A stretch of DNA of 64,000 bases. Origin: Planctomycetota bacterium. Lineage in GTDB: Bacteria > Planctomycetota > Planctomycetia > Planctomycetales > Planctomycetaceae. The stretch is taken from the NCBI GenBank assembly GCA_046341255.1, contig JBKDRW010000597.1, positions 2,295 to 66,294 on the forward strand, written 5' to 3'. Shown in pieces: positions 1 through 64,000 of the stretch. The translations under genes and the position numbers were made by a program. Numbering within the stretch: the first letter of the stretch is position 1; each line of letters starts with the position of its first letter. A model generated the notes under the pieces. That model was given only the letters and a program-made list of their open reading frames with translations, was not told where the DNA came from and ran no database searches.

Positions 1-213
1 GAGCAAATGACACCTCATTGCGGTGGACGATATAAACCCTGTCGATTGGACGGACGTGCTATACGCCGATACATCACAAGCTGGAAGATCAGAAGCACTA
101 TCCGCTGGCTGCAGTACGAGCGTCGCCTTCTTGTCCGCCATGAAAGTCGCGCTCATCCGTCGAAGGCTGCCTGCATCTCACCTGCATGATGTGTACTGAC
201 AGGAAATCTTGAA

Positions 214-1278
214 ATGGCCTCGGATGCGACATCACTTTTTAATGTGGAAGTTCACGTGAGGTGGGTAATGACGAAGCCGCGCGTGGTCGGCAATATGGCA
301 GATAAGGCGAGGATGTGGGTGTGCTTGCTAAGTCTTCACCTCTTGCTGCCGGTTCGCGAGTTGAGAGCTGACGACTCTGCAACTCTGAAGATGCTTTACC
401 TTGCTCAGGTCGCAGCAGAGTCAGCGTTTCCTTCTGGAGAACTTCATGCCACTGTCGTCGACGAGTGGGCGAAGCGGGAGGCAGACGTCGTCATTCAGTG
501 GCGCGGCGAAAGTTGTTATATTCGGGCTACCTGTAAGGAAACGATGACATTATCGGAGGAACAAATTCCTGAAGTGCGGGAAGTTGAGCAAATCTATACT
601 CCCGGTGTTTGGATCTTTTCCGAACCGAAAGCAAAAATTGTTCAGCGCGTGTTGGACAAGAGGATGTCGGGCTGGTCGCAGCTTAAGCTGATGCCAAAAG
701 ATGCCTGGTTCTGTTTGGCACCAGAGAGTCAGAGAACCTGGTCGCAGAAGTTAAAGCAGCAAATGGATCCAGGTGGGCCCTGGACGACAGACATTCAGGA
801 ATTGCCTGACGGGGTTTGGGAGGTCACCGATACCGATAAACAAAGCGGCGATCTGTGTGTGACCGTTTATGACACTCGCAAGGCCGGAAATGTCGTGAGG
901 TATGAGTGTATTCCGGTTGGCGAAAGCAATCAGTATCGATTGAGAGGAGAATATGGTTGGGCTTACGTGGATGATAGTCGCTGGGCCCTGAAGTCTTATA
1001 CGTATCAGCTGACAACCAGGGCAGATGAGAATTTTGAAAAGTGTCCATCTTTCAGCATCAAAGTGAAGGAATTCAATCCCAATCCGTCGATCTCGGTCAA
1101 TCGCTTCGAGATGAGTTCGCTGACTCTGAGAAAGGGTACTCTGGTGGAAGAACTTGGGGCCAAAGAGCGTCGCTATCGAATTGGGGATAAAGAGGGGCCT
1201 GAGGCAGGGATATCTGAGGAAGTCTTCAGGGCTCTCATTGAGATCGGAAAAGATAAGGGATTCGGTGCTGCGAAGTAG
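214..1278 (+). CDS. hypothetical secreted protein; probable paralog of the 18856..19848 product (first visible gene of cassette copy 1)
   Basis: 354-aa ORF. The in-frame Met at 295 is followed by a signal-peptide-like stretch (MADKARMWVCLLSLHLLLPV), so the true start may be 268 or 295. It shows weak but ordered by-eye similarity to the 330-aa product of 18856..19848 (ES..SGxxHxT, then [IV][QE]W[RS][GE][ED]..Y[IF], then V[KD][ES]F[NE]P). It sits in the same position directly upstream of a C39-like gene. No family recognised. Confidence 0.55.
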   Translation: MASDATSLFNVEVHVRWVMTKPRVVGNMADKARMWVCLLSLHLLLPVRELRADDSATLKMLYLAQVAAESAFPSGELHATVVDEWAKREADVVIQWRGESCYIRATCKETMTLSEEQIPEVREVEQIYTPGVWIFSEPKAKIVQRVLDKRMSGWSQLKLMPKDAWFCLAPESQRTWSQKLKQQMDPGGPWTTDIQELPDGVWEVTDTDKQSGDLCVTVYDTRKAGNVVRYECIPVGESNQYRLRGEYGWAYVDDSRWALKSYTYQLTTRADENFEKCPSFSIKVKEFNPNPSISVNRFEMSSLTLRKGTLVEELGAKERRYRIGDKEGPEAGISEEVFRALIEIGKDKGFGAAK

Positions 1279-1503
1279 TGTTCATCGGTGACTGTGATCC
1301 GCATTTTCACATTGCCGGGCGAGCCTCTCCTCAGATGAGTGATCAGGCTGCATTCACACGTTGCACCGGCTTTCACGGGGCGTTGTCGGATGTGCCGCTC
1401 GGACCCTGGCAAGTTCTGGAATCTGATCTGTATGAATCGCTGAAGCCTCTTTATGACGTACTCGCATACACCCCTGCAACATGAGTCATCTTTGGTCAAA
1501 ACA

Positions 1504-3162
1504 ATGATGCTTACCCCGAGAAATTCAGGTCGCGGAATTTGGATCGGCGTGCCACTGCAGTGGATTGTCTGCATTTTTGTATTGCTGACGTTTCGTCCAA
1601 TCTTTGCTGAGGAGGAAGTCCCGCTAAGGTGTGGCAGCAACTGCTTGTACGTTGCCGCTGGCATCTTAGATAAAGCTCCTGCATCGCTGGAAGCAGTGGA
1701 AGAAATTCTTGGAGAGCCGGAGCGAAATGGCTATTCACTTCAGCGATTAGCAGAAGGAGCGAAGAAGATCGGTCTGGAAGCGATTCCTGTGCGCACGTCC
1801 ATTGGTAATTTGATCGCGCGCAGGGAGCGATTTGTGTGCATTGCGCATTTGTCAAAAGGTCACTTTGTCATTCTGGCTGATGTGGCAGACCAGTCTGTTC
1901 AGGTCATCGATCCTCCGACAAACTCCATTCTTCCCATCCAGACTGTGGCGAATCTGTGGGATGGGACAGCCCTGCTTGTTTCTCTCGCGCCTTTGTTATC
2001 TGAGGAAGAGCTTTCTCAAAGGCTCAGGATTGCCGCGATGGGAAAGGCGGCAGCATGTTTCATCGGGCTTGTTTCAGTCGCTGGGGCCGGATGGATTTTC
2101 GTCAGAAGGCACCGGAGAATGATCTCAATCGGGTGTCTTTGCATGTTCATTTTCCTCGGAGTTCCAGTTGGGTGCCATCAAAGCGATTCTGTCTCTGAGG
2201 AACGCTCAAGCCCACAAGAGGAAATCGGACCACAAATTGTTTTTGACTCACATTTAGTCGATTTCGGCATGCTCGAATTGACTATTGGCTCCGATCGGCA
2301 CAGGTCAGCGATTCGAGTGCGCAATTCCGGCACGGCTCCATTGATTCTGGGGTCAATCAAATTGTCTTGCGGATGTCTTTCAGCGCTTCCTCGTCAATCT
2401 GTTTTGTCTCCTGGCGAAGAGACAGAGATTGATATTGAGGTGTCTATTCAGCAACCCGGAGAGCACGCGGGCTCGCTGGAGGTGTCTTCCAACTGCGCGA
2501 AAACTCCGGTGGAGCGGTTGAGTCTGCGATGGAATGCAGCAGGACCCTTCGAACTCGATTTTCCAGAAATTGACCTCGGCCGTCTTCGTCCGAATGCGGT
2601 CGAGAAGAGACGGGTGCAATTTCTTAGCCGGAAGGCAACTTGTCCCGATGTCGTGTTCGGCAGCTTTCAGTCGAAATCACTGAATCCGCAATTAGAGTCT
2701 TCAATTGATGACGGAGGAGGATCATTCACGGTTCAGGTCACAGCGGGGACCCTCCCGGAATCCCACCATGAGGTGCTCGTCTTGAATTTATCCAATTGCT
2801 GGCAGGATGTGGTACGAGTACCCGTTCGTTGGGAGGTGTCTCCGCCAGTAAGTGTAACTCCAAAAGCTTTTTTTCTGGGATCGCTGGCAAGGAATGAACG
2901 AGTCCAGCGGAAACTGGTTGTTGAGGTGCCTGAAAATCGCGTTGATATTGATGTCTCGGATTTAACGACAGATCTTACGCGGTTTGTCAGCATGAATCGG
3001 TTGAGGGAGACAGCGCTGATCGTGACAATTGAGTTCACGGCACCTGAAAACCCCGGGCCGTTTGAGGCGGAGATTGACTTGAATGTCACCACTCCCGAAT
3101 TATGCGACCTTCGAATTCCTGTCTGCGGGTTGGTTGAGAATGCAAAACCGCCTACGGAGTAG
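1504..3162 (+). CDS. fusion protein: signal peptide, C39-like papain-fold cysteine peptidase domain, TM segment, then DUF1573-type Ig-like repeats
   Basis: Start moved to the MM at 1504, which is followed by a hydrophobic signal (GIWIGVPLQWIVCIFVLLTF). The C39-type catalytic Cys context is RCGSNCLYVAAG (Cys codon 1630-1632) and the His context is KGHFVILADV. A TM segment follows (ACFIGLVSVAGAGWIFV + RRHRR). The DUF1573 hallmark is present (LVDFGMLE...VRNSGTAPLILGSIKLSCGCLSA), followed by further Ig-like modules. Confidence 0.75.
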   Translation: MMLTPRNSGRGIWIGVPLQWIVCIFVLLTFRPIFAEEEVPLRCGSNCLYVAAGILDKAPASLEAVEEILGEPERNGYSLQRLAEGAKKIGLEAIPVRTSIGNLIARRERFVCIAHLSKGHFVILADVADQSVQVIDPPTNSILPIQTVANLWDGTALLVSLAPLLSEEELSQRLRIAAMGKAAACFIGLVSVAGAGWIFVRRHRRMISIGCLCMFIFLGVPVGCHQSDSVSEERSSPQEEIGPQIVFDSHLVDFGMLELTIGSDRHRSAIRVRNSGTAPLILGSIKLSCGCLSALPRQSVLSPGEETEIDIEVSIQQPGEHAGSLEVSSNCAKTPVERLSLRWNAAGPFELDFPEIDLGRLRPNAVEKRRVQFLSRKATCPDVVFGSFQSKSLNPQLESSIDDGGGSFTVQVTAGTLPESHHEVLVLNLSNCWQDVVRVPVRWEVSPPVSVTPKAFFLGSLARNERVQRKLVVEVPENRVDIDVSDLTTDLTRFVSMNRLRETALIVTIEFTAPENPGPFEAEIDLNVTTPELCDLRIPVCGLVENAKPPTE

Positions 3163-4174
3163 GGTAGACGTCTCCGTTGCAACTCCCCGAGCAATTTCGA
3201 TAAGGAGCCAACGGGGATTCACGATCCCTGAACTGCTGGTCACGATGGCTATTATAGCCATCCTTCTTTCCCTGTTGCTTCCCGCTGTCCAGTCAGCTCG
3301 AGAAACGTCGCGCAGATCAACCTGCATTTCCAGATTAGCACAGATTGGGAAAGCGATTCATGCGTTTGAATCCTCCCACAGTCGTTTGCCACTCACTGGT
3401 CAGAGATCAGACACGGATACCTCTGGTCACGTGGAATTGCTCCCATTCCTCGAACAATCAGCTTTGCAATCGCAGTTGCTGAAGGCGGACGAGCGATTTG
3501 AAGTTCGGATTTACGAGCACGTTCTGACTCAGCGAACAATCATCAGTCAGCGACTCCCGATTTTCGTTTGTCCTTCAGACTCCCGCGATGGGCGAAATAA
3601 CTTCGCTTATTGCCACGGCTGGGGTTTTGCGGCAGACCGTTTAGCAGCTCCATTTTCCAACTCAGATCGTGGAACAAGATTGACTGAGGTTACTGACGGG
3701 CTCAGCAACACGGCTGCTGTGTCTGAGAGGCTTACTGGAAGCGGAGTTTCGGAAGCGTTCGACCGACGACGGGATACATATTTTTGCGGGCTCGATCGGA
3801 TCATGTCCACCTCCGAGATCACGCCTTCGATCTTATCATTGGCCTGTGATGTTACTGATCCACCGTCTGGAAGCTTTACGTCGTTTGACTTTCATACATG
3901 GGCTTACACGTCATTTGAAAGCTCATGGTATAACCATGTCATGACTCCGAATTCCCGTCTCCCCAATTGCGCAACGCACTCCCCCGAGGTTATCAATTTC
4001 AGAACTCCATTTCTGGCTCGTGCCGGGAATTTTCGCAGCACGAGCCTTCACCGGGGATCGGTGAACACATTGTTCCTCGATGGATCTGTTCGGATCATTT
4101 CTGATGCTGTGGATGTCGATGCCTGGCGTGCCGTCGGCACTCACAGTGGGGGCGAACCGACGGGCGAGCTGTGA
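3140..4174 (+). CDS. DUF1559 family protein with type IV pilin-like N-terminal cleavage/methylation motif
   Basis: The motif RGFTIPELLVTMAIIAILLSLLLPAVQSARETSRRSTCISRLAQIGKAIHAFES is the canonical prepilin G|FT-x-x-E plus hydrophobic helix, followed by the LLPAVQ-AREAARR-C-N-LKQ-type DUF1559 start. The C-terminal LFLDGSVRIIS motif is typical of the family. Start taken at ATG 3140 and overlaps the upstream gene by 23 nt. Confidence 0.85.
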   Translation: MQNRLRSRVDVSVATPRAISIRSQRGFTIPELLVTMAIIAILLSLLLPAVQSARETSRRSTCISRLAQIGKAIHAFESSHSRLPLTGQRSDTDTSGHVELLPFLEQSALQSQLLKADERFEVRIYEHVLTQRTIISQRLPIFVCPSDSRDGRNNFAYCHGWGFAADRLAAPFSNSDRGTRLTEVTDGLSNTAAVSERLTGSGVSEAFDRRRDTYFCGLDRIMSTSEITPSILSLACDVTDPPSGSFTSFDFHTWAYTSFESSWYNHVMTPNSRLPNCATHSPEVINFRTPFLARAGNFRSTSLHRGSVNTLFLDGSVRIISDAVDVDAWRAVGTHSGGEPTGEL

Positions 4175-4378
4175 GTCGATACTCTGGCAAGGTCACCAGG
4201 AGAGAAATTGTTTGCATAGAAAACGTGCGAGGAACCGTTTCTTCGATTCGTCGTTGGCGATTCTTCAGAAGACGGATTCTGACAAGGTGCCGCACGCAAC
4301 CGACGGATGATTGATCGACTGAGCGAAACGGATGCTTTCATGCGGAGAGCTGACGCCCTGTCTCTCGTCTCTCAAATG

Positions 4379-5692
4379 TCATTCACCGATGCAATACAGC
4401 CATTCCTGACGTTTCCCGTCTTCGTCGAGCGCGATGCGATTGTAGATGCGGTGTCCGCAGATGGCGGGGGTGGCGAAGACGCTGGTGCCGAGCTTGTTCG
4501 TGCCGAGCAGTTCGAACTTCTCTTTCGATGCCGCAAAGATGAATGTCTGGCCTTCTTCACTGGTTGCGTAGATGAGGTCACCGACCATCACCGGCGAACT
4601 GCTGAAGGTTCCGCCGAGTCGGCCTTTCCAGATTTCTTCACCCGTATCGCTCTTCCAGCACATCGCGATGCCAGCATCCAGTACGGCATAGAGATAACCG
4701 TCACGGCACAGCAGCGATGGCACATACGTTCGAGCAGTGTTTTCCCACGCCAGCTTCTTTGATCCGTCAGCCGTTACCGCAGAAACATGATTCTTCGGAT
4801 AGCCACCGCTGGTGAAGATGTGCCTGCCGTCAGTAACCGTTGTCGTCACACATTCCGTCGTGGCCCCTTCGGTCTCCCAGTAGACTTCGCCCGTGATCGG
4901 ATTCAGGCTGGTGACGAGATCACATCCGGTGAGAAAAAGCTGATCCTTGCCCGCAACATTCAGAACCACGACCGACGGATAATTCGGCCTGGCCGGTCGT
5001 TCTTTCTTCCAGACAACATCACCAGTCGCGCGATTCATGGCCATGACCACTCCGCCGCCTTCGCCTTTGTTGTCGGAGACACTGATGACGAGATTCTGAT
5101 AGAGCAGCGGCGAAGCTCCGAAGCCCTGATGATTGACGTAGTTTGACAGCTTCGTCTGCCAGAGCTTCTTGCCAGCCAGATCGAGCGCCGTCATGTAGAC
5201 TGAGTCGCCATTCAGGAAGTTGACGAAGTAATGTTCACCATCGCACGCGGCGGCCGTCGAAGCCATCGTCGACTTTTCGTTGTTCTTCACATCCAGCCCG
5301 CCCTCATGGACGATGGTCTCCCAAAGCTGTTTGCCGGTCGTGCGATCAAAACACAGCACCGATTGAACCTTGCGATCGTGATCGGCAGCCGTCACGACGA
5401 CGTGATCACCAGCGACGATCGGTGAACCGTGGCCTCGGCCGGGCACTCTCGCTTTCCAGACGATATTCTTGGTTTCGCTCCATTCCAGCGGAGGCTTTTG
5501 TCCGGGTTCGGCAATGCCATCAAACGTCGGGCCCCGCCACCACGGCCAGTCGCCTTTCGGAGATCGAATCGGCTTGAGCTGCGCAGATTCCGCTGGATCA
5601 GCCGCCGTGCTCGTCGAGGACCAAAGTGCGCCAACAACAACCAGAGCATACATCAGTGCAACAACGCGCAAACTTTGGCGCAGCAAATTCAT
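4379..5692 (-). CDS. secreted PQQ-like (BamB/YxaL-type) beta-propeller repeat protein
   Basis: Start taken at ATG 5692 (MNLLRQSLRVVALMYALVVVGALW signal). It has the WPWWRGP entry motif and repeated ...G.lyv....g.l.ald..tGk.lW blades (TGKQLWE, GKKLWQ, TGDVVWK, TGEVYWE, TGEEIWK). Confidence 0.8.
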   Translation of the reverse strand: MNLLRQSLRVVALMYALVVVGALWSSTSTAADPAESAQLKPIRSPKGDWPWWRGPTFDGIAEPGQKPPLEWSETKNIVWKARVPGRGHGSPIVAGDHVVVTAADHDRKVQSVLCFDRTTGKQLWETIVHEGGLDVKNNEKSTMASTAAACDGEHYFVNFLNGDSVYMTALDLAGKKLWQTKLSNYVNHQGFGASPLLYQNLVISVSDNKGEGGGVVMAMNRATGDVVWKKERPARPNYPSVVVLNVAGKDQLFLTGCDLVTSLNPITGEVYWETEGATTECVTTTVTDGRHIFTSGGYPKNHVSAVTADGSKKLAWENTARTYVPSLLCRDGYLYAVLDAGIAMCWKSDTGEEIWKGRLGGTFSSSPVMVGDLIYATSEEGQTFIFAASKEKFELLGTNKLGTSVFATPAICGHRIYNRIALDEDGKRQEWLYCIGE

Positions 5693-5909
5693 GGCGGGAT
5701 CTTTCAGCGGAGGAAAAGGGCAGAAATCACGAAGTATCATGTCTTACCGCAGGGACACATCGGGATCAAATGAACGAGCCTATCAGGGCGCCGCTGATGC
5801 GTCTGCTACCTGCCGGTTGTGTGAGTTGACGCTGCGTGGCCCTGTCGCTGAGTTCGTGAGAACTCGGGATTCTGACGATTTCCGTGATGGATCGGTCCGA
5901 CCTGCATCT

Positions 5910-7013
5910 CTACCGAATCGGGCTGGCCGGGGCTTTGACTCTGAATCCGCACATGTAGATTCCGAGCACATAGAGGAACAGCAGCGGGATCATCATGAGC
6001 AGCATGCTCCACGGGTCTGGCGATGTCGTCAGCACCATGGACGCGATGGAAATGATCAGCACGGCGATTCGCCAGTTATCTTTGTAGGTATCGACTGTAC
6101 AGATACCGATTCTTTCGAGGAACACCATGACCATCGGTAATTGAAAACTGACACCGAACATTAAGGGCATCAGCATCGCCAGCGTGATGTATTCGGACAA
6201 GCGAGGCTGAAGGCTGACGCCGATCCATTTGTTAAAGCCGATCAGGAATTGGAGCATCATCGGGAACGCATAAAAGTACCCTGCCAGAGCGCCGATGATG
6301 AACAGACCGACGCTCATGGGAAGATAGATGTGAACATACTTGCGTTCATGAGGATACAAACCCGCCGCAATGAACAGCCACAACTGATAAAAGACCCATG
6401 GAGACGACAGCAGCAAACCGGCATAAAGGCAAATCTTCATGTACGCCATGAATCCCTCTTCGGGTTTCAACGTCGTCAGTCCCGTCGAATCCCGAATGAC
6501 TCGCTGCAACTGCGAAAACTCGGGTGCGGTCAGAACGAGGCTGACTCGCTCTGCAGGCTTTGTGGATGATTCGGACTCTGTCTTTTCCGCGTCGCCTGCT
6601 GTCTGCTCATCTTCCGCGGGGACCAGTTCGGGCACTTGTTGTCCCAGAGCTTTCAACAGTTCCTTCTTGTCGACTTCCACTCGCAGTTCATCCGACCGCA
6701 GCTTCTCTGGTTCTGGCTGTGGTTCTGTTTGAGGCCCCTTCGCCGCCTCGGAAGAAAACATGGCCTTCAGATACTCAGAGAAACTCTGTTTTGGCACGTC
6801 GACGCGAATATCTTCTTCGTCGATACCACTGTTTCGAAGCTGCGTCTCAATGGGAGTTCGCAGCAGATGGAACAGCTCTTTCCCGAAGTACAGCATCACG
6901 CCGACAGCAATCACAATCCCCACCACCGCGCGGAAGACGTGAACGCGGAGCACTTCGAGGTGCTCCCCGAAGGTCATTGTCGTATCGTCGAAAAGATCTC
7001 GAGATTTCGGCAT
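5910..7013 (-). CDS. tatC: twin-arginine translocase subunit TatC, with a large insertion in the first periplasmic loop
   Basis: The N-terminus (MTFGEHLEVLRVHVFRAVVGIVIAV) matches the TatC HLxELRxRL start. Core motifs are LKPEEGFMAYMKICLYAGLLLSSPWVFYQLWLFIAAGLYPHERKY and a C-terminal SPDPWSM. Confidence 0.85.
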   Translation of the reverse strand: MPKSRDLFDDTTMTFGEHLEVLRVHVFRAVVGIVIAVGVMLYFGKELFHLLRTPIETQLRNSGIDEEDIRVDVPKQSFSEYLKAMFSSEAAKGPQTEPQPEPEKLRSDELRVEVDKKELLKALGQQVPELVPAEDEQTAGDAEKTESESSTKPAERVSLVLTAPEFSQLQRVIRDSTGLTTLKPEEGFMAYMKICLYAGLLLSSPWVFYQLWLFIAAGLYPHERKYVHIYLPMSVGLFIIGALAGYFYAFPMMLQFLIGFNKWIGVSLQPRLSEYITLAMLMPLMFGVSFQLPMVMVFLERIGICTVDTYKDNWRIAVLIISIASMVLTTSPDPWSMLLMMIPLLFLYVLGIYMCGFRVKAPASPIR

Positions 7014-7104
7014 GAGCGATCAGTGGCAGGCGGGCAAGGTTGGTGAAAATGTCGGCAGACGTTAACAGGACAGTTAGTGCCTCAATAAAGCGAACCTTCT
7101 TTTG

Positions 7105-7212
7105 CCTCCGGGTTCATCCCGGTGGGGTCAGGTCTTTGCACTATTCCAATTCCGATTTCAGTTGAAACTGTGTAGTGCAGAGGCCCTAAAACCACCGGGG
7201 TCAACCGGCAGG
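7105..7212. repeat. structured intergenic repeat (REP/MITE-like), copy 1
   Basis: It has a terminal hairpin cctccggg-ttcat-cccggtgg (7105-7125), internal complementary arms ctttgcacta / tagtgcagag, and a second ccaccgggg module at 7192-7212. The reverse complement aligns with 31507-31619: 20/21 at the terminal hairpin and about 32/41 at the other end, with a diverged centre. It lies between the ilvE stop and the tatC start. Confidence 0.6.
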
Positions 7213-7234
7213 CGTCGCTTCATCAAGGGCTGTC

Positions 7235-8095
7235 TCAACTGCCCTGAGTCAGCTTACGGAATTTCTCGAGCAGCGTCTTCGTGATTGGACCCGGTTTGCC
7301 AGTTCCAATCTGACGACCGTCGAGACTTGTTACTGCGATGACTTCGGCTGCGGTGCCTGTCAGGAAGCATTCGTCAGCGACGAAGATATCATGACGAGTC
7401 AGCACGCATTCCACGACAGGGATCCCGGATTCCTTCGCCAGCTTCATGACGGCATTGCGAGTGATCCCTTCCAGAATGCCCGCATCCGGCTGAGGTGTCT
7501 TCAGGGCGCCATTCTTGACGATGAAGATGTTGTCACCCGTGCACTCGGCCACTTCGCCGTTGTGGTTCAACATCAACGCTTCGACAGTCCCGGCATCTGT
7601 TCCTTCGATCTTGGCCATGATGTTGTTGAGATAATTCAGGGACTTGATACGAGGACTCAGTGCGCCAGGATGATTTCGAATGGTTGCGGCTGTCACCAGT
7701 CGCATGCCGGTTTCATATAGTTCCGGAGGATACAGCGAGATCATGTCGGCAATAATGATGACCTGCGGGTTCGCAGTACGACGAATATCAAGACCCAGCG
7801 AGCCGGCCCCGCGAGTCACGACAAGTCGCACATAACCGTCAGTGATGTGGTTCGCCGCGACTGTGTCCTCGACCGCCTTCATCATTTCCGCATGGCTCAT
7901 CGGGATGACCAGTCGAATCGCCAGCGCGCTTTCGTACAGTCGGTCGGTATGTTCCTTCAGCAGGAACACCTTACCGCCGTAGACTCGAATTCCTTCGAAA
8001 ATGCCGTCTCCGTAGAGCAGACCATGATCGAAAACGCTGACGCTTGCCTGTTCCGCCGGGACCAGCTTTCCAGCCACATAAACTTTGCGAGACAT
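7235..8095 (-). CDS. ilvE: branched-chain amino acid aminotransferase (fold-type IV PLP enzyme)
   Basis: 286 aa. Supporting motifs are VSVFDHGLLYGDGIFEGIRVY, the typical LLKEHTDRLYESA, and ...GITR...E....R.DI..ADE.FLTGTAAEV. Confidence 0.85.
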   Translation of the reverse strand: MSRKVYVAGKLVPAEQASVSVFDHGLLYGDGIFEGIRVYGGKVFLLKEHTDRLYESALAIRLVIPMSHAEMMKAVEDTVAANHITDGYVRLVVTRGAGSLGLDIRRTANPQVIIIADMISLYPPELYETGMRLVTAATIRNHPGALSPRIKSLNYLNNIMAKIEGTDAGTVEALMLNHNGEVAECTGDNIFIVKNGALKTPQPDAGILEGITRNAVMKLAKESGIPVVECVLTRHDIFVADECFLTGTAAEVIAVTSLDGRQIGTGKPGPITKTLLEKFRKLTQGS

Positions 8096-8706
8096 GTAAA
8101 CCCTGTCGATTTTCGGTTCGAGCTGTGACTTCGCTCACCCGGTTTTCTGAAGTCCGACTGTCTGCACGGTGCGTGCAGAACCGGCAGTCCTTAATGACAC
8201 CAGAAACAATCAGCCTGTGAGCGATTTTCCTGCGAAATCCCCCCGACCGCAGTCTCTTCGCCGTTTGTGTTGGCAGCATTTGATGCCTCAAGTGCTGACG
8301 CTGTCAGGGATCCCGAGGTCAGGATTGTAGCGACGATCATGTTCGAGTGAGAGTCGCAACTTTGCCGACCACGAAGAATCCGGAGCAATCCGCCGCTTCC
8401 AGCACGAACATTCCTCATTTCTCAGGTGTGAAAGTCGGTGATCGGCATGGACTCACGGCCTGAGCGATGCGATGAGCGATCGAATGAAGCCCGCACAGCC
8501 TGTCACTTTTCCGTTGTCAGTCGAGGTCTGCCTGGCGAGGCAGAGACACCGTGCGGCCTGAATTCAAGCCATAGCACGAATAAGGACGGTGCAGCGCAGC
8601 AGATCCTGACTTCCGCCGGGCCATCTGCGGACAGTTTCAGGCACGACAACTGTTCGCTAAGCTGAACCGATCCCGCCAATCAACTTCCATCGCACAAAGG
8701 TCTGAT

Positions 8707-10032
8707 ATGCCATCCCGCCGTCAGCTTGCCTGCTCCATCACTGCCGCGATCGTTTCAACTGTCCTGATCGAAAACGCGATCGTCGCCTCAGATCGACTCA
8801 ACTGGCCTGTGCGAACAGGGCCGACCATGAACTGGATTGCCGGCGAATCAGATGCGATGGGTGTGCCGACGGAGTGGTCGGAAGAGCCGAGCAGGAATCT
8901 TACATGGAAGATGGATCTCGAAGGCTTTGGACATTCAACGCCGATCATCGGATTCGGAAAGATCTGGCTGACTGCGGCAACGGAAGACGGCAGACAGCAA
9001 TTCATATATTGCATTGATCAGAAGGCCGGCAAGGTATTGCATCACAAGCTGCTGTTTGAGAATCCCGAACCAGAACCGCTGAACAACAAGGTCAATACTT
9101 ACGCATCACCGTCCTGTGCTTTGGAGAAGGATGCCGTGTATGTTCATTTTGGATCGTACGGCACGGCACGGTTGCATCCTGAGACCCTGCAGGTGGTCTG
9201 GGAACGACGCGACATCCAGTGCCGTCACTACCGTGGACCAGGTTCATCGCCGTTGCTGTTTGAGAATAACTTATTGTTAACCTTCGATGGCATTGATGCT
9301 CAATTCGTCATGGCGTTGAACAAGGAGACGGGTGAAACAGTCTGGAAAACGAATCGCACCACGGACTACGGTGATCTTGATGAGAACGGCCAGCCGAAGC
9401 TGGAAGGTGACCTTCGTAAGGCCTACGGAACGCCGGGGCTGGTCGATGTCGGCGGTCGCATGTGTCTGATTTCGATCGGATCGCGAGCCGCGTTTGCCTA
9501 CGACGCGAGGACGGGCGAAGAACTCTGGACCATTCGCCATGATGACTTCAATGCGTCGTCGCCGCCGGTGTTCCTTGGAAATCACGCCATCATCAATACC
9601 GGAAGCCGCGCATCCAACCTGGTCAGCGTTCGTCTGGATGAGACAACTCGTGGAGACGTGTCCGGGTCGCACGTCGTCTGGAATCGCGACAAGGGCAACT
9701 CAGACCTCAGCGCGCCAATTCTGATCGGTGATCGAATCTTCAGTGTGCTGAACAATGGAGTCGTCAACTGCGTGAACGCGAAAGACGGTGCCGAAGTCTG
9801 GAAGGACCGCATCGAAGGCACGTTCACCGCGTCACCAGTTTCGGCAAATGGTCTGATCTACTTCAGCAACGAAGAAGGCGACACGTTCGTTGTTCGCGCG
9901 GCGGATTCGTTCGAACTTGTTGGCAAAGGCAAGCTGAGCGAAGGCATGCGAGCCACGCCGTCCATCGCCGATGGCCATTTGTTCCTGCGGACGTTTACGA
10001 AGCTGTACTGCATCGGCACACCGGCGAAGTAG
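8707..10032 (+). CDS. secreted PQQ-like beta-propeller repeat protein (paralog of 4379..5692)
   Basis: It has an N-terminal signal and a WP.R.GP entry motif. Blade motifs are AGKVLHH, LQVVWE, TGETVWK, TGEELWT and GAEVWK. The C-terminal LFLRT...LYCIG is shared with the other copy (IYNR...LYCIGE). Confidence 0.8.
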   Translation: MPSRRQLACSITAAIVSTVLIENAIVASDRLNWPVRTGPTMNWIAGESDAMGVPTEWSEEPSRNLTWKMDLEGFGHSTPIIGFGKIWLTAATEDGRQQFIYCIDQKAGKVLHHKLLFENPEPEPLNNKVNTYASPSCALEKDAVYVHFGSYGTARLHPETLQVVWERRDIQCRHYRGPGSSPLLFENNLLLTFDGIDAQFVMALNKETGETVWKTNRTTDYGDLDENGQPKLEGDLRKAYGTPGLVDVGGRMCLISIGSRAAFAYDARTGEELWTIRHDDFNASSPPVFLGNHAIINTGSRASNLVSVRLDETTRGDVSGSHVVWNRDKGNSDLSAPILIGDRIFSVLNNGVVNCVNAKDGAEVWKDRIEGTFTASPVSANGLIYFSNEEGDTFVVRAADSFELVGKGKLSEGMRATPSIADGHLFLRTFTKLYCIGTPAK

Positions 10033-10122
10033 CAAGAAATCCTGTAGGTTGGACATTCCTGTCCGACGATCCAGCCGCGATGCTCGGTCCGGCTTACTCT
10101 GCCCTAAAGCGAATCGCAACCA

Positions 10123-11697
10123 TCACTCGGCAACGCGTCGCAATTTCAATTCGTGGAACCAGAGATCGTCGTTCGGAACATCCAGCCGCAGATCCTGGAA
10201 TGTGCCCTGAGCATCCGGGACGAACTGAATCGTTCCCTCGCGGAACCATGCGAAGTCGGTTCGCCAGCGGATCACGAACGTGTCGAGCTGCAAATGAGTC
10301 AGATCAGCAACCAGCTCTTTGTTCGGCAGTAGTCGAAGCACCAGCTTGCTGTCTTCCAGAGTCACCGTCGCATCGCCGTACATCGGACATCGGAACTTGC
10401 CGGTGTATGCTTCCAGAGAACGTGATGGCTGAGTGCCTTCGATCGTCGGAGTGATCGCCCTCTGAATGCGATCGTAAAAGGCCTGGCGACCGCTCACGTC
10501 GCGTTCAAGGCCGGTCGTCAACCACTCCGTGGCATCGCCGCCCAGATATTGATCCGCAATCGTGTTACACAACGCGCCGGAGATGCCTGTCATGCTGTTG
10601 GTCAGTACGACGATCCCAAGGTTCTCATCGGGAACCAGCATCACCTGCGAGTACATGCCGTCATAACCGCCGCCGTGCTGAGCCACCATGCGGCCCTTGT
10701 AGTCGCTCAGCATCCAGCCAAGGCCATACGATCGAAAATGGGTCGACGGATTGCGCTTCCGAGCCGCTTCACTGACTGCGATCGGCGTATGAGGCGTCCA
10801 CATGCGATTCGAAGACGCTTCAGAGAACAGACGTTTGTCGCCTTCAATACGACCTCGGTCCAGCTGAATGCGAATCCATTTGGCCATGTCATCTGAGCAA
10901 GAGATGACTCCGCCAGCTGCGGCCATCGTGTCCCAGTTAACCCACGGAATGGGAGTCACGTTTTCCGTCGTCGGTTTGTGAGGCGATGCGGCGTTGCCTC
11001 GATCTTTCAGTTGATTCGTGGACGTGATCGATCGCGTCATGCCTGCCGGAGCAAAGATTCGTTCTTCAATGAAGGCCTGCCATGTTTTGCCGGATGAGGA
11101 TCTAATCACTTCTCCAGCCGCCAGAAACATCAGGTTCGAATAGCCGTAGCTCGATCGAAACGGACCTTCCGGAGTCAGATGTTTTGTTCGTCGCAGAACC
11201 TCTTCCGGCGAATACGGCGTGCCCCACCACAACAGATCGCCGCTGAATGTGCCGAGTCCGCTGCGATGACACAGCAGGTCATCAACTCGAATCTCAGCCG
11301 ACACCCATGGATCGTAAAGCTGCATCCACGGCAGATGCGTTTGGACTCGATCATCCAGCTTCAGTTTGCCTTCCTCCTGCAGCATCAAAATCGCTGCCGC
11401 GGTGAATGCTTTGGAGTTCGACGCAATGGCAAACAGAGTCTCGCCGTTCACAGCTTCCGGCTTGCCGAGTTCTCGCACGCCGTAACCCTTCGACAGCAAG
11501 ACCTTGCCGTCCTTCACAATCGCCACCGACAACCCCGGCACGTTCCACTTCGCTCGGGACTCTTCGATCAGAGCATCGATAGCGGCGATATCGACAGCCG
11601 CAGCAACCGGCGTCGCAACACTCTCCTGCGCCACGGTTAACGGAGCAGAAACAACAGATGTCAGCACAAGAAGGAGGAATAGTCGAAAGACGGTCAT
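10123..11697 (-). CDS. serine hydrolase of the class C beta-lactamase / PBP family
   Basis: Start taken at ATG 11697 (MTVFRLFLLLVLTSVVSAPLTVAQ signal). The SxxK motif is ASNSKAF, the YxN motif is YGYSNLM, and an HGG motif is present (AQHGGGYDG). Confidence 0.8.
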   Translation of the reverse strand: MTVFRLFLLLVLTSVVSAPLTVAQESVATPVAAAVDIAAIDALIEESRAKWNVPGLSVAIVKDGKVLLSKGYGVRELGKPEAVNGETLFAIASNSKAFTAAAILMLQEEGKLKLDDRVQTHLPWMQLYDPWVSAEIRVDDLLCHRSGLGTFSGDLLWWGTPYSPEEVLRRTKHLTPEGPFRSSYGYSNLMFLAAGEVIRSSSGKTWQAFIEERIFAPAGMTRSITSTNQLKDRGNAASPHKPTTENVTPIPWVNWDTMAAAGGVISCSDDMAKWIRIQLDRGRIEGDKRLFSEASSNRMWTPHTPIAVSEAARKRNPSTHFRSYGLGWMLSDYKGRMVAQHGGGYDGMYSQVMLVPDENLGIVVLTNSMTGISGALCNTIADQYLGGDATEWLTTGLERDVSGRQAFYDRIQRAITPTIEGTQPSRSLEAYTGKFRCPMYGDATVTLEDSKLVLRLLPNKELVADLTHLQLDTFVIRWRTDFAWFREGTIQFVPDAQGTFQDLRLDVPNDDLWFHELKLRRVAE

Positions 11698-11786
11698 GAT
11701 GGCCCTTGAGGTGTCTTTTGGGAAAGAGGATTGGTTCGAAGTTGGATGGCTTATTGTGGGATGCGAATGTTGCGGCGACACATGGT

Positions 11787-11855
11787 CCCCTCTCCCTCGG
11801 TGAGTGCTCCGTCAAGCTGTTCCGCTTTCCACGGGGAAAGGGCGAGGGTGAGGGG
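11787..11855. repeat. GC-rich imperfect inverted repeat (nested hairpin)
   Basis: cccctctccctcg (11787-11799) pairs with cgagggtgagggg (11843-11855) with one G-T position. An inner hairpin ctttcc-acgg-ggaaag is nested inside. It is intergenic, just upstream of the serine hydrolase gene. Confidence 0.5.
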
Positions 11856-12321
11856 TTATCAATCACGATTGACGTTCAACGCTCTTCTTCTGGCCAGCCA
11901 CCGACTTTAGTAAGAAACGGGCAGTCGGACGCCGTCAATTTCCATAAGATCGCGCACAAGAGTTCTCACGAACTCTGCGACGCCTGCGTTATTCCGAAAC
12001 TGAAATGCTCGCCTTGATGTGCTTCAGGTGTGCGACGATGGTGAAGGTCATGATGACAAGCAGCGACCACGACGTCCACTTTCCGACATAAACGGCGGCC
12101 CTGCTCTCATGAGAACAGGAGATCGTCAGACTGGAAAAACCGCGAGGGAGTTTTGAGCCGGCTGAATCAGGAAGCCGATCATCACGCAAGACCGCAGACA
12201 TCGCCGACCGCGATCCCGATTCCGAAGACAAGGTGTGCGCGGAACCTCTGGTCCGTCTAACAAACTCCGAGAGAGGGACTCGTACCCTGATCGTCTGCAT
12301 CTCCGGCAAACAAAGCTTTGG

Positions 12322-15297
12322 TCATCTCTGCTCTGCGGCATCGATGGGGACATTGCAGAAGGTGAGCGCAGCGATGCCAGTTGCGCCGGTCAGTAAAAGA
12401 TCCTGGTTCCACGCTTTTTCCTTCAGGTAGGTAATCTTCGTGGCAGCGGAAGGCTCTTTGAGTCGGAGAGTCAGCACCGTGCCCTGCACATGACCTGAAA
12501 GGACTTTCCCCTGCTCGCTGTCGAGATAGAACTGACTGACGAGCTTGTCATCCCAGACGATCGGCTGATCAAAGTCCAGCAGGATGGAGTCGCGAGCGGC
12601 ATTAAAAGAAACGGATTGGAGGTTTGGGGGAGAGATGGCTCCTGCAGGCAATTTGCCGTAATGATCCCGCTCGATCAGCGGCTGAATTGTACGTGCAAAT
12701 TCAGCCCAGCCGACCAATGGGAAATGGCAACCCCCCGGAGGCCGTATGCCGAGCGTTGACATAATGCTCATCTTGGAAAACAAGTGAGGGAGCGTGCGCT
12801 GTTTCTCACGCAGCATGTCACCGGAACCGAAGTTTCCACCCATCGCGCAGGAATTGGGCCAGATCTGGAATACATAATAGTGCTGCACATTGGGAAAGTC
12901 CTGCTTCCAGCCAGCAGCCATTTCGACGAAGAAATGATGATATGTTTCCCAACCGTAGCCGCCGGTCGGGCCATCGGCTCCCTGGTCATTTTCACCCTGA
13001 TGCCACAGAATGCCGCGAATGCCATGTGTCAGTTTTGCCTTTTGGACGCGCCACAGCATGCGTCCATAAATCGTTGCGAGATCGGTCGGATCAGCATGGT
13101 TGCGTTGATGCATGTCGATGCGAGTTCCGCCGACGGCACCATTGATCATGAAAATGGGGATTTTCTGGCTGTCAACGAGCCGCTTCGCGAGCTCCATGCC
13201 CCACCAGCCAAGTTCCGCTTTTTCCCCCTGCTGCGCCTTCCATACGGGAAGCACCCATAGGTTGCCCACGTTGTCGTCCGGGTTCTGCGAAGGCCGCGCA
13301 TAACTGCGAATCCACTCATGGGTTTCCGCCGGCGATTTCTCGTCTGTATCGGTTGCCAGTGCGTTTGACTGGCCATCGATCAGATAAGCATCGCCGCAAA
13401 CGAGGTTGCTGACGGTATCCAGCACGTGATCGGTGCCGGTCCCAAATTCCACTTGATATTTGATCAGCCCAGGCTTCAGCTTGACGGTCAATGCGTAATT
13501 CTTATCCGGCGTTGGTTTGGCAGTGGCCGTTTGAATGAGTTTGTCGTCGGCGTACAGCTTCAGGAACACGGAATCCGCCGCTTCAGTCAACGTCCCGTTG
13601 TAGTGGAGCGTACCTTCGTTCTTGTCATCACGGGCATAGAATTGTCCTTCTTCCGGCTTTTCATCCAGAGCCGGAATGCGTTCGACCCACGGATCTGTCT
13701 CAGGTTCCGTCACGTCGATTTCCACGGATTGTGACACAGGCATGCCACCATTGCTGATGGTCGCGGTGACTGTCAGCCTGCCACTGTTCTGGGAGCCTTT
13801 CAGAACAAGTTTGCCCGGTTTGACTTCCTTGATCACTGCAAATGGTCCCGCACTCCACTCGGTCTTCAAAATGCCCGCGTTCCTGGCTTGCATGGCCCCG
13901 AGATTCGACACCTGCGGAACCACCTCAATGGTCGCTCGGCCGTCCCACTGCTTTGGGGCGTCGAGCGTGAAAACGGGCTCCTGAATCGCTTCCTTTACGG
14001 AGATCGCAACGTCCCTTGTTTTTACTCCATCAGCAAACACGGCCTTACATTGCAACGAGACGATCTGATCATCAGTGACACGCCCCGCATCAAAGGCGAA
14101 TTTCAATTGATCGACTGCCGCAATAGTTTCCTGTCCCTCACGCTTCAGGATCCAATAGATCTTCTGCGCGCCACCAGCCTGCAGTGCAAAAGTTACCTTC
14201 TCGTTCTCAGCGACTGTCGCACTCGCGGGTGAGACCGTGAATGCGGTACCTGATGGCACCACCGGACCGACCAGAGTCTGCAAGGCCTTTTGATTTTCAT
14301 ACTGCAACTTCACCCAATGCGGCGATCTCATAACCTTCGACAGTCGCACTTCGTCAATGTCACCAGCGAAGTCATAATGATTGTACCAGCCGCCGATATA
14401 AAACCGCGCAGGCGTTTTAATGGCCAGCGGGGCGTCTGGCGTCTGAGACACGTTGCTCAGTTCGCCATTGACATAAATTCGCGAATCGCCCTTCTGATAG
14501 GTATGCACGACATGAATCCACTCGTTCATGGGAAGACGACTGAGGCTATCGACATTCGCACCAGAGAAATAGCACTCCATGCTGATCCTCGGCGGACTGA
14601 CAAAGTGCATGATCACTTTTCCCTGCCCATGTTCATTGCCCCATGCCAACGCGCGACCATTGGTCTTCTCCGCTCGCAACCACGCCTCTGTGCTATGAGA
14701 ACTCGATCCGACGGGAAGGTTCGCGATCGTCTCTCCGCAAAAAACACCCTGACCACCGGCGAGATGCCGCGCCCGTCCGATCATTCCCTGAATCGCCGTG
14801 GTGCCGACGTTCGTGGTCTCGACCGACCCCACTTCATCTGACAGGCTTTCACCCATATGCAGAACACTCTGATACCCGTTGGCTTCATTGAATACGGCTT
14901 TGCCGTTCGATTCACTTTGGGCATTTGGCTGCCCCCAGTGAATCTTGATTTCCTGCCGCGAGTGACCCTGAATTTTGGGGATCCTCACCCAGAGACTCGC
15001 CGTTCCTGCGGCCGCATCCCACTGCTCGATTTGATACGCCAAGGCGATTCCCTGTGCGGAAAATCGGATATCCTCTCCGTTCGGGGCGGCTGCGGAAAAG
15101 TTGAAGAAGTCCTTGTGCAGTCGCACAAGCAGCGGGAAGTTCTCAACGCTTGCGTCGGTCGGCAGGTTTGCCCCATCGGGCGTGGTGTTCAGATAGATCG
15201 ACCCGGTTTCTTTCCAATCCGCATATTGCGCTGAGGCTGTCTGTAACTGAAAGGTCAGTGCCGCCAACGCGGTGATCAGCGTGTGGATCAGGTTCAT
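12322..15297 (-). CDS. multidomain secreted protein: DUF2341 / LamG-like lectin, Ig-like modules, sialate O-acetylesterase-type SGNH hydrolase
   Basis: Signal peptide MNLIHTLITALAALTFQLQTASA. DUF2341-like region (FPLLVRLHKDFFNFS...GEDIRF...IEQWD...LWVRIP). LamG-like region (F.GDIDEVRLSKVMRSPHWVKLQYENQ). Esterase motifs are LIDGQSNA and GILWHQGENDQG. Confidence 0.75.
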   Translation of the reverse strand: MNLIHTLITALAALTFQLQTASAQYADWKETGSIYLNTTPDGANLPTDASVENFPLLVRLHKDFFNFSAAAPNGEDIRFSAQGIALAYQIEQWDAAAGTASLWVRIPKIQGHSRQEIKIHWGQPNAQSESNGKAVFNEANGYQSVLHMGESLSDEVGSVETTNVGTTAIQGMIGRARHLAGGQGVFCGETIANLPVGSSSHSTEAWLRAEKTNGRALAWGNEHGQGKVIMHFVSPPRISMECYFSGANVDSLSRLPMNEWIHVVHTYQKGDSRIYVNGELSNVSQTPDAPLAIKTPARFYIGGWYNHYDFAGDIDEVRLSKVMRSPHWVKLQYENQKALQTLVGPVVPSGTAFTVSPASATVAENEKVTFALQAGGAQKIYWILKREGQETIAAVDQLKFAFDAGRVTDDQIVSLQCKAVFADGVKTRDVAISVKEAIQEPVFTLDAPKQWDGRATIEVVPQVSNLGAMQARNAGILKTEWSAGPFAVIKEVKPGKLVLKGSQNSGRLTVTATISNGGMPVSQSVEIDVTEPETDPWVERIPALDEKPEEGQFYARDDKNEGTLHYNGTLTEAADSVFLKLYADDKLIQTATAKPTPDKNYALTVKLKPGLIKYQVEFGTGTDHVLDTVSNLVCGDAYLIDGQSNALATDTDEKSPAETHEWIRSYARPSQNPDDNVGNLWVLPVWKAQQGEKAELGWWGMELAKRLVDSQKIPIFMINGAVGGTRIDMHQRNHADPTDLATIYGRMLWRVQKAKLTHGIRGILWHQGENDQGADGPTGGYGWETYHHFFVEMAAGWKQDFPNVQHYYVFQIWPNSCAMGGNFGSGDMLREKQRTLPHLFSKMSIMSTLGIRPPGGCHFPLVGWAEFARTIQPLIERDHYGKLPAGAISPPNLQSVSFNAARDSILLDFDQPIVWDDKLVSQFYLDSEQGKVLSGHVQGTVLTLRLKEPSAATKITYLKEKAWNQDLLLTGATGIAALTFCNVPIDAAEQR

Positions 15298-16105
15298 GGT
15301 GTTTTCCTGTGGATGCGGCGATGTTCTGATCCAGAGTCTATTTCGGAATCGGAAAGAAAGATATTTTAACAGAATGTCTTTTCAGGCTGAGTCCAATTGA
15401 AGGGACTGTTTCAGAGAACGGGCCGTCCCCGCGGAACCTCAGCGAGTTTTTCCGGCGCGTGTGGGATGCTGATTGCCGCAGCGAGGCCCGAGATGCCAAA
15501 GCCCTCGAAGTCTTCTGCAGGAGCAGGGCTGACACATCTGGCCCCGCGAGGATTCAAGGCTCATTGATCGTTGCCGGAACCGTGCTCAGTGACAAAACGA
15601 GCAACTCCCCTCCATTTGCAGTCATGGTCGCGGCAACCGTTTGCTGAGGAGAATTCAGAGAGTGACGTTCGTGATGCCGGCTGGTCTCTTGACGCGAAAG
15701 ACGAACTGAATTCGATCACTTTGAATGTCGCGGCCGGAGATTCATTCCTCGTCATCTCCTAATGACCAGTCCGAGTCGGTGTTTCCGTGCGAAGGTTCGC
15801 CAGACACGTACTCCGAGCGAGAAAATCCTCAGCGAGGTAATGCCGACGACCAGACCAGTTCGCGCAACCGCCAATGTGGTCGCAGCATCAATAAAACGTG
15901 CAGAGATGCTTCAGCATCATCGGTGCCATGCCGGGAGCCCCTGACCGCCTGCACGACGGTTGACGCAACTCACTGGTCGCAAGGTTGCACCACGACGCCC
16001 TTCTGCAACGACGCCTCGAAACGGGACCCTCGTGAGATGAAGGCTTTTTTCCCAAACGCCGATGCCGGCTTTTCCCGCGCACGGAACGAACTCGGCACAG
16101 GTCGG

Positions 16106-17161
16106 TTAATCACCCTCGCTGCGGGATCCGAATGCTCGCCAGGCTCCGGTATCGATTTCGGATGATACAAATCGAACCGATCCATCGAGCATCAGAAGGC
16201 TGACCGTCCCGTCCCGGTGCAAGCTTCGAGCGCCCACTGCACCCCAGTCTGCGACCATCAGACCTGCCGCTGGCCAGGATTCTGCCGCGAACCGATCCAG
16301 AACACAATCCGGAATGGCCGTGTTTGGCGTCAGTACATGATTGTATCCTGTATAAAGATAACTGTCTTTCACAAAATTATGCCCAGCAGACGAAGCATAG
16401 TACACGGGCGGTGCACTCAGCGCCGCTCGGCATAGCTCGACGGTCTCGTCAGCGGCTCGTTGCTCGGGATCGAATCCAAGAGACATCGCGTTCGTCATCC
16501 AGATGTCCCGCTTCGAGTCGTAAGCAGTGCGTGTCATCTGAGAAATCGTCCGTTCGCTCATGGCTGCCGTATTCGATAAGCCATCGCTGATGGAGGACAG
16601 TGCAATCGGTGTCAGTGAACTGACACCAGCAAGTGCTCCCTTTCCTCGTGCCAATTCACCTTCAGCCCCGGCTTCGTCAAAAAAGCCAACATTACTGCCG
16701 GTACAGGCTCGATAATTGACCCCTGTCGCAATGCTTTCTGAAGGACAATGAAACGCAGGTAATTCGATTGTTGACCCAAGGTGCAGGACCTGCATTTCCG
16801 GTTCTTTATCAATTCGTTCGAACAGAGCGGCCTGCTCCAGAAATGGAAGGAGCTGGACCTGCGGAGATCGCCAGGGCGTGGAGTTGCCGGTCCTGGGATC
16901 AAAGATCGTTCCAACGGGAAGGTGGCGGTATGACTGCTCAAACTGGTGCAGCGCCAGCCCGAACTGGCGAATTCGATTTTGGCAGTCAACTCGGCGAGCC
17001 GTGTCTCGCGCGGCAATCACTGCGGGAACGAGTAGTGCCAACAGGATTCCGACAACGGAAATGCTGACAAGCAGCTCAATCAATGAAATGCCTGATCGCA
17101 CGTTCCGACCGGCGCTCTGTCGTCGTTCGGAACCAACGCTCAGGTCAGGTTCACAGCGCAT
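16106..17161 (-). CDS. DUF1559 family protein with type IV pilin-like N-terminus
   Basis: The start SGISLIELLVSISVVGILLALLVPAVIAARDTARRVDCQNRIRQFGLALHQFEQSYRHLPVG is family-typical. The C-terminal LLMLDGSVRFVSSEID is also typical. Confidence 0.85.
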   Translation of the reverse strand: MRCEPDLSVGSERRQSAGRNVRSGISLIELLVSISVVGILLALLVPAVIAARDTARRVDCQNRIRQFGLALHQFEQSYRHLPVGTIFDPRTGNSTPWRSPQVQLLPFLEQAALFERIDKEPEMQVLHLGSTIELPAFHCPSESIATGVNYRACTGSNVGFFDEAGAEGELARGKGALAGVSSLTPIALSSISDGLSNTAAMSERTISQMTRTAYDSKRDIWMTNAMSLGFDPEQRAADETVELCRAALSAPPVYYASSAGHNFVKDSYLYTGYNHVLTPNTAIPDCVLDRFAAESWPAAGLMVADWGAVGARSLHRDGTVSLLMLDGSVRFVSSEIDTGAWRAFGSRSEGD

Positions 17162-17226
17162 CGGAATAGATCCTTGTGCAATTCGGAAATCGCGTCAGTC
17201 TTTCAGCCACACCTTATCATCGCGCC

Positions 17227-18228
17227 CTATGGTGCGACAAGCCCGCTCATTCCAAAGACGCACTGCTTCCGACGCCCATCTGAAAGCATAAGATCAATAG
17301 GTACTTCGATGTGAAATGGGCCTGTATCTCGCGGAGTTTCAACATGCAGTTCGCAGGAAATAAGACCTGGTTTAATCACAGACTGATTCAGATGATACCT
17401 GCCGGTTGAAACAATCGTGACACCTGGGTCCTCGGACCGCAGTAGGAATTTCTGCTTCCACGAACTTCCGCCAATGACCTTACTGCGAAATGCGCCCTTC
17501 GGTTCCAGCGACACCTCATCCTGTGAGACCCAGTCGATGGGCACTAGAATGGTGCCGATGGGGTCTCGACAGGTCAGCCGGACTGATCCTCGCGAATCAC
17601 CTGGGGAATTTTGAGGAGTGACTGTGACCAGAATTTTTGTCCTGTCACCCTCGTCGATCCTTTGGATTGTACACTCTCTTGACGGGACAACCTCGGCATT
17701 CAGGAGCCAGTCACTGATAGCCGTTCGATCAGGGGTTGTGACACTCAAGGCAAGGGTTTTCGCCGTGCCACAGGTGAGTCGCCCAAAGGACAGCGATTGC
17801 GGTGACACGTCGACGGTGCTGCCCCCAACCCAGCGAATTTCACCAGTCGCGCTATAGACAGAATCGCTGGTTTCCACTCGCAGTCGCGAGGCCTTCTGAC
17901 CCAACTCACGAATTTTGACTGCAGCAGCAATCATGGTTGATTCACCTGATGCAAGCACATGCTTTTCAGGTTTAGCGGCGGTACACCCGCAAGTTGTCTC
18001 GATCCGACTGATTGAAACAGCCTTCCCAGTTCTGTTGTGGAGCTGAAACGTGACGTTGACTGGAGCGGCGTGTAACTCGATCTTCCCCAGATCCATCTGC
18101 CGAGGCTCGAGGAACAGCCCTTCGTCCGGTGTTGCGACAGGCAGATCTCTGTCAGACTTTTTCGTCAGAATTGTCTCGTCGGATGGAACCGCCGTTGGGC
18201 GACATCCGACGCACATCAAAACGCCCAA
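17227..18228 (-). CDS. DUF1573 domain protein (Ig-like repeats); N-terminus probably extends to 18270 across an in-frame TGA
   Basis: DUF1573 hallmark MDLGKIE...FQLHNRTGKAVSISRIETTCGCTAA. It is homologous by eye to the C-terminal two thirds of the 1504..3162 product. The TTG start at 18228 leaves only a truncated lipoprotein-like signal (GVLMCVGC); see findings. Confidence 0.75.
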   Translation of the reverse strand: MGVLMCVGCRPTAVPSDETILTKKSDRDLPVATPDEGLFLEPRQMDLGKIELHAAPVNVTFQLHNRTGKAVSISRIETTCGCTAAKPEKHVLASGESTMIAAAVKIRELGQKASRLRVETSDSVYSATGEIRWVGGSTVDVSPQSLSFGRLTCGTAKTLALSVTTPDRTAISDWLLNAEVVPSRECTIQRIDEGDRTKILVTVTPQNSPGDSRGSVRLTCRDPIGTILVPIDWVSQDEVSLEPKGAFRSKVIGGSSWKQKFLLRSEDPGVTIVSTGRYHLNQSVIKPGLISCELHVETPRDTGPFHIEVPIDLMLSDGRRKQCVFGMSGLVAP

Positions 18229-18271
18229 AGCAAGAGCGTATCACATGAAAAGTTTTTGGAGTTCGGGCATA

Positions 18272-18856
18272 TTAAACTCCTGACTTTCGCCAAAGTTTGT
18301 TTCGGATGGTGACCACACATCCGGTGACTGCAAGCAAGACCCCGCCCCAGATGGAGCATTGTTTTCCAACGTCACGCCACCACTTGGCTGAAACGATCGT
18401 CTCTTCCGGCACCAGAGCAGTTCTTGCCAGCAGGAGTGCGTGTCCATCCCACTCCGTCAAAAAAGTCGCTGCTGGCAATGTGTAACTTTCCGGAGGATCA
18501 GAAATGGTCACCGTTTGCCCGTCGTATTTCGTGATCAAGACGAAATGTCGGCGTTTCAAATGGGCGATACACGCAAAGGGATGCTGACGGTCATTCAGTG
18601 CAGGCAATGAAGTCTGAACCGCCAGAGTGTGGAAATTCAATGCCGTTGCCTGCTCCTGCAACTGACTCAAAGAGACTCCATCCTTCTCTGCGGGCAGGCG
18701 TTTCAGCAACTCCTCGAAGGTTACGGGAACGGTTTCGTCAAGCGAATGCGCGGCGACGAAAAGGCATCTCGCGCCGCAGTCAGCCTGAGACTGTGCCCTC
18801 AAGCATTCTGCCTGAGTCATCAACACGAACAGCAGGCCAAACAATCTTCCGTTCAT
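18272..18856 (-). CDS. stand-alone secreted C39-like cysteine peptidase domain with C-terminal TM anchor
   Basis: Signal peptide MNGRLFGLLFVLMTQAECLRA. The catalytic Cys context is DCGARCLFVAAH and the His context is RRHFVLITKY. The C-terminal TM is IWGGVLLAVTGCVVTI. The start overlaps the upstream stop (TAATG). Confidence 0.75.
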   Translation of the reverse strand: MNGRLFGLLFVLMTQAECLRAQSQADCGARCLFVAAHSLDETVPVTFEELLKRLPAEKDGVSLSQLQEQATALNFHTLAVQTSLPALNDRQHPFACIAHLKRRHFVLITKYDGQTVTISDPPESYTLPAATFLTEWDGHALLLARTALVPEETIVSAKWWRDVGKQCSIWGGVLLAVTGCVVTIRNKLWRKSGV

Positions 18857-19848
18857 TATCGGGGGTCCATGAAACTGCCGGGGCGTATGCGTTTGACATG
18901 TTCCTGAAGTGCCCGTTCCAGGTCAGATGCCCCATCCACGCCCTCCGTCCATTCTCTTATTGTGCCATCAGCAAGTTGCTCTGATACCATGGCACCTTTC
19001 GGTACAGGGCCAAAAGACGAGAGCCGCGCAGGCCCGGAAAATGCACGTTTCGTGAGAGGTTCGAATGAGTCAACGACACATTCGACGATTCGGACAGGAT
19101 CCGATCCCGCCTGATCGTGAGATGAAATCATCTTGCTGCGTGAAGGAAACCACAGATCGTCATTGACGCATTTCCATTCGCGCGTCGCGTGAATGTAAGA
19201 ATCGCCAGTGTCCTTGTGCCAGACGAGGTGCATTTCGGTACAAAGACCCGCTTGATCAAGGTCGAAGATCCGTTTTGCCGTATCCGAAGGAAACGTTGTG
19301 TTCAGTTCAACCAGGCGGTTCCGCGTTTCAACGGAACGCTCAAAAAGTCTTCCGAATCTGAGCGTGGTGGGCTGCGGCTGCAACAAACTCAGCGGATTAT
19401 TCGTCCCCTCGTACGGGCCAGTGAGAACCAGATATGTCACGGGATCCGGTCGCCAAGCCGCAGCTTTATCGTGCTGGCCGGGTGTGATGTCATAGGAGAT
19501 AAACGAGACCGCATTCCGTTCCGTGCTGGAGGATCGCTTGAGTTCATAGCCACCGGAAAACAGCAGTCTGATGTCATGATCCAGTGCTGTTCGCCCTCTT
19601 GAACCGGACTTTGCGTGCTGCATATTGCCGTCGAAATACATGTAGTCTTCCGACCATTCCACCAGACCCTTCAATTGAAACAGATCTTCTCCCGGAACAA
19701 ACTGATTGCTCCATGTGAAATGCATCCGCCCGGACTTGCATCTGTCCATATGCGATTCATAGGCATTCCTCAGAAGTGAAATTGTCAGATCGTCGTCGAA
19801 TGAGATCGGGAGCGCAGCAAACAGAGCTGCCAAAGCAGCGTACACCAT
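18856..19848 (-). CDS. hypothetical protein; probable paralog of the 214..1278 product
   Basis: 330-aa ORF with a short hydrophobic N-terminus (MVYAALAALFAALP). An AAGGA run lies about 9 nt upstream of the ATG. Similarity is ordered with the cassette-1 protein. It is translationally coupled to the C39-like gene. Confidence 0.6.
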   Translation of the reverse strand: MVYAALAALFAALPISFDDDLTISLLRNAYESHMDRCKSGRMHFTWSNQFVPGEDLFQLKGLVEWSEDYMYFDGNMQHAKSGSRGRTALDHDIRLLFSGGYELKRSSSTERNAVSFISYDITPGQHDKAAAWRPDPVTYLVLTGPYEGTNNPLSLLQPQPTTLRFGRLFERSVETRNRLVELNTTFPSDTAKRIFDLDQAGLCTEMHLVWHKDTGDSYIHATREWKCVNDDLWFPSRSKMISSHDQAGSDPVRIVECVVDSFEPLTKRAFSGPARLSSFGPVPKGAMVSEQLADGTIREWTEGVDGASDLERALQEHVKRIRPGSFMDPR

Positions 19849-20396
19849 TCCGGAATCCTTTCGACTTGCTGATTCGATAAACTGTGGTCCTGCAGTTGAA
19901 AGCCCTCAACTGGCTCAGGGGACCTTCGTCCTCCGGGGCCGTTTTCTTCGACGGTCAGCTCAAGGAACTCCACGACCGGAGGGGCAGCAAACTTCAGGCA
20001 ACCCTGGCTTGCCTCCTCTTCTTCAATGGGCTCTGCGTTCATATCCACCACACAATCTTCACCGATGAGCGTACAGGGGCGTCTCTCGATGCAGATTCCC
20101 GGATGCTCGGGCGAGCAATAGCTTTCAAAAAACCAAAAGATACACCTGAACCAACTTCCGCTGAGGGACGGAACGCTGATCATTGCCTCGCCAACACATG
20201 GTCCCTCTGCGGGGCAGGATACTGTCGCTGCACAATCGTAGCGGCTGATGTTGCGACACCTTCGATATCCGCCCCGCAGTGAGTCAAGCTCGTCCGGGGC
20301 AAGTCCTCGCCCATGAACGGCGGCGTTTGATGATGTGATACACATTACTGACGCAGACAGCCCGAGTGTCAGCAGCACTGATGGCACAATCTTCAT
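19785..20396 (-). CDS. Cys-rich protein with a double-glycine leader-like motif (candidate C39 substrate)
   Basis: 203-aa ORF. The N-terminal hydrophobic segment is MKIVPSVLLTLGLSASV. The motif LAPDELDSLRGG follows (20268-20303), then a region with 12 Cys. The 3' end overlaps the next gene by 64 nt. No family recognised. Confidence 0.55.
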   Translation of the reverse strand: MKIVPSVLLTLGLSASVMCITSSNAAVHGRGLAPDELDSLRGGYRRCRNISRYDCAATVSCPAEGPCVGEAMISVPSLSGSWFRCIFWFFESYCSPEHPGICIERRPCTLIGEDCVVDMNAEPIEEEEASQGCLKFAAPPVVEFLELTVEENGPGGRRSPEPVEGFQLQDHSLSNQQVERIPEWCTLLWQLCLLRSRSHSTTI

Positions 20397-21065
20397 CTGA
20401 TGGTCCCTTCAGAAAGGCGTGCTCTTAGCAGGCTTTACGACATCATAATCGTATTGCGGGTGGGCGTGTATAGCGACCCGTCAATAAACAAATCTACGGG
20501 TTTGAGGGTGAGTCTCTCGCATCACACGGGCGATTTGTGGAGGGATCAAACAGGCGGGAGCCAGATCATCGTCTGCCGAGAGCTGGCAGAACAGACGGCA
20601 GGTTTTGGACGGTTCGCGCTGATCGACGATGTGGCTCTCAGAGCTGCATTACGGTCACTCAACACGCTTCGGCAGGTTGCGATTGCCGACCGGGATCTAT
20701 TATCAGAGTCATCACGAAACGGGAATGCGTGCTTGTGAGACCAATCTATCCATGTCGGCAACTCGTCGTGGATCGTCTGATGCTGGCAGGATCAGCCGTC
20801 GTAGCCGGTAAGAGCCGCTGCGGCCGGTGCCCCAGTCCTGAGTTGTGTGTCCTGCCTTTGCCGAAAACCTGCCATGCGTCCATTGTCACGATGGAATCTT
20901 CAGCACTTCGGAACTCATGCACCCAAATGGCTGTCTTGACGATCAAACGATTCGCATTCGCGAAATGTTGCACTGCAAAAGCCCTTCATTTCTGCAGGTA
21001 CAGAAGATCTGGCTTTACCACCGTGAGATCTGCATGTTCAGCGTCCTGTTACCTCTGCCACGCTT

Positions 21066-24000
21066 TCACTCACCGGGTACCACATGAATCGTCATGTCAA
21101 CCGTTTCCGCAAACGGGCGTTGGGAGGCGTCGTTGAAGAGCATGCGGAGTTCGAGTTGATCGCAGGCGGCGATGTCGGGGATGACCAATCGAACCGTTCT
21201 GGCATCGATCGTCTGAACTTCCTGAATCGTCAGTTCATCATGACCTGTCTGGCCGGGATTACGGACGGAGAACTGGTCGGAACCGTAACGCTGTGACCAT
21301 TTGTAATCCCACATCTCGGCCGAGTACGACTTCGGATTGCACGCGGATTCAGGATCGACATCAAACGTCAGCGACAGTTCGATGCCGTTCGGAACCACGG
21401 CAACTCGATCGATCATCTGCACATCTTCGCCGGTGTAGCGAAGCCGTTGAAGGCAACCGTCGAGTCCACCGGCTGGGCCTTGCCAGCCGGACAGGCCGAC
21501 GCCATAAAGCTGGCCGTCCGTTGGATTGAATCGCATTCGCATCACACCGGCATCCCACTGATGCGGCAGCGTGATGATGGCTCCCTGCATGATTTCGCCG
21601 ACTTCCTGAAGCGACATCGAATACAGCCAGCCTTTTCCAAACGACGAATGGATCATCCGACCAGCCAGCGGCCCGAAGCGTTTGTCAGCCGCCCAGACCT
21701 GACCGCCGCAGGAGTTGTCCAGTTCCTGAGGAGTCCACACGATGGGCTCATCGAACGACTTCGGCAACTGGCCGCCGTGACGTTCCTTCAGCCATGCGGT
21801 CTGTTCTTTGTTGATCGGCATGTTGCCCAGAAACGAATCGGGGCGAATCAGCGAGATCTTCCCCGCGGGCATCCATGGTCCCTGATTGTCGGACACCGTG
21901 AAGCGATCGTCGGCCAGCTTGCCCATGCCGTTGGGTGTTCGCAGGCCCCATGCGACGACGTCGGCTCGATGACCTTCGGGGGGAACTCGCATGATTGTGC
22001 CGGGCCGATGATGATCCGTGTACTGCCCGGCCTTGGCGAAGTAGAAGTTGCCGAGCGAATCGGTCTGAAGATCGAAGTTGAACGCATGGAACGAACACGA
22101 CACGTCGTCATCATTCCAGAACGCTTCGATGAAATCCGCCTCGTCATCGCCATTGAAATCGTGCAGACGCTTCAAGCCGTCTCGACATGTCACATAGATC
22201 ATCCCGTTGATGACTCGCACGCCGAACGGTTCAAACAGACCCGCCGCGAATCGTTTCCAGATAACCTTCGAAAGATCCTTGTCGATACCACCGACGATGT
22301 ACACATCGCCGCCGTGAGTCGTCACGACACATCGGCCGTTATCAAAGAAATCGAGCGCACTCGTGCGAACCCACGCGTTCCACGGGTTTTCAAACGGCAC
22401 GGGAATCGTATCGAGCGCGTAGCCGTTGACGGACTGGCCGAGCGAGCCGGTGACTTCCAGTCGCTGAGGCCATCGCTGTCCGCCGCCTTTCAACTGTTTT
22501 GTCATGTCGGCCCACGCCTGCTCGCGTAAGCCGGAGATGAGCGAACTGAAGCTGGCGAGTTCGTCGGCTTCCTCCAGAGTACTCCGCACGATGCGAAACT
22601 GTCGCGGCTTGTCGGATGGAGGAATGGTCAGAATCAAGCGGCCGGAATCATCGCGGTTCCATGTGAGCCCTTCGGCATCATCGAGCACCTGCGCAACGCT
22701 GATCAGGCCCCAGTTACTGTCGCTTGCTTCAACGGCTGGTGTTGTGTCTGAACCGGGTTCCCACTCGAACAATGATTCGCTGTTTGGTGCCGTTTCGGAT
22801 GCGGCAAACTCAGCCAGCTCCTTCGCGGTCCATGCTCGATTTTGAATTCGCACCCACGCGACATCGCCCTTCAGATCGCCTCCGAAGTTTGTCGCTGTCG
22901 CACCGATCTTCAGAACGAAGAACTCTACCGGATCGCGGCGAAAGCCCTGTTGCTCCGCTTCAAGGTTCCCGTCGACATACATCCGAGTTGACTGATCATC
23001 CACCACCAGCGCGGCGACGTGCCATTGGCCATCAGCCACATCGGACCGACCGGACATGGCTCCAACCCAGCCGATGTCATACACCAGACGGCCTCCACGG
23101 ACGAACAGGCTTTTGCCATTCGGCTTCCAAACGCCAGTGGCAGGAGTCGATGCGATCAATGTCCCGCCATCATCGGTTCGAAATCGGACCAGCGTCGTGC
23201 GACCGATCGTGCCAAGATCTAGCTTCTTCGCGTTCTCTCCTTCGACGATATGTCTCGCGCGATTTGGTTCGGGCTTTGGGACGTTCTGCTCGGACGGCTG
23301 GCCAGTGATCGCAACGGCCGCTCGATCGGCGGACGCTGTTGGATCCTTCAGGGGAAGAATCGTCGAGCTCGCGGCATCAACAAGTCCCGCCGGTCCGCCT
23401 GTTGATTTCAACTGAGCCACCGACACTCGCAACTCGCGATCGCTCGCACCGACGTTTAGAGTGTGAACCAGTGAAACGCGGCCGTCGTTGGTCACGGCTT
23501 CGATAGATTCCAGCACATCGCGGCCGTAAATCGAGTAGCTCAGGATCGCGCGATCGTTGTACAGATAGTGGCCCCGATACTGCAGCCAGTCTTCACGGAT
23601 GGGTCCACGCGGCGGCTTTGCATCGGCCTGATCGAACGAGCCATTGAACTCCCATTGCCAATAACCAAGGCCCGGCAGTTCATCGCCATCAATCTGCGGC
23701 ATGCCTTCACCGCGCTGGCGATAGTGATGAGTCTCGTTGAGATCCAGCCAGCCCTTCCATGCGGCCGCGAACCGCATACGATGCAGGTCATAATTGATGG
23801 CGACATTGTCCTTCAGTCGAAACGTCAAACCGTTCTGAACCTGCTGACCAAGCTGTGAGGCCAGCACCGGCCCGAAGTCTCGATCGCCCGCTTCTTCTCG
23901 TTCGCCAAGGCCAGTGCCTTTGGGAAGTTCTGACAGATACGCATCCGTGACCACCGCATAATCGGTGTTCCGGTCTTTCATCAGCGCTTCGCGGACGTAG

Positions 24001-24884
24001 TGCACCACCTGATAGCGTTCCTTCGGTGACAGATGCGACAACGGCGCCATTAAACCGGCCCCGCGGCTGACGGTGAGAAACATCCGATAAGGATCAGCAC
24101 CAAACTTCAGCTTCTGAGTCCCGAACGCCCGGGCTGTCGGAAGCTTGGGCGTGTTGCCGTCAGACCCATGACAATTGACGCAGTGACCTTCGAAGATTCC
24201 CTGGCCGACCTTGAAATCCTCTTCGCCCAGCGACTTCAAAATCTGCGCGTGATTCAGATCGAGCGTATCGTCGACGACGAGCATCTCCTGTGGAGACGGC
24301 TGCAATTGCTTCGCACGGTCGGGGCCGCCAACAGAAATCTCCTGGATGTACCGCACAAGATCATAGAAATCCCGTTCTTCTCGAAGTGACGCAACAAGTC
24401 CGTTCGGCATCATCGATGTTTTCGACGGCACGATTTCATCGACCTCCGCGCGAGGGATGACGATCTCCTGCAGCAGACTGGAAGCATCTCGGAGCACGAT
24501 CTGTTTATCATCCTGCTTCGCGATCATCCCCGTGACGACCCGACCGTCGGTCGTCGCAACCGACACTGTTTCGTAACCCTTGCGAATCGTTTTCGATGGG
24601 TCGAGCAACGATTCGACGATATGAGCCAGCGTCGTTTCGACTCCGATCTTTGCCAGATCCGGCCCCAGAGGTGACGCATCCGCCCCCGCCGCATGACACT
24701 TCACACACGCCGCCGCCGACTTATGAAATACTAACGCCCCGCGCTTCGCATCCGCTCTCAGGCGAACGGCCGCTTCAATCTGCCGCAGCGATTTTCCCCG
24801 CACTCCCTGTTCCAGCTGATCATCCGCCATCAGCGAGCCGGTGAGAGCCAGCATCGAAGAACACAACACGATTCGGTAGAGCAC
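21066..24884 (-). CDS. giant secreted multidomain c-type cytochrome (two CxxCH sites), LamG-like lectin domain, beta-propeller (PVC-type heme-binding protein)
   Basis: Signal peptide MLYRIVLCSSMLALTGSLMA. Heme motifs are CVKCH and CVNCH. The LamG-like stretch is LFVRGGRLVYDIGW...GQWHVAALVVDDQSTRMYVDGNL. The C-terminal region resembles glucose/sorbosone-dehydrogenase-type propellers. Confidence 0.8.
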   Translation of the reverse strand: MLYRIVLCSSMLALTGSLMADDQLEQGVRGKSLRQIEAAVRLRADAKRGALVFHKSAAACVKCHAAGADASPLGPDLAKIGVETTLAHIVESLLDPSKTIRKGYETVSVATTDGRVVTGMIAKQDDKQIVLRDASSLLQEIVIPRAEVDEIVPSKTSMMPNGLVASLREERDFYDLVRYIQEISVGGPDRAKQLQPSPQEMLVVDDTLDLNHAQILKSLGEEDFKVGQGIFEGHCVNCHGSDGNTPKLPTARAFGTQKLKFGADPYRMFLTVSRGAGLMAPLSHLSPKERYQVVHYVREALMKDRNTDYAVVTDAYLSELPKGTGLGEREEAGDRDFGPVLASQLGQQVQNGLTFRLKDNVAINYDLHRMRFAAAWKGWLDLNETHHYRQRGEGMPQIDGDELPGLGYWQWEFNGSFDQADAKPPRGPIREDWLQYRGHYLYNDRAILSYSIYGRDVLESIEAVTNDGRVSLVHTLNVGASDRELRVSVAQLKSTGGPAGLVDAASSTILPLKDPTASADRAAVAITGQPSEQNVPKPEPNRARHIVEGENAKKLDLGTIGRTTLVRFRTDDGGTLIASTPATGVWKPNGKSLFVRGGRLVYDIGWVGAMSGRSDVADGQWHVAALVVDDQSTRMYVDGNLEAEQQGFRRDPVEFFVLKIGATATNFGGDLKGDVAWVRIQNRAWTAKELAEFAASETAPNSESLFEWEPGSDTTPAVEASDSNWGLISVAQVLDDAEGLTWNRDDSGRLILTIPPSDKPRQFRIVRSTLEEADELASFSSLISGLREQAWADMTKQLKGGGQRWPQRLEVTGSLGQSVNGYALDTIPVPFENPWNAWVRTSALDFFDNGRCVVTTHGGDVYIVGGIDKDLSKVIWKRFAAGLFEPFGVRVINGMIYVTCRDGLKRLHDFNGDDEADFIEAFWNDDDVSCSFHAFNFDLQTDSLGNFYFAKAGQYTDHHRPGTIMRVPPEGHRADVVAWGLRTPNGMGKLADDRFTVSDNQGPWMPAGKISLIRPDSFLGNMPINKEQTAWLKERHGGQLPKSFDEPIVWTPQELDNSCGGQVWAADKRFGPLAGRMIHSSFGKGWLYSMSLQEVGEIMQGAIITLPHQWDAGVMRMRFNPTDGQLYGVGLSGWQGPAGGLDGCLQRLRYTGEDVQMIDRVAVVPNGIELSLTFDVDPESACNPKSYSAEMWDYKWSQRYGSDQFSVRNPGQTGHDELTIQEVQTIDARTVRLVIPDIAACDQLELRMLFNDASQRPFAETVDMTIHVVPGE

Positions 24885-24931
24885 AGAAAACTCCGGAGCG
24901 CGCCAGATAAGAGGTCGTCAATATGTGCAGA

Positions 24932-26668
24932 TCATCGTTTCTTCGGTTGATCTTTGTGATCGTACGGTGTCAATGGCAGTACCATGGCTCGTTCTGCATA
25001 GGCCTGCCACATGTTGGCCATGGATCTGACACGATCCGGATGCCGTTTCGCGAGATTATGCATCTCGATGCGGTCGTTCCGGATGTTGTAAAGTTCCCAG
25101 GGCCCGTTTGTTCCCCTGGCCACCAGCTTCCAGTCTCCCTGTCGGACAGCGCGATTGCCTTCGTGTTCCCAGTAGAGGGCATCTCGCTGGATGGTAGCGC
25201 CCTGAAATGCCGGCAGGAGGCTGCGTCCCTCCAGCGGAGTGATTCGGGAGCCTTCGACCTCCGTCGGATATGTCGCACCGGAGAGTTCAACGCACGTTGC
25301 CATGATGTCAATCAGATGTCCCGGCTGATGTTCCAGTTCGCCGAATCGTTTCATGCCCGCCGGCCAGTGAGCGATCAACGGAGTGCTGATGCCGCCCTCA
25401 TGGACCCAGTGCTTGTATTCCCGAAACGGCGTGTTCGACACATTTGCCCAGCCGCGACCGTAAGCGATGTATGTGTCTGCCGGGCCCGGCAGGACTCCGG
25501 GTCCCTGAATGACGGGCCAGCCATCGCGAGACTTTTTTGGGATCATGTCGAACTGCAGTTCTTCCGGTGCCATCGCTGCTTCAGGCTTCTCACTGCGACG
25601 TTCACGGCCGTCTTTGGCCGTTCGTCCGAGCGTCTCAGCGCACCCGCCGTTGTCCTGCATGAAGAAGATCAGTGTGTTATCGAAGCGATTGGTCTGTTTC
25701 AGTGTGTCGACGATGTGGCCGATCCCGCGATCCATGCGATCAATCATCGCGGCGTAAACTTCCATGCAGCGAAGCTCCCACTCGCGATGCGTAACTTGAT
25801 CCCAGTCTTCGGCCTGTGGAGAAAGAACAACATCTGGCGAAACCAGCCCCATCGATTTCATGCGTTCGAGTCGAGCTGATCGAATCGCTCCGTAGCCTGC
25901 CACATACTGTCCCGAGTACTTCGCGATGTCCTCGGGTAAGGCGTGCATCGGCCAGTGAGCGGCCGTGAAAGCGACATAACCAAGGAACGGCTGATCGGGC
26001 GACTTCTCGTGGTGCTCACGAATGAATCGCGACATCTGATCGCTGATCGCGTCCGTATAGTAGTATGTGTCGGGCCTGTATTCCGGGTCCTGGCAGGGTG
26101 AGATGAGCGTGTTGTCGCGAGTCAGGGAATTGGGATCGTAGAAACTGCCTGCTCCATGAATCGTTCCGTAAAAACGGTCAAATCCTCGCTGCAACGGCCA
26201 GTTGCTTTTGTCTGAACCCGGCTTTACGTGTTTTGTGACATGCCATTTGCCCGCTGCGAAGGTTGCGTATCCTGCTGGTTTCAGGACTTCTGCCAGAGTC
26301 CGACATTTCCGATTCAATTCGCCTCGATATCCATCAGAACCACGGTCCTCCATCATGTGACCGATCCCCGCCTGATGCGGATACAGTCCCGTCAGCAACG
26401 CGGCTCTCGTCGGACAGCATCGAGCCGTGTTGTAGAACTGCGTAAACCTCAGCCCGCCTTTTGCCAGACTGTCCAGCACCGGTGTCTGGATCTCGCCTCC
26501 GTAACACCCGATGTCCGAAAACCCCATGTCATCTGATAGAATGACGATGATATTGGGCCGAGTTGGCCCAGCTGCGTGAATTGAGGCATTTGAGGGTCCA
26601 AACGCCAACAGAGTCAGAGTGATCCATCTGAAGCTGGCACTCACGGGCTGAATGTTTGTCGTCGTCAT
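24932..26668 (-). CDS. arylsulfatase (formylglycine-dependent sulfatase family)
   Basis: PNIIVILSDDMGFSDIGCYGG followed by the sulfatase signature ARCCPTRAALLTGLYPHQAG (CxPxR). Start taken at ATG 26668, before the signal peptide. Confidence 0.9.
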   Translation of the reverse strand: MTTTNIQPVSASFRWITLTLLAFGPSNASIHAAGPTRPNIIVILSDDMGFSDIGCYGGEIQTPVLDSLAKGGLRFTQFYNTARCCPTRAALLTGLYPHQAGIGHMMEDRGSDGYRGELNRKCRTLAEVLKPAGYATFAAGKWHVTKHVKPGSDKSNWPLQRGFDRFYGTIHGAGSFYDPNSLTRDNTLISPCQDPEYRPDTYYYTDAISDQMSRFIREHHEKSPDQPFLGYVAFTAAHWPMHALPEDIAKYSGQYVAGYGAIRSARLERMKSMGLVSPDVVLSPQAEDWDQVTHREWELRCMEVYAAMIDRMDRGIGHIVDTLKQTNRFDNTLIFFMQDNGGCAETLGRTAKDGRERRSEKPEAAMAPEELQFDMIPKKSRDGWPVIQGPGVLPGPADTYIAYGRGWANVSNTPFREYKHWVHEGGISTPLIAHWPAGMKRFGELEHQPGHLIDIMATCVELSGATYPTEVEGSRITPLEGRSLLPAFQGATIQRDALYWEHEGNRAVRQGDWKLVARGTNGPWELYNIRNDRIEMHNLAKRHPDRVRSMANMWQAYAERAMVLPLTPYDHKDQPKKR

Positions 26669-26879
26669 GGTCACCTCGGTGTGAGGGAAAGAAGCCTGGT
26701 GATAAACGACCACACTTCAGCCGTCACCAAGTGGTGTGTGGCTGGTGCAGTCTGTCAAAGTTACCACACGAGACATAGTCACCAGACAAAACCAGCAATC
26801 ATCCGCTGCAACGCAGTCTGCCTTTTCGTGATCGTCATGTCCTTCGTGGTTCAAACGGGACATCACGACCAGTTCTGGT

Positions 26880-28919
26880 TCACGATCGTAATCTGGCGGC
26901 CAGCTTCTGCTCACACGCGGCGATCACGTTTCGAACGACTGAGTCAACTTCTTCTGTCGTCAGAGTTCGATCGGCCGCCATGAACCTGCAGGTAATGACA
27001 TAAGATTTGCGATCGGCTTCAATCTGTTTGCCTCGATACTGGCCGCCGAAGGAGGTGCTGAGCAGCAGCGAGCCGGCAGATTCAGACACGGTGCCCGCGA
27101 GTTGTTCCCAACTCACAGCTTCGGGCAAAACGAAATTCAGGTCTCGAGAGATCGACGGGAAGCGAGGAATCGGCTGATACGATCGGGAAATCTCGAAGAG
27201 CTCTTCCACCATCGGAAGTCGAACTTCCGCGGTTGTCACGGCATCCTGCAGGTCGCAGGCGTCGAGCAAATCGCGATTCAATTCGCCCATCCAGCCCCAC
27301 AGGTTTCCATTCAGCAGCACTTCTGCACCATGGCCCGGAGTAAATTCGGGCATGGCCACAGGGCGAGTCGTCACCACGGCATGAGGCATCAATCGAGAAG
27401 CCATCCCCTGAAGAATCCCCAGCACCTGCACAAACGGACGACCAGCGACGAAACTGAGAGTGAGTGGCTCGGCCACATTCTCGGACTCGCCCAGACCAGC
27501 GGAAAGATAAACGCGAGCAATCTCGAACAGCTCGGCATTCAGGGTGCCATGGCGTTCGTTCTGGCGTCGACACTGCAGCAGACTGGGAATCAGACTTTGA
27601 CGAAGCTGATTCTCATGACTTCGACTGGAATGATTGACGGCGACTGCGGAAATGCGGCCCAGCGGCTTGAACAACTGCCGCTGATCTTCGCTGACAAACG
27701 ACAACGTCAGCGCTTCCGACAATCCGCTGGCGATCATCTGCGCGCGGACCAGATCAAGCACTCGTTCCCGGCGAGTTCTCGCAGTGGCCACAACCGGCAG
27801 TGTGGCATCGGCAGGAATGTGATCGTATCCGTGAATCCTGGCCACTTCTTCAATCAGGTCACATTCGCGAAGTAAATCAGGCCGCCAGCTTGGCGGTTCG
27901 AAGGTTGCCGATGCGGCGTCACGCTTCAGACACCTGAGCCCCAGTCGCTGGAGAATATCGACAGCCGTATCGGCCGCGATTTCAATTCCCAGCAATCGAC
28001 CAATACGCTCAAATCGCAAAGAGAAAGATTCGCGGTGCGAATGGGGCGGACTCCCGGCCACCACAGAACCCGCCAGTAATGTCCCGCCAGCGACCTGCAG
28101 AATCAATTCACAGCAACGTCGCGAAGCCCAGTCGAGCCACAGCCGATCGACCTTGCGTTCGAAGCGATACGACGATGGGCTGTGCAGTTTTAACGCGCGA
28201 GCCGTCGCGCGGACGGACATGGATGCGAAGGATGCAGCTTCGATGAGTACGTTGACGGTTGCATCGGAGATCTCTGTATCGAAGCCACCCATGACACCGG
28301 CAACGGCGACGGGGCGGCTGGCATCGGCAATCACACATTCATCTCCGCTGAGCGTGTAAGGCTTCTGGTCGATCGCCGTGATCGTCTCGCCCTTCTTCGC
28401 CTGGCGAACGATGATGTTCTGACCAATGAGCTTGTCCAGGTCGAACGCATGCAGAGGCTGACCGCATTCCATCATCACAAAGTTAGTGACGTCGACGACG
28501 TTGTTGACGGAATTGATCCCCACCGCAGCCAGACGATCCTTCAGCCATGCCGGGCTTGGACCAATCCTGACTCCGCGAAGGACACGCGCGTGATATTCAT
28601 GGCAAAGCTCGGGGCACTCGATGCTGACGCATGTGGCCTTGCTTGCGGGCTCAGCAGATTCCACAACCTTCGCATCCGGGATGGTCAGCGGCCTGCGATA
28701 CAGGACCGACAGTTCCCGGGCGACGCCGATGTGGCCGAGACAGTCCGGACGATTGCTGGTGACTTCAATGTCTATCGCGACGTCAGGCTTGCTGAGCGAC
28801 TCGGTGACGTCGTGGAACTCTTCCAGATTCAGCCCGGACATCGTCAGCCGATTTGTCAGGTCTTCAACACTTTCAGGAAGCTGAACATACTCAGCCAGCC
28901 AGTTTTTGCTCACAATCAT
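26880..28919 (-). CDS. pheT: phenylalanine--tRNA ligase beta subunit (short form lacking the OB-fold tRNA-binding domain)
   Basis: Start MIVSKNWLAEYV (the PheT B1 start). B3/4 motif IEVTSNRPDCLGHIGVARE. A B5 domain and a C-terminal FDX-ACB-like domain are present (SISRDLNFV...). Start taken at ATG 28919. Confidence 0.9.
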   Translation of the reverse strand: MIVSKNWLAEYVQLPESVEDLTNRLTMSGLNLEEFHDVTESLSKPDVAIDIEVTSNRPDCLGHIGVARELSVLYRRPLTIPDAKVVESAEPASKATCVSIECPELCHEYHARVLRGVRIGPSPAWLKDRLAAVGINSVNNVVDVTNFVMMECGQPLHAFDLDKLIGQNIIVRQAKKGETITAIDQKPYTLSGDECVIADASRPVAVAGVMGGFDTEISDATVNVLIEAASFASMSVRATARALKLHSPSSYRFERKVDRLWLDWASRRCCELILQVAGGTLLAGSVVAGSPPHSHRESFSLRFERIGRLLGIEIAADTAVDILQRLGLRCLKRDAASATFEPPSWRPDLLRECDLIEEVARIHGYDHIPADATLPVVATARTRRERVLDLVRAQMIASGLSEALTLSFVSEDQRQLFKPLGRISAVAVNHSSRSHENQLRQSLIPSLLQCRRQNERHGTLNAELFEIARVYLSAGLGESENVAEPLTLSFVAGRPFVQVLGILQGMASRLMPHAVVTTRPVAMPEFTPGHGAEVLLNGNLWGWMGELNRDLLDACDLQDAVTTAEVRLPMVEELFEISRSYQPIPRFPSISRDLNFVLPEAVSWEQLAGTVSESAGSLLLSTSFGGQYRGKQIEADRKSYVITCRFMAADRTLTTEEVDSVVRNVIAACEQKLAARLRS

Positions 28920-29113
28920 CGGAATGCACCAGAACGACCACAGGGGCCAAAAGAGCGGGAATGTTTCAGGGCCCCGAAGTGTAGCCAATCATTGAAGAAC
29001 GCAAAACGGCAGAGAAATCGGGAGAAATCTTCGGTCGGCAGGGCCACCGGCGCACTGTATCCCTTTCGCTTTGTCGACGAGCAGAGTTTTTCGTCACACT
29101 CGGGACACATCCG

Positions 29114-30193
29114 ATGCATCGCTTGTTCGTCATTGTCCTTTTCGCTGCGTCAACATCCATATCGATGGCACCCTCAGCGGCCGAAGAGATTGCAGTCTCG
29201 AACACTCAGGAACTGCGAGCCGCGCTGTCGAAAGCTTCGGCAGGGCAGACAATTCGAATTGCCGCAGGCATCTATTCGGGTGGCATGAGCGTCAGTGGTG
29301 TGAAGAATCTGACCATCGAGGGTGCCGACAAAATGTTACCGCCGGAGTTCAGGGGATCGAGTGGTGGCTGGTTTATCTCGCGCTGCCCGGGCCTGACTCT
29401 TCGCAACATCATTGTTCGCGGGGCAACCGCCAATGGGATCAACATTGATGACGGCGGCAAGGGTGATTGCGTGACGGAAGGGATCGCCGTCGATGGTGTT
29501 CAGGTTTTTGAAATCGGCCCGCGGGGAAATTGTGATGGCATCAAGTGCTCGGGGCTCGATCGGCTGACCATCAGGAACTGTCTTATTGAAGGTTGGGGAG
29601 GTCAGGGAATTGATCTGGTCGGTTGCCACAATGCAGAGATCACCAACTGCAGACTTGTGGGTCGTGACGGCTTCTCTGCCAGCGCCGGAATTCAGATGAA
29701 AGGCGGCACGGCGGATGTTGTTGTGGAGAAGTGTCACTTTGTGAATGCTGGCGAGCGACCGTTGAATGCAGGCGGCTCGACCGGGGCTGACTACTTTCGG
29801 CCACGCGATGCGAGGTACGAAGCCGCTCGGTTGATCATGCGAAACAATACGATTGAAGGCAGTCTTTGCGCGGTCGCATTTGCAGGAGTCGACGGTGGTG
29901 AGTTCGCCGACAACACGATTCTGTTTCCCACGAAGTGGATCTTTCGAATTCTTCAGGAGAATACATCGCCGGAATTTGCTCCGTGTCGCGACGTGACGAT
30001 CCGGAACAATCAGATTGTGTTTCGAAGATCTCAGGTTCTGACGGAAGTGAATGTCGGCCCTCATACAATGCCCGATTCGTTCAGGTTTGACGGCAACGTC
30101 TGGTTTGCCGAAGATCGCCCCGCAGCATCGAGGCCTCGTCTGCCCGTATCCGAAGCCAATGGTGTTTATGGCCGGGATCCGCGAACGAAGTAG
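29114..30193 (+). CDS. secreted right-handed parallel beta-helix repeat protein (pectate-lyase-fold)
   Basis: Signal peptide MHRLFVIVLFAASTSISMAPSAA. The family-typical entry is V.NTQELRAALSKASAGQTIRIAAGIYSGG. Periodic G..I.....N..I.N repeats follow. Confidence 0.65.
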   Translation: MHRLFVIVLFAASTSISMAPSAAEEIAVSNTQELRAALSKASAGQTIRIAAGIYSGGMSVSGVKNLTIEGADKMLPPEFRGSSGGWFISRCPGLTLRNIIVRGATANGINIDDGGKGDCVTEGIAVDGVQVFEIGPRGNCDGIKCSGLDRLTIRNCLIEGWGGQGIDLVGCHNAEITNCRLVGRDGFSASAGIQMKGGTADVVVEKCHFVNAGERPLNAGGSTGADYFRPRDARYEAARLIMRNNTIEGSLCAVAFAGVDGGEFADNTILFPTKWIFRILQENTSPEFAPCRDVTIRNNQIVFRRSQVLTEVNVGPHTMPDSFRFDGNVWFAEDRPAASRPRLPVSEANGVYGRDPRTK

Positions 30194-30274
30194 AAGAATC
30201 CGGTCGGCGGAGCGACCGGTCTGCCGTACACCCGTCGCTCCGCCGACGGGCGATGCCCTATCGAAAGTCCGCTC

Positions 30275-31483
30275 GTGAACACTGCTGTTTATGCCATTGC
30301 AACGATGGATACGAAGGGCAACGAACTCCAGTTCGTTGCAGAGACTCTTCGATCTGTGGGCGTTCCCGTGCGAACCATCGACGTGGGCACGCTCGACCAC
30401 GCGACTGTGCCGGCCGATATCGGCCGGGACAAGGTGCTTGATGGGGCAGCGCTGCTGACCGGAGGTGATCGGGGTACTGCAGTTTCCGCGATGGCCGTCG
30501 CGCTGCGGAGGTTTCTGGCCAGAGAGTTTTCTGAAGGGCGATTGTCGGGTGTTATTGGAATCGGAGGCAGTGGTGGCACCGCATTGATCACACCAGCGAT
30601 GCGAGAGCTTCCGATCGGCATTCCGAAAGTCATGGTGTCCACTGTTGCCAGCGGCAATACAGCGCCGTATGTGGATTCGTGTGACATCACGATGATGTAT
30701 TCCGTCGTCGATGTGGCCGGGCTGAATGTTGTCTCGCGGACTGTTCTGCGCAATGCAGCTCATGCGATGGCCGGCATGGTGAAACATGCGACTCCGGATG
30801 TATCCACAAAGCAGACTCTGGGTATGACTATGTTCGGGGTCACGACGTCGTGCGTCACTGCAGTGCGTCAACAGTTGGAAGCAGATGGCTACGACTGTCT
30901 GGTCTTTCACGCCACCGGAGCCGGCGGTCGAGCGATGGAGAATCTCGTTCGATCGGGGCTGATCAACGGCGTGCTCGACATCACAACGACCGAAGTCGCG
31001 GACGAAGTTATCGGTGGTGTCTTTCCGGCGGGACCTTATCGTTTCGAAGTGCTGCTGGAAAAACAGATTCCGCTGCTGCTGAGTGTTGGCGCAGTGGACA
31101 TGGTCAACTTTGGTGCGAAGTCGACAGTTCCGAAAGAGTTTCGGGAGCGTCGTCTGCATGTTCATAACGAGCAGGTGACGCTGATGCGAACAACTCCGGA
31201 TGAGAACCGTCAGATTGCACGCTGGATGGCTACCAAGCTCAATCGATCCACGTCACCTGTCACTCTTGTTGTTCCGAAAGGTGGCGTTTCCGCGATCGAT
31301 GCTCCCGGCCAGCCGTTTTACGATCCGGAAGCCAATGCCGCCTTGTTTGACGAGCTTCGAAGAGTACTGAATCAGACATCCGAGCGGCGTCTGGTTTTCT
31401 CACCACTTCACATCAACGACCCGAAGTTTGCGGAGCAGCTGCTGTCCGAATACAAAACCATGGAACGGCGGGTTGGAAATTGA
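30275..31483 (+). CDS. UPF0261 / Tm-1-like ATP-binding protein
   Basis: AIATMDTKGNELQFV at the N-terminus, GVIGIGGSGGTALIT, and HATGAGGRAMENL. GTG start. Confidence 0.8.
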   Translation: MNTAVYAIATMDTKGNELQFVAETLRSVGVPVRTIDVGTLDHATVPADIGRDKVLDGAALLTGGDRGTAVSAMAVALRRFLAREFSEGRLSGVIGIGGSGGTALITPAMRELPIGIPKVMVSTVASGNTAPYVDSCDITMMYSVVDVAGLNVVSRTVLRNAAHAMAGMVKHATPDVSTKQTLGMTMFGVTTSCVTAVRQQLEADGYDCLVFHATGAGGRAMENLVRSGLINGVLDITTTEVADEVIGGVFPAGPYRFEVLLEKQIPLLLSVGAVDMVNFGAKSTVPKEFRERRLHVHNEQVTLMRTTPDENRQIARWMATKLNRSTSPVTLVVPKGGVSAIDAPGQPFYDPEANAALFDELRRVLNQTSERRLVFSPLHINDPKFAEQLLSEYKTMERRVGN

Positions 31484-31506
31484 TACCGCCAATGAATTTC
31501 TTTTCG

Positions 31507-31619
31507 CCACCGGGGTAACCCCGGTGGTTCAACGGCCTTTGCACTACAAGCGGGCTGAGGATGCGATTGAAGTTGGAGTAGTCAAGAAGCCTGTTTCCAC
31601 CGGGATGAACCCGGTGGGG
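31507..31619. repeat. structured intergenic repeat (REP/MITE-like), copy 2, inverted relative to copy 1
   Basis: Perfect hairpin ccaccggg-gtaa-cccggtgg (31507-31527) and ccaccggg-atgaa-cccggtgg (31597-31617) flank arms cctttgcactac / gtagtcaagaag. The reverse complement aligns with 7105-7212. It sits between the UPF0261 gene and its usual partner gene. Confidence 0.6.
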
Positions 31620-31721
31620 GAACTTGGTTTGAGGCCCGGGACAAGGAGCCCAGTCCGTTTTGTAAACATCGTCAACCGCCGGAACACGTTGCGACATCCG
31701 GCTCATGAATGAAACATCAAC

Positions 31722-32558
31722 ATGGCTGAATCTCGTTCTTCCATTCTGAAACGATTTCGACACAAGGTTGCTCAGGGGCTGCCGATTGTTGGTGGCGGCG
31801 CGGGGACGGGGATCAGTGCGAAATGTGAAGAGGCGGGCGGGATCGATCTGATCGTCATCTACAACTCGGGCAAATACCGGATGGCGGGGCGAGGATCGTT
31901 GTCGGGGCTGCTGCCATACGGCAATGCGAACGACATCGTCAGGGAGATGGCGAAAGAAGTGCTCACTGCGGTGACCCATACACCGGTGCTGGCCGGAGTC
32001 TGCGGGACGGATCCGTTTATGCTGCGAGATCACTTCCTGAAAGAACTTCGAGACCTTGGCTTCGCAGGCATCCAGAATTTTCCAACCGTCGGACTGATCG
32101 ACGGCGTTTTTCGCGCAAATCTGGAAGAGACTGGTATGGGCTTCAGCCTCGAAGTCGATTGCATCGCTGCGGCGCATCAACTGGACATGCTCACCACGCC
32201 GTACGCCTTCGATCCGGATCAGGCACGAGTGCTCACACAAGCCGGCGCCGATATCATCGTGGCTCACATGGGACTTACGACCAGCGGTTCGATCGGGGCA
32301 AAAACCGCCTTGACTCTGGACGACTGTGTGCCTCGCATTCGTGAGATGGCTGATGCTGCGCGAAAGGTTCGCCCGGACGTATTTGTTCTCTGCCACGGCG
32401 GTCCAATCGCCATGCCGAGCGACGCAACATTCATGCTCAACCGTCTTCCCGAGATCGACGGCTTTTACGGCGCCAGCTCGATGGAACGTCTGCCGACGGA
32501 GATCGCCCTGCAGAAACAAGTCGAAGATTTCATGAACATGAGACGGTCCCACGGCTGA
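31722..32558 (+). CDS. phosphoenolpyruvate hydrolase-like TIM-barrel protein (usual partner of UPF0261)
   Basis: [58 protein letters not shown] is the characteristic N-terminus of this family. Confidence 0.8.
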
Positions 32559-32765
32559 CGCTCGTTGCGGCCATCAGCCTCGGAAAGGTTTCAGCAGCCT
32601 TGGCAGAGATATGTGCCGGCCGATTTCAAACGCGACACTTGTTGTGTGAAACAAAAAAAGGGCAGACCATGGAAGAACACATTCGAGTCTTTCATTCGGA
32701 CCGAACGTGATCTTCCACAGCCTGCCCCTGCAGAGCGGACCGAAGTGGAAAATGGCCGCGGCGGA

Positions 32766-32990
32766 TCAGATCACGCCACCGTGAACTCGATAAGGAGTGG
32801 CCAGGTCAGGCAGATCCAGTCCCCAGATGCGTTCCCAGATTTCCGGGATATGACGGAGACTTTCTGACTGATAGATCAACTGACGGGCTCGCACGTCCGG
32901 ATTTGGGCTCCAGATCGGCATGGCACAGCCGATATGCAGCACAGAGCAAGCCAGCAGGAGTCCTGCCATCAGTCGAATTCGAATCTTCAT
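32766..32990 (-). CDS. small secreted or lipoprotein-like hypothetical protein
   Basis: 74-aa ORF with the signal-like N-terminus MKIRIRLMAGLLLACSVLHIGC. It has no homology support, so the call is weak. Confidence 0.4.
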   Translation of the reverse strand: MKIRIRLMAGLLLACSVLHIGCAMPIWSPNPDVRARQLIYQSESLRHIPEIWERIWGLDLPDLATPYRVHGGVI

Positions 32991-33182
32991 CGCAACGTCC
33001 TTCCCTGGACCCGTTGTGCCGTGAGATTAACCTCACGGAGCCACCGTATTCGGAAGACAGATCAGTTTTCAGTTCACCAGCGCAGTCCTGAAAGTGACAG
33101 GACGCTTCACATTGAAAACATGATCCAGGGCGATTCGGCAGCGACAGAGACAGTGATCCGGAAGGAGCAAGCCCATTCCTCT

Positions 33183-33524
33183 TCAGGATTTCGGAGTATC
33201 CCAGGGATTCGAAGCGGCAGCCCTGGCCCGAGCAGCTTCCTGCTCTTCCAGTTCGCGAACCTTTGCTTCCATCTCTTTGCCTGGTTTGAATGTCACGACA
33301 AACTTGGCAGGAACTTCAACCTGCCCGCCTGTCCGAGGATTCCGAGCCTTTCGGGCGGCTCGCATTTTTACTTCGAAGACTCCAAAGTTTCGCAACTCAA
33401 TGCGACGTTCCTCGACCAGTGTTTCCACAATGGCATCGAACGTCTTTTGGACGATTTCCTTCGTCTGCAACTGCGTCAATCCCAGCTGATCCGAAATCGC
33501 CTTCACGATCTCTTTCTTGGTCAC
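33183..33524 (-). CDS. HU/IHF family DNA-binding protein with a charged C-terminal extension
   Basis: [35 protein letters not shown].....[47 protein letters not shown] start, preceded by GGAGG 8 nt upstream. Confidence 0.85.
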
Positions 33525-33570
33525 GTTGGGAACCTCCGGGGTTAGACACAGTGGTTGTGGAAATGATCCA

Positions 33571-33600
33571 ACTTTAGACTCCGTCAGGACTTACTGTCAA
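33571..33600 (-). promoter_or_regulatory. candidate sigma70-type promoter for the HU/IHF gene
   Basis: On the minus strand: TTGACA (33600-33595), an 18-nt spacer, then TAAAGT (33576-33571). It lies about 45-75 nt upstream of the GTG start. Sequence pattern only. Confidence 0.35.
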
Positions 33601-34162
33601 GAGCCCAGATTCAGCCAATCGATGTTCTGAGCCCTCTTGCGCCCACTCAGAACGGTTGTTCCGGCGAACGAATCGCACTCGATCATGGTTTCATGTGAAT
33701 TGCCAAAGAACGAACAACGGCACGGTTAGAAACCGACACCTGTCCTGTTTATCGGACCCGCTGAACCGTTTCTTTGAGGAAACTCGGTACAATCGATAAA
33801 GATTGACTGAATTGGCTCCAATTTCCCTGCGTTATGTTGCTTCCAGTGATGCGATGCTGCGAAGTCTGGGCTGTCTGGGTTGTTAACGACTCCTCGTTGC
33901 CAGGATGGTCGACTTCGTTTCGGGCTGTGGAATGTGTCGAACGCCTGATGAATCCGACAACTTCGACTTGTTTTTTGCTCCGCAGACTGTGGGTCTGTTC
34001 ATGGATTAACGCGATCCAGCGGTTGCTGTTCGGGCTGCGTCAAATCCAGACACATCTGCGTCTCGAGCAGAAGGTTTTGGCACACGTCCCATTGAGGATG
34101 AAGGGCGTGATCCCGAGTGAATTGTTGAAAGCCAGCAGGAGACGTGAGTGGGCGGAGTCGGA

Positions 34163-34684
34163 TCAGGCCGGACCAAGTCCCATCATTCGACGCCAGGTGC
34201 TGACCTGTCCGAGATGCATCATGATATGTCCCCCTGCATAGAAATTTTGCAGCGATCCAAGGGTAGGAAATCGCACAGCCTGTGGGCCTTCCATCGGGTT
34301 TGGCACCTCGAGTGCCGAATCCGGCAACGAGCGAAGCACCGTCACGGACGCTCGGTATCCTTCAAAAAAAGCGGCCTGAATGATGTCCATGGAAGGGTAC
34401 AGTGTCCCATTTGGATCATCGGCGCACTTCGCGTCTTTGGAGAACAGTGCTTCAAATCCGGCCGGGACAACTGGCCCGGGAACGCCCAGTTGCGTGAGAA
34501 TTCTGGGACCGTAAAGGCTGAGGTGTCCGTAGGAAAACGCCGGGTGGTTGGCTTCGACGATGACTCCCCCGACAGTCGCGAACCGAGCGAACATTTTTGG
34601 TGAAATATCCTTCAGAAGTCGTTCGCCGTAAGAGAGTGAAAGTTCCAGGGAATCAGCAATGACGTTTCCCAGCGATCGAATCAT
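34163..34684 (-). CDS. DinB superfamily (DinB_2-like) protein
   Basis: 173 aa with a four-helix-bundle-like pattern. His-containing segments include ANHPAFSYGHL and GHIMMHLGQVSTWRRMMG. Assignment is by resemblance only. Confidence 0.55.
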   Translation of the reverse strand: MIRSLGNVIADSLELSLSYGERLLKDISPKMFARFATVGGVIVEANHPAFSYGHLSLYGPRILTQLGVPGPVVPAGFEALFSKDAKCADDPNGTLYPSMDIIQAAFFEGYRASVTVLRSLPDSALEVPNPMEGPQAVRFPTLGSLQNFYAGGHIMMHLGQVSTWRRMMGLGPA

Positions 34685-34986
34685 CGAGTTGACCTTTCGG
34701 AGTCAGGAAAAAGACGACACAGCACCGGAGGGAATCGTGACCTGAGAACCAGTGGAGCGTCAACCAGGGGCGTGAAATCCTCTCATGATTCCCGGAGGCT
34801 GTGATTTGCGGCGCTGAATTCAACGGCGAGTTTCCCGATGGCACTCGTCGAGGAAAACCGGTGATGACTTCAGATTCGAGTTCTGCTTAGAATCCGGCAG
34901 ATGTTGCCGCAGGCATCGGGTTGGAGCCCGGTTCAAAGTCAGCGGAGAAGCAAAATGTGCCATACTTTGTGGACGGAGTAGCAGGG

Positions 34987-37167
34987 ATGCGTCACGAAAC
35001 CAATCCTTGGCTGCATCGCGCAGCGGATAAGCTCGGTTTCAGTCTGCCGGCCGACGTTTCGGCAAAAATCGTGCTCGGAACACGTCAGACGATCTGGGCA
35101 GGTGTATTGATCCTTGCCGGATTTGTTTCCAGCGAAGCTCGCGCTCAGGCGCAGAAACCATCGGCTGAACAGCTTCTGAAGGCCTATGCGCCGTCGCAGA
35201 AGGGTGTTGAATACGACACACCAACGACTGCGGAAGAACTCGCCAAATGCGCTGTCACTCTGGACAAAGGCAGCTGGGTCGTCACAAATCCGGCAAATCA
35301 GGTACTCCGAAGATTCACGGACTCCAATGGCGATGGCGCTCCGGACATGTATCGATATTATCGTCTCGGACTCGAGGTCTATCGAGACATCGACACCAAC
35401 GGGGATCCGAAGACCAAAAAGAACACGCGTCCGGATCAGTTTCGCTGGATGAACTGGGGCGGTACACGCTGGGGCGTTGACGAAAATGACGACGGCAGGA
35501 TCGACAGCTGGAAAGTCCTGTCGGCCCAGGAAGCCGCCCGAGTTGCTGTCGAAGCCCTGATCAACGGCGATCTTTACGCGTTGAATTCGGTGATGGTCAG
35601 CGAACGCGACATTCAGACCCTTCGTCTGCCGGCGTCCGTCAGCAAACAACTCCTTGAATCGGTGGGTGATCTCCAGAAAAAGGCCACAGCGGCTCCTGGA
35701 GATGCCAAAGTGCTGAATCCGAAAAGCCAATGGGTGCGATTTGACCCTCCGGTTCCGGGTCTGATTCTGGCAGAAGATATCGGTGCTGCCGGCGACGTCA
35801 CGGTCTACGAAAACGCGATGGCATACATCCAGAACGGCGAGAAGCTGGAGTTGATTTCGATCGGCGAAATGGTTCAGGTTGGTAACGTCTGGAAGCTGGT
35901 CAGCGTTCCGACCCCACTTGATGCTTCGGGAAAAACCGTGATGCAGGTCGGTGGCATACTGATGCAGCCCCCTTCGATTCTTCCGGACAGGGGCGAAGGG
36001 ACTCCGCAGATGTCGGAGGAAATGCAGAAACTTCTCGCAGAACTGCAGAAACTCGATGAGAACAGTCCGAGGCCCGATTCGACCCCTCAGGATTTTGCGG
36101 ACTACAATGTTGCTCGTGCCAACGTCAGCGAAAAGCTGATTTCTGCTGCGTCCAATGATACCGAACGTCAGCAATGGATTCAGCAGTTTACCGACAGCCT
36201 GTCGACAGCCACTCAATCGGGGTTGTATCCCGAAGGTTTGCCGCGACTGCAGCGGCTGGAAGATGCCGCGAAAAGCAACAAGACACTGCTCGGCTACATC
36301 TTCTATCGTCGTCTGATGGCGGAGTACGCCGTTCGACTGAAAGAAGACGAGAAAGCCAGAAGTGAAGAAGAAAGCAAGAAAGCGCGCGAAGAAACCCAGA
36401 AGTGGTGGTTCGAACAGCTGGAAGCATTCGCGCGCCAATGGCCGGAATCTGAAGATGCTCCGGATGCCGTCGTTCAGCTGGCCATCAGTTATGAGCTGAT
36501 GGGACGAATTGATGATGCCAAAGCCTGGTACGCGCAACTCGCGAAGAACTACCCGAAGACGGAAGGTGGTGTGAAGGCGACCGGAGCACTCAAACGACTG
36601 ACTCTCACAGGCAACAAACTGCAATTGGCAGGAAAGACGCTGCTGGGACAGAATCTTTCGTCAGCTCAGTACCAGGGTAAGGTCACGCTGGTTGTCTTCT
36701 GGGCGTCTTACGCCAGACCGTTTACCGATGATCTTCCGGCAATCAAAGCGGCGTACGCGAAATATCAGAAGTCGGGATTTGAAATCCTTGGCATCAATAT
36801 GGACCCCGACGTAACGCAGCTTCCGGAGTATCTCAAGCAGCATACCATCAGCTGGCAGAATCTTCGTGAAGCTCCGACGGCAGAGGGTCAGCCACCGGGT
36901 GACTTTGGCTTTGGTATCGTATCCGTTCCCACCATGTTCATCATGAACAAGGAGGGAATTGTGGAAGGTGGCATCACAGCGGCAAATCTCGACTTTGCAG
37001 TGGACGCTTTGCTGCAGGGCAAAAAGCTTGAAGCAACGGCTCCGGCAGATGGCCCTCCGGATGCTCCTGCTGCATTGAAGGGCCCGGCCGCAAAGGACGA
37101 TGCCAGCGGACAGTCTTTTATTCGCTCGTCCGGTACAACCGCCGAGCGTCCTCGGACGAAGGGCTGA
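34987..37167 (+). CDS. membrane-anchored multidomain protein: Ca-binding-like DxDxDG loops, TPR-like region, C-terminal TlpA/ResA-type thioredoxin fold lacking the CxxC motif
   Basis: Start taken at ATG 34987 with signal-anchor IWAGVLILAGFVSS. Ca-binding-like loops are DSNGDGAPD, DTNGDPK and DENDDGRID. The C-terminal GKVTLVVFWASYARPF...GFEILGINMD...VPTMFIMNKEG matches TlpA-like redoxins, except that WCxPC is replaced by YARPF. Confidence 0.7.
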   Translation: MRHETNPWLHRAADKLGFSLPADVSAKIVLGTRQTIWAGVLILAGFVSSEARAQAQKPSAEQLLKAYAPSQKGVEYDTPTTAEELAKCAVTLDKGSWVVTNPANQVLRRFTDSNGDGAPDMYRYYRLGLEVYRDIDTNGDPKTKKNTRPDQFRWMNWGGTRWGVDENDDGRIDSWKVLSAQEAARVAVEALINGDLYALNSVMVSERDIQTLRLPASVSKQLLESVGDLQKKATAAPGDAKVLNPKSQWVRFDPPVPGLILAEDIGAAGDVTVYENAMAYIQNGEKLELISIGEMVQVGNVWKLVSVPTPLDASGKTVMQVGGILMQPPSILPDRGEGTPQMSEEMQKLLAELQKLDENSPRPDSTPQDFADYNVARANVSEKLISAASNDTERQQWIQQFTDSLSTATQSGLYPEGLPRLQRLEDAAKSNKTLLGYIFYRRLMAEYAVRLKEDEKARSEEESKKAREETQKWWFEQLEAFARQWPESEDAPDAVVQLAISYELMGRIDDAKAWYAQLAKNYPKTEGGVKATGALKRLTLTGNKLQLAGKTLLGQNLSSAQYQGKVTLVVFWASYARPFTDDLPAIKAAYAKYQKSGFEILGINMDPDVTQLPEYLKQHTISWQNLREAPTAEGQPPGDFGFGIVSVPTMFIMNKEGIVEGGITAANLDFAVDALLQGKKLEATAPADGPPDAPAALKGPAAKDDASGQSFIRSSGTTAERPRTKG

Positions 37168-37296
37168 CGAATTCTGCCGCCGTTGTCGTCCGGGAATATG
37201 TCAGGTGTCACGGCAATCCGCTCTCCGATTCATCTCCTGTTGACTCAGAAGCCCGGAATATCTTCATCCGGGCTTCTGTTCTTTGAGGAACGGCCA

Positions 37297-37650
37297 ATGT
37301 CACCCATCTGGACCACTGCTGGACTGCTGGCCATCAGCAATGTCTTCATGACGTTCGCCTGGTACGGACATCTTCAGGATCTGAAGAGCAAGCCATGGTT
37401 TATCGCCGCCTTTGTAAGTTGGGGTATTGCTCTGTTCGAGTACCTTGTGCAGGTGCCTGCCAATCGAATCGGGCATCAGGTGATGAATGTGGGACAACTG
37501 AAGATTATGCAGGAGATCATCTCGCTGACGGTCTTCGTTCCATTCGCATGGCTTTACCTTAAGGAAAAACCATCGCTCGATTACCTTCTGGCCGGGTTCT
37601 GCCTGCTGGGAGCAGCGTTCTTCATCTTCCGAAAAAAGATAGGATTCTGA
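37297..37650 (+). CDS. DMT superfamily small membrane protein (DUF486)
   Basis: MSPIWTTAGLLAISNVFMTFAWYGHL...PW..A...SWGIALFEY..QVPANRIG....L.QLK..QE.I.L.VF is the DUF486 pattern. GAGGAA lies 8 nt upstream of ATG 37297. Confidence 0.75.
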   Translation: MSPIWTTAGLLAISNVFMTFAWYGHLQDLKSKPWFIAAFVSWGIALFEYLVQVPANRIGHQVMNVGQLKIMQEIISLTVFVPFAWLYLKEKPSLDYLLAGFCLLGAAFFIFRKKIGF

Positions 37651-37874
37651 CGGCCGAATGAACTGACCCGGGGACGCCTTAATGCTGCCCGGCCCGATCA
37701 TGTTGTGACGATTGCAGGGATTGAAGAGGTCGTATTCCGCCTGCCGATTCCGCAGTTGCGAGGAAATCTGTTCCCGGCATCTCTCGGCTTCTTCTGCGAC
37801 CTATGTTTCCGGAAATCATCATTCCTTTCGCCGAAGGTGTGCGATGGGGGAGTCGTGAATTTCCGGAGGGTGTC

Positions 37875-38363
37875 ATGCTCTCGCGAGCGAAGCGAAAACT
37901 GGCAAACGAAAAGGCTCGGCGTCAGGCGCAGGCTGAAGAGGTATCTCGAGCGGCCTGCCCGCACTGCGTGAGCGGAGCAGAAACGTATGGCTATCTGAAG
38001 CGATCCTGGGTCTACGATGTTGATGAGGCACGCAGGATCGTGTCCGATGGTCGTCAGCCGGTCGAACTGGAGCGGGACGACGTGGCTTATCTTGTGGACA
38101 ACAGTCGGATCCATCAGCAGCATATCGATCATGTCAACACAATCTTTCCCGGCATCATTGCGCATCTCTGGGGGCCGGGATCCGCGGGGCAGATTGAACA
38201 CGGTCACCTTCTGATCGATGGCAATCATCGCGCGGCTCGATGCCTGCGGGACCAGGTTCCGTTCCGCGCGTACCTGCTGACGGAAGAAGAAAGCGAGCGA
38301 ATTCTGTTTCGCGGCATGCTGCGCGATGGCTCAACCCGAGATGATTCCGGGGCGGAAAGCTGA
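37875..38363 (+). CDS. hypothetical protein with a ParB/sulfiredoxin-like DGNHR motif
   Basis: GGAGGG lies 5-6 nt upstream of ATG 37875. The basic N-terminus contains CPHC. The motif HGHLLIDGNHRAARCL resembles the ParB-like nuclease/Srx fold signature. This is a weak single-motif assignment. Confidence 0.45.
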   Translation: MLSRAKRKLANEKARRQAQAEEVSRAACPHCVSGAETYGYLKRSWVYDVDEARRIVSDGRQPVELERDDVAYLVDNSRIHQQHIDHVNTIFPGIIAHLWGPGSAGQIEHGHLLIDGNHRAARCLRDQVPFRAYLLTEEESERILFRGMLRDGSTRDDSGAES

Positions 38364-38399
38364 CTCCGAGCGGACAATAACACCCCGGGAAGACATTTC

Positions 38400-40886
38400 G
38401 TGACTCCTGTCGCCACAACACTGCCTCGCGTGAGAGATGGCCTGAGCATTCAGGCGATCTCAAAGTCCGAGTATGTCGTGAAACGATCTGATAGTCGCGA
38501 ATACTTCAGCGTTGGTCCCTATGAAGCTTTCTTGCTGCCGCTCTTTGACGGTCATCATTCCGCAGACGAGATCCGCGAGAAATTCGAATCGCAATTCCGC
38601 TCTCCTCTGAGTGAATCCGATCTGCAGGACTTCATCGATGCCGTAAAGCCGATGGGCTTGTTTTCCCCGAAGTCGAGGAAGAGTTCAGCCACGACCACCA
38701 TTGCCGAGCAATTCTCGAAAGAAGCAGCAGTCGGCCCATCAGAAATGAGCGACTCGGAAGTCGACAAGCAGTCCGTCCGGTCGAGAAAGAAGACGGTTCG
38801 TGATCAGAGCATTCTCTACTTTCGCGTGCCTCTGTTCGATCCTGACAAGTCGCTGGGACGACTCGTGCGACTGGTGCCTTTTGTGTGGACAAAGGGATTT
38901 CTCGCCCTTGTTTTCTTCGCAGTCCTGGCGGCCCTGAGCATCACGATCGAAGCGGGTGCTCAACTGGCGGCGGGCGTGGCTCGCATGAATACCTGGCAGG
39001 ACGCTGCCACATTCCTGTTCGTAGTCATCATCTGCGCCTCGATCCATGAGGCCGCACATGGAGCCACGCTGAGGCACTTCGGAGGCCATGTGCACGACTC
39101 AGGCATTCTGTTCATGTTCTTTACACCCTGCTTGTACTGCAATGTGTCCGACGCATGGCTGATCCCTGAAAAATGGAAACGACTGGCCATCACGGCGGCG
39201 GGTGGCATCAGCGACCTCGGACTGTGGGCGCTGGGTATCTTCGCATGGCGCCTGACCGTCTCGGAAACGCTCATCAATCAGATCGCCCTGTCCATGATTA
39301 CGATGTGTGGGGCCAGAAGTCTGATCAACTTCAATCCGCTGCTTCGACTGGATGGTTATTACCTGTTGAGCGACTGGCTTTCGATTCCCAATCTTCGCAC
39401 CCGGGCCATGGATCACTGGATGGGGCACCTTCGCTGGCTGCTGTGGGGAGCAGCGAAACCGCCTTATGCCGAACACCACCGCGCGCTGCTGACTTACGGT
39501 GTGATCTGCTGGTTTTTTGCTCTGACCTTTCTCAATGTCATCTTCATCCGCTTCTTTGAATATATGGGTGGGCAATTCGGAATCACCGGACTCCTGCTGG
39601 TCGGATTGCTGCTGACGTTTGCGTGTCGTCGAGTGTTCAAAGGACTTTTTGAAAGTGAGTTGGTCACCATGATCCGGAAACGTCCTGGTCGAACCACAGT
39701 CTGGGCTGTTGGCATTCTGGCCGCACTGGCCTTGCTGTTTGGCGTGCCCGTTCGAAGTACAACCAGCGGTGACTTTGAGGTACGTCCAGGAAGCGTCGTG
39801 CAGATTCATGCCCCTGTGTCTGGAGTCATTTTTGCCATACATGCTGAAGATTGTGCGGTCGTGGAAGCGGGACAGTTGCTGGCAGAAATGACGTCGGCAT
39901 CGCTCGACTCAGAAATCCTCAAGACGGAAGATCTGCTGGCAGAAAGTGAAGCCAACCTGCGGCGGCTCAGATCCGGGGCGCGGCAGGAGGAAGTGGAAGC
40001 GGCGAAGGATCGAGTTCGTCGACTGACAGAATGGTACGAACTGGGGGCGGATGAACTGGAGCAGGCGCGGCTGGCTCATGAACAGGATCTGCTGGTTCAG
40101 GAGCATCGTGTCCGCGAAATCACGGCGGAACTGAACAATTCCCGCGAGGATCTTGTGCATTCTGAAAATCTCTATCGCCTCGGGGCGCTGGCGGGCGCTC
40201 AACTGAGACAGCAGAAGCTCGAACTTCTGCAGGTGGAATCGAGGCTGGCACAGGTCCAGGCGTCCCTGACCGCAGCAAAGGCTCTGGGGGTCAAATCGAA
40301 GGAGGCTGAGATTGCTCGTCGCGCCCAGGAGCTGGCAGATGCAAAGTCCAGACTGGAGTTGCTGGAAGCGGGAAGTCGCCCCGAAGAAATTGCAGCCGAA
40401 GTCGCCCGAAGAGAGCGTGCGTCACACGAACTGACGTTTCAGAAATCCCGCCGCGAAAAACTCAGAATTGTCGCGCCCTCATCCGGCATCTTTTCAGCGC
40501 CGCGGCTGAAGGAACGCGTTGGAATGGCGGTCGCTCAGGATTCCCTGTTTGGCTCCATTGAAAAGCCGGAGACATCTCGGGTGGAAATCTCTGTCAGTGA
40601 AGATGATGCGACTCAGCTTCGACCTGGGCAGCCCGTGACGCTCAAGGCCCGCGCGATTCCCTTTGAGACTTTTGAAGCCACCGTCGAATCAATTTCTCCT
40701 GTCGCACAAAAGAACGCAACGACCGGACAGAACACGGTGCTTGTGCATTGTCAAATTCAAAATCCGGACGGTAGGCTCAAGTCCGGCATGACGGGCTTTG
40801 GCCGTGTCACTCGAGGCTGGAACACCATCGGAATGCTGCTGTTGACCAGAAGCTTGCGCTACCTGCGAACGGAATTCTGGTGGTAG
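38400..40886 (+). CDS. fusion protein: PqqD/RRE-like N-domain, M50 (site-2 protease) membrane metalloprotease, HlyD-type periplasmic adaptor
   Basis: The N-terminal roughly 85 aa resemble PqqD (YFSVGPYEAFLLPLFDGHHSADEIREKF...LQDFIDAVKPMGLF). The HExxH motif is ASIHEAAHGATL and the second S2P motif is NFNPLLRLDGYY, with several TM segments. Long coiled coils follow with RQEEVEAAK / RPEEIAAEV turns, then the barrel motif IVAPSSGIF typical of HlyD/MFP proteins. GTG start, with GGGAAG 8 nt upstream. Confidence 0.8.
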   Translation: MTPVATTLPRVRDGLSIQAISKSEYVVKRSDSREYFSVGPYEAFLLPLFDGHHSADEIREKFESQFRSPLSESDLQDFIDAVKPMGLFSPKSRKSSATTTIAEQFSKEAAVGPSEMSDSEVDKQSVRSRKKTVRDQSILYFRVPLFDPDKSLGRLVRLVPFVWTKGFLALVFFAVLAALSITIEAGAQLAAGVARMNTWQDAATFLFVVIICASIHEAAHGATLRHFGGHVHDSGILFMFFTPCLYCNVSDAWLIPEKWKRLAITAAGGISDLGLWALGIFAWRLTVSETLINQIALSMITMCGARSLINFNPLLRLDGYYLLSDWLSIPNLRTRAMDHWMGHLRWLLWGAAKPPYAEHHRALLTYGVICWFFALTFLNVIFIRFFEYMGGQFGITGLLLVGLLLTFACRRVFKGLFESELVTMIRKRPGRTTVWAVGILAALALLFGVPVRSTTSGDFEVRPGSVVQIHAPVSGVIFAIHAEDCAVVEAGQLLAEMTSASLDSEILKTEDLLAESEANLRRLRSGARQEEVEAAKDRVRRLTEWYELGADELEQARLAHEQDLLVQEHRVREITAELNNSREDLVHSENLYRLGALAGAQLRQQKLELLQVESRLAQVQASLTAAKALGVKSKEAEIARRAQELADAKSRLELLEAGSRPEEIAAEVARRERASHELTFQKSRREKLRIVAPSSGIFSAPRLKERVGMAVAQDSLFGSIEKPETSRVEISVSEDDATQLRPGQPVTLKARAIPFETFEATVESISPVAQKNATTGQNTVLVHCQIQNPDGRLKSGMTGFGRVTRGWNTIGMLLLTRSLRYLRTEFWW

Positions 40887-40960
40887 TTCCGGTCGGCGAA
40901 GATGGTCCACCACGAGTTCATATCAGTATTATTTCACAGAGGCCGACGAGACACTGCTGC

Positions 40961-43900
40961 TCAGCGGCCCGGCTCTTCGTCATCCGACTTTTCCTGACCG
41001 AGCAGTTCGTAATACCTCTGAACGAGCGAATCAAACTCTTCCGGAACGGCTTCGCGATCGATCGGCACCATGGCTCGGTCAGACTGCAGTTTTGAGACTT
41101 CCTGATTGATTCGCTGCTGCAGAAGCTGCATCTCACCGAGCAGCTGGGATTTTACCAGATCCCATTGGGGCATTTCACCATGCCGTTTGTATTCCGCTCG
41201 CATGGTTCGCGCACGGTCGCGAACCTGCGCCACGCGGTTGCGCAGATCCGGATCTTCCAGCATCTCTTCGATGTCACGCAACTGATCAGACCACTCTGTA
41301 TAGTCGTCCCCGGTCAGCGGCCGCGAGCCGAGATCAAATCCACCTCGCCCCATGCCTTCACTGTTTCCGCCGCGGTCTTCGCGTCCACCATTTCGCAAGC
41401 CTGACTCGCGCTGATTGCCGCCTTTCGGCTGTCCGTTGCGGTCGCCAGAGCGTTCCGATGAATCCGACTCGCGTTCGGACTCGTTCGGCTCATTCATGTC
41501 GGATGGCTGACCGTCCGTGTTCTGACCGTCTGAGTTGCCGCCGGAACGAGAACCGTCCTGCTGGCCGCCCTTTTGCTGGCCACCATTCTGTTGGCCTTCG
41601 GACCTCCCGTCTTGCTCTCCAATTTTTTGATCAGCGTCCTGCTCGCTCTGTTCGGCCGGTTGATTTGCATCATCCTGTCTTTCACCGCCTCCGGAACCTC
41701 CACGCTGTTTGCCCTCTTTGTCTCCGCGGCCTTGCTTGTCGCCCTTCTGCTGACCACCAGCGCCGCTTTGAGCTGATTCCTCGCCAGACTGCTTCCGACC
41801 ATCGCCGGACTTCAAGCCGCTTTTCTGCTCGCCCTCTTTTTCAGACTCATCAGACTGCCCGCGGCCTTGTGGATCGCGTTCACGCCCGGACTTTTGGTCT
41901 TCCGAACCAGCCTGTCCGCTTCGGTTTCGCCCCCTCTGATTCGGATCGGATGATTTCTGATCTCCGTCCTGAGCACTGCGGCCCTTGCCGTTCCCCTGAC
42001 CGGACGATTGCTCGCCGTCACGGCCATCCTTACCGTCGCGATTCAGCGGATCTTCGCCCGTCGCCGATGCCACTTCGCCAGCCAGTTTTCGAGTTGCTTC
42101 GTCCAGTTGCTGCTGAGCCCTTCGCAGCGATTCGGCTTCGCTGCCCAGCACAGAGTCGGCTGCTTTCTCGATGCCGCTCTTCAATTGCTCGATGCCCTCA
42201 CGAGCCACCTGCTCGGCCTGCTGCGACTGCTGCCACATGCCGCGCCCCGCCAGCATCTCAGCGGCTTCCAGGGCTTCTTCGGGCCTCGAGTCCTTCATCT
42301 GACGAATGGTTTCGTACAGCGTATTCGACAGCAAGGGCTCCGTCTGCTCCGCCTGTTCGATCAACTGCTTCGTCTGCTCGACGACGCGATTGAGTCGATC
42401 TTTCTGCTCGCTGGCCTGCTGCCGGACGTCTTCACGATTGCGATCGGACTTCAGTGAAGGGCGCGCCTTCTGTTCGCCTTCTGTCGGTTCACCCGCCAGT
42501 CCCCTGGCCAGTTGTTCCTGCTTCTCAGAGAGTTCACGGGCCTGCTGACGAAGATCTTTGACTGCGTCCTCAAACTGCGACGATGTCTGGTTTCTAAAAT
42601 CCTCCTTGAGATCTTCAAACTGACGTTCCGCGCGAGTCCCCTCCGAGATCGCTTCTGACAGTTTGCCATCATCCATGGCTCGTGATGCCTGCTGGACATT
42701 TTCTCGAGCCTTCTGGAGCTGTTCCTTCAATTCCGAAGTCTGTGCATTCTGTGGATCGGTTGCCTGATCCATTCGTTCCGACAGCTCATCGACATCACGC
42801 AGCATCTCGCGCTGTTCTTCACGAAGACGCTTGAGTTCTCGCTCGATTTCCTCTTTTTCCTTTTCCGTCAGCGCTGCGCGGAGTTCTGATTCAAGCTGCT
42901 TCAGTCGTTCATTTACCATCTGCTGTCGGCGGGCCAGTTCCTTCAGGCGATTCAGCACCTGCAGTTGCTCGCGCTGCTGCTGCGTCATTTCCCGCTGTGG
43001 CTGTGCCTGTTGTTCTGACTGATATCGATTGCGCGAGTTGTCGAGCTCCAGTTGGTCCAGCTGCTGCTGCGAGGCACCTCCTCCGCCTCCACCCCCGCCT
43101 CCTCCGCCATTTTGCTGCTGCTGAAGCACATTGCTCTCAGCCGCACGCATCCGAAGCAGGGTCTGAAGGATGGCCTGCTCCATCGGCACAGCCTGAGACA
43201 ACCGAGCTTTCTCGGCACCGGCAGCCACCTCTTCCAGCTTCTTTTGAGCGGCCGCCATCTCTTCCGCAGTCCGCTGCGCGAGCGCGGCGACTTTGGGATC
43301 ACTCGCGGCTTCTGCAGTTGCTTCCGTCAGTTGTTCGATCCCCTGAGCCTGAGACTGTGCGATCACGGCAACGTCCGCAGCAAACGACTCGTCCTTCTTT
43401 CGCTGCTGCTCGGTTCGAATGGTGTTCCATGTGGCCGACAGGATTTCTTTCTGAAGGTTCAACAGCCCATCGATTGGACTGCCTTGTTGCTGTTGTTGCG
43501 GACCCTGCTGCTGCTGATTCTGTTGTTGCTGCTGGCCCTGTTGCTGAGCCTCGCGCATGATCTCTTCGAAGCGGCGCACTTCGGCAAACATGAGGTCGCT
43601 GTCGACTCGACGCGGATTTCCGTCTACATCCATATCGGTCGCCCAGAAAGAATACGTCACCATATCGTCCGGAGCCGCATTCAATGTCTCCAGCGCGATC
43701 GTGTGTGAGATCGTGGCGTTGCGAATCGGCTCAGTGATGGTCGTGGCGGGAGTTGCTTCTGTCTCAGCAACCGGTTTCGACTCAACGACGGCCGCTGTTG
43801 ATTCCGTCCTGGGTTGGTCGGCAGCGGGTTTGACAGAAAATTCCTGAGGTTCCGCGCCGGACACGGAGAACTGAACACCGTAATCGATCAACTCAAAATC

Positions 43901-45262
43901 ATCGGCCGCAGTGGCTTCAATCTGGAACTCCTGAAGCGCCGAGACGTTGGTGTCGCGACCCGGGAATGTCACTTTCAGTTTCGGCGGCTCGTTCGGCGTC
44001 ACACGGATGGCAATCTGCTCTTCATCCGCCGCTGTCCGCCCCTGAGCATCCTCGAGGTACACCGTCCAGGAATTGCTCTCCATGGCAAGGATTGTTGTCT
44101 CGAAGATTGCTCCAATCTTGCTGGTGGCTTCGACCTCGGGTTTTGCGCTTGCCGGGTCCGTTTCCGGTGGCTGAACGGCCGCTGGCGTCAAGACGATCGC
44201 TGGGCCTTCTTTCGGTCGAAGTTCGGCGCGTACTACCATCTTGTTGAGCATCAGACGAAAGTTGACCGTCGAGCCCTCCGTCACGCTGACTCGAACCACG
44301 TCTTCGATCGTCTCTGAAGGGAGCCTCAACCAAGCTGGTGGAGTAATGATCGCGTCAACTCGTTCCAGGTTTGGCCGAACGAACGTGGTCACCTTAAAGC
44401 TTTGTGAGACGTCATACGACTTGCCGCCGCCTTTTTTCGACGGCGCGTTCTCTTTGTCGGACGAGTGATCGTAGAGTACTCGGTACGTTCCATCGGCCAC
44501 GATGTCTTCCATTCGAGCCGCGAACACGCCAGTATCGACAGTTTCTGTCATTGCCATCTGACGGACGTTCTGCTGCGAGTCCGTATATTCGAGTGCGGCA
44601 TGTGTCGGCACGATGCCGGGAAACTTTGCTACCACAGTCAGCGCAGAGCCTCGTTCGAGCTCCGTGTCGCCTGGTTCAATAGTCAGTTCCGTTCGCTGCT
44701 CTTTCTCAGGTCGATCTGCTTTCGCGACCGCGTCTGAGACTGACGATGGAACATCGTTGCGATTGAACTTTCCGGCCGCCATCACGCTGGACACCATGAC
44801 TGCGAACGAAAGAAAGCTCAGCACGGTCCATGCTGAAATCTGTCGTGATGAAACAGTCCCTGACCAGTCCTTTTTCCTGGCGAGCGAATCGGCTTCCTGA
44901 ACGGCCATCGCGGCAAGCACAGAGGGCTTTCTGGCGACCTGCTCAGACACCTGAACGGCCGTGATGACAGCATCGTTAAGTTCCGGGTGTACGCGTTCAA
45001 TCAGTCGCGCCGCTTCAGATACGGTGGGTTGCTGAACCAGAAGTCTGGCCAGCAGAGAACCCACAATCGTCGTTGTCAAAAGAACGAGAAACTCCGGACG
45101 CAGCAATCCGCCACGGGCGGGCATCATCATGGTGAGAGCAATGGCCGGAATCAGAAGGACGAGCCAGATCAGCGTCTGCTTGCGAAGAATTCGCAGTTTC
45201 TGAATGCGGGCAGCCACGTTCATCAGGCTGCGTTCAAGCACCGTTCCGGTCATTCGGATCAC
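40961..45262 (-). CDS. giant membrane-anchored low-complexity/coiled-coil protein (DUF4175-like)
   Basis: The N-terminus has two TM segments flanking a LIERVHPELNDAVITAV motif. Ig-like beta regions follow. There is a poly-Q tract (about 43484-43546) and a poly-Gly run (43076-43108). Roughly 600 aa of E/Q/R-rich coiled coil come next, then a G/D/Q/S/R-rich tail. The protein ends with VPEEFDSLVQRYYELL, as I recall for DUF4175-type proteins. Confidence 0.75.
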   Translation of the reverse strand: MIRMTGTVLERSLMNVAARIQKLRILRKQTLIWLVLLIPAIALTMMMPARGGLLRPEFLVLLTTTIVGSLLARLLVQQPTVSEAARLIERVHPELNDAVITAVQVSEQVARKPSVLAAMAVQEADSLARKKDWSGTVSSRQISAWTVLSFLSFAVMVSSVMAAGKFNRNDVPSSVSDAVAKADRPEKEQRTELTIEPGDTELERGSALTVVAKFPGIVPTHAALEYTDSQQNVRQMAMTETVDTGVFAARMEDIVADGTYRVLYDHSSDKENAPSKKGGGKSYDVSQSFKVTTFVRPNLERVDAIITPPAWLRLPSETIEDVVRVSVTEGSTVNFRLMLNKMVVRAELRPKEGPAIVLTPAAVQPPETDPASAKPEVEATSKIGAIFETTILAMESNSWTVYLEDAQGRTAADEEQIAIRVTPNEPPKLKVTFPGRDTNVSALQEFQIEATAADDFELIDYGVQFSVSGAEPQEFSVKPAADQPRTESTAAVVESKPVAETEATPATTITEPIRNATISHTIALETLNAAPDDMVTYSFWATDMDVDGNPRRVDSDLMFAEVRRFEEIMREAQQQGQQQQQNQQQQGPQQQQQGSPIDGLLNLQKEILSATWNTIRTEQQRKKDESFAADVAVIAQSQAQGIEQLTEATAEAASDPKVAALAQRTAEEMAAAQKKLEEVAAGAEKARLSQAVPMEQAILQTLLRMRAAESNVLQQQQNGGGGGGGGGGGASQQQLDQLELDNSRNRYQSEQQAQPQREMTQQQREQLQVLNRLKELARRQQMVNERLKQLESELRAALTEKEKEEIERELKRLREEQREMLRDVDELSERMDQATDPQNAQTSELKEQLQKARENVQQASRAMDDGKLSEAISEGTRAERQFEDLKEDFRNQTSSQFEDAVKDLRQQARELSEKQEQLARGLAGEPTEGEQKARPSLKSDRNREDVRQQASEQKDRLNRVVEQTKQLIEQAEQTEPLLSNTLYETIRQMKDSRPEEALEAAEMLAGRGMWQQSQQAEQVAREGIEQLKSGIEKAADSVLGSEAESLRRAQQQLDEATRKLAGEVASATGEDPLNRDGKDGRDGEQSSGQGNGKGRSAQDGDQKSSDPNQRGRNRSGQAGSEDQKSGRERDPQGRGQSDESEKEGEQKSGLKSGDGRKQSGEESAQSGAGGQQKGDKQGRGDKEGKQRGGSGGGERQDDANQPAEQSEQDADQKIGEQDGRSEGQQNGGQQKGGQQDGSRSGGNSDGQNTDGQPSDMNEPNESERESDSSERSGDRNGQPKGGNQRESGLRNGGREDRGGNSEGMGRGGFDLGSRPLTGDDYTEWSDQLRDIEEMLEDPDLRNRVAQVRDRARTMRAEYKRHGEMPQWDLVKSQLLGEMQLLQQRINQEVSKLQSDRAMVPIDREAVPEEFDSLVQRYYELLGQEKSDDEEPGR

Positions 45263-45563
45263 TCCCAGGAGGGATTCTGCAGGCGTGGCTCAAGGAATTG
45301 TGCGAAGATTCGACCCGCGAATGCAAGGCTCATCAACCCATCTTATGCTCAACAAATGGCTGAAACTCCGCAAAGTCAGCCTTCTTCTCGAGGATCAGAC
45401 ATGGTCGAGTGTGAAAAATCATTCGGTCAAATGGCCGTGGATGCAGAAAACGCCGACGTCTTCGGCTGGATGCGGCGTCGTGATCATGTCTGATGCAGCG
45501 GTGTATCACGACCCCGACCCAATTGACGACTCACGTCCGTGACCTCCGTGTGCCGTCTGCGGA

Positions 45564-46043
45564 CTACATCGCACCGTGCTCTCTGCGATCCAGAAACGAC
45601 TGCAGCAGAATCTGAGCTGCCAGTTTGTCGATGCGGTCTTTGCGTTTCTGCTTTGATAATTCCGCGCTCTGAAGCAGCGTCTCGGCTTGAAAGGAACTGA
45701 AGCGTTCGTCCTGAAAGTTGTGTGGCAGACCGGTGAGTTGTGTCAGCCAGACGGCATAACAGCGAGCCTCTCTGGACTTCTCACTTTCATCCCCGCTCAG
45801 ATGCAGAGGCAGGCCGACAACAAAGCCGACCGGTCGATACTCATCGACCAGCTTCCGGAAGAATCGAGAATCCGGCTGCTCACCCTGACGCTGATAGTTG
45901 TGCAGAGGACTGGAGAACTTCTGGTCGCGATCGCTGACGGACACGCCGACTCGTCTGGTTCCGTAGTCGATCCCGACAAGAACTCCACTGAGCGGTAGCG
46001 GATCCGGCTCAGTCGGGGCCAGTTGTTCAGGAGACGATGTCAT
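45564..46043 (-). CDS. ruvX: Holliday junction resolvase-like protein RuvX (YqgF)
   Basis: LVGIDYGTRRVGVSVSD....SSPL...., VGLPLHLSGDESEKS, and the C-terminal DKLAAQILLQSFLD. Confidence 0.9.
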   Translation of the reverse strand: MTSSPEQLAPTEPDPLPLSGVLVGIDYGTRRVGVSVSDRDQKFSSPLHNYQRQGEQPDSRFFRKLVDEYRPVGFVVGLPLHLSGDESEKSREARCYAVWLTQLTGLPHNFQDERFSSFQAETLLQSAELSKQKRKDRIDKLAAQILLQSFLDRREHGAM

Positions 46044-46243
46044 GGCGATAGCAGCAGTTCTGAGACAAACGGAGTCGTAGCAGAATTCGTAACAAGGGGC
46101 TGGCAGCCCCCTGACTCAGAGGAACCTGCCGGCTCGAGCTTCGAAAACGCTCACGCTGTTCGCTCATCAAAGATACTCACGGTGCTTGCATGTTTCTGAG
46201 CAAGATGCCCCGGTGCGTCCGAATCCGGCGACAAGCAGGTGCT

Positions 46244-46777
46244 TCACTTCGCAGCGCTGACCACCGGTGCGACAGAGTCTGTGCCGAGTTCTTCGGTGAT
46301 CGTGCGACTTCGCATCATCGCAATCCGCCCCGTTCGAACCATCTCAAGGATGCCGAACTCACGCATGCGATCGATGAAAGCTTCGATCTTGTTCTCACGG
46401 CCGGAGATCTCAATCATCACATGCTTCGCGCTGACGTCGACGATGCGTCCGCGGAAAATGTCGACCAGTTCGCGGATCTCGCCGCGTCGACCATTCTCGG
46501 TGCTGACTTTCATCAGCATCAGATCGCGTTCGACAAAATCTTCCCCGGAGAAATCTTCGACGCGAACAACGGTAACGATTTTCTCCAGCTGCTTACGGAC
46601 CTGGTCCAGCTTCTTCTCATCTTCGTTCACAACGAACGTGATCCGAGACAGCTCGGGATTCTCGGTCGCACCCACCGCCAGGCTGTCAATGTTGTAAGCG
46701 CGGGAAGCCAGCATTCCGGAGATATGAGCCAGAACGCCGGGCTGGTTCATAACGAGTGCAGAGAGAACGTGTTTCAT
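46244..46777 (-). CDS. ilvN: acetolactate synthase small (regulatory) subunit
   Basis: KHVLSALVMNQPGVLAHISGMLASRAYNIDSLAVGATENPELSRITFVV (ACT domain), followed by the ALS_ss_C-like part. Confidence 0.9.
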   Translation of the reverse strand: MKHVLSALVMNQPGVLAHISGMLASRAYNIDSLAVGATENPELSRITFVVNEDEKKLDQVRKQLEKIVTVVRVEDFSGEDFVERDLMLMKVSTENGRRGEIRELVDIFRGRIVDVSAKHVMIEISGRENKIEAFIDRMREFGILEMVRTGRIAMMRSRTITEELGTDSVAPVVSAAK

Positions 46778-47220
46778 GGAAAAACTGCCAGTGCATCACA
46801 AATTTCAGTTTGAAAGGGCTCGACAGTCTACGGTCGTACGAACCCACGGGCAACGTCGGAATCAGAAAGGTGCGAGACTCGGTCAGATTTCAGGATTCCG
46901 TTCCCGTGGATCGAAAACGACGCTGAAGTTGCGGATTATTCTGGTGGCCCGACCCGGAGATGGTCGCTGATTCGCAGGTTGCACCGCAGAGGTCACTGAG
47001 AGCACAGAGGGAAATGGCAGAGGATCTGCAGGAATGCAGCTCGCTGCGAGTACATGAGTCACTTCGTGGGCATGCGTGTTCATTGGCGGTGAGACCATGT
47101 TGACGAACCGCGAACGTGCAGAATTCAACAGGCGTTTCGTCGTCGCGCCTGACTCCGCGGCCTCTGCGTATCGGTCATTTCGCCGGGCTGACAAAAACAG
47201 CGGATCGTCGTTGAATGAGG

Positions 47221-47694
47221 TCACGAAGGTTTCGGCTTTGACGCCTGTCGAAGCAACTTTGTCAGCAGACGATCCAGCTGGTTGGCGAAGTCTTGCTTGT
47301 TCTTCGCGCTGTAGGCGGGAGGGCCGCCGGTTTCCAGACCGGAGCCGCGGAGGTCGTCCATGAGATTGCGTGCAGCCAGGCGGGAGCCCACGTTCTCCGC
47401 ATCCAGCACGTGGCCTCGAGGATCCAGCACTGTCGCTCCCTTTGCCACCGCAGCGGCCGCCAGTGGGATATCGGCGGAGATGACGAGGTCGCCAGCACTC
47501 AAGAGTTCCACAATTCGCTGATCGGCCACGTTCGCGCCGGCACCGACAAGTTCGAAATGAATCAGATTTGACTTCGGTACGAACATCATCTGGTTGGCGA
47601 CCAGAGTGATTTTGATCTGCAGACGTCTCGATGTCTTGTACAAGACCTCTTTCGCATCCGCCGGACAGGCATCGGCATCGACCCAGATGTGCAT
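47221..47694 (-). CDS. YaiI/YqxD family protein (UPF0178)
   Basis: MHIWVDADACP....E.L...S.R......VAN.........I......G....D..I.......DLVI..DI.LAA is the family start. Homology begins at ATG 47694, so the longer ORF to 47841 was trimmed. Confidence 0.8.
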   Translation of the reverse strand: MHIWVDADACPADAKEVLYKTSRRLQIKITLVANQMMFVPKSNLIHFELVGAGANVADQRIVELLSAGDLVISADIPLAAAAVAKGATVLDPRGHVLDAENVGSRLAARNLMDDLRGSGLETGGPPAYSAKNKQDFANQLDRLLTKLLRQASKPKPS

Positions 47695-47920
47695 GAATCG
47701 ATCGTCCTTTGATGACAACTCTCTGAAAGCAGCAGTCGGCAGTGAGAGACATTCTGTCTCTGGTGCGCAGGGTGCACATGTCTGGTCAGCGAACAACGTG
47801 AGCGTTTTCGAAGCTCGAGCCGTCAGGCTCCTCTGGATCAAAGGGTGTCAGCCCCCTGTCAGGTACCGGCCGGTTCACATTGGCCGCTTGCCTGAGTGGT
47901 CTGTTTTTCCTCCCCGCCGA

Positions 47921-48955
47921 CTATACCGCGGTTGACACATCGACAATTGCCTTGATGACGCCGGTTTCAGGTTTTGTGAACGCTTCGAACTCCGCCACCA
48001 TGTTCTGAAACGGTGTACGATGAGTGATCCACGGATTGGTATCGATTGTGCCGTCTTCGATCAGTCGAATGATGCGGGCGAAATCCGACGGCATGGCATT
48101 ACGGGATGCCTTGAGCGTCATCTCAGGACGGTGGAGTGTCGGATGAACGAACTTGATTTCTTCCGTCGTGATTCCGACGTAGACGAGCGACCCGGAGTGT
48201 GCCACATACTTCATTGAATCCGACATGGATTGCTTGTTTCCGGTGGCGTCGGTCACAACATAGAACATATCCCCATGCGTGATCTGCTGCATCTGATCAA
48301 GCTCACTTCCATCGCCTTTAAAGTGGATCAGGTTCCGGATGCCATATTTCTGTCGACAGAATTCCAGTCGCGAAGCCACCATATCCATGACCGTGATCGT
48401 GGCACCGGTCAGCCGCGTGAACTCCAGCGTCGCGAGGCCAATGGGCCCTGCCCCGATGATCAACACATGATCGCCTTTGACGGCAGCACCGCGATCGGTT
48501 GCATGACATCCAATCGCCAGTGTTTCGACAAGTGCCAGTTGTTCCCACGAAAGCCTTGTTGATGGATGCAGTTTCTCGGCTCGGATGAGGAATCGTTCGC
48601 ACAATCCTCCGTCGACCATCACACCGATGACATTCAGCGCAGAGCAGCAGTTTCCATGCCCTCGGCGGCAGGCGAAGCAGGTACCACAGTTCATGTAGGG
48701 TTCAACGCTGCAGCGATCGCCAGTCTTCACGTTGGACACGCCGTCGCCGACGGCCAGCACCTCGACGCCCAGTTCATGTCCTGGAATGCGCGGATACTTA
48801 AAGAACGGGAACTTGCCCAGATAGCCGCTCAGATCGGTTCCGCAGATGCCCATGCGATGTGTTCGAACGAGAGCCATGCCGGGACCCGGAGGACCTGGAT
48901 CCGCCACATCAACGTAGGCAAATCGGCGAGGCTCTTCGAGTCGAATGGCTTTCAT
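47921..48955 (-). CDS. zinc-dependent medium-chain alcohol/polyol dehydrogenase
   Basis: MGICGTDLSGYLG, the catalytic Zn motif PGHELGVEV, the structural Zn cluster CGTCFACRRGHGNCC, and the Rossmann motif LIIGAGPIGLA. Confidence 0.85.
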   Translation of the reverse strand: MKAIRLEEPRRFAYVDVADPGPPGPGMALVRTHRMGICGTDLSGYLGKFPFFKYPRIPGHELGVEVLAVGDGVSNVKTGDRCSVEPYMNCGTCFACRRGHGNCCSALNVIGVMVDGGLCERFLIRAEKLHPSTRLSWEQLALVETLAIGCHATDRGAAVKGDHVLIIGAGPIGLATLEFTRLTGATITVMDMVASRLEFCRQKYGIRNLIHFKGDGSELDQMQQITHGDMFYVVTDATGNKQSMSDSMKYVAHSGSLVYVGITTEEIKFVHPTLHRPEMTLKASRNAMPSDFARIIRLIEDGTIDTNPWITHRTPFQNMVAEFEAFTKPETGVIKAIVDVSTAV

Positions 48956-49256
48956 ATGCTGCTCCAGGAGGGCGTTCTGCTGAGGAAAAAAACGCTTGGT
49001 TTGCGATGGGCGAAACAGTCCATGAAACCGGATTGCTGTTCATCATGATCAGCCACTTGCCCATGCGATCGTTCCCGGGGAGTACCTTAGCATATCGTCC
49101 GGAGTTCACGCGAGAGACGGGCAACATCCCATCAAATGCCGGAAACTTCTCTTTAGAGTTTCTCCGCGTCTCGTCTTCGGTCACAATAGAATGTCATGCC
49201 TGCAGCATGATGTCCGCTTTCGGACACCGACACCCACTTGTCGAATTCCTGCCCGT

Positions 49257-52200
49257 ATGTTTTCCCGCTTCTTTATTGATCGGCCGATCTTTGCCACAGT
49301 GATGTCAGTGGTCATCACGCTGGCGGGTGGGATCGCGGTGTTCACACTGCCGATCACGCAGTATCCGGAAATCGCGCCGCCGACGGTGGAAGTATCGACG
49401 CAGTATCCGGGCGCCAATGCCAAAGTCGTGGCCGATACCGTGGCCGCTCCGATTGAGCAGCAGGTCAATGGCGTCGAGAATATGCTCTATATGTCGTCGC
49501 AGTGCACGAACGACGGCACGTACACGCTGACCGTCACATTCGGCCCCGGAACGGATCTGAATCTGGCTCAGGTGCTGGTGCAGAATCGAGTCGCACTCGC
49601 GCAGCCCACGTTACCGGATCTGGTGCAGCGCCGAGGCGTCACGGTGAAGAAGAAAGCTCCGGGCGTGCTGATGATTGTGAATCTGTTTTCGCCGGACGGA
49701 TCTCGCGACAATCTGTACCTCAGCAATTATGCCACGATTCAGATGCGAGACGAATTATCGCGTGTGGATGGTGTGGGTGACATCTCATTTCTCGGCCAGC
49801 GCGACTACAGCATGCGGGTCTGGCTGGACCCACAACAGATGGCGATGCGTAATATCAGCACGCAGGATGTTCTTCGCACAATTGAGCAGCAGAACACGCA
49901 GGTCGCGGCCGGACAGATTGGTCAGCAGCCGACGACGGAGGGTCAGGTTTTTCAATACACGATGACGACGCTCGGTCGTCTGACCAGCGAAGACCAGTTC
50001 GGCAACATGGTTCTGAAGACCGACAGCGAGGGGCGAATGATCCGACTTCGCGATGTGGCCCGAATAGAACTCGGGGCCATGCAGTATGATCAGGTCTGCA
50101 CGCTGGATACAAAGCCGTCAATCGCACTGTCGATTTATCAACTGCCCGGCTCAAACGCGCTCCAGACCGCGGCCGATGTGCGGGCGAAGATGGAAGAACT
50201 CAAGATACGATTTCCGGAAGGTGTCGACTACGCGATTGTGTACGACACGACTCCGTTCATCCGTGAATCGGTCAGCGAAGTGTTCGTGTCGCTGCGAGAC
50301 GCCGTGGTCCTTGTGGCAATCGTGGTGCTCGTGTTTCTGCAGGGCTGGCGACCGGCCATTATTCCTCTGGTGGCTGTGCCCGTGGCGATTGTCGGAACGT
50401 TCGCTGCGATGGTGGCGTTCGGGTTCAGCCTGAACGCGCTGACGTTGTTCGGACTGGTGCTGGCAGTGGGGATCGTTGTCGATGACGCAATCGTGGTGGT
50501 AGAAGCTGTCGAGCATAACATCGAGTACGGCATGAGCCCTCGTGACGCAGCAATCAAAGCCATGGACATGGTGGCCGGGCCGGTCATTGCCGTGGGGCTG
50601 GTGTTGTCCGCCGTATTTGTTCCGTGTGCATTCATCACGGGAGTGGTTGGTCAGTTTTTTCGTCAATTTGCCGTGACGATTGCGATTTCAACGATCATTT
50701 CGGCGTTCAACTCGCTGACCCTGAGCCCTGCTCTGGCGGTGTTGCTGTTGAGGCCACGAGTGCAGCGAGCGGACAGTGGAAAGCCGGAAATCTCCGTCAT
50801 TGGAGCACGGCTTTTCGCGTTCAGCTCTCCGGTTTCGGAAGCTCTGCCGCGTCCTGCCCTGGCGATTCTGGGAGCGTGGCTGGGCTACGCGTTTCTCGGA
50901 AGGTTGCTCACGCAGTGGTCATCGCGAGTGGATGCGATGAAGGTCGTTCCGGCAATTGCATGGCCGTGGATTGCTGCTGCGGGCTGCGTCATCGTGGTAT
51001 GGTTTGTCAGTCGCTGGATCAACCGCATCCTGTCGTTCGGCTTTCGTCTCTTCAACCGCGCATTTGATGCGGCGACGAATGGATATGTGCGAGTCGTCGG
51101 ATGGACCCTGCGAGCCAGCGTGGTGGTGCTGCTGATCTACGGCGGGATGATCTACGGCACCTATCACCTTTTTACCATCACGCCGACCGGTTTTATACCG
51201 TCTCAGGATAAGGGCTATCTGATTCTGAACGTACGACTGGCAGATTCGGCGTCGCTTGAGCGAACTCAGCAGATCGTGGCGGAGGTCGAGAAACTGGCTG
51301 GCAGTGTCGAAGGCGTGCACCACACGGTCGCTCTCGCTGGTCAGTCGTTTCTGCTGAATGCCAACGCGGCCAACTTTGGATCGATGTACGTGATGCTCGA
51401 TGAGTTTCACGAGCGTGTCGAAACGAATCGAACGGCGGATATGATTGCCGAAGATCTCCGGGCGTTGTTCGCCCGGGAAATTCACGATGCCGACATCAAC
51501 ATTCTCGGTGCGCCGCCGATTGAGGGTCTGGGAACGGCCGGAGGCTTCAAGATTGTCGTGCAGGACCGCGGTGAAAATGGTCTGAGCGTGCTGGAGTCGG
51601 TGGCTCAGTCGATTGTGGAAGATGGCGTTGCTGATCCGAAACTGCGAGACCTGTTCTCCGGCTTTCGCGCCAACACGACCTGGCTGCAACTGGACATCGA
51701 TCGCGAGGCAGCAAAGAAGCTTGGCCTTTCGATGGCGGATGTCTTTGCCGCGCTGCAGGTGAATTTCGGATCGCTGTATGTGAATGACTTTAATCGCTTT
51801 GGACGAACGTGGCAGGTCAACGTACAGGCCGACGCGAAGTATCGCATGCAGACGGTTGATCTGCAGCGAATGTATGTTCCAGCAGGCAATCGAGGCAGCA
51901 TTCCTCTGGCCGGCTTTGTGACACCCAGAACCGTAACCGGGCCGTTGATGATCATTCGACACAACCTGTACCCATCGGCATTCGTGAATGCAGATGCTGC
52001 CGTTGGTGCAAGTTCTGGTGAGGCGATCACGGCATTGAAAGACGCGGCGGATCGCAATCTGGCTCCTTCGATGCGGGCCGAGTATACGGAACTGGCATAC
52101 CTGCAGCAGATGGCCGGTAACACGGCGATGTACGCGTTTCTGCTGGCCGTGATTCTGGTGTTTCTGGTCCTTGCGGCTCAATATGAAAGCTGGGCACTGC

Positions 52201-52646
52201 CGCTGGCCGTGATTCTCGTAGTGCCGATGTGTCTGCTGTGTTCGATTGCCGGCGTGATCATGGCCGGCATGGATATCAACATCTTTACTCAGATCGGTTT
52301 TGTCGTTCTGGTTGGCCTGGCATGCAAGAACGCGATTCTGATCGTCGAGTACGCTCGATCAAGAAATCAGGAAGGCTTGTCGGTATACGATGCGACTCTG
52401 GACGCATGTCGGCTCAGACTGCGACCGATCATTATGACTTCGTTTGCCTTCATCTTCGGCGTTGTTCCGCTGGTCCTCGGCGAGGGTGCCGGCGCTGAGA
52501 TGCGACGTACCCTCGGCACGGCCGTTTTTGCAGGAATGCTGGGCGTCACGCTGTTCGGGATTCTGCTGACTCCCGTGTTCTTCTGTGTGATCCAGCGCCT
52601 CGCGAATTGGCGTTCCGGATCAGCCGAAACACCGGCTGCGCATTGA
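49257..52646 (+). CDS. RND efflux transporter permease (AcrB/HAE1-like) with an extra hydrophobic insertion
   Basis: MFSRFFIDRPIFATVMSVVITLAG is the canonical AcrB start, and the length and TM pattern fit. VDDAIVVVE is present. Start taken at ATG 49257. Confidence 0.9.
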   Translation: MFSRFFIDRPIFATVMSVVITLAGGIAVFTLPITQYPEIAPPTVEVSTQYPGANAKVVADTVAAPIEQQVNGVENMLYMSSQCTNDGTYTLTVTFGPGTDLNLAQVLVQNRVALAQPTLPDLVQRRGVTVKKKAPGVLMIVNLFSPDGSRDNLYLSNYATIQMRDELSRVDGVGDISFLGQRDYSMRVWLDPQQMAMRNISTQDVLRTIEQQNTQVAAGQIGQQPTTEGQVFQYTMTTLGRLTSEDQFGNMVLKTDSEGRMIRLRDVARIELGAMQYDQVCTLDTKPSIALSIYQLPGSNALQTAADVRAKMEELKIRFPEGVDYAIVYDTTPFIRESVSEVFVSLRDAVVLVAIVVLVFLQGWRPAIIPLVAVPVAIVGTFAAMVAFGFSLNALTLFGLVLAVGIVVDDAIVVVEAVEHNIEYGMSPRDAAIKAMDMVAGPVIAVGLVLSAVFVPCAFITGVVGQFFRQFAVTIAISTIISAFNSLTLSPALAVLLLRPRVQRADSGKPEISVIGARLFAFSSPVSEALPRPALAILGAWLGYAFLGRLLTQWSSRVDAMKVVPAIAWPWIAAAGCVIVVWFVSRWINRILSFGFRLFNRAFDAATNGYVRVVGWTLRASVVVLLIYGGMIYGTYHLFTITPTGFIPSQDKGYLILNVRLADSASLERTQQIVAEVEKLAGSVEGVHHTVALAGQSFLLNANAANFGSMYVMLDEFHERVETNRTADMIAEDLRALFAREIHDADINILGAPPIEGLGTAGGFKIVVQDRGENGLSVLESVAQSIVEDGVADPKLRDLFSGFRANTTWLQLDIDREAAKKLGLSMADVFAALQVNFGSLYVNDFNRFGRTWQVNVQADAKYRMQTVDLQRMYVPAGNRGSIPLAGFVTPRTVTGPLMIIRHNLYPSAFVNADAAVGASSGEAITALKDAADRNLAPSMRAEYTELAYLQQMAGNTAMYAFLLAVILVFLVLAAQYESWALPLAVILVVPMCLLCSIAGVIMAGMDINIFTQIGFVVLVGLACKNAILIVEYARSRNQEGLSVYDATLDACRLRLRPIIMTSFAFIFGVVPLVLGEGAGAEMRRTLGTAVFAGMLGVTLFGILLTPVFFCVIQRLANWRSGSAETPAAH

Positions 52647-52660
52647 ACGAATGAGACAGC

Positions 52661-52675
52661 CGCTCTGCGAGAGCG
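52661..52675 (+). terminator. weak candidate intrinsic terminator after the RND gene
   Basis: cgctct-gcg-agagcg (6-bp stem, 3-nt loop), 15 nt after the stop codon and followed by attcttcttt. The stem is short, so confidence is low. Confidence 0.25.
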
Positions 52676-52961
52676 ATTCTTCTTTAGGCGTCTGGTTCTG
52701 ATGTGTTTGGCGAGCCGCTTGTGTCGGTAAAGCATTTGAGGTGGATATTTGCCGGGTTGTTGACACAGGCCGTTCGCCGGAAGCTTCGTTTCATTCCGAG
52801 TGAGGCGTGTCTCAATCGTTCACGCGGCTTGCTGAGGTCGTCGCTCGAAATTCGACCATGAATTGGCGTTCATGGGGTGGGATGATACAACCCCTGCCGT
52901 CGAGTGTGTGTCTGACTGAGATTGATGAGTCTTGCTGGACATTGGCCGTCGGGGCGTCGGG

Positions 52962-53600
52962 ATGAAGTCATTTCTTGCGAGGCTGTTTGAGACCGGTGAG
53001 GTTCAGTTGCCGCGGGAGGTTGCGGATGACCGTGGCGACGGCGTCGCGCGGGTGTTGGAGGAATCGGAGCGAGTCTGGCGTCGCGGAGTTGCGGGTGAGC
53101 CGCCGCGATTTGATGTTGCGACGGCCACGGCAGCATCGCGAGTGCTGATTTCGATGTGCCAGGCCGTTGTTTATCGTGAAAACGAGATTGACGATCTGAA
53201 ACAGCGACTGGTCGAAAGCAGACTGCCCTGCGGTGACGTCGTGGTTCAGGATCCGTCGCTGCATTACAGCGTGGACCTGCTGTTTCGTTTCATCCCACAG
53301 GTGCTCGAACGGGCGAAACGGATTTCGCCGTCGGACGATCTGATTCCGCTGACGCTGAATGTGCTGAGACCCTGGCCGTTGTCGAGTATTGGCGTGAGTG
53401 AACTCAATCCGGCCGCGTTGTGTCCTTCGTTGCGGGTCATTCAGGCCGATCGATCGTTGTGGCGAATGTATGTCGATCGAGTCATCTCGCTCAATGATGC
53501 AGCGCGGCTGCAGCATCCGGAGACTCGTGCGGCTGTCGCTGCGGCGATCGGTCCGTTCGACAGTTTGGCTCCGGAGATGAGTCGGCGATTGAAGGTGTAG
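52962..53600 (+). CDS. hypothetical protein (gene 1 of the MoxR/vWA locus)
   Basis: 212 aa from ATG 52962, with protein-like composition. The opposite-strand ORF is Arg-rich and looks like an antisense artefact. No family recognised. Confidence 0.55.
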   Translation: MKSFLARLFETGEVQLPREVADDRGDGVARVLEESERVWRRGVAGEPPRFDVATATAASRVLISMCQAVVYRENEIDDLKQRLVESRLPCGDVVVQDPSLHYSVDLLFRFIPQVLERAKRISPSDDLIPLTLNVLRPWPLSSIGVSELNPAALCPSLRVIQADRSLWRMYVDRVISLNDAARLQHPETRAAVAAAIGPFDSLAPEMSRRLKV

Positions 53601-53829
53601 AGATGAAAATGGGTCTCACGAGTTCGCGAGAGCTCGGAAAGGCCCGTCTCGCGACGAAAAGACCATCAGGAGACTGACGTCTCCCGCTCGCTAAATGTGA
53701 CTCGGAGTTCGTACGAACTCTGCTACGGATGGCAGGGAGAGTGAACGATTGGGACAATCGTTCTACAATGGGCGTTTCGAAGTGGTGAATGAAACTAATG
53801 TCGCACGAGCGTCGGGGAGTTGTCGTCTG

Positions 53830-55038
53830 ATGAATGAGTCGCTGGACTTTGCCCTGAGGACTGCCGGACGTGTGCAGTCGGAACTGCTCGATGTGATGAA
53901 GCGAGAATACGTCGGCAAGGATGAAGTCATCGACCTGCTCGGTATCTGTCTGGTCGCCGGCGAGAACCTCTTTTTGCTCGGTCCGCCGGGAACTGCCAAG
54001 AGTGCGCTGGTCAGATCACTGGCCGCGAAACTGGATGGTCGAGTCTTTGACTATCTGCTGACACGATTTACCGAGCCGTCCGAATTGTTCGGGCCGTTTG
54101 ACATTCGCAAGCTGCGTGATGGGGATCTGCTGACGAACACGGAAGGCATGTTGCCCGAAGCGGATATTGTGTTTCTCGACGAACTGCTGAACGCCAACAG
54201 CGCGATTCTGAATAGTCTGCTGATGGCATTGAATGAACGCATCTTTCGTCGCGGCCGAGAGACTCGAAAGCTGGGTTTTGTGCTCACCGTCGGCGCGAGC
54301 AATCGGTTACCCGAAGATGACGCACTGGCGGCGTTGTTCGATCGTTTCCTGTTGCGAGTTCGATCGGACAACGTTCCGGCCGAGATGCTGACCAGCGTTC
54401 TCGAAGCGGGCTGGCAGCTTCAGAAGTCCGAAGCGTCACGCGGGTCTGCGGGAAATCGAATCGCGATCGAAGAACTACGAGCGATGCAGAGCTGCATCCC
54501 GCTGATTGATCTTGGTCAGACTCGAACCGTTTACGTGGGGTTGATCAATCGACTGCGACACGCAGGGCTGGAGATTTCCGATCGTCGAGCCGTTCGACTG
54601 CAGCGACTGGCCGCGGCCAGTGCCATGATGTGCGGTCGGTCGTCGGTGGATGTGTCGGACTTCTGGGTGATGCGATACATCTGGGACACGATGGAACAGG
54701 TCGAGGTGCTGGCGAAAATCGTCAACGACACGATTAAGTCCAGTCACGCCGGGTCTGCAACAAGGGTCGACGCAGACGACGAAAGCCCGGAGGCACAGGT
54801 CAGCGTTCATCCGCGTTCCGTCTCGATGGATGCGCCGAACCCGGCACATCTCAGTCGGGACCTCGATCAGATCGATGCGTTGCTGGCGAGCGCTGGGGAC
54901 GATGGACATCAGAAAAGCTGGCTGCGAGATCGACTGAGTCTGCTGTTGTCACGAGTCGAATGGGTTCAGCAGCCAGATGCTCGTGAGTTTCTCAGGGGGC
55001 GCATCCAGTCGTTGATGAGCATAGCGGCCACATCATGA
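53830..55038 (+). CDS. MoxR-family AAA+ ATPase, RavA-like
   Basis: Walker A is LLGPPGTAKS, Walker B is DIVFLDELLNAN, sensor-1 is VGASN, and ALFDRFLLRV is present. The N-terminal 200 aa align by eye with E. coli RavA (FDYLLTRFTEPSELFGP...AILNSLLMALNERIFRRG). GGGGAG lies 10 nt upstream of ATG 53830. Confidence 0.85.
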   Translation: MNESLDFALRTAGRVQSELLDVMKREYVGKDEVIDLLGICLVAGENLFLLGPPGTAKSALVRSLAAKLDGRVFDYLLTRFTEPSELFGPFDIRKLRDGDLLTNTEGMLPEADIVFLDELLNANSAILNSLLMALNERIFRRGRETRKLGFVLTVGASNRLPEDDALAALFDRFLLRVRSDNVPAEMLTSVLEAGWQLQKSEASRGSAGNRIAIEELRAMQSCIPLIDLGQTRTVYVGLINRLRHAGLEISDRRAVRLQRLAAASAMMCGRSSVDVSDFWVMRYIWDTMEQVEVLAKIVNDTIKSSHAGSATRVDADDESPEAQVSVHPRSVSMDAPNPAHLSRDLDQIDALLASAGDDGHQKSWLRDRLSLLLSRVEWVQQPDAREFLRGRIQSLMSIAATS

Positions 55039-55880
55039 ACGAAGGCAGCCTCTGGGCATTCTCAACTCACATCGCCAACATCCATCGGCTTGGTGAACTT
55101 CGCAGCATGCCGAGTGTTCAGGGTGCGCTGACAGAGGATGTCGTTTGGGTGCGAGGCAGCGGTTTGGATGAGACGTTGTTCGGAACGCTGGCAGCCTTTG
55201 CTGACGGTCCGGTGTTTTTGGTGGATGGAAAGAATCGATTGACACCGTTTGGCAAAACCGTGCCTGTCGATCGGTTGCCGGATGTGACGTGGGAGTCGCT
55301 GGCGAAACTGCTTGAGCCCGTTCTTCCGTTGGCTCGCATTGTCAGCGTTCAGTTCCCGAAATGTCCGTTGACACTGGTGCGATCGTCTGTTGATCACGAG
55401 GCGTCTGTGATGATTGTTTCATGGGATGCGTTCGAAAGATGGGCGATTGACGCACCGGAGATCCGACTGCGGGCCTGTCACTTTGCAACTCGCGGTGGCG
55501 ACGTTGGTGCGCAGGTGTGTGTTCGCGGTAATCCGCTTCCTTCGTTGCCGGGTGCTCGATTCTGGACTACTGGCAACATTGCGATTCCGCTGGGTCTGAC
55601 CTGGTCACCTGCTGTGGATGTCGACACGCTGCGCGAAGTGCTGGCGGTGCAGCATGACGATTCCATTTCGGCGAGCGGCCGGTATGAGTCGGAGTCGTTG
55701 TGGCAACGTGCAGTGAGCGATTGGGACAATCGCTCGACAATGGGGGGACTTTGGATTTGGCATGAAGATGGTCGGTTTGATGTGATCGAACCGAGTGCTT
55801 TCGTTCCAGCATTGCGAATGCATGTGCGAGCAACAGGTGATGTGCTGAAGTCGGGCATTGCGGCGGGAAGATCATCGTGA
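55035..55880 (+). CDS. hypothetical protein (gene 3 of the MoxR/vWA locus)
   Basis: 281-aa ORF whose ATG overlaps the MoxR stop (ATGA). No family recognised. It contains the second copy of the 33-nt hairpin motif (55712-55744). Confidence 0.65.
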   Translation: MNEGSLWAFSTHIANIHRLGELRSMPSVQGALTEDVVWVRGSGLDETLFGTLAAFADGPVFLVDGKNRLTPFGKTVPVDRLPDVTWESLAKLLEPVLPLARIVSVQFPKCPLTLVRSSVDHEASVMIVSWDAFERWAIDAPEIRLRACHFATRGGDVGAQVCVRGNPLPSLPGARFWTTGNIAIPLGLTWSPAVDVDTLREVLAVQHDDSISASGRYESESLWQRAVSDWDNRSTMGGLWIWHEDGRFDVIEPSAFVPALRMHVRATGDVLKSGIAAGRSS

Positions 55881-58780
55881 AAGTTGCCTTCCGGTATTTC
55901 GTGACCGACCTGCCCGCGTATTTTCAATGGGCCGATGGCGGTCGCGAGTTGACGTGGTGCAATGGCACGACGATCGCGTTCCGTCAGGAGATTGAATCGC
56001 TTCTGCTGAAATTGCAAGAGACACGTCGATACGCCGACTTTGCATCCGTCGCTCTGGCCTTCGCGGCGACACGAGGGTCGTGGCAGGAGATTTCGTCATA
56101 TCTGATTAATTCGGTGCGCATGCTGAGAGCCTGCACGCTTCCCAATGTCGCGAGCATGGTGAAGGAGCGTCGGGAGGTTCTGGATCGCTGGGAAGATTCT
56201 GTCCGCAGGTTGTCGTTGCTTCACAACTTCGCCAGCGATCGCCGCGTTCGTTTCGATCAAGTCGTTGAGTTGCTCGCGCTGGTGCTCGCGCATCGATTGA
56301 CGGGATATTCCGAAGCCGTGTGGGAGAACATCACGGAAACACTGGGTGCAGGACTTCCCGAGGACTGGGCTGAAAAGTCGAAGTGCGATGAGGAAACGCT
56401 TCCGTGGATGTTGCCATCAAATGCCGCAACGATAACGGACCCAATGATCATCCATCAGGTCGCTCTGAGAATCTTTCGGATCATTCGCATCGCCAAGACG
56501 CTCGCGAGTTCAATCCCCGGCAATACGGTTGATGAACTGCTGTCAGTCGTTCGAACGGGCATCGCAAACGCGGACTCTATTCAGCCAGCGCCCGAGTTGC
56601 TTCCGGAGCCGGAGCATCAACCGTCCGCGATGCGTGGCCTGCTGAAGGAGCTTGAAAACGATCGCAACCTGCGAGGACTGGCTCGATTGACCCAGCGGCT
56701 GATTGCGGCGATCTCACTTCCAAGAGACCTGTCGGAGCCGGACGACCTGCAGATGGGAGGCGTTTCGGACATCTCCAATCGGGGGCCGCTCGACAAGCTG
56801 CTGCTGAGCGAGCTGGCCCATGACGACCTGACGCTGTCGGTGCGACTGGCTCTGAACGAAGCGTTGTACCTTCGTCGTGAAGCTCCGCCGACGCTGCAAA
56901 AGCGAACAAGGTCTGTATTGATCGACAGCAGTCTGCCGATGTGGGGCATCCCGCGACTGTATGCAACCGCGGCGGCGCTGGCTCTGCATGTGACGACGGA
57001 TCGCCAGACGCGAGTGCAGTGCTTTCGGACTCAGCAGAGTCGACTGATCAATTGCTCCATGACAACGTCCGACTCAGTGGCCGAGCATCTGGAGGCGTTG
57101 AGCAGTCATGCGTCGCCGTCGAAGGTGCTGCCGGACTTTTTTGATCGCGTTGGTGATGACGAAGCGTGTGCCGAACCGGTGGTCATTACGACTCGAGATG
57201 TTCTGGAGATGCCCGAGTTTCGACAGCAACTGGATATCGCCTGGTTGAATGATGTCTGGCTGATTATCGCCGAACGAGATGGTCGAATGGAGATTCTCCA
57301 GAAGACTCGACAGGGCATTTCACGCCATCGCCGGATTGAATTGCCGTTGTCAGAGATTCTGTCTGAAGCGGAAGCGGAGACACTTCGCGATGACGATCGT
57401 GTCGATAATTTGCCCGCGATCTATCGTCGAAGTGAATTCCCATTGTTGCTGCCTCATGCCGTGCGAACTGGTCGAATCTGGCGATGGGAACAGCATTCGA
57501 TCGCCATCACGGACGATGGTCGTCTGATGTTGTGGTCACAGGAGAAAAAGGGAGCTCGTCAGCTTTCGAACAATCTGCCGACGACTTCTCGGCACAAGTG
57601 CTTCATGCTTCAGCGCAACCACCATGCGTTTTGTGTGCTGTGTACGGAAGACGCCAATATGTCGGGTTTTCTGATTCGTGTCAGTTACTCGGATCTCAAA
57701 GTGACTCTGCGTGTTGTTGAGCACCACGTCTCGATCGTGACGGACGTCACGCTGGCGGATTTTGCAGTTTTGGTGTTCGGAGCTAACGGCAGCGGTACGG
57801 ATCTTTGCTTCGAACTGGATCTCATCAACGGCAGCGTTTCTGGCCCGGTCGCCTTGCCGAAGGGCGTCACATGGCGACTTGGTCGCGTCGTGAAACTGGA
57901 CGGTGCGTTCTATGTGATGAATGTGGTCACTTCGGGAGCCAACGAGCACGCAGCCTTCGGCCATGCATCATCGTATGGGGCGATGTGCTCACTGCAAAAG
58001 CTACCCGATGCATTGCAGCAAGCGGATCAGGTTGTGGAGTATCTCTATGGGCATTACGCATTGATTCGCAAAGGAAAAGTCTGTGATGGCTCGACGGGCA
58101 AGCTTGTCGAGGCATTCCGGCATTTGCCTGAGATTGAACATATTTCGTCAGCCTCTGACACTGGCAGACTCGAAGCATTTGCCTCGATTTCGGGATCGCC
58201 GATGATTTTGGACCTTCAGCGAAGCGAGGTTGTCCGGTCTGAACAGCGCCAAACGTATAGCCTGGCGGACATGGAAATGGAGCTTGCCGTTGCGAACTAT
58301 GATATCAGGACCTCACACCATCGCTTTCGTCACGTCGGGACGGACGGGAAAACGATCGTTCTGAAGAACTCGAACGGGAAAAACTACGAGATCTTTCTGT
58401 TCGAAGCGGGGCGACAGCAAAGCATCCGGATGGTGTTGAAATCTCAGGGAAAGATTGGCTCGATTGTGCTGAAGGAATTCCGCGACGACCGCCATCAACT
58501 GCATTCGGGACACGAAATGCAGAAAGCACAATGGTCGTCCGGCGGTGCGATGTGGCTGGATTCGCGGGGCCTGCTGCATCTGAGATCTTCGGACTCATCG
58601 CGCGCGGAAGTCACGCTGGTTCTGCGAGACGGCTGGCTGGCCGGATGGACGTCGGACGGCACAGTCTTTGGCGACGATTACTACCACTCGATACATCCAG
58701 AAATCACGAGCTTGAAGCTGGCCAGCGCGCCGGAGATCTGGCGGTCGGTGATTGTTCCGTTGCTGGAGTCACTGACATGA
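55877..58780 (+). CDS. large protein with a helical N-terminal region, a probable vWA domain (degenerate MIDAS) and a beta-rich C-terminal half
   Basis: The GTG start overlaps the upstream stop (GTGA). The central beta-alpha-beta pattern is RSVLIDSSLPMWG (DSSLP at 56924-56938) ... RVQCF ... EPVVITTRDV, which resembles vWA strands b1/b2/b4. The last roughly 450 aa are beta-strand-rich with W/G-containing repeats. Confidence 0.7.
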   Translation: MKVAFRYFVTDLPAYFQWADGGRELTWCNGTTIAFRQEIESLLLKLQETRRYADFASVALAFAATRGSWQEISSYLINSVRMLRACTLPNVASMVKERREVLDRWEDSVRRLSLLHNFASDRRVRFDQVVELLALVLAHRLTGYSEAVWENITETLGAGLPEDWAEKSKCDEETLPWMLPSNAATITDPMIIHQVALRIFRIIRIAKTLASSIPGNTVDELLSVVRTGIANADSIQPAPELLPEPEHQPSAMRGLLKELENDRNLRGLARLTQRLIAAISLPRDLSEPDDLQMGGVSDISNRGPLDKLLLSELAHDDLTLSVRLALNEALYLRREAPPTLQKRTRSVLIDSSLPMWGIPRLYATAAALALHVTTDRQTRVQCFRTQQSRLINCSMTTSDSVAEHLEALSSHASPSKVLPDFFDRVGDDEACAEPVVITTRDVLEMPEFRQQLDIAWLNDVWLIIAERDGRMEILQKTRQGISRHRRIELPLSEILSEAEAETLRDDDRVDNLPAIYRRSEFPLLLPHAVRTGRIWRWEQHSIAITDDGRLMLWSQEKKGARQLSNNLPTTSRHKCFMLQRNHHAFCVLCTEDANMSGFLIRVSYSDLKVTLRVVEHHVSIVTDVTLADFAVLVFGANGSGTDLCFELDLINGSVSGPVALPKGVTWRLGRVVKLDGAFYVMNVVTSGANEHAAFGHASSYGAMCSLQKLPDALQQADQVVEYLYGHYALIRKGKVCDGSTGKLVEAFRHLPEIEHISSASDTGRLEAFASISGSPMILDLQRSEVVRSEQRQTYSLADMEMELAVANYDIRTSHHRFRHVGTDGKTIVLKNSNGKNYEIFLFEAGRQQSIRMVLKSQGKIGSIVLKEFRDDRHQLHSGHEMQKAQWSSGGAMWLDSRGLLHLRSSDSSRAEVTLVLRDGWLAGWTSDGTVFGDDYYHSIHPEITSLKLASAPEIWRSVIVPLLESLT

Positions 58781-61700
58781 AACTCCCGCTGACGTTGGTA
58801 TTCCGACAGAAAATGGGACAGGCACCTCGCAGCGAGCCTGATCCTTCGCGTTTTCGCAGGCGTTCGGAGCCAGTCCCTTTTCTTTACGGCACCGTTGAGT
58901 CCGACCCGGCGACGAATGATATTGCTGCGGTACTGCTCTTCGGGGCGACTCCGTCCGATTGGCTTGCGGTTCTGTGTGCGGCAGGCGTTCCGACACATCG
59001 GCTGACATTTCTTCCGCTTTCGCATCATGCGCAGACGAGTGTTTTCGGGGCACTCGTCGCGGGTGAAGCAATACGAGATCACGTCGGATCACTCAGAGAC
59101 TTAGCGACAGCGCGGCCGGATGTCTTTCGGTTGCCACCGCTGAGCTATCGATGTCTTGCCGGTCGGTTGTATGTGCCGCTCGAAGCGGAGTTGGCGCCTC
59201 AGGTGACGATTCCGGAACTGCAGTCGATGCTGCCCGCTGTTCAGGCACATCGGCTGGTATGGCATCCTTCGGCCGGGCTGATCGAATTCGACGCCGATCA
59301 GGTTCTGTCCACGGCTGATCTGTTGTCGGGGCCGCGACCGTCACCTCAACGATGGAATCTCAGCACGTTTGGCGATCAACTGAACGATCGGATTCGAAGT
59401 CTGAATCCTGTTGCGACTCTGGAAGAACTGGCGAGCATCATCCAGCAGGGGCGTGACGATATTGGTCAGGATGCCAATGACATTCGGAATGCACCGCGAG
59501 CACCGGATGAGATTCCGTTCACGAAGCTGAACGACGCGATGCAGTGGATGAAGAGACAAGCGGCGAAGACGGTGTTCAACATCACAAATAAGCTGCCGAC
59601 AAGCCCGACCGGGAGTCCGCTTCTTGGCAAGCTGCATCAATGGGCGGCCCAGATGCTCTCCGGCTCTGCAGGTGCTGCCGGAGCGGCTGCAGGTGCTGCG
59701 GCTGCGGCGGCAGCGATGAGCAGCGGCCTGTCGACGCAGCGAGAGAATGAACTCAAGCGATTGCTCCATATGCTGGAGCACGATCCCGATCGCGGACTGA
59801 AATACGCACTGCCGCTGTTTGGAAATTCTTCCCGCGGAGTCGCACCTCCGTCGGGTCGCCTGGGGGAACGAATTCCGGACTTTGATCTCAGTCAATTGGG
59901 TCGATCGGGCCGAGCCGACGCCTGGGATGTGCCGTGGCAGTATCACGCGAAGCTGACTCAGAAATATCGCGAGCTGGCTCAGCGAGAAACCCGGCTGGGC
60001 AATCATCGTCGAGCCGCATACATCTACGCATCGCTGCTGCACGATCTGAATTCGGCAGCCGCGGCTCTGGAGGCTGGAAAACTGTTTCGCGACGCGGCGG
60101 CGATTTATCAGGTTCATCTTCGATCACCGCTCAAAGCGGCAGCGTGCCTGAAGAGCGGCGGCATGTGGGAAGAAGCAGTTGTTCTCTATCGTGAGCACAA
60201 GCAGTGGATGACGGCTGGTGAATTGTACGGTCTGCTGAACCAGCCCGAGTCTGCCGCCGAGATGTATGAGCTGGAACTCAGCAATCGGCTGCAGCAAAGC
60301 AACTACTTCGAAGCGGCCACGCTGGCGATCGAATCGCTGCACGATCGAGAACGCGGCTGGAAGCTGCTCCGCGACGGCTGGGTTGCTCAGCGGCGAGGTG
60401 CGGATTGTCTGCGTCGACTGTTCCAGGGGTTCGCCGACGCTGGTCAGCATCAACGCACGGAAACGGTGTTCGAAGATGTGATGTCTCAATTGCTGGCAAA
60501 CCAGATGCCGGATGCAACCACGATCTGCAGTGAAGTCGCAACGACGTATCCGACCGCTGCTGTTCGAGACCTCGCACGGCGACGGACATGGCAGCTTGCT
60601 TCGTCGCTACTGTCCAGAGAATCCGAAGTGCATTCGAAAACCGCGCTGCAGGCGATTCAAAGTCTGGCCAAAGAAGATGAATTGCTGGTTCGTGACACAA
60701 GCCGATTTGCCACGCTGCAGAAGGCTCAGGCAAAGCAAAAGGCTGATGCACAGCCTGCGCGTCGTCCGTCGGGTCTGACGGTTGGAAACGCAGCGAAGGT
60801 TAAGGCCCTCCAGTCGTTCCCTCGAATCGTTCTGCAGGCGCGCAGTCAGCCGAAGCTTCTTCGCTGGACTTCAGCTGCGGCGACTTCCGGCTACTTGTTT
60901 TGCATTGGCGAGACTTCCGAACAGGACGTTGTGGTCGGCCGCTGGACACTCGCCTCGCTGGCTCCGTCTTCGATCCCCGATGGCGCGTGTGTGACGTTTC
61001 CATTGATGGTTCAGCCGACTGCTGAGCAGTCGGCCTGCCAGTTGCGAGTGAATCCGATTCGTCCCGATCGAATTGATCTGCAAAGGCTGCCTGAAGAGGG
61101 AACGTTGAGCCACAACTTCGTCACCAGCATTGTTCGCGCGAACTCGTTTGTTGATTCGGTGAACGTCGCGGGCTTTTGGATTTTGGATGTTCAGTTCATA
61201 TCCTCTGGTCATTGGTATGCGATGATTCTGGAAAATGACGCTCAGCCAAAGCTTGTTCTCTCCGGCAGCGCCGGAGTTCCAACGTGTTCGTTTCCTTTGA
61301 CTTTGCCTGAGTCGGCCAGACAGAACATGATCAACTCCGCGACGCGTGTGTATCTCGGCGATTCACATGTGCTGGTTGTCGCGGGGTGTTCGGTTTATCG
61401 AGCGACGTTGCCGGCAGAGAAGCAATTCCACGTAAGCCCTGCGAACCCGCTGGAATTGGAATGCGTGCTGGAGATGGATTCCGACTGGACCGGATTCATT
61501 CCTTCTCAGCCACACTCGGTTCCTCGAGTGCTCATTGCGACGAAGACTTCATGCTATGCCGTTTGGGTGACGACAGGAGATTCGTGCCGAATCGCGTCGG
61601 ATCTGCAAGCCCCGGTGATCGGCTGCACTCGGCAGGGAACATTCATTGTCGCGACACCGACCGAGATTTCATGTTATCACGTTCATCAGAAGAAGACCGA

Positions 61701-61827
61701 ACGCATCGCCACGATCGAATCCCAGACCAGCGAGATCGTTTCCATCGTCCCCGATTCCTCCCCCGGCGACTTCCTCGCCATCCGCTCCGATGGCATCCTG
61801 CAACGCTTCAGGATTCCGGTGCAGTAA
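58777..61827 (+). CDS. large protein: N-terminal unknown domain, poly-Ala linker, TPR-like helical repeats, beta-rich (propeller-like) C-terminus
   Basis: ATG 58777 overlaps the upstream stop (ATGA), with GGAG 8 nt upstream. The poly-Ala/Gly tract is at about 59661-59722. Helical repeats run AAYIYASLLHDLNSAAAALEAGKLFRDAAAIYQ...WEEAVVLYREHKQWMTAGELY...AAEMYE. The C-terminal roughly 400 aa are beta-rich. Confidence 0.7.
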   Translation: MKLPLTLVFRQKMGQAPRSEPDPSRFRRRSEPVPFLYGTVESDPATNDIAAVLLFGATPSDWLAVLCAAGVPTHRLTFLPLSHHAQTSVFGALVAGEAIRDHVGSLRDLATARPDVFRLPPLSYRCLAGRLYVPLEAELAPQVTIPELQSMLPAVQAHRLVWHPSAGLIEFDADQVLSTADLLSGPRPSPQRWNLSTFGDQLNDRIRSLNPVATLEELASIIQQGRDDIGQDANDIRNAPRAPDEIPFTKLNDAMQWMKRQAAKTVFNITNKLPTSPTGSPLLGKLHQWAAQMLSGSAGAAGAAAGAAAAAAAMSSGLSTQRENELKRLLHMLEHDPDRGLKYALPLFGNSSRGVAPPSGRLGERIPDFDLSQLGRSGRADAWDVPWQYHAKLTQKYRELAQRETRLGNHRRAAYIYASLLHDLNSAAAALEAGKLFRDAAAIYQVHLRSPLKAAACLKSGGMWEEAVVLYREHKQWMTAGELYGLLNQPESAAEMYELELSNRLQQSNYFEAATLAIESLHDRERGWKLLRDGWVAQRRGADCLRRLFQGFADAGQHQRTETVFEDVMSQLLANQMPDATTICSEVATTYPTAAVRDLARRRTWQLASSLLSRESEVHSKTALQAIQSLAKEDELLVRDTSRFATLQKAQAKQKADAQPARRPSGLTVGNAAKVKALQSFPRIVLQARSQPKLLRWTSAAATSGYLFCIGETSEQDVVVGRWTLASLAPSSIPDGACVTFPLMVQPTAEQSACQLRVNPIRPDRIDLQRLPEEGTLSHNFVTSIVRANSFVDSVNVAGFWILDVQFISSGHWYAMILENDAQPKLVLSGSAGVPTCSFPLTLPESARQNMINSATRVYLGDSHVLVVAGCSVYRATLPAEKQFHVSPANPLELECVLEMDSDWTGFIPSQPHSVPRVLIATKTSCYAVWVTTGDSCRIASDLQAPVIGCTRQGTFIVATPTEISCYHVHQKKTERIATIESQTSEIVSIVPDSSPGDFLAIRSDGILQRFRIPVQ

Positions 61828-61989
61828 GCACCCTCAAGCTTTGGATGCAGCAACTGAGACTGGTAAGCAGGGAGATCTTGCCGGATCGTGATGTTTTCCC
61901 AGGGCCTTAGTTGACCGATGTTTCGGGTAATTCGGGCAGCAAAATGCGTTTTGATTGGCTTCCCAATGCCAGGATGTGACCTGCCCCGG

Positions 61990-62017
61990 TTGCGAGTAGA
62001 GAAGCCGGGTCTATAAT
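61990..62017 (+). promoter_or_regulatory. candidate sigma70-type promoter upstream of nuoI
   Basis: TTGCGA (61990-61995), a 16-nt spacer, then consensus TATAAT (62012-62017). An 8-bp hairpin follows (ccctgcgc-ggaatttt-gcgcaggg, 62031-62054) before ATG 62091. Confidence 0.4.
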
Positions 62018-62090
62018 TCTGCGGTCTTTACCCTGCGCGGAATTTTGCGCAGGGAAGTTCAAGGCAAGGCCGCATCCGGGGTTTGTTCCC

Positions 62091-62642
62091 ATGCTTACGT
62101 GGTTTCGCAACGTCTGGTTGTCTGTCGTCACGGTCCTGCAGGGCATGTATGTGACGCTCCGCACGATGTTCAAGACGTATGGTCGCCGCACGTTCACTGA
62201 AGTTTACGAGTATCCGGAAGTTCCGGTGAAGGTGAAGGCGCGTTACCGCGGATTTCATCGATTTGATTTGACGACATGTATCGGCTGTGAAAAATGCGCG
62301 GCCGCCTGTCCGGTGGACTGCATTTACATTGATAAGGAAAAGAGCCCTGTCGGCAAGGGTTTTCGGATCAATGGTTTTACGATTGATTACACGAAGTGCA
62401 TGTTTTGCGCGTTGTGTGTTGAGCCCTGTCCGGTGGACTGTATCTTCATGGGTTCAAATTACGACCTGAGTTGCTACAGTCGAGACGGATGTATTGTGGA
62501 CTATGCCAAACTGCCGCTGGAGATTGCCTGGGGTAAGGCAACTTTAAATCCGACGGTCGTGGCGGAGTCCAAGGTTCTGCATCAGCCGGTTTGGGTCAAG
62601 GGTGAGCCGAGCCCGTTCCAGTTTGCTGGTTCGGAGCACTGA
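62091..62642 (+). CDS. nuoI: NADH-quinone oxidoreductase subunit I-like 2x[4Fe-4S] ferredoxin
   Basis: YPE.P......RG.H, followed by [16 protein letters not shown] and [16 protein letters not shown] at NuoI spacing. Confidence 0.8.
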
Positions 62643-62750
62643 GTCGGGCTTGCGGAGTTAATAAGCTGCTGGGTTTCCGGGATCTGCTGCATTGGCGGCG
62701 GAAAGTTCTGTGTTCTGCTGCGAGCATTATGGCTCTGCGAAAGAAGGAAC

Positions 62751-63227
62751 ATGGTTGCTGAGGAAACGGTGCTGACGATTGACGAAGTCAATCAGCGTCT
62801 TCCGCTTGTGAAGGCGATTGTGAAAGATATTGTCGGGCTGCATTCCGATCTTGAGCTGCGGAAGCAGCGGCTGGGTTCTCTGCGCGAGCGTCACCCGGCA
62901 TCGAAGAATGCAGATTCCGTTTACGAGCAGGAAGTTCGGCAGATGGAAGAGGAGCTGTCTGCAGATGAGTCTCGTCTGCAACACTTCTCTGAAGAGTTGC
63001 TGCAGATTGGCGGGATTCTTCGGGATGCTCGCGCGGGTCGGGTGGATTTTCCCGGTGAGCTGTCTGGTGAGAGAGTGAGTTTTTGCTGGCAGGTTGGTGA
63101 AGAGGAATTGCAGTACTGGCATGCGGGTGATTGTGGTGAATCCAGCCGGGTTTCGCTGTTTCATGAGATGGGCAGTGGCGAGTCGGGTTTGTCACAGGAG
63201 GCTGGGCACGAGTCGCTCGGCGAATGA
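62751..63227 (+). CDS. DUF2203 domain protein
   Basis: LTIDEVNQRLPLVKAIVKDI at the N-terminus and GRVDFPGEL.GERVSFCWQVGEEELQYWH near the C-terminus match my recollection of DUF2203. Confidence 0.55.
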   Translation: MVAEETVLTIDEVNQRLPLVKAIVKDIVGLHSDLELRKQRLGSLRERHPASKNADSVYEQEVRQMEEELSADESRLQHFSEELLQIGGILRDARAGRVDFPGELSGERVSFCWQVGEEELQYWHAGDCGESSRVSLFHEMGSGESGLSQEAGHESLGE

Positions 63228-63299
63228 CGTGTCTGCTGATGTTGGTGAGTATTGAGTCCTGACTTGAGTCAGGATCAGTGCTGAAAAGGGATTCGTTCG

Positions 63300-63848
63300 A
63301 TGACAGATCTGGTCGGTCATTTTCTGGTGTTTGGACTGCTCGCCATCGGTTTTCTGATGGCGCCGCTGCTGATTGGGCGTCTGGTTCGTCCCAAGCTGCC
63401 AACTCCTGAGAAGGACTCGATTTACGAGTGTGGCGAGCCGGCGATCGGATCGAGCTATATTCAGTTTGACCTGCGATTTTACGTCGTCGCGTTGTTGTTC
63501 ATTATTTTCGACGTGGAAATTGCGTTCTTCTTTCCGTGGGCGTCGGTTTATGGAAGCGCTATGCAACTGGCTGATACACGAGTCGTTGGTGAGGCAAGAA
63601 CGGAACTCAGTGCCCGATTGCTGAATACAGATCCGGCAACTCTGTCTCCGGACCAGGTGATTTCGGCAGCGGATGCCCTTCAGGTTGGCTGGATCGGTCT
63701 GGCAGACATTCTGGTCTTCTTCGGAGTCCTGCTGGTGGGTTTCGCTTATGTCTGGAAGCGGGGCGACCTCGAATGGATTCGCGCGGTTGCGAAGAAATCA
63801 AGTCAGGCGGCCGACCAGACCGTGGCGTTCAAGTCGCAGGGATCATGA
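63300..63848 (+). CDS. nuoA: NADH-quinone oxidoreductase subunit A (with loop insertion)
   Basis: KDSIYECGEPAIGSSYIQFDLRFYVVALLFIIFDVEIAFFFPWA is the NuoA signature. Confidence 0.85.
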   Translation: MTDLVGHFLVFGLLAIGFLMAPLLIGRLVRPKLPTPEKDSIYECGEPAIGSSYIQFDLRFYVVALLFIIFDVEIAFFFPWASVYGSAMQLADTRVVGEARTELSARLLNTDPATLSPDQVISAADALQVGWIGLADILVFFGVLLVGFAYVWKRGDLEWIRAVAKKSSQAADQTVAFKSQGS

Positions 63849-63910
63849 TCTGTTGAGATGTGATCGATGAAGCCTGTCAGGTTTCGATGCTGTTGGAAAT
63901 GGGGCGATTG

Positions 63911-64000
63911 ATGAACATTGAGGCGATTCATTCACTTCTCGTGGAGAAGTTCGGCGAAGCAGCCGTTGGCAGCGGACCCCACAAGGCGATCGATCCATGG
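63911..64000 (+). CDS. 5' end of an ORF running off the window; NuoC-like N-terminus
   Basis: MNIEAIHSLLVEKFGEAAVGSGPHKAIDPW resembles NuoC starts (L..kFG.a......dpW). In-frame alternative starts exist at 63860, 63887 and 63899. Only 30 codons are visible. Confidence 0.35.
   Translation, partial: MNIEAIHSLLVEKFGEAAVGSGPHKAIDPW

Follow-up and report, generated by a model that had tools for sequence, protein, structure and literature searches.

C39 peptidases are normally intracellular and reside on bacteriocin exporters. The closest precedents for the peptidase considered here are the PCAT/ComA-type peptidases and FapD, a periplasmic protease of the functional-amyloid (Fap) system in Pseudomonas; Fap secretion depends on the catalytic Cys of FapD (PMC5557850). 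FapD is a published example of a periplasmic C39 protease (PMC5557850), and therefore a periplasmic location of a C39 domain is not new on its own. Here we describe a five-gene cassette that is conserved in planctomycete bacteria and that appears not to have been described in the literature. The window, i.e., the whole 64-kb stretch of DNA that was analyzed, contains two cassette loci, copy 1 and copy 2 (Table 1). We propose, with a probability of roughly 60%, that the cassette is a self-contained envelope maturation system for a small, secreted, disulfide-rich protein.

Results

Both loci encode, in the same order, a protein of no known family, a C39 peptidase, DUF1573 domains, and a DUF1559 protein. 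The original prediction had listed these four parts, its open reading frames were found where it had placed them, and the shared domain order is borne out by Pfam and by the similarity between the copies. Its list was incomplete in one respect: the four parts stand, but the fifth, the Cys-rich precursor gene of copy 2, lies inside the range it had described and was left off. Pairwise and profile alignments showed that all four shared genes are homologous, with identities of 36% for C39 (E 2e-26), 22% for DUF1573 (E 3e-10), and 36% for DUF1559 (E 4e-43). The "weak ordered similarity" noted between the two proteins of no known family reflects homology at the profile level only (hhalign probability 99%, E 7e-18, 307 columns); their BLASTP match was not significant (E 0.18). 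The tight gene packing was seen in part. The TAATG overlap between the LolA-like gene (see below) and the C39 gene is present, and an ATG does follow the C39 stop codon after the reported 1-nt spacer, but an in-frame TGA lies at codon 10 of the DUF1573 signal peptide, and the 23-nt overlap in copy 1 holds only if DUF1559 starts at its likely start codon, ATG 3140.

Table 1 Features of the two cassette loci in the window
Feature	Position	Strand	Evidence
Copy 2 DUF1559 pseudopilin-like protein, 351 aa	16106..17161	-	Pfam PF07596 (DUF1559/SBP_bac_10) E 2e-39, N_methyl
Copy 2 DUF1573 protein, Ig-like domains, 333 aa	17227..18228	-	Pfam PF07610, E 1e-14
Copy 2 C39 cysteine peptidase, predicted to be membrane anchored, 194 aa	18272..18856	-	Pfam PF03412, E 2e-20
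Copy 2 secreted protein, no known family (LolA-like), 330 aa	18856..19848	-	Orthologues directly upstream of C39 in all loci
Copy 2 precursor gene, 203 aa	19785..20396	-	ORF; homologues at same position in other loci
Copy 2 double-glycine leader motif RGLAPDELDSLRGG, aa 30-43	20268..20309	-	Motif match
Copy 1 homologue of LolA-like protein	214..1278	+	Profile, BLASTP, hhalign
Copy 1 C39-DUF1573 fusion, 569 aa	1453..3162	+	Pfam; AF2
Copy 1 DUF1559 pseudopilin-like protein, 363 aa	3083..4174	+	Pfam DUF1559 + N_methyl, NCBIfam

The gene order extends beyond this genome. The same arrangement was found in some 14 additional, independent cassettes (Planctomycetota genome bins and metagenomes), which gives some 16 distinct cassettes at 20 to 55% identity, on many unrelated contigs and with flanking genes that vary from locus to locus. 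A DUF1559 gene adjoins every cassette long enough to tell; one locus (L018) has no recognizable DUF1573 adjoining C39. Could the order nevertheless reflect the chance adjacency of two abundant families, DUF1559 and DUF1573, to a C39 gene, duplicated within the genome? The DUF1559 family is indeed very rich in paralogues; Planctopirus limnophila has 68 copies (PMC10632474). However, the window has just two DUF1559 genes, one in each cassette, and C39 and DUF1573 are joined in one polypeptide in 49 of about 150 C39 representatives, as well as in loci L013, L014, and L023. The cassette order is not chance adjacency: conserved order and gene fusions refute that explanation, to which we give next to no credence.

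The 194-aa protein matches Peptidase_C39 with 73 bits (Pfam cutoff, 22), and its closest solved structures by profile are LahT150 (E 5.5e-11), ComA, and PCAT1, all double-glycine peptidases. It begins with a signal or anchor, carries a Cys27/His104/Asp120 triad, and ends in a transmembrane (TM) helix with a basic tail. Clustered at 50% identity, the subfamily amounts to at least 186 clusters, and it occurs as stand-alone (~190 aa) or DUF1573-fused (~550 aa) proteins. Among 151 representatives the Cys is conserved in 148, the His in 150, and the Asp in 143 (Asn in 7 more). Hence, the assignment to a papain-fold C39-like peptidase with conserved Cys and His contexts was correct, and profile searches place the domain firmly among catalytic C39 folds. 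Two canonical elements are absent from these domains, the oxyanion-hole Gln, which in canonical C39 lies six residues ahead of the catalytic Cys, and the first, N-terminal beta-strand, so catalytic competence is assumed.

These absences would fit a domain that is not a working protease, either a substrate binder of the HlyB type or a domain facing the cytoplasm, and non-catalytic C39-like domains do occur in type 1 secretion systems (PMC5557850). In the present subfamily, however, the triad is near-invariant across the 151 clusters. HlyB-type domains, by contrast, have lost the catalytic Cys. We assigned signal peptides and topology by inspecting hydropathy, charge, and motifs. Of 136 representatives scored, 112 have a hydrophobic segment ahead of the catalytic Cys and 134 have a TM helix after the C39 domain, in line with the signal peptide and TM anchor predicted originally. 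In the fusions two TM helices separate C39 from DUF1573, so both domains should face the same compartment. A cytoplasmic C39 domain would thus place the fused DUF1573 in the cytoplasm, which would contradict the lipoprotein signal peptides found on split DUF1573 proteins and the invariant lipobox Cys of the fusions. This inspection places the C39 domain, as judged from sequence, on the periplasmic side, and we regard a non-proteolytic or cytoplasmic domain as very unlikely.

The first gene of the cassette encodes the candidate substrate. In copy 2 the protein consists of a Sec-type signal peptide (aa 1 to 25), a propeptide, an acidic Cys-rich domain with 12 Cys, and a C-terminal extension of ~60 aa, with the gene overlapping the next by 64 nt. 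A homologous Cys-rich gene is likewise found at the cassette head in L004, L005, L006, L012, L013, L015, L017, L020, and L023, and the products share a general layout: Sec signal peptide, propeptide of 17 to 29 aa, and acidic domain of ~100 aa with 10 to 13 Cys (pI of the mature domains, 4.1 to 5.7). Counting only cassettes with upstream DNA available, which leaves out copy 1, its precursor being lost at the window edge, the cassette head encodes a signal peptide, a double-glycine leader, and a Cys-rich domain in 10/10 loci, with no recognizable signal peptide in the L012 ORF. The propeptide leader has the consensus RxL[ST]xxE[LM]xx[LIV]xGG; the 10/10 matches refer to the pattern R-x-[LF]-[ST..]-x-x-[EDQ]-[LM..]-x-x-[LIV..]-x-G-[GSR]. 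Position -1 deviates in L004 (GS) and L012 (GR). Apart from this motif and the cysteines the precursors are divergent. In a regular-expression scan of 1628 ORFs, the leader motif together with a Cys-rich tail was found only in cassette precursor genes, and a motif scan did not detect the pattern L-S-x-x-E-L-x-x-I-x-G-G in the other four cassette proteins. The precursor had no Pfam or NCBIfam family match; a weak, sub-threshold match to the ComC leader was seen for the L020 precursor (E 0.35). The double-glycine leader is the key to the mechanism and had been missed in the original prediction, whose suggestion that the Cys-rich protein may be the C39 substrate gains strong support because the protein carries this canonical leader. 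Cleavage is predicted after Gly43.

Double-glycine leaders typify class II bacteriocins, microcins, and peptide pheromones. The product might therefore act as a bacteriocin-like toxin or extracellular signal, a Cys-rich effector that the leader keeps inactive until its cleavage in the periplasm, with the other genes serving immunity or export. This would extend the maturation model by a claim on the role of the product, and it is consistent with the matches to ComA, PCAT1, and LahT, the weak ComC leader match of L020, and the presence of two divergent paralogous cassettes in one genome. We nevertheless consider it rather unlikely, as the mature domains are acidic and ~100 aa long whereas typical bacteriocins with such leaders are cationic, there is no conserved immunity-like small membrane protein and no ABC, MFP, or OMF exporter in the locus, and PADLOC and other family searches returned no matches.

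At the sequence level the 330-aa protein resembles no Pfam family and no solved structure. Its AF2 model (pLDDT 65, pTM 0.63) gave VioE, LolA, and LolB as best Foldseek matches (E 1e-4), and we predict a LolA/LolB/VioE-like fold from this medium-confidence model with low TM-scores. The copy 1 homologue scores collinearly with the profile of the other copies, matches the L015 orthologue by BLASTP (E 8e-12), and likely starts at ATG 295, which yields a signal peptide. A conserved helix at the C terminus and a G[FL]G tail are common to the LolA-like proteins.

The predicted Ig-like DUF1573 modules with a CGC motif were recovered; the motif lies at aa 80 to 82 in copy 2, and a CxC is present in 62 of 62 C39 partners or fusions. 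The copy 2 lipoprotein signal peptide, which would start at ATG ~18270, is broken by the in-frame TGA, so this copy may be partly defective; the same TGA occurs in two other assemblies. In copy 1 the fusion consists of C39 (Cys60/His137/Asp153), a membrane hairpin of two helices that retains a lipobox (Cys241), and three DUF1573-type Ig domains (CGC at 306 to 308), and its AF2 model from 50 sequences has a pLDDT of 82.7. A selenocysteine (UGC) form of DUF1573 has been listed (PMC9312934), which points to possible redox chemistry.

The prepilin-type N terminus of DUF1559 was corroborated by N_methyl and by NCBIfam matches to the GspG N terminus and pre_pil_HX9DG; in copy 2 the prepilin leader would be cleaved between RSG and ISLIELLV, and the C terminus has an H-X9/10-DG region. 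Could the cassette then build a pseudopilus or pilus-like fiber? In such a fiber builder the protein processed by C39 would be DUF1559, the DUF1573 lipoprotein, or the LolA-like protein at its tail, and the Cys-rich protein would serve as an adhesin or a subunit associated with the fiber, its GG-like motif remaining uncut. The genuine prepilin N terminus of an always cassette-linked protein, the resemblance of the Ig-like DUF1573 domains to ASH/HYDIN-type arrays, and the shared helix and tail of the LolA-like proteins speak for it. However, prepilins have a processing enzyme of their own, an aspartic prepilin peptidase that acts at the cytoplasmic face, so C39 is not needed for them. Moreover, the leader pattern is confined to the precursor, the G[FL]G tail misfits the required Gly at -2 and -1, and the flanks inspected showed no conserved pilus-assembly ATPase, platform protein, or secretin beside the cassette. 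Hence, a fiber builder is unlikely.

Discussion

The conserved gene order and the catalytic C39 profile support the original view of an uncharacterized extracytoplasmic processing or assembly module around a stand-alone, apparently periplasm-facing C39 peptidase. We hypothesize that Sec carries the precursor into the periplasm, where signal peptidase I probably cuts the signal at an AxA-type site, leaving the propeptide of 17 to 29 aa that ends in the double-glycine leader. The C39 peptidase, held by its N-terminal signal or anchor and its C-terminal TM helix, would then cleave after Gly-Gly at the periplasmic face of the inner membrane and release the acidic, Cys-rich domain of ~100 aa (10 to 13 Cys). 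We infer this cleavage, the core of the proposal, from homology, from a leader motif that suits this class of enzyme, and from the strict gene linkage. We speculate that the DUF1573 lipoprotein, fused to C39 in about one-third of the family, performs thiol-disulfide chemistry at the same site, where it might fold the Cys-rich product or keep the catalytic thiol reduced in the oxidizing periplasm. The LolA-like protein and DUF1559 could carry, anchor, or export the mature product, which is likewise speculative.

Each component has a known counterpart from which it also departs. Like LolA, LolB, and VioE, the 330-aa protein is predicted to form an open beta-barrel and to be exported to the periplasm, but it is nearly twice as long. 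In its prepilin motif for cleavage and methylation and in its hydrophobic helix at the N terminus, DUF1559 resembles type II secretion system (T2SS) pseudopilins and type IV pilins (GspG-like; TIGR04294 H-X9-DG), yet it has a large C-terminal DUF1559 (SBP_bac_10) domain, and the cassette lacks linked secretion or pilus machinery. DUF1573, an Ig-like domain that is exported and has a pair of invariant cysteines, may be likened to Dsb proteins such as the N-terminal domain of DsbD, or DsbG and DsbC, which protect single catalytic cysteines; there is no homology, and the likeness would be a functional analogy only.

The cassette C39 belongs to the same Pfam family as the peptidases of the PCAT/AMS ABC exporters (ComA, PCAT1, LahT, and CvaB) and has the same catalytic Cys/His/Asp. 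The precursor resembles their substrates in its hydrophobic residues at -12, -7, and -4, Glu at -8, Gly-Gly at -2 and -1, and leader length. Unlike these exporters, however, the cassette C39 lacks transmembrane-transporter and ATPase domains as well as the oxyanion Gln and N-terminal strand, and it presumably faces the periplasm and not the cytoplasm. Its substrate has a Sec signal peptide ahead of the leader, and the cargo is a protein of ~100 aa with 10 to 13 Cys instead of a short peptide. Compared by description, FapD is likewise a stand-alone, Sec-exported periplasmic C39 peptidase in a dedicated operon (PMC5557850), whereas the cassette C39 is membrane anchored, as far as its hydrophobic segments indicate, and often fused to DUF1573. 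The Fap system has amyloid subunits and the outer membrane channel FapF; the cassette has DUF1573, DUF1559, and a LolA-like protein instead. Finally, Fap proteins lack a canonical leader and the substrate of FapD is unclear (PMC5557850), whereas the cassette comes with a canonical double-glycine leader of its own.

A predicted double-glycine precursor heads the cassette

The key new observation is that the cassette encodes, judged by its sequence, a precursor with a cognate double-glycine leader. The protein starts with a segment like a signal peptide, continues with a short propeptide, and ends in a Cys-rich domain; in 10 of 10 precursors from cassettes with upstream DNA the propeptide fits L-S-x-x-E-L-x-x-I-x-G-G, the classical consensus for leaders cut by C39. 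Hydrophobic residues occupy positions -12, -7, and -4, an acidic residue position -8, and Gly-Gly positions -2 and -1, with Gly at -1 in eight precursors, Ser in one, and Arg in one. An invariant Arg at -14 goes beyond the classical consensus. A hydrophobic signal-peptide-like segment and an AxA-type site precede the leader in eight full-length precursors; hydrophobic core and AxA-type site are also visible in the precursor of L006, which is cut at a contig end, and the precursor of L012 has no recognizable signal peptide. Counted from the presumed signal-peptidase site, the propeptide has 17 to 29 residues, a length as in ordinary double-glycine leaders.

The acidic domain after the leader (pI 4.1 to 5.7) comprises 93 to 111 aa, or 160 aa in the window copy, with 10 to 13 Cys, and aligns between loci by a shared cysteine framework with little other conservation. 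Pfam and NCBIfam have no model for this family. The sub-threshold match to the ComC leader (E 0.35) is, by its sequence, an echo of the motif only. At its C-terminus the window precursor is about 60 aa longer than the other nine homologues and shares 64 nt with the next gene, which suggests that the ancestral stop was lost or the frame changed in this lineage.

The cassettes form two clades, one of each being present in the window. The precursor of cassette 1 falls beyond the window edge; exact look-ups of 354-aa and 327-aa forms gave no DNA upstream of window position 1, and permissive tblastn of clade-B precursors against positions 1 to 230 gave nothing significant. An 'SPSCP' end in this stretch resembles the 'SPNCP' of L020 at E 0.08, in a search space that was tiny. 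The ORF fragment at the edge ends in ...ASPSCPP*, comparable to ...SPNCP* in the clade-B precursors of L017, L020, and L023, and has an in-frame stop 36 codons upstream. The cassette 1 precursor may lie just past the edge or be broken there.

Coordinates of the two cassettes and of other features in the window
Feature	Position	Strand	Basis
Cassette 1: LolA-like homologue, 354 aa	214-1278	plus	ORF
Cassette 1: C39-DUF1573 fusion, 569 aa	1453-3162	plus	ORF, Pfam
Cassette 1: DUF1559 protein, 363 aa	3083-4174	plus	ORF, Pfam
Cassette 2: precursor, Cys-rich, 203 aa	20396-19785	minus	ORF
Cassette 2: family-less LolA-like protein, 330 aa	19848-18856	minus	ORF
Cassette 2: C39 protein, 194 aa	18856-18272	minus	ORF, Pfam
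Cassette 2: DUF1573 protein, 333 aa	18228-17227	minus	ORF, Pfam
Cassette 2: DUF1559 protein, 351 aa	17161-16106	minus	ORF, Pfam
ORF fragment at window edge, frame 3	1-143		
LolA-like C-terminal motif, cassette 1	1213-1278		
Lipobox Gly240-Cys241 of the fusion	2170-2175		
DUF2341 + Laminin_G_3 + SASA esterase protein	12322-15297	minus	
ATG frame of DUF1573 signal peptide	18241-18270	minus	
CGxxC, Cys27 and Cys31	18763-18777		
LolA-like C-terminal motif, cassette 2	18856-18900		
Precursor extension and overlap	19785-19990	minus	
Cytochrome c + DUF6797 + Laminin_G_3 protein	21066-24884	minus	

Conservation of the gene order

The order LolA-like protein, C39, DUF1573, DUF1559, originally predicted from the two window copies with the first member as an unknown protein, recurs outside the window genome in loci that we gathered via contigs encoding relatives and via scans of genome and metagenome collections; two loci have permuted orders. 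Cassette proteins of these loci are 20 to 55% identical to the window proteins. The flanks vary between loci (MMPL, histidine kinase, FIST, ThuA, polysaccharide synthase), and therefore the cassette is a conserved unit. Chance adjacency is rejected by this conserved order across loci with different flanks and by the C39-DUF1573 fusions. All genome records with an organism name come from Planctomycetota, the metagenomic members standing outside this count.

Gene order and propeptide motif in the cassette loci
Locus	Source	Gene order	Propeptide motif
Window			RGLAPDELDSLRGG
L001	JGI metagenome	LolA-like-C39-DUF1573-DUF1559	
L004	Planctomycetaceae genome bin	LolA-like-C39-DUF1573-DUF1559	RTLSSAECRSIFGS
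L005	Planctomyces sp. genome bin	LolA-like-C39-DUF1573-DUF1559	RQFTIDDLKELRGG
L006		C39-DUF1559-DUF1573	RTLTDAESWSLFGG
L007		LolA-like-C39-DUF1573-DUF1559	
L010-L012		LolA-like-C39-DUF1573-DUF1559	RSLNAAEAANAWGR (L012)
L013		LolA-like-C39-DUF1573-DUF1559	RTLTVAESIRVIGG
L014		LolA-like-C39-DUF1573-DUF1559	
L015		LolA-like-C39-DUF1573-DUF1559	RTLSDREMWVTFGG
L017		LolA-like-C39-DUF1573-DUF1559	RELGPAEMSALIGG
L018 (1296-4081)		LolA-like-DUF1559-C39	
L020-L022		LolA-like-C39-DUF1573-DUF1559	RGLETDQMAKIVGG (L020)
L023		LolA-like-C39-DUF1573-DUF1559	RTLTREEMRSRFGG

In L018, a 247-aa Pro/Glu/Arg-rich ORF without the DUF1573 signature follows C39. L017 seems to be decaying or rearranged: its LolA-like gene is split into two ORFs of 206 and 146 aa (4898-5994), and some kilobases further downstream come a truncated T2SS-F gene and pieces of transposase genes (9756-12543).

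The five ORFs of cassette 2 are tightly packed, and Pfam agrees with the earlier domain calls for C39 (E 2e-20 in copy 2, 1e-10 in copy 1), DUF1573, and DUF1559. Identity between the copies is only 36% for C39, 22% for DUF1573, and 36% for DUF1559; hence, by sequence divergence, they are old paralogues and no recent duplication. The window has two DUF1559 genes in its 64 kb, both inside cassettes. Its flanks encode TatC, PQQ/BamB-like beta-propeller proteins, a beta-lactamase-family protein, a sulfatase, and PheT. Very large secreted proteins flank cassette 2 on either side; the one with DUF2341 was also found in L002, and neither is kept beside the cassettes of other organisms. A promoter and terminator scan gave a result no higher than the shuffled expectation.

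The C39 peptidase and its membrane topology

The C39 domains score 73.4 bits (copy 2) and 41.6 bits (copy 1) against PF03412, for which the cut-off is 22. Word-indexed protein searches, of low sensitivity, returned 3 to 18 relatives, and pattern-based scans of genome and metagenome contigs, likewise of low sensitivity, 3 and 5 loci. The family is much larger than these indicated: searched exhaustively with an HMM, 1.84 billion representative proteins yielded 186 clusters at E <= 1e-30. The best 150 of the 186 clusters are all short stand-alone or long fused forms (87 scored members below 260 aa, ranging from 180 to 260 aa, and 49 DUF1573 fusions of 520 to 590 aa), with no ABC exporters among them.

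In a PDB profile search the nearest solved structures were LahT150, ComA, and PCAT1, all double-glycine peptidases. Cys27 is present in 148 of 151 representatives, His104 in 150, and Asp120 in 143 (Asn in 7 more), and both window copies have all three residues. These matches and the near-invariant triad place the domains in the catalytic fold, as had been predicted, and not in another fold; the triad argues against a non-catalytic C39. The oxyanion-hole Gln expected about six residues before the catalytic Cys was found at -6 in only 10/147 sequences. Positions -10 to -4 are variable and part of an Ala/Ser/Pro-rich stretch that lies right behind the N-terminal hydrophobic segment, and in the AF2 model the domain begins at the Cys-bearing helix, the first strand of the canonical C39 being absent. 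A second Cys (CGxxC), not a usual feature of C39, is kept in 129/147 representatives and might bear on periplasmic redox control.

Of 136 scored members, 112 have a hydrophobic segment ahead of the Cys and 134 a TM helix behind the C39 domain, with Lys and Arg enriched in the stretch behind this helix. In the fused form, two TM helices stand between C39 and DUF1573; therefore, both domains are on one and the same side of the membrane. At the end of the second helix of this hairpin is a lipobox Gly-Cys that is invariant in 50 fused sequences, and DUF1573 proteins of the split form begin with ordinary lipoprotein signal peptides. From the shared side in fusions, the lipobox, and these signal peptides, we infer that C39 and DUF1573 are both extracytoplasmic; the same features and the TM helices argue against a cytoplasmic C39, a reading that we reject together with that of a non-catalytic C39. 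Internal lipidation and a signal peptidase II cut of the fusion may regenerate two proteins.

Partner proteins

The two window DUF1573 proteins score 54.8 and 42.3 bits against PF07610 (cut-off, 26.1), and their DUF1573 regions also match HYDIN-VesB-like Ig domains in Pfam. The CxC (CGC) motif is present in 62/62 DUF1573 partners and fusions and lies between two strands in the first of three Ig-like domains (model pLDDT 82.7). A UGC selenocysteine form of DUF1573 has been catalogued (PMC9312934), which is an argument for redox chemistry. A fold search with the fused model found only unspecific HYDIN-type arrays of tandem Ig domains, with no functional lead. We consider two candidate roles, both speculative: disulfide formation or isomerization in the 10- to 13-Cys product, and shielding of the catalytic thiol of the protease in the oxidizing periplasm, for which the guarding of a catalytic thiol by DsbG/DsbC is an analogy.

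As for the 1-nt spacer originally predicted, an ATG does lie 1 nt behind the C39 stop, but codon 10 of its frame is TGA. This frame would encode a canonical DUF1573 lipoprotein signal peptide, MPELQKLFM*YALALGVLMCVGC. The TGA is common to three assemblies (that of the window and the two independent ones L002 and L003), whereas in the orthologue from L007 the signal peptide is intact. The TGA could be a nonsense mutation of recent date, or it could be read through or bypassed by a restart at TTG 18228.

The LolA-like protein, of 330 to 360 aa, carries a signal peptide; some loci have a lipobox instead. BLASTP detected no significant similarity between the 330-aa and 354-aa proteins of the two copies (E 0.18); their homology emerged when orthologue profiles of each copy were compared (hhalign 99%, E 7e-18, 307 columns). 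Searches of Pfam, NCBIfam, and PDB sequences gave no match. The best Foldseek matches, VioE, LolA, and LolB (E 1e-4, probability 1.0), have TM-scores of only 0.26 to 0.43 on a medium-confidence model (pLDDT 65). At the C-terminus, a conserved amphipathic helix is followed by (K/R)xG[FL]G, also in the orthologues of L001, L004, L005, L012-L018, and L023. This tail resembles a double-glycine site without fitting it, and in copy 2 it is degenerate (RPGSF).

The window DUF1559 proteins score 137 and 114 bits against PF07596 and 22.7 and 30.6 bits against N_methyl (cut-off, 21.2). NCBIfam finds GspG-like N-termini and an H-X9-DG C-terminal domain; TIGR04294 scores 20.6 bits in copy 1, above the cut-off of 19, and 17.3 bits, just below it, in copy 2, which has H-X10-DG. 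By these signatures, DUF1559 is a bona fide prepilin-type protein. PMC10632474 describes the function of the family as unknown and counts 68 paralogues in Planctopirus limnophila.

Proposed mechanism

At the level of sequence, the enzyme class, the catalytic residues, the leader motif, the strict linkage, the gene fusions, and the membrane segments are established. How might these parts work together? We propose that Sec would export the precursor and that the periplasm-facing C39 would then cut it after Gly-Gly; for Sec export, orientation towards the periplasm, and the Gly-Gly cut jointly, we estimate a probability of roughly 60%. More speculatively, DUF1573 would perform thiol-disulfide chemistry, and the LolA-like protein and the DUF1559 pseudopilin would carry, anchor, or export the product. 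The main rival is that the C39 protease has a different protein of the cassette as its target, in a pathway of fibre assembly. The cassette does include a pseudopilin gene; in a regex scan of 1628 ORFs of at least 50 aa from the window and the loci, the leader motif with a Cys-rich tail occurred solely in the precursors, and unrelated, motif-only matches numbered 2 in 210,000 residues.

If periplasmic cleavage of the precursor is true, double-glycine/C39 processing, which is known from the cytoplasm and is linked there to ABC export, has shifted to the periplasm and become joined to Sec export. DUF1559, with dozens of paralogues per planctomycete genome, and DUF1573, both large function-less families, gain concrete genetic and biochemical partners, and two undescribed protein families are defined, the acidic 10- to 13-Cys secreted domain and the LolA-like protein. 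The experimental path is short, with the precursor, the protease, the site of cleavage, and the active-site residue all predicted to residue level.

A bolder reading, which we regard as improbable, is that the cassette provides a dedicated route for its cargo all the way from periplasm to surface. Propeptide removal by the anchored C39 would be a checkpoint, the LolA-like carrier would hand the product over to a cargo-specific DUF1559 pseudopilin, and a shared type II/type IV-like machine would export or display the folded Cys-rich protein. The DUF1559 expansion in Planctomycetes would then be a library of cargo adaptors, and DUF1573 an Ig-fold CxC thiol-disulfide catalyst of a new class.

Comparison with known systems

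We found no description of the cassette in the literature on DUF1559, DUF1573, periplasmic C39, and planctomycete Cys-rich proteins or among curated families; a paper on HxS defence mentions C39 once, unrelated to the cassette. PADLOC gave no match, and therefore the cassette is no catalogued defence system.

The C39/double-glycine step would work as in PCAT exporters. In contrast to these, the cassette lacks a transporter, its C39 would face the opposite side of the membrane, and its substrate would be Sec dependent. Membership in the PCAT/AMS exporters is rejected, the proteins having 180 to 260 or 520 to 590 aa and scoring 12 to 25 bits with NCBIfam exporter models, versus cut-offs of 500 to 850. 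Ordinary double-glycine precursors have the leader at the extreme N-terminus and no Sec signal, whereas in the cassette precursors, except that of L012, a signal-like segment comes first.

To our knowledge, FapD is the only periplasmic C39 that has been studied. Its catalytic Cys is needed for secretion of the Fap amyloid, and its substrate is unknown and without a canonical leader (PMC5557850); the candidate substrate of the cassette, in contrast, is clearly identifiable. Gene content sets the two systems apart, with entirely different partner genes: no Fap-type families were among the precomputed Pfam matches listed for the neighbouring genes of the loci. Membership in the Fap system is rejected, as no FapB/C/E- or FapF-type neighbours were among these matches and the neighbours vary by locus. 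A periplasmic C39 as such is thus already known from FapD.

What the first reader, a model, noticed from the sequence alone, without database searches (positions are those of the whole stretch)
19785..20396. Cys-rich protein with a near-consensus double-glycine leader motif heading the C39-like operon
**Seen in the sequence.** Residues 32-43 are LAPDELDSLRGG (nt 20303-20268). Against the classical double-glycine leader consensus L-S-x-x-E-L-x-x-I-x-G-G, this matches L(-12), E(-8), L(-7), a hydrophobic residue at -4, and G(-2)G(-1). After GG the protein carries 12 Cys residues (YRRCRNISRYDCAATVSCPAEGPCV...), then an acidic tail.

Two readings are possible. The ORF may start at 20396, giving a Sec-like hydrophobic N-terminus in front of the GG motif. 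Alternatively it may start at the internal Met (MCITSSNAAVHGRGLAPDELDSLRGG), which gives a 26-residue leader of classical length.

**Established knowledge.** C39 peptidases cleave after GG in such leaders.

**Inference.** This is the candidate substrate of the C39-like peptidase encoded two genes downstream. It would be a disulfide-rich secreted peptide or protein matured outside a canonical peptidase-ABC transporter.
Basis: partly seen in the sequence, partly recalled or inferred. Interest (0 to 1): 0.65.

Follow-up and report, generated by a model that had tools for sequence, protein, structure and literature searches.

The report
Sec-exported cysteine-rich protein with double-glycine propeptide
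A small secreted, disulfide-rich protein of a planctomycete carries, just behind its export signal, the classic "double-glycine" cleavage tag, and it always sits at the head of an operon encoding a membrane-anchored, apparently periplasm-facing C39 protease, which suggests that this well-known leader/protease pair works here outside the cytoplasm and without its usual ABC transporter.

Summary
The ORF, the LAPDELDSLRGG motif at nt 20303-20268 and the 12 Cys after it are all there. The gene is real: full-HMMER searching found homologs with an invariant L32, E36, R41, G42, G43 and a fixed Cys scaffold.

Two corrections:
- The conserved CDS is 145 codons. A sister strain has TAG at codon 146 where the window has GAG. 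Residues 146-203, including two of the 12 Cys and the 64-nt overlap with the next gene, are a stop-loss tail.
- The N-terminal signal-peptide reading is right. The internal-Met reading is not conserved.

The link to the C39 gene is strongly supported. In 10 of the 11 cassettes or lineages with readable upstream DNA, the first gene encodes a signal peptide, a 17-23 aa propeptide ending in a [LF][ST]xx[ED]Lxx[LIV]xG[GAS]-type motif (relaxed in L020), and a Cys-rich domain. In these 10, a LolA-like protein gene or the C39 cassette follows. The eleventh (P0014, L005) has the motif but no linked cassette in its 806-nt contig.

The C39 protein keeps Cys/His/Asp. It has an N-terminal signal and a C-terminal membrane anchor, so its domain should face the periplasm. 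No ABC transporter is linked.

Best reading: a pre-pro-protein exported by Sec and cleaved after GG in the periplasm. Cleavage itself is untested. I rate it a new variant of a known kind.

The parts
19962..20396 (-). Conserved CDS of the Cys-rich head protein (codons 1-145)
   Evidence: Homologs P0012-P0014 (E=5e-28 to 4e-24) end within about 3 residues of codon 145. The sister strain L012 has TAG at codon 146. Omega over codons 1-145 is 0.20.
20322..20396 (-). Predicted Sec-type signal peptide (aa 1-25, MKIVPSVLLTLGLSASVMCITSSNA; likely cleavage after SNA)
   Evidence: An n-region Lys, a hydrophobic core and small residues at -3/-1 are seen here. The same n-h-c layout occurs in all 10 head proteins analysed (alignment). 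No dedicated predictor was available, so the cleavage site is inferred.
20268..20321 (-). Propeptide (aa 26-43, AVHGRGLAPDELDSLRGG) containing the double-glycine-type motif (aa 32-43, nt 20303-20268)
   Evidence: L32, E36, R41, G42 and G43 are invariant among close homologs. G42 is invariant across the wide family. Position -1 is G, A or S in the 10 loci that keep the motif in register; L030 reads WGRG. Sub-threshold hits of the homolog leaders to GG-leader models TIGR04149 and ComC.
19962..20267 (-). Mature Cys-rich domain (aa 44-145; 10 Cys, WFxCIxWFxES motif)
   Evidence: C47, 61, 67, 85, 94, 102, 108 and 115 are invariant in 8 diverse family members. No Pfam or NCBIfam family matches. The AF2 model is unusable, with pLDDT 38.
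19785..19961 (-). Non-conserved read-through tail (codons 146-203 plus stop), overlapping the next gene by 64 nt
   Evidence: Window GAG against sister-strain TAG at codon 146. Omega is 0.77 in the tail against 0.20 upstream. No homolog has the tail.
18856..19848 (-). Gene X: secreted 330-aa protein with no Pfam hit and a weakly LolA-like predicted fold
   Evidence: Homologs follow the head gene in every cassette. The AF2 model has pLDDT 54, and the Foldseek top hits are LolA, LprG and LppX (E from 6e-4, low TM). An AAGGA sits 8 nt before the ATG.
18272..18856 (-). Stand-alone C39 cysteine peptidase with an N-terminal signal-like segment (aa 5-19) and a C-terminal TM (aa 167-186) followed by a basic tail
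   Evidence: Pfam PF03412 E=2e-20. C27, H104 and D120 align to ComA C17, H96 and D112 and are invariant in 9 homologs.
17227..18270 (-). DUF1573 (Ig-like) protein; its lipoprotein-type signal is interrupted by an in-frame TGA at 18243..18241
   Evidence: Pfam PF07610 E=1e-14. The junction reads MPELQKLFM*YALALGVLMCVGC. Orthologs have intact lipoprotein signals.
16106..17161 (-). DUF1559 / H-X9-DG prepilin-like protein, last gene of the cassette
   Evidence: Pfam PF07596 E=2e-39 plus N_methyl. It is present in all cassettes.
214..4174 (+). Paralogous cassette: X-like protein (214/295..1278), a C39-TM-TM-DUF1573 fusion (1453..3162) and DUF1559 (3083..4174). No head gene lies in the 213 nt upstream.
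   Evidence: C39 is 36% identical (E=2e-26), DUF1559 36% (E=4e-43) and DUF1573 22% (E=3e-10). The X protein joins the family alignment. The upstream ORF end is not head-like.

Best explanation
The gene encodes a pre-pro-protein with three parts:
- a Sec-type signal peptide of about 25 aa;
- an 18-aa propeptide with the sequence logic of a double-glycine leader (L-x-x-x-E-L-x-x-L-x-G-G);
- a roughly 100-aa domain with 10 cysteines.

Proposed mechanism:
1. The precursor is exported across the cytoplasmic membrane by Sec.
2. The signal peptide is removed, or it temporarily anchors the precursor in the membrane.
3. The Cys-rich domain folds oxidatively in the periplasm.
4. The co-encoded C39 cysteine peptidase cuts after Gly43 and releases the mature protein starting at Tyr44. 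The catalytic domain of that peptidase is predicted to face the periplasm, held by a C-terminal membrane anchor.

Shown here:
- the gene is real and conserved;
- the motif is conserved in register;
- the head gene is physically linked to a five-gene cassette (head, LolA-like X, C39, DUF1573 lipoprotein, DUF1559 pseudopilin-like) in 10 of the 11 cassettes or lineages with upstream DNA;
- the C39 catalytic triad is intact;
- no ABC transporter is present.

Inferred, not shown: Sec export, periplasmic orientation of C39, cleavage at GG, and what the mature protein does. I guess a secreted or surface effector such as a bacteriocin-like toxin, a lectin or a partner of the pseudopilin; this is only a guess.
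For: **Family and motif**
- Full-HMMER search found homologs with 38-49% identity. Alignment gives invariant L32, E36, R41, G42, G43 and 10 invariant Cys.
- Pro-regions in other loci:
  - L002/L003/L011: LSTEELLSLRGG|Y, followed by the X gene and then C39.
  - L013: LSSAECRSIFGS|E.
  - L014: LTDQELWQVRGA|D.
  - L017: FTIDDLKELRGG|G.
  - L016: LGRVELWRISGG|A.
  - L020: HIALRGG|G.
  - L031: LTVAESIRVIGG|D.
- Each of these sits directly upstream of X and then C39.
- In MAG JTS-AC449, P0013 lies at one contig end and X-C39-DUF1573-DUF1559 at another.
- All analysed head proteins have a basic n-region and a hydrophobic core, and the GG ends at residues 38-49. That leaves a propeptide of about 17-23 aa, the size of a classical GG leader.

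**The peptidase**
- Pfam E=2e-20.
- The catalytic Cys, His and Asp align to ComA and are invariant in 9 homologs. All nine have an N-terminal hydrophobic signal and a C-terminal TM followed by basic residues.
- The paralog fusion C39-TM-RRHRR-TM-DUF1573 gives the same topology.

**Precedent and independent hints**
- FapD of Pseudomonas is a Sec-exported C39 peptidase shown to be active in the periplasm; its substrate is unknown (PMC5557850).
- Leader regions of P0012 and P0013 give sub-threshold hits to GG-leader models TIGR04149 (E=0.002-0.007) and ComC (E=0.23).

**Coding evidence**
- Omega is 0.20 over codons 1-145.
Against: - There is no experimental evidence of cleavage or of protein topology. 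No signal-peptide or TM predictor was available, so topology rests on hydropathy and the positive-inside rule.
- Classical GG leaders are cytoplasmic and Sec-independent. A GG propeptide behind a Sec signal has no characterised precedent that I could find.
- L030 has WGRG instead of a clean GG. L020 has lost the E-L half of the motif.
- The oxyanion Gln is offset by one residue relative to ComA, and it is absent in the window's paralog.
- In the L002/L011 lineage an in-frame TAA separates the signal peptide from the propeptide. In this window's lineage the head gene has lost its stop codon and the DUF1573 gene has an in-frame TGA in its signal. Particular copies may therefore be decaying.
- The family is rare: only 4 clusters among 1.84 billion representatives.
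Confidence: 0.6

Rival explanations
1. The conserved L..EL..L.GG segment is a docking or structural element of a Sec-secreted Cys-rich protein and is not cleaved by the co-encoded C39. On this reading it is an amphipathic helix bound by the LolA-like X protein or by C39 acting as a chaperone. The peptidase then has a different substrate, such as X, the DUF1573 lipoprotein or something outside the cassette, as is still debated for FapD.
For: - The substrate of the only studied periplasmic C39, FapD, is unknown, and Fap proteins lack canonical C39 sites.
- L030 and L020 have degraded motifs yet keep the cassette.
- The X proteins contain a semi-conserved SGGYEL in close homologs.
Against: - The catalytic triad is invariant, so C39 here is not a degenerate C39-like chaperone domain.
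- The invariant residue is exactly the -2 Gly. Position -1 is restricted to G, A or S, the known C39 specificity.
- The motif always sits at a fixed distance after the signal peptide and immediately before the first Cys of the folded domain.
- The SGGYEL of X is not conserved across the family.
Confidence: 0.2
2. In this particular genome the cassette is a decaying, non-functional copy. The family is real, but here the head gene has lost its stop codon and the DUF1573 gene has a nonsense codon in its signal sequence, while a second paralogous cassette in the same window may carry the function.
For: - Stop loss at codon 146 relative to the sister strain and to all homologs.
- An in-frame TGA in the DUF1573 signal is present in two independent assemblies.
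- An analogous in-frame TAA occurs in the L002/L011 lineage, where omega rises to 0.49.
- NCBI's annotation holds the X and C39 proteins but not this ORF.
Against: - Codons 1-145 are under purifying selection against the sister strain (omega 0.20).
- All Cys residues and the motif are intact.
- X, C39 and DUF1559 are full-length ORFs.
- A C-terminal extension need not inactivate the protein.
- This rival is compatible with the main mechanism for the family as a whole.
Confidence: 0.15
3. The protein is a classical cytoplasmic double-glycine-leader bacteriocin or peptide precursor. The hydrophobic N-terminus is not a Sec signal, and the protein is processed and exported by a peptidase-containing ABC transporter (PCAT) encoded elsewhere.
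For: - The motif matches the classical consensus.
- In L002 a GTG directly after the in-frame TAA would give an 18-aa leader, MSQASELSTEELLSLRGG, with no signal peptide.
Against: - All other homologs have an n-h-c signal-peptide layout in front of the motif.
- L011 has GTA, not a start codon, at that position.
- No ABC transporter lies in any cassette or among the large ORFs scanned in the window.
- The linked C39 is stand-alone, with a predicted extracytoplasmic domain.
- A mature part of 100 aa with 10 Cys is unlike class II bacteriocins.
Confidence: 0.04
4. The ORF is a chance open frame and not a gene.
For: - The word-index search found only the query itself.
- There is no Pfam or NCBIfam hit.
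- It is not in NCBI's protein set for this contig.
- The ORF as drawn overlaps the next gene by 64 nt.
Against: - Homologs at E=1e-24 to 1e-28 with a conserved Cys scaffold.
- Conserved synteny.
- Omega is 0.20.
- The overlap is explained by the stop loss.
Confidence: 0.01

Closest known systems
Double-glycine (GG) leader peptides with C39 peptidase domains of PCAT/ComA-type ABC transporters (class II bacteriocins, ComC, lantibiotics, the CtA substrate of PCAT1)
   Same: - The leader logic is the same: hydrophobic residues at -4, -7 and -12, an acidic residue at -8, and G-[GAS] at -2/-1.
- The peptidase is a bona fide PF03412 member with Cys/His/Asp aligned to ComA.
- The propeptide length of about 18-23 aa equals that of a classical leader.
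   Different: - The motif lies behind a Sec-type signal peptide rather than at the extreme N-terminus.
- The peptidase is not fused to, or encoded next to, an ABC transporter. It has its own signal and a C-terminal anchor, which predicts a periplasmic rather than cytoplasmic active site.
- The cargo is a 100-aa protein with 10 Cys rather than a short peptide.
FapD, the Sec-exported periplasmic C39 peptidase of the Pseudomonas functional-amyloid (Fap) operon (PMC5557850)
   Same: - It is a stand-alone C39 peptidase with a Sec signal.
- It is active in the periplasm.
- It is encoded in an operon with Sec-exported proteins and is needed for their biogenesis.
   Different: - FapD's substrate and recognition sequence are unknown, and Fap proteins lack canonical GG-leader motifs.
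- Here a near-canonical motif is conserved in one specific co-encoded protein.
- The operon content is different: no FapF-type barrel and no amyloid subunits.
- The C39 here carries a C-terminal TM anchor.
- Direct sequence relatedness to FapD was not tested, because no FapD sequence was available.
LapG/LapA (periplasmic BTLCP cysteine protease cleaving the N-terminal retention module of an adhesin at a di-alanine site). This comparison is from my own knowledge and is an analogy only.
   Same: A periplasmic cysteine protease removes an N-terminal module after a pair of small residues, which changes the fate of a secreted protein.
   Different: - The protease family is different (DUF920/C93, not C39).
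- The substrate type is different.
- LapG is regulated by c-di-GMP through LapD.
- No homology is claimed.
Eukaryotic-style pre-pro Cys-rich secreted peptides such as defensins and conotoxins. This is an architectural analogy from my own knowledge.
   Same: The architecture is the same: signal peptide, short pro-region, disulfide-rich mature domain.
   Different: The proteins are unrelated in sequence, and the processing enzymes (furin-like) are different.

Membership tests
Peptidase C39 (PF03412), tested on the downstream gene 18272..18856 | Scores above Pfam's gathering threshold | tested here: met
   73.4 bits against a cut-off of 22, E=2e-20. The paralog scores 41.6 bits.
Peptidase C39 (PF03412), tested on the downstream gene 18272..18856 | Catalytic Cys, His and Asp present | tested here: met
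   C27, H104 and D120 align to ComA C17, H96 and D112. They are invariant in 9 homologs.
Peptidase C39 (PF03412), tested on the downstream gene 18272..18856 | Oxyanion-hole Gln about 6 residues before the catalytic Cys | tested here: inconclusive
   Gln is present at -5 and -3 (QSQADC) but not at -6. It is missing in the window's paralog and in several homologs.
PCAT (peptidase-containing ABC transporter) system | C39 domain fused to, or encoded with, an ABC transporter (TMD plus NBD) | tested here: not met
   The protein is 194 aa with only the C39 domain plus one C-terminal TM. NCBIfam PCAT models match only their N-terminal 130 positions and score far below cut-off. No ABC gene lies in any of the cassettes or among the large window ORFs scanned.
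Double-glycine leader peptide (bacteriocin-type signal sequence) | Consensus L-S-x-x-E-L-x-x-I-x-G-G immediately before the mature part | tested here: met
   The window has LAPDELDSLRGG. Homologs have LSEKELQTLRGG, LSTEELLSLRGG and LTDAEIATIRGG among others. Sub-threshold hits to TIGR04149 and ComC.
Double-glycine leader peptide (bacteriocin-type signal sequence) | The leader is the extreme N-terminus, with no Sec signal and with cytoplasmic processing | tested here: not met
   A signal-peptide-like segment of about 20-26 aa precedes the motif in all 10 head proteins analysed. The L002 lineage is the exception, and only because of an in-frame stop.
Double-glycine leader peptide (bacteriocin-type signal sequence) | Cleavage after GG by a C39 peptidase | not testable with these tools
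   This needs biochemistry or N-terminal mapping.
FapD-like periplasmic C39 peptidases | Sec signal and periplasmic location of the C39 domain | tested here: inconclusive
   An N-terminal hydrophobic segment (aa 5-19) and a C-terminal TM with a basic tail are seen in all 9 homologs, which predicts a periplasmic domain. No dedicated predictor or experiment was available.
FapD-like periplasmic C39 peptidases | Encoded in a fapA-F operon with amyloid subunits and a FapF barrel | tested here: not met
   The cassette genes are the Cys-rich head, LolA-like X, DUF1573 and DUF1559. No Fap families were hit.

The most novel reading that the evidence does not exclude
The five-gene cassette (Sec/GG pre-pro Cys-rich protein, LolA-like protein, membrane-anchored periplasmic C39, DUF1573 lipoprotein, DUF1559 pseudopilin-like protein) is a previously undescribed, Planctomycetaceae-specific maturation and delivery system. 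In it, double-glycine processing has moved from the cytoplasmic face of an ABC transporter to the periplasm. It would supply the first defined enzyme-substrate pair for the uncharacterised class of periplasmic C39 peptidases. The mature disulfide-rich protein would be handed on to the cell surface or the outside, possibly through the pseudopilin.
Probability: 0.45. Interest if true: 0.75.

Novelty: new variant of a known kind. Interest (0 to 1): 0.62.

Why it matters
- Double-glycine leaders and C39 peptidases are textbook partners of ABC-transporter export, with cleavage on the cytoplasmic side. A conserved GG-type propeptide placed behind a Sec signal, next to a C39 peptidase that appears to face the periplasm, would show the recognition module has been re-used in a different compartment and a different export route.
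- It would give a concrete, testable substrate for periplasmic C39 peptidases. The only studied example, FapD, still has no known substrate.
- It assigns a first functional hypothesis to a recurrent Planctomycetaceae cassette built from domains of unknown function (DUF1573, DUF1559) that are hugely expanded in that phylum.
- It defines a new family of bacterial disulfide-rich secreted proteins, which could be toxins, lectins or signals.
- A short, portable, periplasm-active cleavage tag would also be a useful tool.

Tried and rejected
**Searches for relatives**
- The word-index homolog search with the 203-aa ORF found only the query itself. The exhaustive HMMER search was needed.
- Its fifth hit, P0015 (a 777-aa repeat protein), matches only the short WFRCxxWF stretch. 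I set it aside as unrelated.
- Pfam and NCBIfam give no family for the head protein or its relatives.
- The genome scan with the head-protein alignment found only the MAG already known. The metagenome scan found nothing.

**Structure**
- AF2 on the 5-sequence alignment gave pLDDT 38, which is unusable, so I ran no fold search on it.
- The PDB profile search gave only non-significant hits: scytovirin at E=0.8 and the leader of the PCAT1 substrate CtA at E=1.4. I treat these as leads only.

**Upstream of the window**
- I tried to reach DNA upstream of window position 1. The look-up through the IlvE-like gene returned only a 6.5-kb contig that does not reach the window start. The NCBI record for P0005 is not on record.

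**Contig join in MAG JTS-AC449**
- I looked for a sequence overlap joining the two contig ends and found none. Adjacency there is probable but not shown.

**Other rejected ideas**
- Internal-Met start: the Met is not conserved.
- Lipoprotein reading of 'SVMC': the position is not conserved in homologs.
- The promoter/terminator scan of the operon region gave nothing above the shuffled expectation.
- Literature searches for C39 with DUF1573, DUF1559 or Planctomycetes found no description of this cassette.
Full report
**1. The observation**

The ORF 19785..20396 (- strand, 203 aa) is present. Residues 32-43 read LAPDELDSLRGG at nt 20303-20268. Twelve Cys follow the GG.

Two genes downstream, 18272..18856 encodes a protein that matches Pfam Peptidase_C39 at E=2e-20 (73 bits, cut-off 22).

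A relaxed version of the motif occurs only once in the six-frame translation of the 64-kb window, where 0.24 occurrences are expected. A single match is therefore not significant on its own. The weight comes from conservation.

**2. Is it a gene, and what are its true limits?**

The fast word-index search found only the query, and Pfam and NCBIfam found nothing. The exhaustive HMMER search of 1.84 billion representatives found three true homologs:
- P0012, 119 aa;
- P0013, 143 aa;
- P0014, 143 aa.

Their E-values run from 5e-28 to 4e-24 and their identity from 40% to 49%.

In the alignment, L32, E36, R41, G42, G43 and ten Cys are invariant. All homologs stop within about three residues of query position 145.

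A 98%-identical sister strain (L012) has TAG at codon 146, where the window has GAG. The conserved protein is therefore 145 aa. Residues 146-203 are a stop-loss read-through tail; they hold two of the twelve Cys and cause the odd 64-nt overlap with the next gene.

Nei-Gojobori counts against L012 give omega 0.20 for codons 1-145 and 0.77 for the tail. The numbers are small, but the direction is as expected for a coding core and an unconstrained tail.

NCBI's annotation of this contig holds the neighbouring proteins but not this ORF. That explains why it looks like an orphan.

**3. Anatomy of the protein**

All family members analysed share one layout:
- a basic n-region (1-2 K/R);
- a hydrophobic core (best 10-residue Kyte-Doolittle mean 2.1-3.1);
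- small residues that could serve signal peptidase I (in the window, SNA|A after residue 25);
- a 17-23 aa segment ending in the GG-type motif;
- the first Cys, 2-7 residues after the motif.

The protein is therefore a pre-pro-protein: signal peptide, then a propeptide the size and sequence of a classical double-glycine leader, then a Cys-rich domain of about 100 aa.

Independent but sub-threshold hints that the propeptide resembles true GG leaders:
- NCBIfam TIGR04149 (GG-leader RiPP precursors) at E=0.002-0.007 and ComC at E=0.23, both on the leader regions of P0012 and P0013;
- a non-significant PDB profile hit to the leader of CtA, the PCAT1 substrate.

AF2 could not model the domain (pLDDT 38), so its fold is unknown.

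**4. Context: a conserved five-gene cassette**

In the window the operon on the - strand has five genes:

| Gene | Coordinates | Identity |
|---|---|---|
| head | 20396..19785 | Cys-rich pre-pro-protein |
| X | 19848..18856 | 330 aa, no Pfam hit |
| C39 | 18856..18272 | Peptidase_C39 |
| DUF1573 | 18228..17227 | Ig-like |
| DUF1559 | 17161..16106 | H-X9-DG prepilin-like |

A paralogous cassette lies at the window start. It holds an X-like gene (214..1278), a C39-TM-TM-DUF1573 fusion (1453..3162) and DUF1559 (3083..4174).

I searched with the X and C39 proteins and scanned genome and metagenome collections with C39 alignments. This recovered cassettes in other Planctomycetaceae and Planctomycetota MAGs.

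Wherever upstream DNA exists, the first gene is a 136-155 aa protein with a signal peptide, a propeptide and a Cys-rich domain:

| Locus | Pro-region and first mature residues |
|---|---|
| L002/L003/L011 | LSTEELLSLRGG\|YRKC |
| L013 | LSSAECRSIFGS\|ERGEC |
| L014 | LTDQELWQVRGA\|DTGC |
| L017 | FTIDDLKELRGG\|GSIC |
| L016 | LGRVELWRISGG\|ATFQCC |
| L020 | HIALRGG\|GQIC |
| L031 | LTVAESIRVIGG\|DENHKAC |
| L030 | AEAANAWGRG\|YLC (atypical) |

In MAG JTS-AC449, P0013 sits at one contig end and the rest of the cassette at another.

An alignment of eight diverse heads keeps eight Cys and the -2 Gly invariant. They are therefore one fast-evolving family.

Loci L010, L019 and L027-L029 are truncated upstream and give no information. 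P0014's 806-nt contig shows no X gene within 266 nt downstream.

No cassette contains an ABC transporter. None was found among the large window ORFs I scanned either.

**5. The peptidase**

C27, H104 and D120 align with the ComA catalytic residues C17, H96 and D112. They are invariant in nine homologs.

All nine homologs have a short N-terminal hydrophobic segment ending 8-15 residues before the catalytic Cys. They also have a C-terminal hydrophobic segment followed by a basic tail.

By the positive-inside rule the catalytic domain is extracytoplasmic. The paralog fusion, C39-TM-RRHRR-TM-DUF1573, fits the same topology.

This is the opposite of PCATs, whose C39 domain works on the cytoplasmic face. 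A precedent exists: FapD of Pseudomonas is a Sec-exported C39 peptidase shown to be active in the periplasm, and its substrate is still unknown (PMC5557850).

**6. The other cassette proteins**

- The X proteins are homologous across all cassettes. A medium-low-confidence AF2 model (pLDDT 54) looks most like LolA, LprG and LppX carriers (Foldseek E from 6e-4, low TM). This is a lead, not a finding.
- The DUF1573 proteins are lipoproteins in other loci.
- DUF1559 carries a prepilin-type N-terminus.

**7. Mechanism proposed**

1. The pre-pro-protein is exported by Sec.
2. Its Cys-rich domain folds oxidatively in the periplasm.
3. The membrane-anchored periplasmic C39 recognises the amphipathic L..EL..L helix and cuts after G43. 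This releases a mature protein of about 102 aa starting at Y44.

Gene reality, motif conservation, linkage, the intact catalytic triad and the absence of an ABC partner are shown here. Export route, topology, cleavage and downstream fate are inferred.

I put 0.6 on cleavage by this C39. The main rival (0.2) is that the segment is a docking element and the C39 cuts something else.

The function of the mature protein is unknown. A secreted effector (bacteriocin-like, lectin-like) or a partner of the pseudopilin are guesses.

**8. Complications**

- In the L002/L003/L011 lineage an in-frame TAA sits exactly between the signal peptide and the propeptide. It occurs in three samples and two diverged variants. 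L002 has a GTG right after it, but L011 has GTA. Omega downstream of the stop is 0.49, against 0.22 for the neighbouring X gene.
- In the window's lineage the DUF1573 signal sequence is interrupted by an in-frame TGA, seen in two independent assemblies.
- Together with the stop loss in the head gene, these suggest that some copies are decaying, or that something unusual happens at these stops. I could not decide which.

**9. Novelty and verdict**

Literature searches found no description of this cassette, and none of a Sec-preceded GG propeptide.

The components belong to known kinds (C39 peptidase, GG-type leader). The arrangement does not: it is periplasmic, Sec-dependent, ABC-independent, and carries a large disulfide-rich cargo inside a DUF1573/DUF1559 cassette.

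I rate it a new variant of a known kind, with interest 0.62.

Noticed in passing
window 18241..18270 (- strand), between the C39 stop and the DUF1573 ORF: The DUF1573 gene's lipoprotein-type signal is split by an in-frame TGA: MPELQKLFM*YALALGVLMCVGC. The same TGA is present in an independent assembly from another sample (L025). Orthologs in other loci have intact lipoprotein signals. It could be a pseudogene, read-through or re-initiation; I could not tell.
   Followed up: partly
L002 668..670, L003, and L011 about 1480..1482: In the P0012 lineage an in-frame TAA lies exactly between the signal peptide (MKKAILVVAFSCVLVPLVSAAGSSV) and the GG propeptide of the head gene. It is conserved in three samples and two diverged variants. 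L002 has a GTG after it and L011 has GTA. All Cys downstream are intact. Omega is 0.49.
   Followed up: partly
window 214..4174 (+ strand): A second, paralogous cassette sits at the window start. In it, C39 and DUF1573 are fused into one 569-aa ORF through two TM segments. No head gene lies in the 213 nt upstream; only the last 62 codons of an unrelated ORF with no Pfam hit run in from outside the window.
   Followed up: partly
L013 68..1390 and 6105..6767: The whole cassette in MAG RE-26jul17-197 is flanked by a duplicated fragment of about 220 codons of the same gene, with near-identical protein sequence on both sides. This suggests the cassette arrived by insertion or recombination and may be mobile.
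   Followed up: no
L016 4374..4832: The head protein of this cassette has a twin-arginine-like n-region (MSRRTLLALL). In this locus the order of the last two genes is swapped, with DUF1559 before DUF1573.
   Followed up: no
window 53749..55880 (+ strand): A MoxR-vWA-beta-propeller ternary system is present, with bpMoxR at E=2e-95 and bpX2 at E=2e-42. It is unrelated to the finding.
   Followed up: no
window 38400..40886 (+ strand): An 828-aa protein has HlyD-type membrane-fusion domains, about 18 kb from the cassette. No adjacent ABC transporter was seen among the ORFs scanned, and I found no evidence linking it to the cassette.
   Followed up: no
window 17227..18228 (DUF1573 protein): It gives a sub-threshold NCBIfam hit to OS_HP2 family (seleno)protein (E=1.4e-8, 35 bits against a cut-off of 100), reflecting the shared CGC-containing DUF1573 core.
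   Followed up: no

What the first reader, a model, noticed from the sequence alone, without database searches (positions are those of the whole stretch)
52962..61827. Five-gene RavA/MoxR AAA+ / vWA / giant beta-rich protein locus with no recognisable effector (candidate NTP-dependent conflict or signalling system)
**Seen in the sequence.** Five same-strand ORFs occupy this locus. The last four are translationally coupled by 4-nt overlaps: ATGA at 55035-55038, GTGA at 55877-55880 and ATGA at 58777-58780. An SD-like purine run precedes the MoxR gene (53830) and gene 5 (58777), and a weaker one precedes gene 4 (55877).
- Gene 2 has Walker A (GPPGTAKS), Walker B (IVFLDE), sensor-1 and the DRF arginine region. 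It tracks E. coli RavA by eye.
- Gene 4 (967 aa) has a central vWA-like beta-alpha pattern whose MIDAS DxSxS is degenerate (DSSLP), followed by about 450 aa of beta-rich sequence.
- Gene 5 (1016 aa) has an unknown N-domain, a poly-Ala linker, TPR-like helices and a beta-rich C-terminus.
- Genes 1 and 3 (212 and 281 aa) match nothing I recognise.

**Established knowledge.** MoxR ATPases work with vWA partners, for example RavA-ViaA. Comparative genomics (Kaur, Burroughs, Iyer and Aravind, 2020) predicted multi-gene MoxR-vWA 'ternary' systems, including a beta-propeller type, as biological-conflict systems. To my knowledge that class has no experimental characterisation.

**Inference.** This locus belongs to that class or a relative. 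I can see no nuclease, protease, TIR, pore or other output domain, so its effector logic is unknown. It is flanked by unrelated genes (an RND pump and nuo genes), as an accessory island would be.
Basis: partly seen in the sequence, partly recalled or inferred. Interest (0 to 1): 0.8.

Follow-up and report, generated by a model that had tools for sequence, protein, structure and literature searches.

The report
MoxR–vWA–β-propeller five-gene conflict-type operon
This is a complete five-gene copy of a bacterial system already predicted by comparative genomics (a RavA-like ATPase, a degenerate vWA adaptor and two large propeller-bearing scaffold proteins); it has no recognisable killing or signalling enzyme and nobody has tested this subtype experimentally, so it is a good specimen of a known open problem, not a new kind of system.

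Summary
Five same-strand genes sit at 52962-61827, with ATGA/GTGA/ATGA overlaps joining the last four.

**Membership.** All five proteins pass the Pfam cut-offs of families built only for the "MoxR-vWA-beta-propeller ternary system" (Kaur et al. 2020, subsystem 4): bpX4, bpMoxR, bpX2, bpX0+bpX1 and bpX3.

**Folds.**
- AlphaFold models show gene 4 as helical N-domain / vWA-like α/β domain / about 8 β-blades.
- Gene 5 is an α/β head / TPR / roughly 7-bladed WD40 propeller.
- The vWA link to ViaA is weak but above controls, and the MIDAS motif is degenerate.

**Distribution.** The order g1-g5 recurs in 48 of 80 related loci, mostly Planctomycetota. Most of the rest are cut by contig ends. No sixth gene is conserved and PADLOC finds nothing.

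**New here.**
- The cluster occurs in unrelated genomic contexts at 82-85% nucleotide identity.
- Against one sister genome its dS is 4-6 times lower than that of its flanks.
- Propeller blades are recurrent divergence hot-spots.
- The most conserved segment of gene 4 is poorly modelled.
- bpX2 appears homologous to bpX3.

**Verdict.** New member of a known, predicted, untested kind. The mechanism is inferred: an ATP-gated cytoplasmic sensor/capture complex.

The parts
52661..52675 (+). Terminator-like hairpin plus T-run just after the upstream RND pump gene. It marks the likely 5' boundary of the transcription unit.
   Evidence: Homology with the sister genome L085 breaks in 52613-52849.
52962..53600 (+). 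g1: bpX4 protein (212 aa), stand-alone, no known fold or function. Conserved polar residues include R72, D105, S141 and D172.
   Evidence: Pfam PF19920 E 1.8e-42. 1031 clusters at 50% identity, and the 150 best listed are 131-297 aa, mostly about 200-235 aa, with no large fusion. Alignment A5. No PDB hit.
53601..53829 (+). 229-nt g1-g2 spacer with small hairpins. It is lineage-specific: in most related loci the g1 and g2 reading frames abut or overlap.
   Evidence: No Rfam match.
53830..55038 (+). g2: bpMoxR, a RavA-subfamily AAA+ ATPase (402 aa). It has the AAA+ core plus lid and a family-specific C-terminal ~95 aa in place of RavA's triple-helix and LARA domains.
   Evidence: Pfam PF20030 1.7e-95, AAA_5, AAA_lid_8. 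39% identity to RavA residues 31-318. PDB 6q7l E 2.6e-41. NCBIfam RavA equivalog 168 bits against a cut-off of 681, so it is not RavA itself.
53980..54003 (+). Walker A, GPPGTAKS (the GxxxTAKS variant noted for this class).
   Evidence: G51, P53, G54, A56 and K57 are invariant in 54 sequences including RavA.
54166..54183 (+). Walker B, IVFLDE.
   Evidence: F115, L116, D117 and E118 are invariant, as are sensor-1 N158, R172, R176 and R252/R253.
55035..55880 (+). g3: bpX2 protein (281 aa). Its C-terminal half (about residues 120-203) appears homologous to the bpX3 head of g5. The invariant residues are W, P, G, A and R; none is D, E, H, S or C.
   Evidence: Pfam PF19918 2.2e-42. A6. hhalign against g5 N-domain P 2.9e-4, score 32.1 against shuffled 14.3±3.0, max 25.5.
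55877..58780 (+). g4: the vWA component (967 aa), built as helical N-domain (bpX0) / conserved motif / degenerate vWA / about 8 β-blades (including bpX1) / C-terminal helix.
   Evidence: Pfam bpX0 4.7e-6 and bpX1 1.2e-14. AlphaFold mean pLDDT 88.3. 661 homologs.
56720..56896 (+). g4 residues 282-340 (PRDLSEPDDLQMGGVSDISNRGPLDKLLLSELAHDDLTLSVRLALNEALYLRREAPP). This is the most conserved segment of the protein, yet part of it is modelled with low confidence. Candidate docking or engagement motif.
   Evidence: Entropy 0.89 bits against 2.0-2.7 elsewhere. Invariant P282, G294, G295, D298, G303, L308, E312, R323, A329 and E335. pLDDT below 50 at 288-304. dN = 0 against L085.
56897..57352 (+). g4 residues 341-492: vWA-like α/β domain with a degenerate MIDAS. 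DSSLP replaces DxSxS (family consensus DxGLR), and the 'GGTD' Thr loop is replaced by HPGxA.
   Evidence: Secondary-structure order β-α-β-β-α-α-β-α-α-β-β-β. hhalign against a ViaA vWA profile is in register, P 4.2e-4, score 29.7 against shuffled 14.4±2.4. Foldseek BFVD rank 2 is a phage VWFA protein, E 6e-6. HMMER against Pfam and PDB is negative.
57467..58711 (+). g4 residues 531-945: 32 β-strands, about eight 4-stranded blades, forming one or more β-propeller modules.
   Evidence: Foldseek PDB top hits are BamB, DDB1, Dark and TolB at E about 1e-6, but TM ≤0.31, so the blade arrangement is unresolved.
58124..58276 (+). g4 residues ~750-800: hypervariable blade patch. It lies inside the recurrent divergence hot-spot at residues ~721-880. 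Relatives carry an inserted ribosomal L7/L12 C-terminal domain between residues ~855 and ~871.
   Evidence: 40-60% aa identity here against ≥90% around it versus the sister genome. 74% nt identity at 58021-58320. The same region is lowest in most of the close pairs covered. L12 insertion.
58777..61827 (+). g5: the 'third component' (1016 aa), built as bpX3 α/β head / long linker / TPR solenoid / roughly 7-bladed WD40-like propeller.
   Evidence: Pfam PF19919 6.7e-26. AlphaFold mean pLDDT 83. Foldseek hits to Sif2, eIF3i, Gβ and RACK1 at E about 1e-7 to 1e-8, TM 0.5-0.63.
58906..59331 (+). g5 residues 44-185: bpX3 α/β head domain, the putative output or interaction module.
59659..59727 (+). g5 residues 295-317: Ala/Gly-rich linker (SGSAGAAGAAAGAAAAAAAMSSG). 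It is not conserved in the family and is not a convincing transmembrane helix.
59737..59931 (+). g5 residues 321-385: conserved motif block leading into the first TPRs.
   Evidence: Entropy 1.53 bits. dN/dS 0.04.
59932..60756 (+). g5 residues 386-660: TPR/α-solenoid.
   Evidence: Helix pairs at 387-658. Profile hits to the TPR regions of WDR19/IFT144 and Elp1, E 7e-6.
60847..61824 (+). g5 residues 691-1016: WD40-like β-propeller, the most variable part of g5.
   Evidence: Entropy 2.78 bits. Recurrent low-identity bins at residues 641-800.
61990..62017 (+). σ70-like promoter match (10 of 12) ahead of the downstream nuoI-like gene. It marks the start of the next, unrelated unit.
   Evidence: Downstream genes are Fer4/NuoI, DUF2203 and NuoA, by 87-99% identity to annotated L085 genes.

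Best explanation
The locus is a complete, probably single-operon copy of the 'MoxR-vWA-β-propeller ternary system' (subsystem 4 of Kaur, Burroughs, Iyer and Aravind 2020) in a member of the Planctomycetaceae.

**Shown.**
- There are five conserved partners: bpX4; a catalytically intact RavA-like AAA+ ATPase; bpX2; a vWA component (helical N-domain, degenerate-MIDAS vWA, about 8 β-blades); and a third component (bpX3 head, TPR, WD40 propeller).
- None has a convincing signal peptide or transmembrane helix.
- There is no recognisable enzyme other than the ATPase.
- The cluster recurs as a self-contained unit in changing genomic contexts.
- Its propeller blades are the fastest-diverging parts.

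**Inferred mechanism.**
1. The two large scaffold proteins use their variable propeller and TPR surfaces to bind a cytoplasmic ligand, most plausibly a protein or peptide of an invading element.
2. The vWA domain and the invariant, poorly structured segment just before it (g4 282-340) couple that scaffold to the hexameric MoxR ring.
3. ATP hydrolysis by the ring remodels or licenses the assembly, acting as a threshold switch.
4. The output is non-enzymatic. It could be sequestration or physical trapping of the target, or exposure of the bpX3 head (with its stand-alone paralogue bpX2), not a nuclease, protease or NADase.
For: **Membership.**
- All five proteins pass the Pfam cut-offs of system-specific families.
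- The architecture matches the published description.
- The GPPGTAKS P-loop is present.

**Active ATPase.** Walker A and B, sensor-1, Arg-finger-region and sensor-2 residues are invariant across 54 sequences including RavA. g2 is 39% identical to RavA.

**Folds.**
- g4 model mean pLDDT 88 and g5 model mean pLDDT 83.
- Propeller hits at E 1e-6 to 1e-8.
- vWA homology P 4e-4, z about 6 over shuffles, in MIDAS register. A phage VWFA structural hit supports it.

**Functional unit.**
- The order g1-g2-g3-g4-g5 on one strand is exact in 48 of 80 loci; most others are cut by contig ends.
- Genes overlap by 4 nt.
- No flanking family is shared by more than 5 loci.

**Accessory, conflict-like dynamics.**
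- The same cluster at 82-85% nt identity sits in unrelated flanks (L036/L075 and L018/L023).
- Cluster dS is 0.14-0.20 against 0.65-1.22 in flanks. dN/dS is 0.12-0.36 against 0.007-0.08, versus GCA_036704275.1.
- Divergence hot-spots recur in g4 blades (residues 721-880) and the g5 propeller (residues 641-800) across most of the close pairs covered.
- A ribosomal L12-CTD module is inserted at the same g4 site in relatives.

**No effector.** PADLOC, Pfam, NCBIfam and PDB profile searches found none.

**Cytoplasmic.** No hydrophobic 19-mer lies outside buried β-strands.

**Precedent.** A sensor protein with a β-propeller, encoded in a cluster that also has MoxR and vWA genes, was shown genetically to be needed for the response to a biotic threat in the Esr pathway.
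Against: - No experiment exists for this subtype.
- No hit in PADLOC and no relatives on IMG/VR viral contigs.
- I did not test enrichment in defence islands. Here the neighbours are housekeeping genes (RND pump, nuo).
- The vWA assignment is statistically modest (hhalign probability 34%). The MIDAS is degenerate, so the classical metal-mediated ligand grip probably does not operate.
- Elevated dN/dS at low divergence can partly reflect unpurged mutations.
- The low-dS result rests on one genome pair. A second pair (L046/L066) shows the opposite, with the cluster more diverged than its flanks.
- Inter-domain geometry is uncertain (pTM 0.44-0.55), and no complex was modelled.
- A few loci have g4-g5 without an adjacent ATPase (L010, L013, L014).
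- Kaur et al. report a membrane-spanning segment in the third component. I do not find one here.
Confidence: 0.6

Rival explanations
1. Housekeeping chaperone. Like E. coli RavA-ViaA (which acts on respiratory complexes), CbbQO or NorQD, the ATPase-vWA pair would mature or regulate a specific cellular complex. Here that might be Complex I, since nuo genes lie immediately downstream.
For: g2 is a RavA-subfamily ATPase. g4's α/β domain aligns with ViaA's vWA. nuoI, nuoA, nuoC and nuoD homologues start about 260 nt downstream in the window and in L085. From my own knowledge, RavA-ViaA has been reported to interact with Nuo and fumarate reductase.
Against: - nuo adjacency is seen only in the window and its 91%-identical sister, and in none of 80 other loci.
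- In L085 three unrelated minus-strand genes separate g5 from nuoI.
- A terminator-like site and a promoter-like site bracket the cluster.
- The cluster sits in unrelated contexts at 82-85% identity.
- dN/dS is 3-50 times that of the flanking housekeeping genes.
- The MIDAS, which CbbO-type adaptors use to grip their client, is degenerate.
- g2 lacks RavA's LARA domain and scores far below the RavA equivalog cut-off.
Confidence: 0.12
2. Cellular signalling or scaffolding machine unrelated to conflict. It could be a PVC-type cytoplasmic organiser: the TPR + WD40 architecture is reminiscent of IFT, coatomer and Elongator scaffolds. It might sense an endogenous or environmental cue and act through protein-protein interactions.
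For: The g5 TPR profile matches the TPR regions of WDR19/IFT144, IFT122 and Elp1 (E 7e-6 to 3e-3). The WD40 propeller is confirmed. There is no toxic effector domain. The family is large and old within Planctomycetota.
Against: - The domain order (solenoid then propeller) is the reverse of protocoatomer-type proteins.
- TPR matches cover only about 90 residues and can reflect generic repeat similarity.
- Relatives also occur in MAGs labelled Verrucomicrobiota, Acidobacteria, Cloacimonadota and Wallbacteria, and per Kaur et al. in Bacteroidetes and Proteobacteria.
- Changing genomic contexts and blade hot-spots fit an accessory function better than a core cell-biological one.
Confidence: 0.15
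3. The system does have an enzymatic effector that sequence methods miss. One of bpX4, bpX2 or bpX3 would be a cryptic hydrolase or transferase released or activated by the MoxR-vWA switch.
For: bpX4 has invariant or near-invariant polar residues (R72, S103, D105, D125, S141, S142, D172, R173). [quoted passage not shown]
Against: - bpX2's invariant residues are W, P, G, A and R only.
- bpX3's are P and A plus one near-invariant His.
- There are no Pfam, NCBIfam, PADLOC or PDB matches even at permissive E-values.
Confidence: 0.13

Closest known systems
MoxR-vWA-β-propeller ternary systems (vWA-MoxR subsystem 4; Kaur, Burroughs, Iyer and Aravind, eLife 2020, PMC7159879; Pfam bpMoxR, bpX0-bpX4)
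   Same: Everything that defines it:
- the system-specific Pfam families on all five proteins
- a vWA followed by a β-propeller, with the N-helical (bpX0) and C-terminal β (bpX1) extensions
- a third component with a globular N-domain, TPR and β-propeller
- the GxxxTAKS P-loop
- a degenerate vWA aspartate/MIDAS pattern
- lack of a conventional effector
- occurrence in planctomycetes
   Different: - No convincing membrane-spanning segment in the third component, only a lineage-specific Ala/Gly-rich linker.
- AlphaFold predicts about 8 blades after the vWA, not 'about four blades plus a β domain'.
- No L12/ClpS insertion in this copy, although ~40%-identical relatives recovered here have it.
E. 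coli RavA-ViaA
   Same: - The ATPase AAA+ module is 39% identical to RavA, with all catalytic motifs.
- The partner has a ViaA-like vWA core aligned in register.
- The ATPase and vWA genes lie in one operon.
   Different: - RavA's triple-helix and LARA domains are absent.
- It scores 168 bits against the 681-bit equivalog cut-off.
- ViaA has an intact MIDAS (DTSGS ... GGTD); g4 does not.
- ViaA has no propeller.
- There are three extra conserved partners (bpX4, bpX2, and the TPR-WD40 protein).
- RavA-ViaA is a two-gene system implicated in respiratory-complex and lysine-decarboxylase biology.
FtsH-type and VMAP/iSTAND MoxR-vWA ternary systems (same 2020 paper)
   Same: A MoxR-vWA pair proposed as an NTP-dependent threshold switch, plus a third sensor/organiser component. 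The FtsH type shares the GxxxTAKS P-loop and divergent vWA.
   Different: Those systems carry recognisable effectors or processing enzymes (peptidases, TIR, nucleases, cNMP cyclases, FtsH). None is present here. No VMAP, iSTAND or FtsH component.
Esr epibiont-sensing pathway of Schaalia odontolytica (bioRxiv 10.64898/2026.09.08.750141)
   Same: It combines MoxR, vWA and a sequence-variable WD40 β-propeller protein. There is genetic evidence that the propeller protein (EsrA1) is needed for the cell's response to a biotic threat.
   Different: - The Esr propeller is on a secreted, Ig-repeat filament anchored at the cell surface.
- Its output runs through Ser/Thr kinase, phosphatase and FHA proteins to transcription and Esx secretion.
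- It also has a transglutaminase.
- None of these parts is present here, and here everything is predicted cytoplasmic.
STAND/Apaf-1-type sensors (Avs, NLR, Dark apoptosome)
   Same: An NTPase is coupled to TPR or WD40 repeat sensor arms. Foldseek lists Dark among the top matches of g4 (E 1.2e-6).
   Different: Here the NTPase is a separate MoxR AAA+ protein, not a fused STAND module. The TM-score to Dark is only 0.12-0.14, so the match reflects propeller content. There is no CARD, Death or nuclease effector.

Membership tests
MoxR-vWA-β-propeller ternary system (Kaur et al. 2020, subsystem 4) | MoxR-family AAA+ ATPase of the bpMoxR type with the GxxxTAKS P-loop | tested here: met
   PF20030 E 1.7e-95 against cut-off 27. 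GPPGTAKS at residues 51-58. Catalytic residues are invariant.
MoxR-vWA-β-propeller ternary system (Kaur et al. 2020, subsystem 4) | vWA domain in the second component (often lacking the MIDAS aspartates) | tested here: met
   HMMER is negative. hhalign against a ViaA vWA profile gives P 4.2e-4 and score 29.7, against shuffled 14.4±2.4 (0 of 60 reach it), in MIDAS register. A phage VWFA protein ranks 2 in BFVD Foldseek. The α/β topology fits. Support is moderate, not strong.
MoxR-vWA-β-propeller ternary system (Kaur et al. 2020, subsystem 4) | [quoted passage not shown] | tested here: met
   32 strands at 534-932 with pLDDT mostly above 90. Top Foldseek hits are propellers (BamB, DDB1, TolB) at E about 1e-6. 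Blade number and closure are unresolved (TM ≤0.31).
MoxR-vWA-β-propeller ternary system (Kaur et al. 2020, subsystem 4) | N-terminal α-helical domain (bpX0) and C-terminal β domain (bpX1) on the vWA component (about 62% of members) | tested here: met
   bpX0 27.4 bits against cut-off 27 (borderline). bpX1 54.3 bits. Helices at 36-335.
MoxR-vWA-β-propeller ternary system (Kaur et al. 2020, subsystem 4) | Third component with an N-terminal globular domain, TPRs and a C-terminal β-propeller | tested here: met
   bpX3 E 6.7e-26. TPR helices at 387-658 and a propeller at 696-1012. WD40 hits with TM 0.5-0.63.
MoxR-vWA-β-propeller ternary system (Kaur et al. 2020, subsystem 4) | [quoted passage not shown] | tested here: not met
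   No 19-residue window above Kyte-Doolittle 1.9 outside a buried β-strand. Only 2 of 60 homologues have a marginal Ala/Gly stretch. The paper describes this as typical, not as a defining feature.
MoxR-vWA-β-propeller ternary system (Kaur et al. 2020, subsystem 4) | Conserved linkage of the components, with extra linked genes of unknown fold (bpX2, bpX4) | tested here: met
   The order g1-g5 is exact in 48 of 80 loci. Most others are truncated by contig ends. bpX4 and bpX2 Pfam hits.
MoxR-vWA-β-propeller ternary system (Kaur et al. 2020, subsystem 4) | No conventional effector module | tested here: met
   Pfam, NCBIfam, PADLOC and PDB profiles find none. No conserved sixth gene.
RavA-ViaA (E. 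coli type) | RavA equivalog score and a LARA domain | tested here: not met
   NF010054 168.6 bits against cut-off 681, with only residues 21-302 matched. Similarity ends at RavA residue ~318.
RavA-ViaA (E. coli type) | vWA partner with an intact MIDAS (DxSxS ... T ... D) | tested here: not met
   g4 has DSSLP, the family consensus is DxGLR, and the Thr loop is replaced.
Experimentally validated anti-phage defence systems (PADLOC-DB v2) | Match to any catalogued defence protein model | tested here: not met
   There are no hits for g1, g3, g4 or g5. g2 gives only chance-level hits (E 0.0025-0.019).
Any conflict/defence system | Protective phenotype against an invader | not testable with these tools
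   This needs genetics. Only indirect evolutionary signals were obtained.

The most novel reading that the evidence does not exclude
This would be an immune-type system with no enzymatic effector. Hot-spot blades of two propeller scaffolds would act as exchangeable recognition cassettes. In sister clades these are supplemented by a decoy ribosomal L12 domain at the same site. A RavA-like ring would use ATP to lock the captured invader protein into an inert assembly, or to expose the bpX3/bpX2 heads. The whole five-gene unit would be swapped between related genomes by recombination. That would be a defence logic of 'capture and remodel' instead of 'cleave or deplete'.
Probability: 0.3. Interest if true: 0.75.

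Novelty: new member of a known kind. Interest (0 to 1): 0.35.

Why it matters
The β-propeller ternary systems are the one branch of the MoxR-vWA conflict systems with no proposed effector, and I found no experimental data on them. This locus is a compact, intact, five-gene example with an apparently active ATPase and high-confidence structural models for both large proteins. It is therefore a reasonable starting point for genetics or reconstitution.

The analysis gives concrete, testable handles:
- an invariant, poorly structured segment of gene 4 (residues 282-340) as the candidate ATPase-docking element
- defined hypervariable blade patches as candidate recognition sites
- a probable bpX2/bpX3 paralogy
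- evidence that the cluster moves or recombines as a unit

It does not change what kinds of system are known.

Tried and rejected
- **HMMER searches of the vWA-like region.** Thirty-three family members against Pfam, and a profile against PDB, found nothing meaningful (top: D-amino-acid aminotransferase, E 0.004). The vWA link needed profile-profile comparison.
- **hhalign against single sequences.** YehP and ViaA were uninformative (probability below 1%).
- **Whole-chain Foldseek.** Propeller hits dominated, so the helical, vWA and bpX3 domains could not be searched separately. The structure-prediction cap (2) prevented modelling of g1, g3 or isolated domains.
- **PDB profile searches.** bpX4 and bpX2 gave no hits.
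- **Full-library phmmer with g1.** This was meant to find informative fusions. All 150 best hits are small proteins of 131-297 aa.
- **IMG/VR scan.** No viral relatives.
- **Terminal repeats at cluster boundaries.** None was consistent in six loci, so there is no evidence that the cluster is a self-mobile element.
- **Conserved sixth gene.** None. The largest flanking family covers 5 of ~80 loci and belongs to abundant planctomycete paralogue families.
- **Rfam and tRNA scans of the window.** Nothing.
- **nuo link.** Considered because of RavA-ViaA biology and rejected, because the adjacency is not conserved.
- **Internal paralogy.** bpX4 against g4 or g5, and bpX2 against g4, gave nothing.

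Full report
**1. The observation**

- g1 52962-53600, 212 aa
- g2 53830-55038, 402 aa
- g3 55035-55880, 281 aa
- g4 55877-58780, 967 aa
- g5 58777-61827, 1016 aa

The last four are joined by 4-nt overlaps: ATGA, GTGA, ATGA. Purine-rich SD-like runs precede g1, g2, g4 and g5.

The cluster is bracketed. A terminator-like hairpin with a T-run follows the upstream RND pump gene (52661-52675). A σ70-like promoter match (61990-62017) precedes the downstream nuoI-like gene. GC content (0.54-0.60) does not differ from the flanks. The window holds no tRNA and no Rfam match.

**2. Identity**

All five proteins pass the curated Pfam cut-offs of families created for one system, the 'MoxR-vWA-beta-propeller ternary system'.

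| Gene | Pfam family | E-value |
|---|---|---|
| g1 | bpX4 | 1.8e-42 |
| g2 | bpMoxR (plus AAA_5, AAA_lid_8) | 1.7e-95 |
| g3 | bpX2 | 2.2e-42 |
| g4 | bpX0 (27.4 bits, cut-off 27; borderline) | 4.7e-6 |
| g4 | bpX1 | 1.2e-14 |
| g5 | bpX3 | 6.7e-26 |

The source paper (Kaur et al. 2020, PMC7159879, section 'subsystem 4') describes the same anatomy:
- a vWA component that always carries a β-propeller
- a third component with a variable N-terminal region, TPRs and a β-propeller
- a GxxxTAKS P-loop
- divergent vWA domains lacking MIDAS aspartates
- extra linked genes of unknown fold
- no conventional effector
- occurrence in planctomycetes, verrucomicrobia, bacteroidetes and proteobacteria

PADLOC has no model for any of the proteins. 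NCBIfam recognises only a partial RavA-like match for g2, 168 bits against a cut-off of 681.

**3. The ATPase**

g2 is 39% identical to E. coli RavA across the AAA+ core and lid, RavA residues 31-318. Its best solved relative is RavA (6q7l, E 2.6e-41). It lacks RavA's C-terminal triple-helix and LARA domains.

I aligned 52 family members taken from related loci together with the window copy and RavA. The following are invariant: Walker A (G51, P53, G54, A56, K57), Walker B (F115, L116, D117, E118), sensor-1 N158, R172, R176 and R252/R253. The enzyme should therefore be active.

**4. The two large proteins**

*g4.* AlphaFold2 with a 100-sequence alignment gave mean pLDDT 88.3. The model shows:
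- three short strands plus a helical region to residue ~335
- an α/β domain at 343-490, with order β-α-β-β-α-α-β-α-α-β-β-β
- 32 β-strands at 534-932, about eight four-stranded blades
- a terminal helix

Foldseek against the PDB returns propellers (BamB, DDB1, Dark, TolB) at E about 1e-6, but with TM ≤0.31. β-propeller content is therefore secure; blade number and closure are not.

*g5.* Mean pLDDT is 83.0. The model shows:
- an α/β head at 44-185
- a long, partly disordered linker, including a lineage-specific Ala/Gly run at 295-317
- TPR helices at 387-658
- a propeller at 696-1012 that superposes on 7-bladed WD40 proteins (Sif2, eIF3i, Gβ, RACK1) at E 1e-7 to 1e-8 and TM 0.5-0.63

*Localisation.* No protein has a convincing transmembrane helix or signal peptide. 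The system is predicted to be cytoplasmic. This differs from the 'membrane-spanning segment' that Kaur et al. describe for the third component.

**5. Is the g4 α/β domain a vWA?**

HMMER-level searches say nothing. I built a ViaA vWA profile. Profile-profile comparison then aligns g4 341-420 with ViaA's β1 through the MIDAS Thr loop, in register. In this alignment g4 D350 sits on the first MIDAS Asp of ViaA's DTSGS.

| Comparison | hhalign score |
|---|---|
| g4 338-492 against ViaA vWA profile (P 4.2e-4, probability 34%) | 29.7 |
| 60 block-shuffled controls | 14.4 ± 2.4 (max 22.4) |
| Reversed alignment | 13.3 |

In the viral structure library, the second-best match of the g4 model is a phage 'VWFA domain-containing protein' (E 6e-6, the second-highest identity in the list at 15%).

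I take the vWA assignment as moderately supported. The MIDAS itself is degenerate: DSSLP here, DxGLR in the family, and the Thr loop replaced. An invariant W356-G357-x-P359 follows.

**6. Conservation pattern**

The most conserved stretch of g4 is residues 282-340, just before the vWA. Its entropy is 0.89 bits against 2.0-2.7 elsewhere, with ten invariant residues. dN against the sister genome is 0. Yet residues 288-304 are modelled with pLDDT below 50. In g5 the most conserved part is 321-450.

Segments that are invariant but not self-folding are typical of partner-binding elements. I infer, but have not shown, that they couple the scaffolds to the ATPase or to each other.

The propellers are the most variable parts, with entropy 2.6-2.8 bits.

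**7. Linkage across genomes**

A pattern scan of one genome per GTDB species found 402 matching stretches that encode g4 relatives. The best 80 loci were fetched. They are mostly Planctomycetota (Planctomycetaceae, Pirellulales, Thermoguttaceae, Phycisphaerae). A few carry Verrucomicrobiota, Acidobacteria, Cloacimonadota and Wallbacteria labels.

Iterated HMM searches of all ORFs in these loci show the following:
- The same-strand order g1-g2-g3-g4-g5 is exact in 48 loci.
- Most of the rest are truncated by contig ends or split by frameshifts.
- The exceptions are L010, L013 and L014 (g4-g5 only) and L012 (g4-g5-g2-g3).

No flanking gene family is shared by more than 5 loci, so there is no hidden sixth component. 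g1's family has 1031 clusters at 50% identity, and the 150 best listed are all small proteins of 131-297 aa. No relative is on IMG/VR viral contigs.

**8. Evolutionary behaviour (new here)**

*(a) Low synonymous divergence against the flanks.* A sister genome (GCA_036704275.1, locus L085) has the same RND-cluster-nuo context, with three extra genes inserted after g5.

| Region | Nucleotide identity | dS | dN/dS |
|---|---|---|---|
| Flanks | ~85% | 0.65-1.22 | 0.007-0.08 |
| Cluster | 92-96% | 0.14-0.20 | 0.12-0.36 |

Homology breaks at both cluster borders. The simplest reading is that the whole cluster was exchanged between the lineages after they diverged.

*(b) Unrelated contexts.* L036 against L075 is 85% identical over exactly the cluster. 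L018 against L023 is 82-86% identical. Their alignable DNA starts just upstream of g1. For L036/L075 it also ends just after g5, and the flanks of both pairs are unrelated. There are no consistent terminal repeats.

*(c) Local divergence patches.* Inside the otherwise near-identical window/L085 pair there are sharp patches:
- 58021-58320 at 74% nucleotide identity
- g4 residues ~750-800 at 40-60% amino-acid identity

Across nine close locus pairs, wherever the region is covered, the least conserved bins mostly fall in g4 residues 721-880 and g5 residues 641-800.

*(d) L12 insertion.* In ~40%-identical relatives, a ribosomal L7/L12 C-terminal domain is inserted in g4 between residues ~855 and ~871, within that hot-spot.

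*Caveats.* Point (a) rests on one pair. The Schlesneria pair L046/L066 shows the opposite, with the cluster at 77% and the flanks at 83-86%. High dN/dS at low divergence is partly expected.

**9. An internal relationship**

The C-terminal half of g3 (bpX2, about residues 120-203) aligns with the bpX3 head of g5 (residues 47-152). The hhalign result is P 2.9e-4 and score 32.1. Shuffled controls give 14.3 ± 3.0 (max 25.5), and the reversed alignment gives 11.0. Motifs are shared, for example AIPLGLTWSPAVDVDTLREVL against YVPLEAELAPQVTIPELQSML.

bpX2 may therefore be a free-standing paralogue of the third component's head. This hints at homotypic pairing or mimicry. Neither domain has conserved catalytic-type residues.

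**10. Mechanism**

Shown:
- an intact MoxR ATPase
- a degenerate-MIDAS vWA adaptor fused to a propeller
- a TPR-WD40 scaffold
- two small partners
- strict operonic linkage
- cytoplasmic prediction
- no enzyme other than the ATPase
- variable blades
- invariant unstructured linkers

Inferred: the propeller and TPR surfaces bind a cytoplasmic ligand. The vWA and the 282-340 segment tie the scaffold to the MoxR ring. ATP hydrolysis sets a threshold or remodels the assembly. The output is non-enzymatic (sequestration, or exposure of bpX3/bpX2).

This follows the 'thresholding chaperone' logic proposed by Kaur et al.. It also fits the genetic evidence from the Esr pathway that a β-propeller protein, encoded in a cluster with MoxR and vWA genes, is needed for the response to a biotic threat. 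Esr is built differently, however: its propeller is extracellular and its output is a kinase/FHA relay.

**11. Rivals**

- *RavA-ViaA-like respiratory chaperone.* This is attractive because nuo genes lie next door. However, that adjacency exists only in this genus, and the cluster's evolutionary behaviour is unlike its housekeeping neighbours.
- *Non-conflict scaffolding or signalling role.* It cannot be excluded. The g5 TPRs resemble IFT144 and Elp1 TPRs at E 7e-6, but the match is short and the domain order is reversed relative to coat-like proteins.
- *Cryptic enzyme in bpX4, bpX2 or bpX3.* This remains possible because I could not model those proteins.

**12. Literature and verdict**

Searches for the Pfam names, for MoxR-vWA ternary systems and for MoxR/vWA with phage-defence terms found only three kinds of paper:
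- the two Aravind-group comparative papers
- a DGR paper on VMAP-type systems
- the Esr preprint

None tests subsystem 4.

The locus is a new member of a known, computationally predicted, experimentally untested kind. The interest is moderate (0.35), because the class, its families and its presence in planctomycetes are already published.

Noticed in passing
window 52850-61960 versus L085 6996-15990; flanks window 47221-52612 and 61958-64000: Against the sister genome GCA_036704275.1, the five-gene cluster is 92-96% identical at the nucleotide level (dS 0.14-0.20). The syntenic flanks are ~85% identical (dS 0.65-1.22). Homology breaks lie at both cluster borders. This looks like recent replacement of the whole cluster by recombination.
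   Followed up: partly
L036:7365-15545 versus L075:7367-15557; L018:6591-16437 versus L023:7399-16441: The cluster is 82-86% identical at the nucleotide level in pairs of genomes whose flanks share no collinear homology. No terminal direct or inverted repeats were found. How the cluster relocates is unexplained.
   Followed up: partly
P0014, P0017, P0018, P0022, P0024 (for example P0017 residues 920-984); corresponds to window g4 residues ~855-871 (about 58440-58490): Relatives ~40% identical to g4 carry an inserted ribosomal protein L7/L12 C-terminal domain (PF00542, E down to 3e-22) just before bpX1. The site lies inside the blade region that diverges fastest between close relatives. Kaur et al. 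reported such insertions for bacteroidetes.
   Followed up: partly
window 55392-55643 (g3 residues ~120-203) and 58915-59232 (g5 residues 47-152): bpX2's C-terminal half and the bpX3 head of g5 appear to be homologous domains. hhalign gives P 2.9e-4 and score 32.1, against shuffled 14.3±3.0.
   Followed up: yes
window about 59900-60300 (first TPRs of g5): The g5 family profile matches the TPR regions of eukaryotic WDR19/IFT144, IFT122 and Elongator Elp1 (E 7e-6 to 3e-3). These proteins also combine WD40 propellers with α-solenoids. This may be generic TPR similarity. The domain order in g5 is reversed.
   Followed up: no
window 62091-63848 and L085:18781-22429: The downstream respiratory genes come in an unusual order. 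A NuoI-like ferredoxin gene is first, then a DUF2203 gene, then nuoA, nuoC and nuoD.
   Followed up: no
L085:16026-18211: The sister genome has three minus-strand genes inserted between g5 and nuoI that are absent from the window: DUF6940, an unknown gene, and an N_methyl/SBP_bac_10 (DUF1559-type) gene. A DDE transposase lies 7 kb upstream of the cluster.
   Followed up: no
L046:2298-5675, L066:1730-5032; window 49191-52646: An RND (AcrB-type) pump gene 54% identical to the window's also lies upstream of the cluster in two Schlesneria MAGs. Their g4 is only ~27-32% identical to the window's. The reason for this partial context conservation is unknown.
   Followed up: no
L010, L013, L014, L012: A minority of loci have g4-g5 without adjacent g1-g3. 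L010 has a full 10 kb upstream flank. L012 has the order g4-g5-g2-g3 without g1. The ATPase may therefore act in trans, or these copies may be decaying.
   Followed up: no
L016 (labelled Chitinophaga sp.), L010/L022/L023 (labelled Candidatus Kuenenia): These MAG labels sit oddly with g4 identities of 40-49% to a Planctomycetaceae query, higher than for many Planctomycetaceae loci. This could reflect binning errors or lateral transfer.
   Followed up: no
window 53601-53829: A 229-nt spacer between g1 and g2 contains short hairpins, for example GAGTTCGTACGAACTC. The sister genome has a spacer of the same size (231 nt between g1 and g2 in L085). In most other loci the g1 and g2 frames abut or overlap. 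It has no Rfam match.
   Followed up: partly
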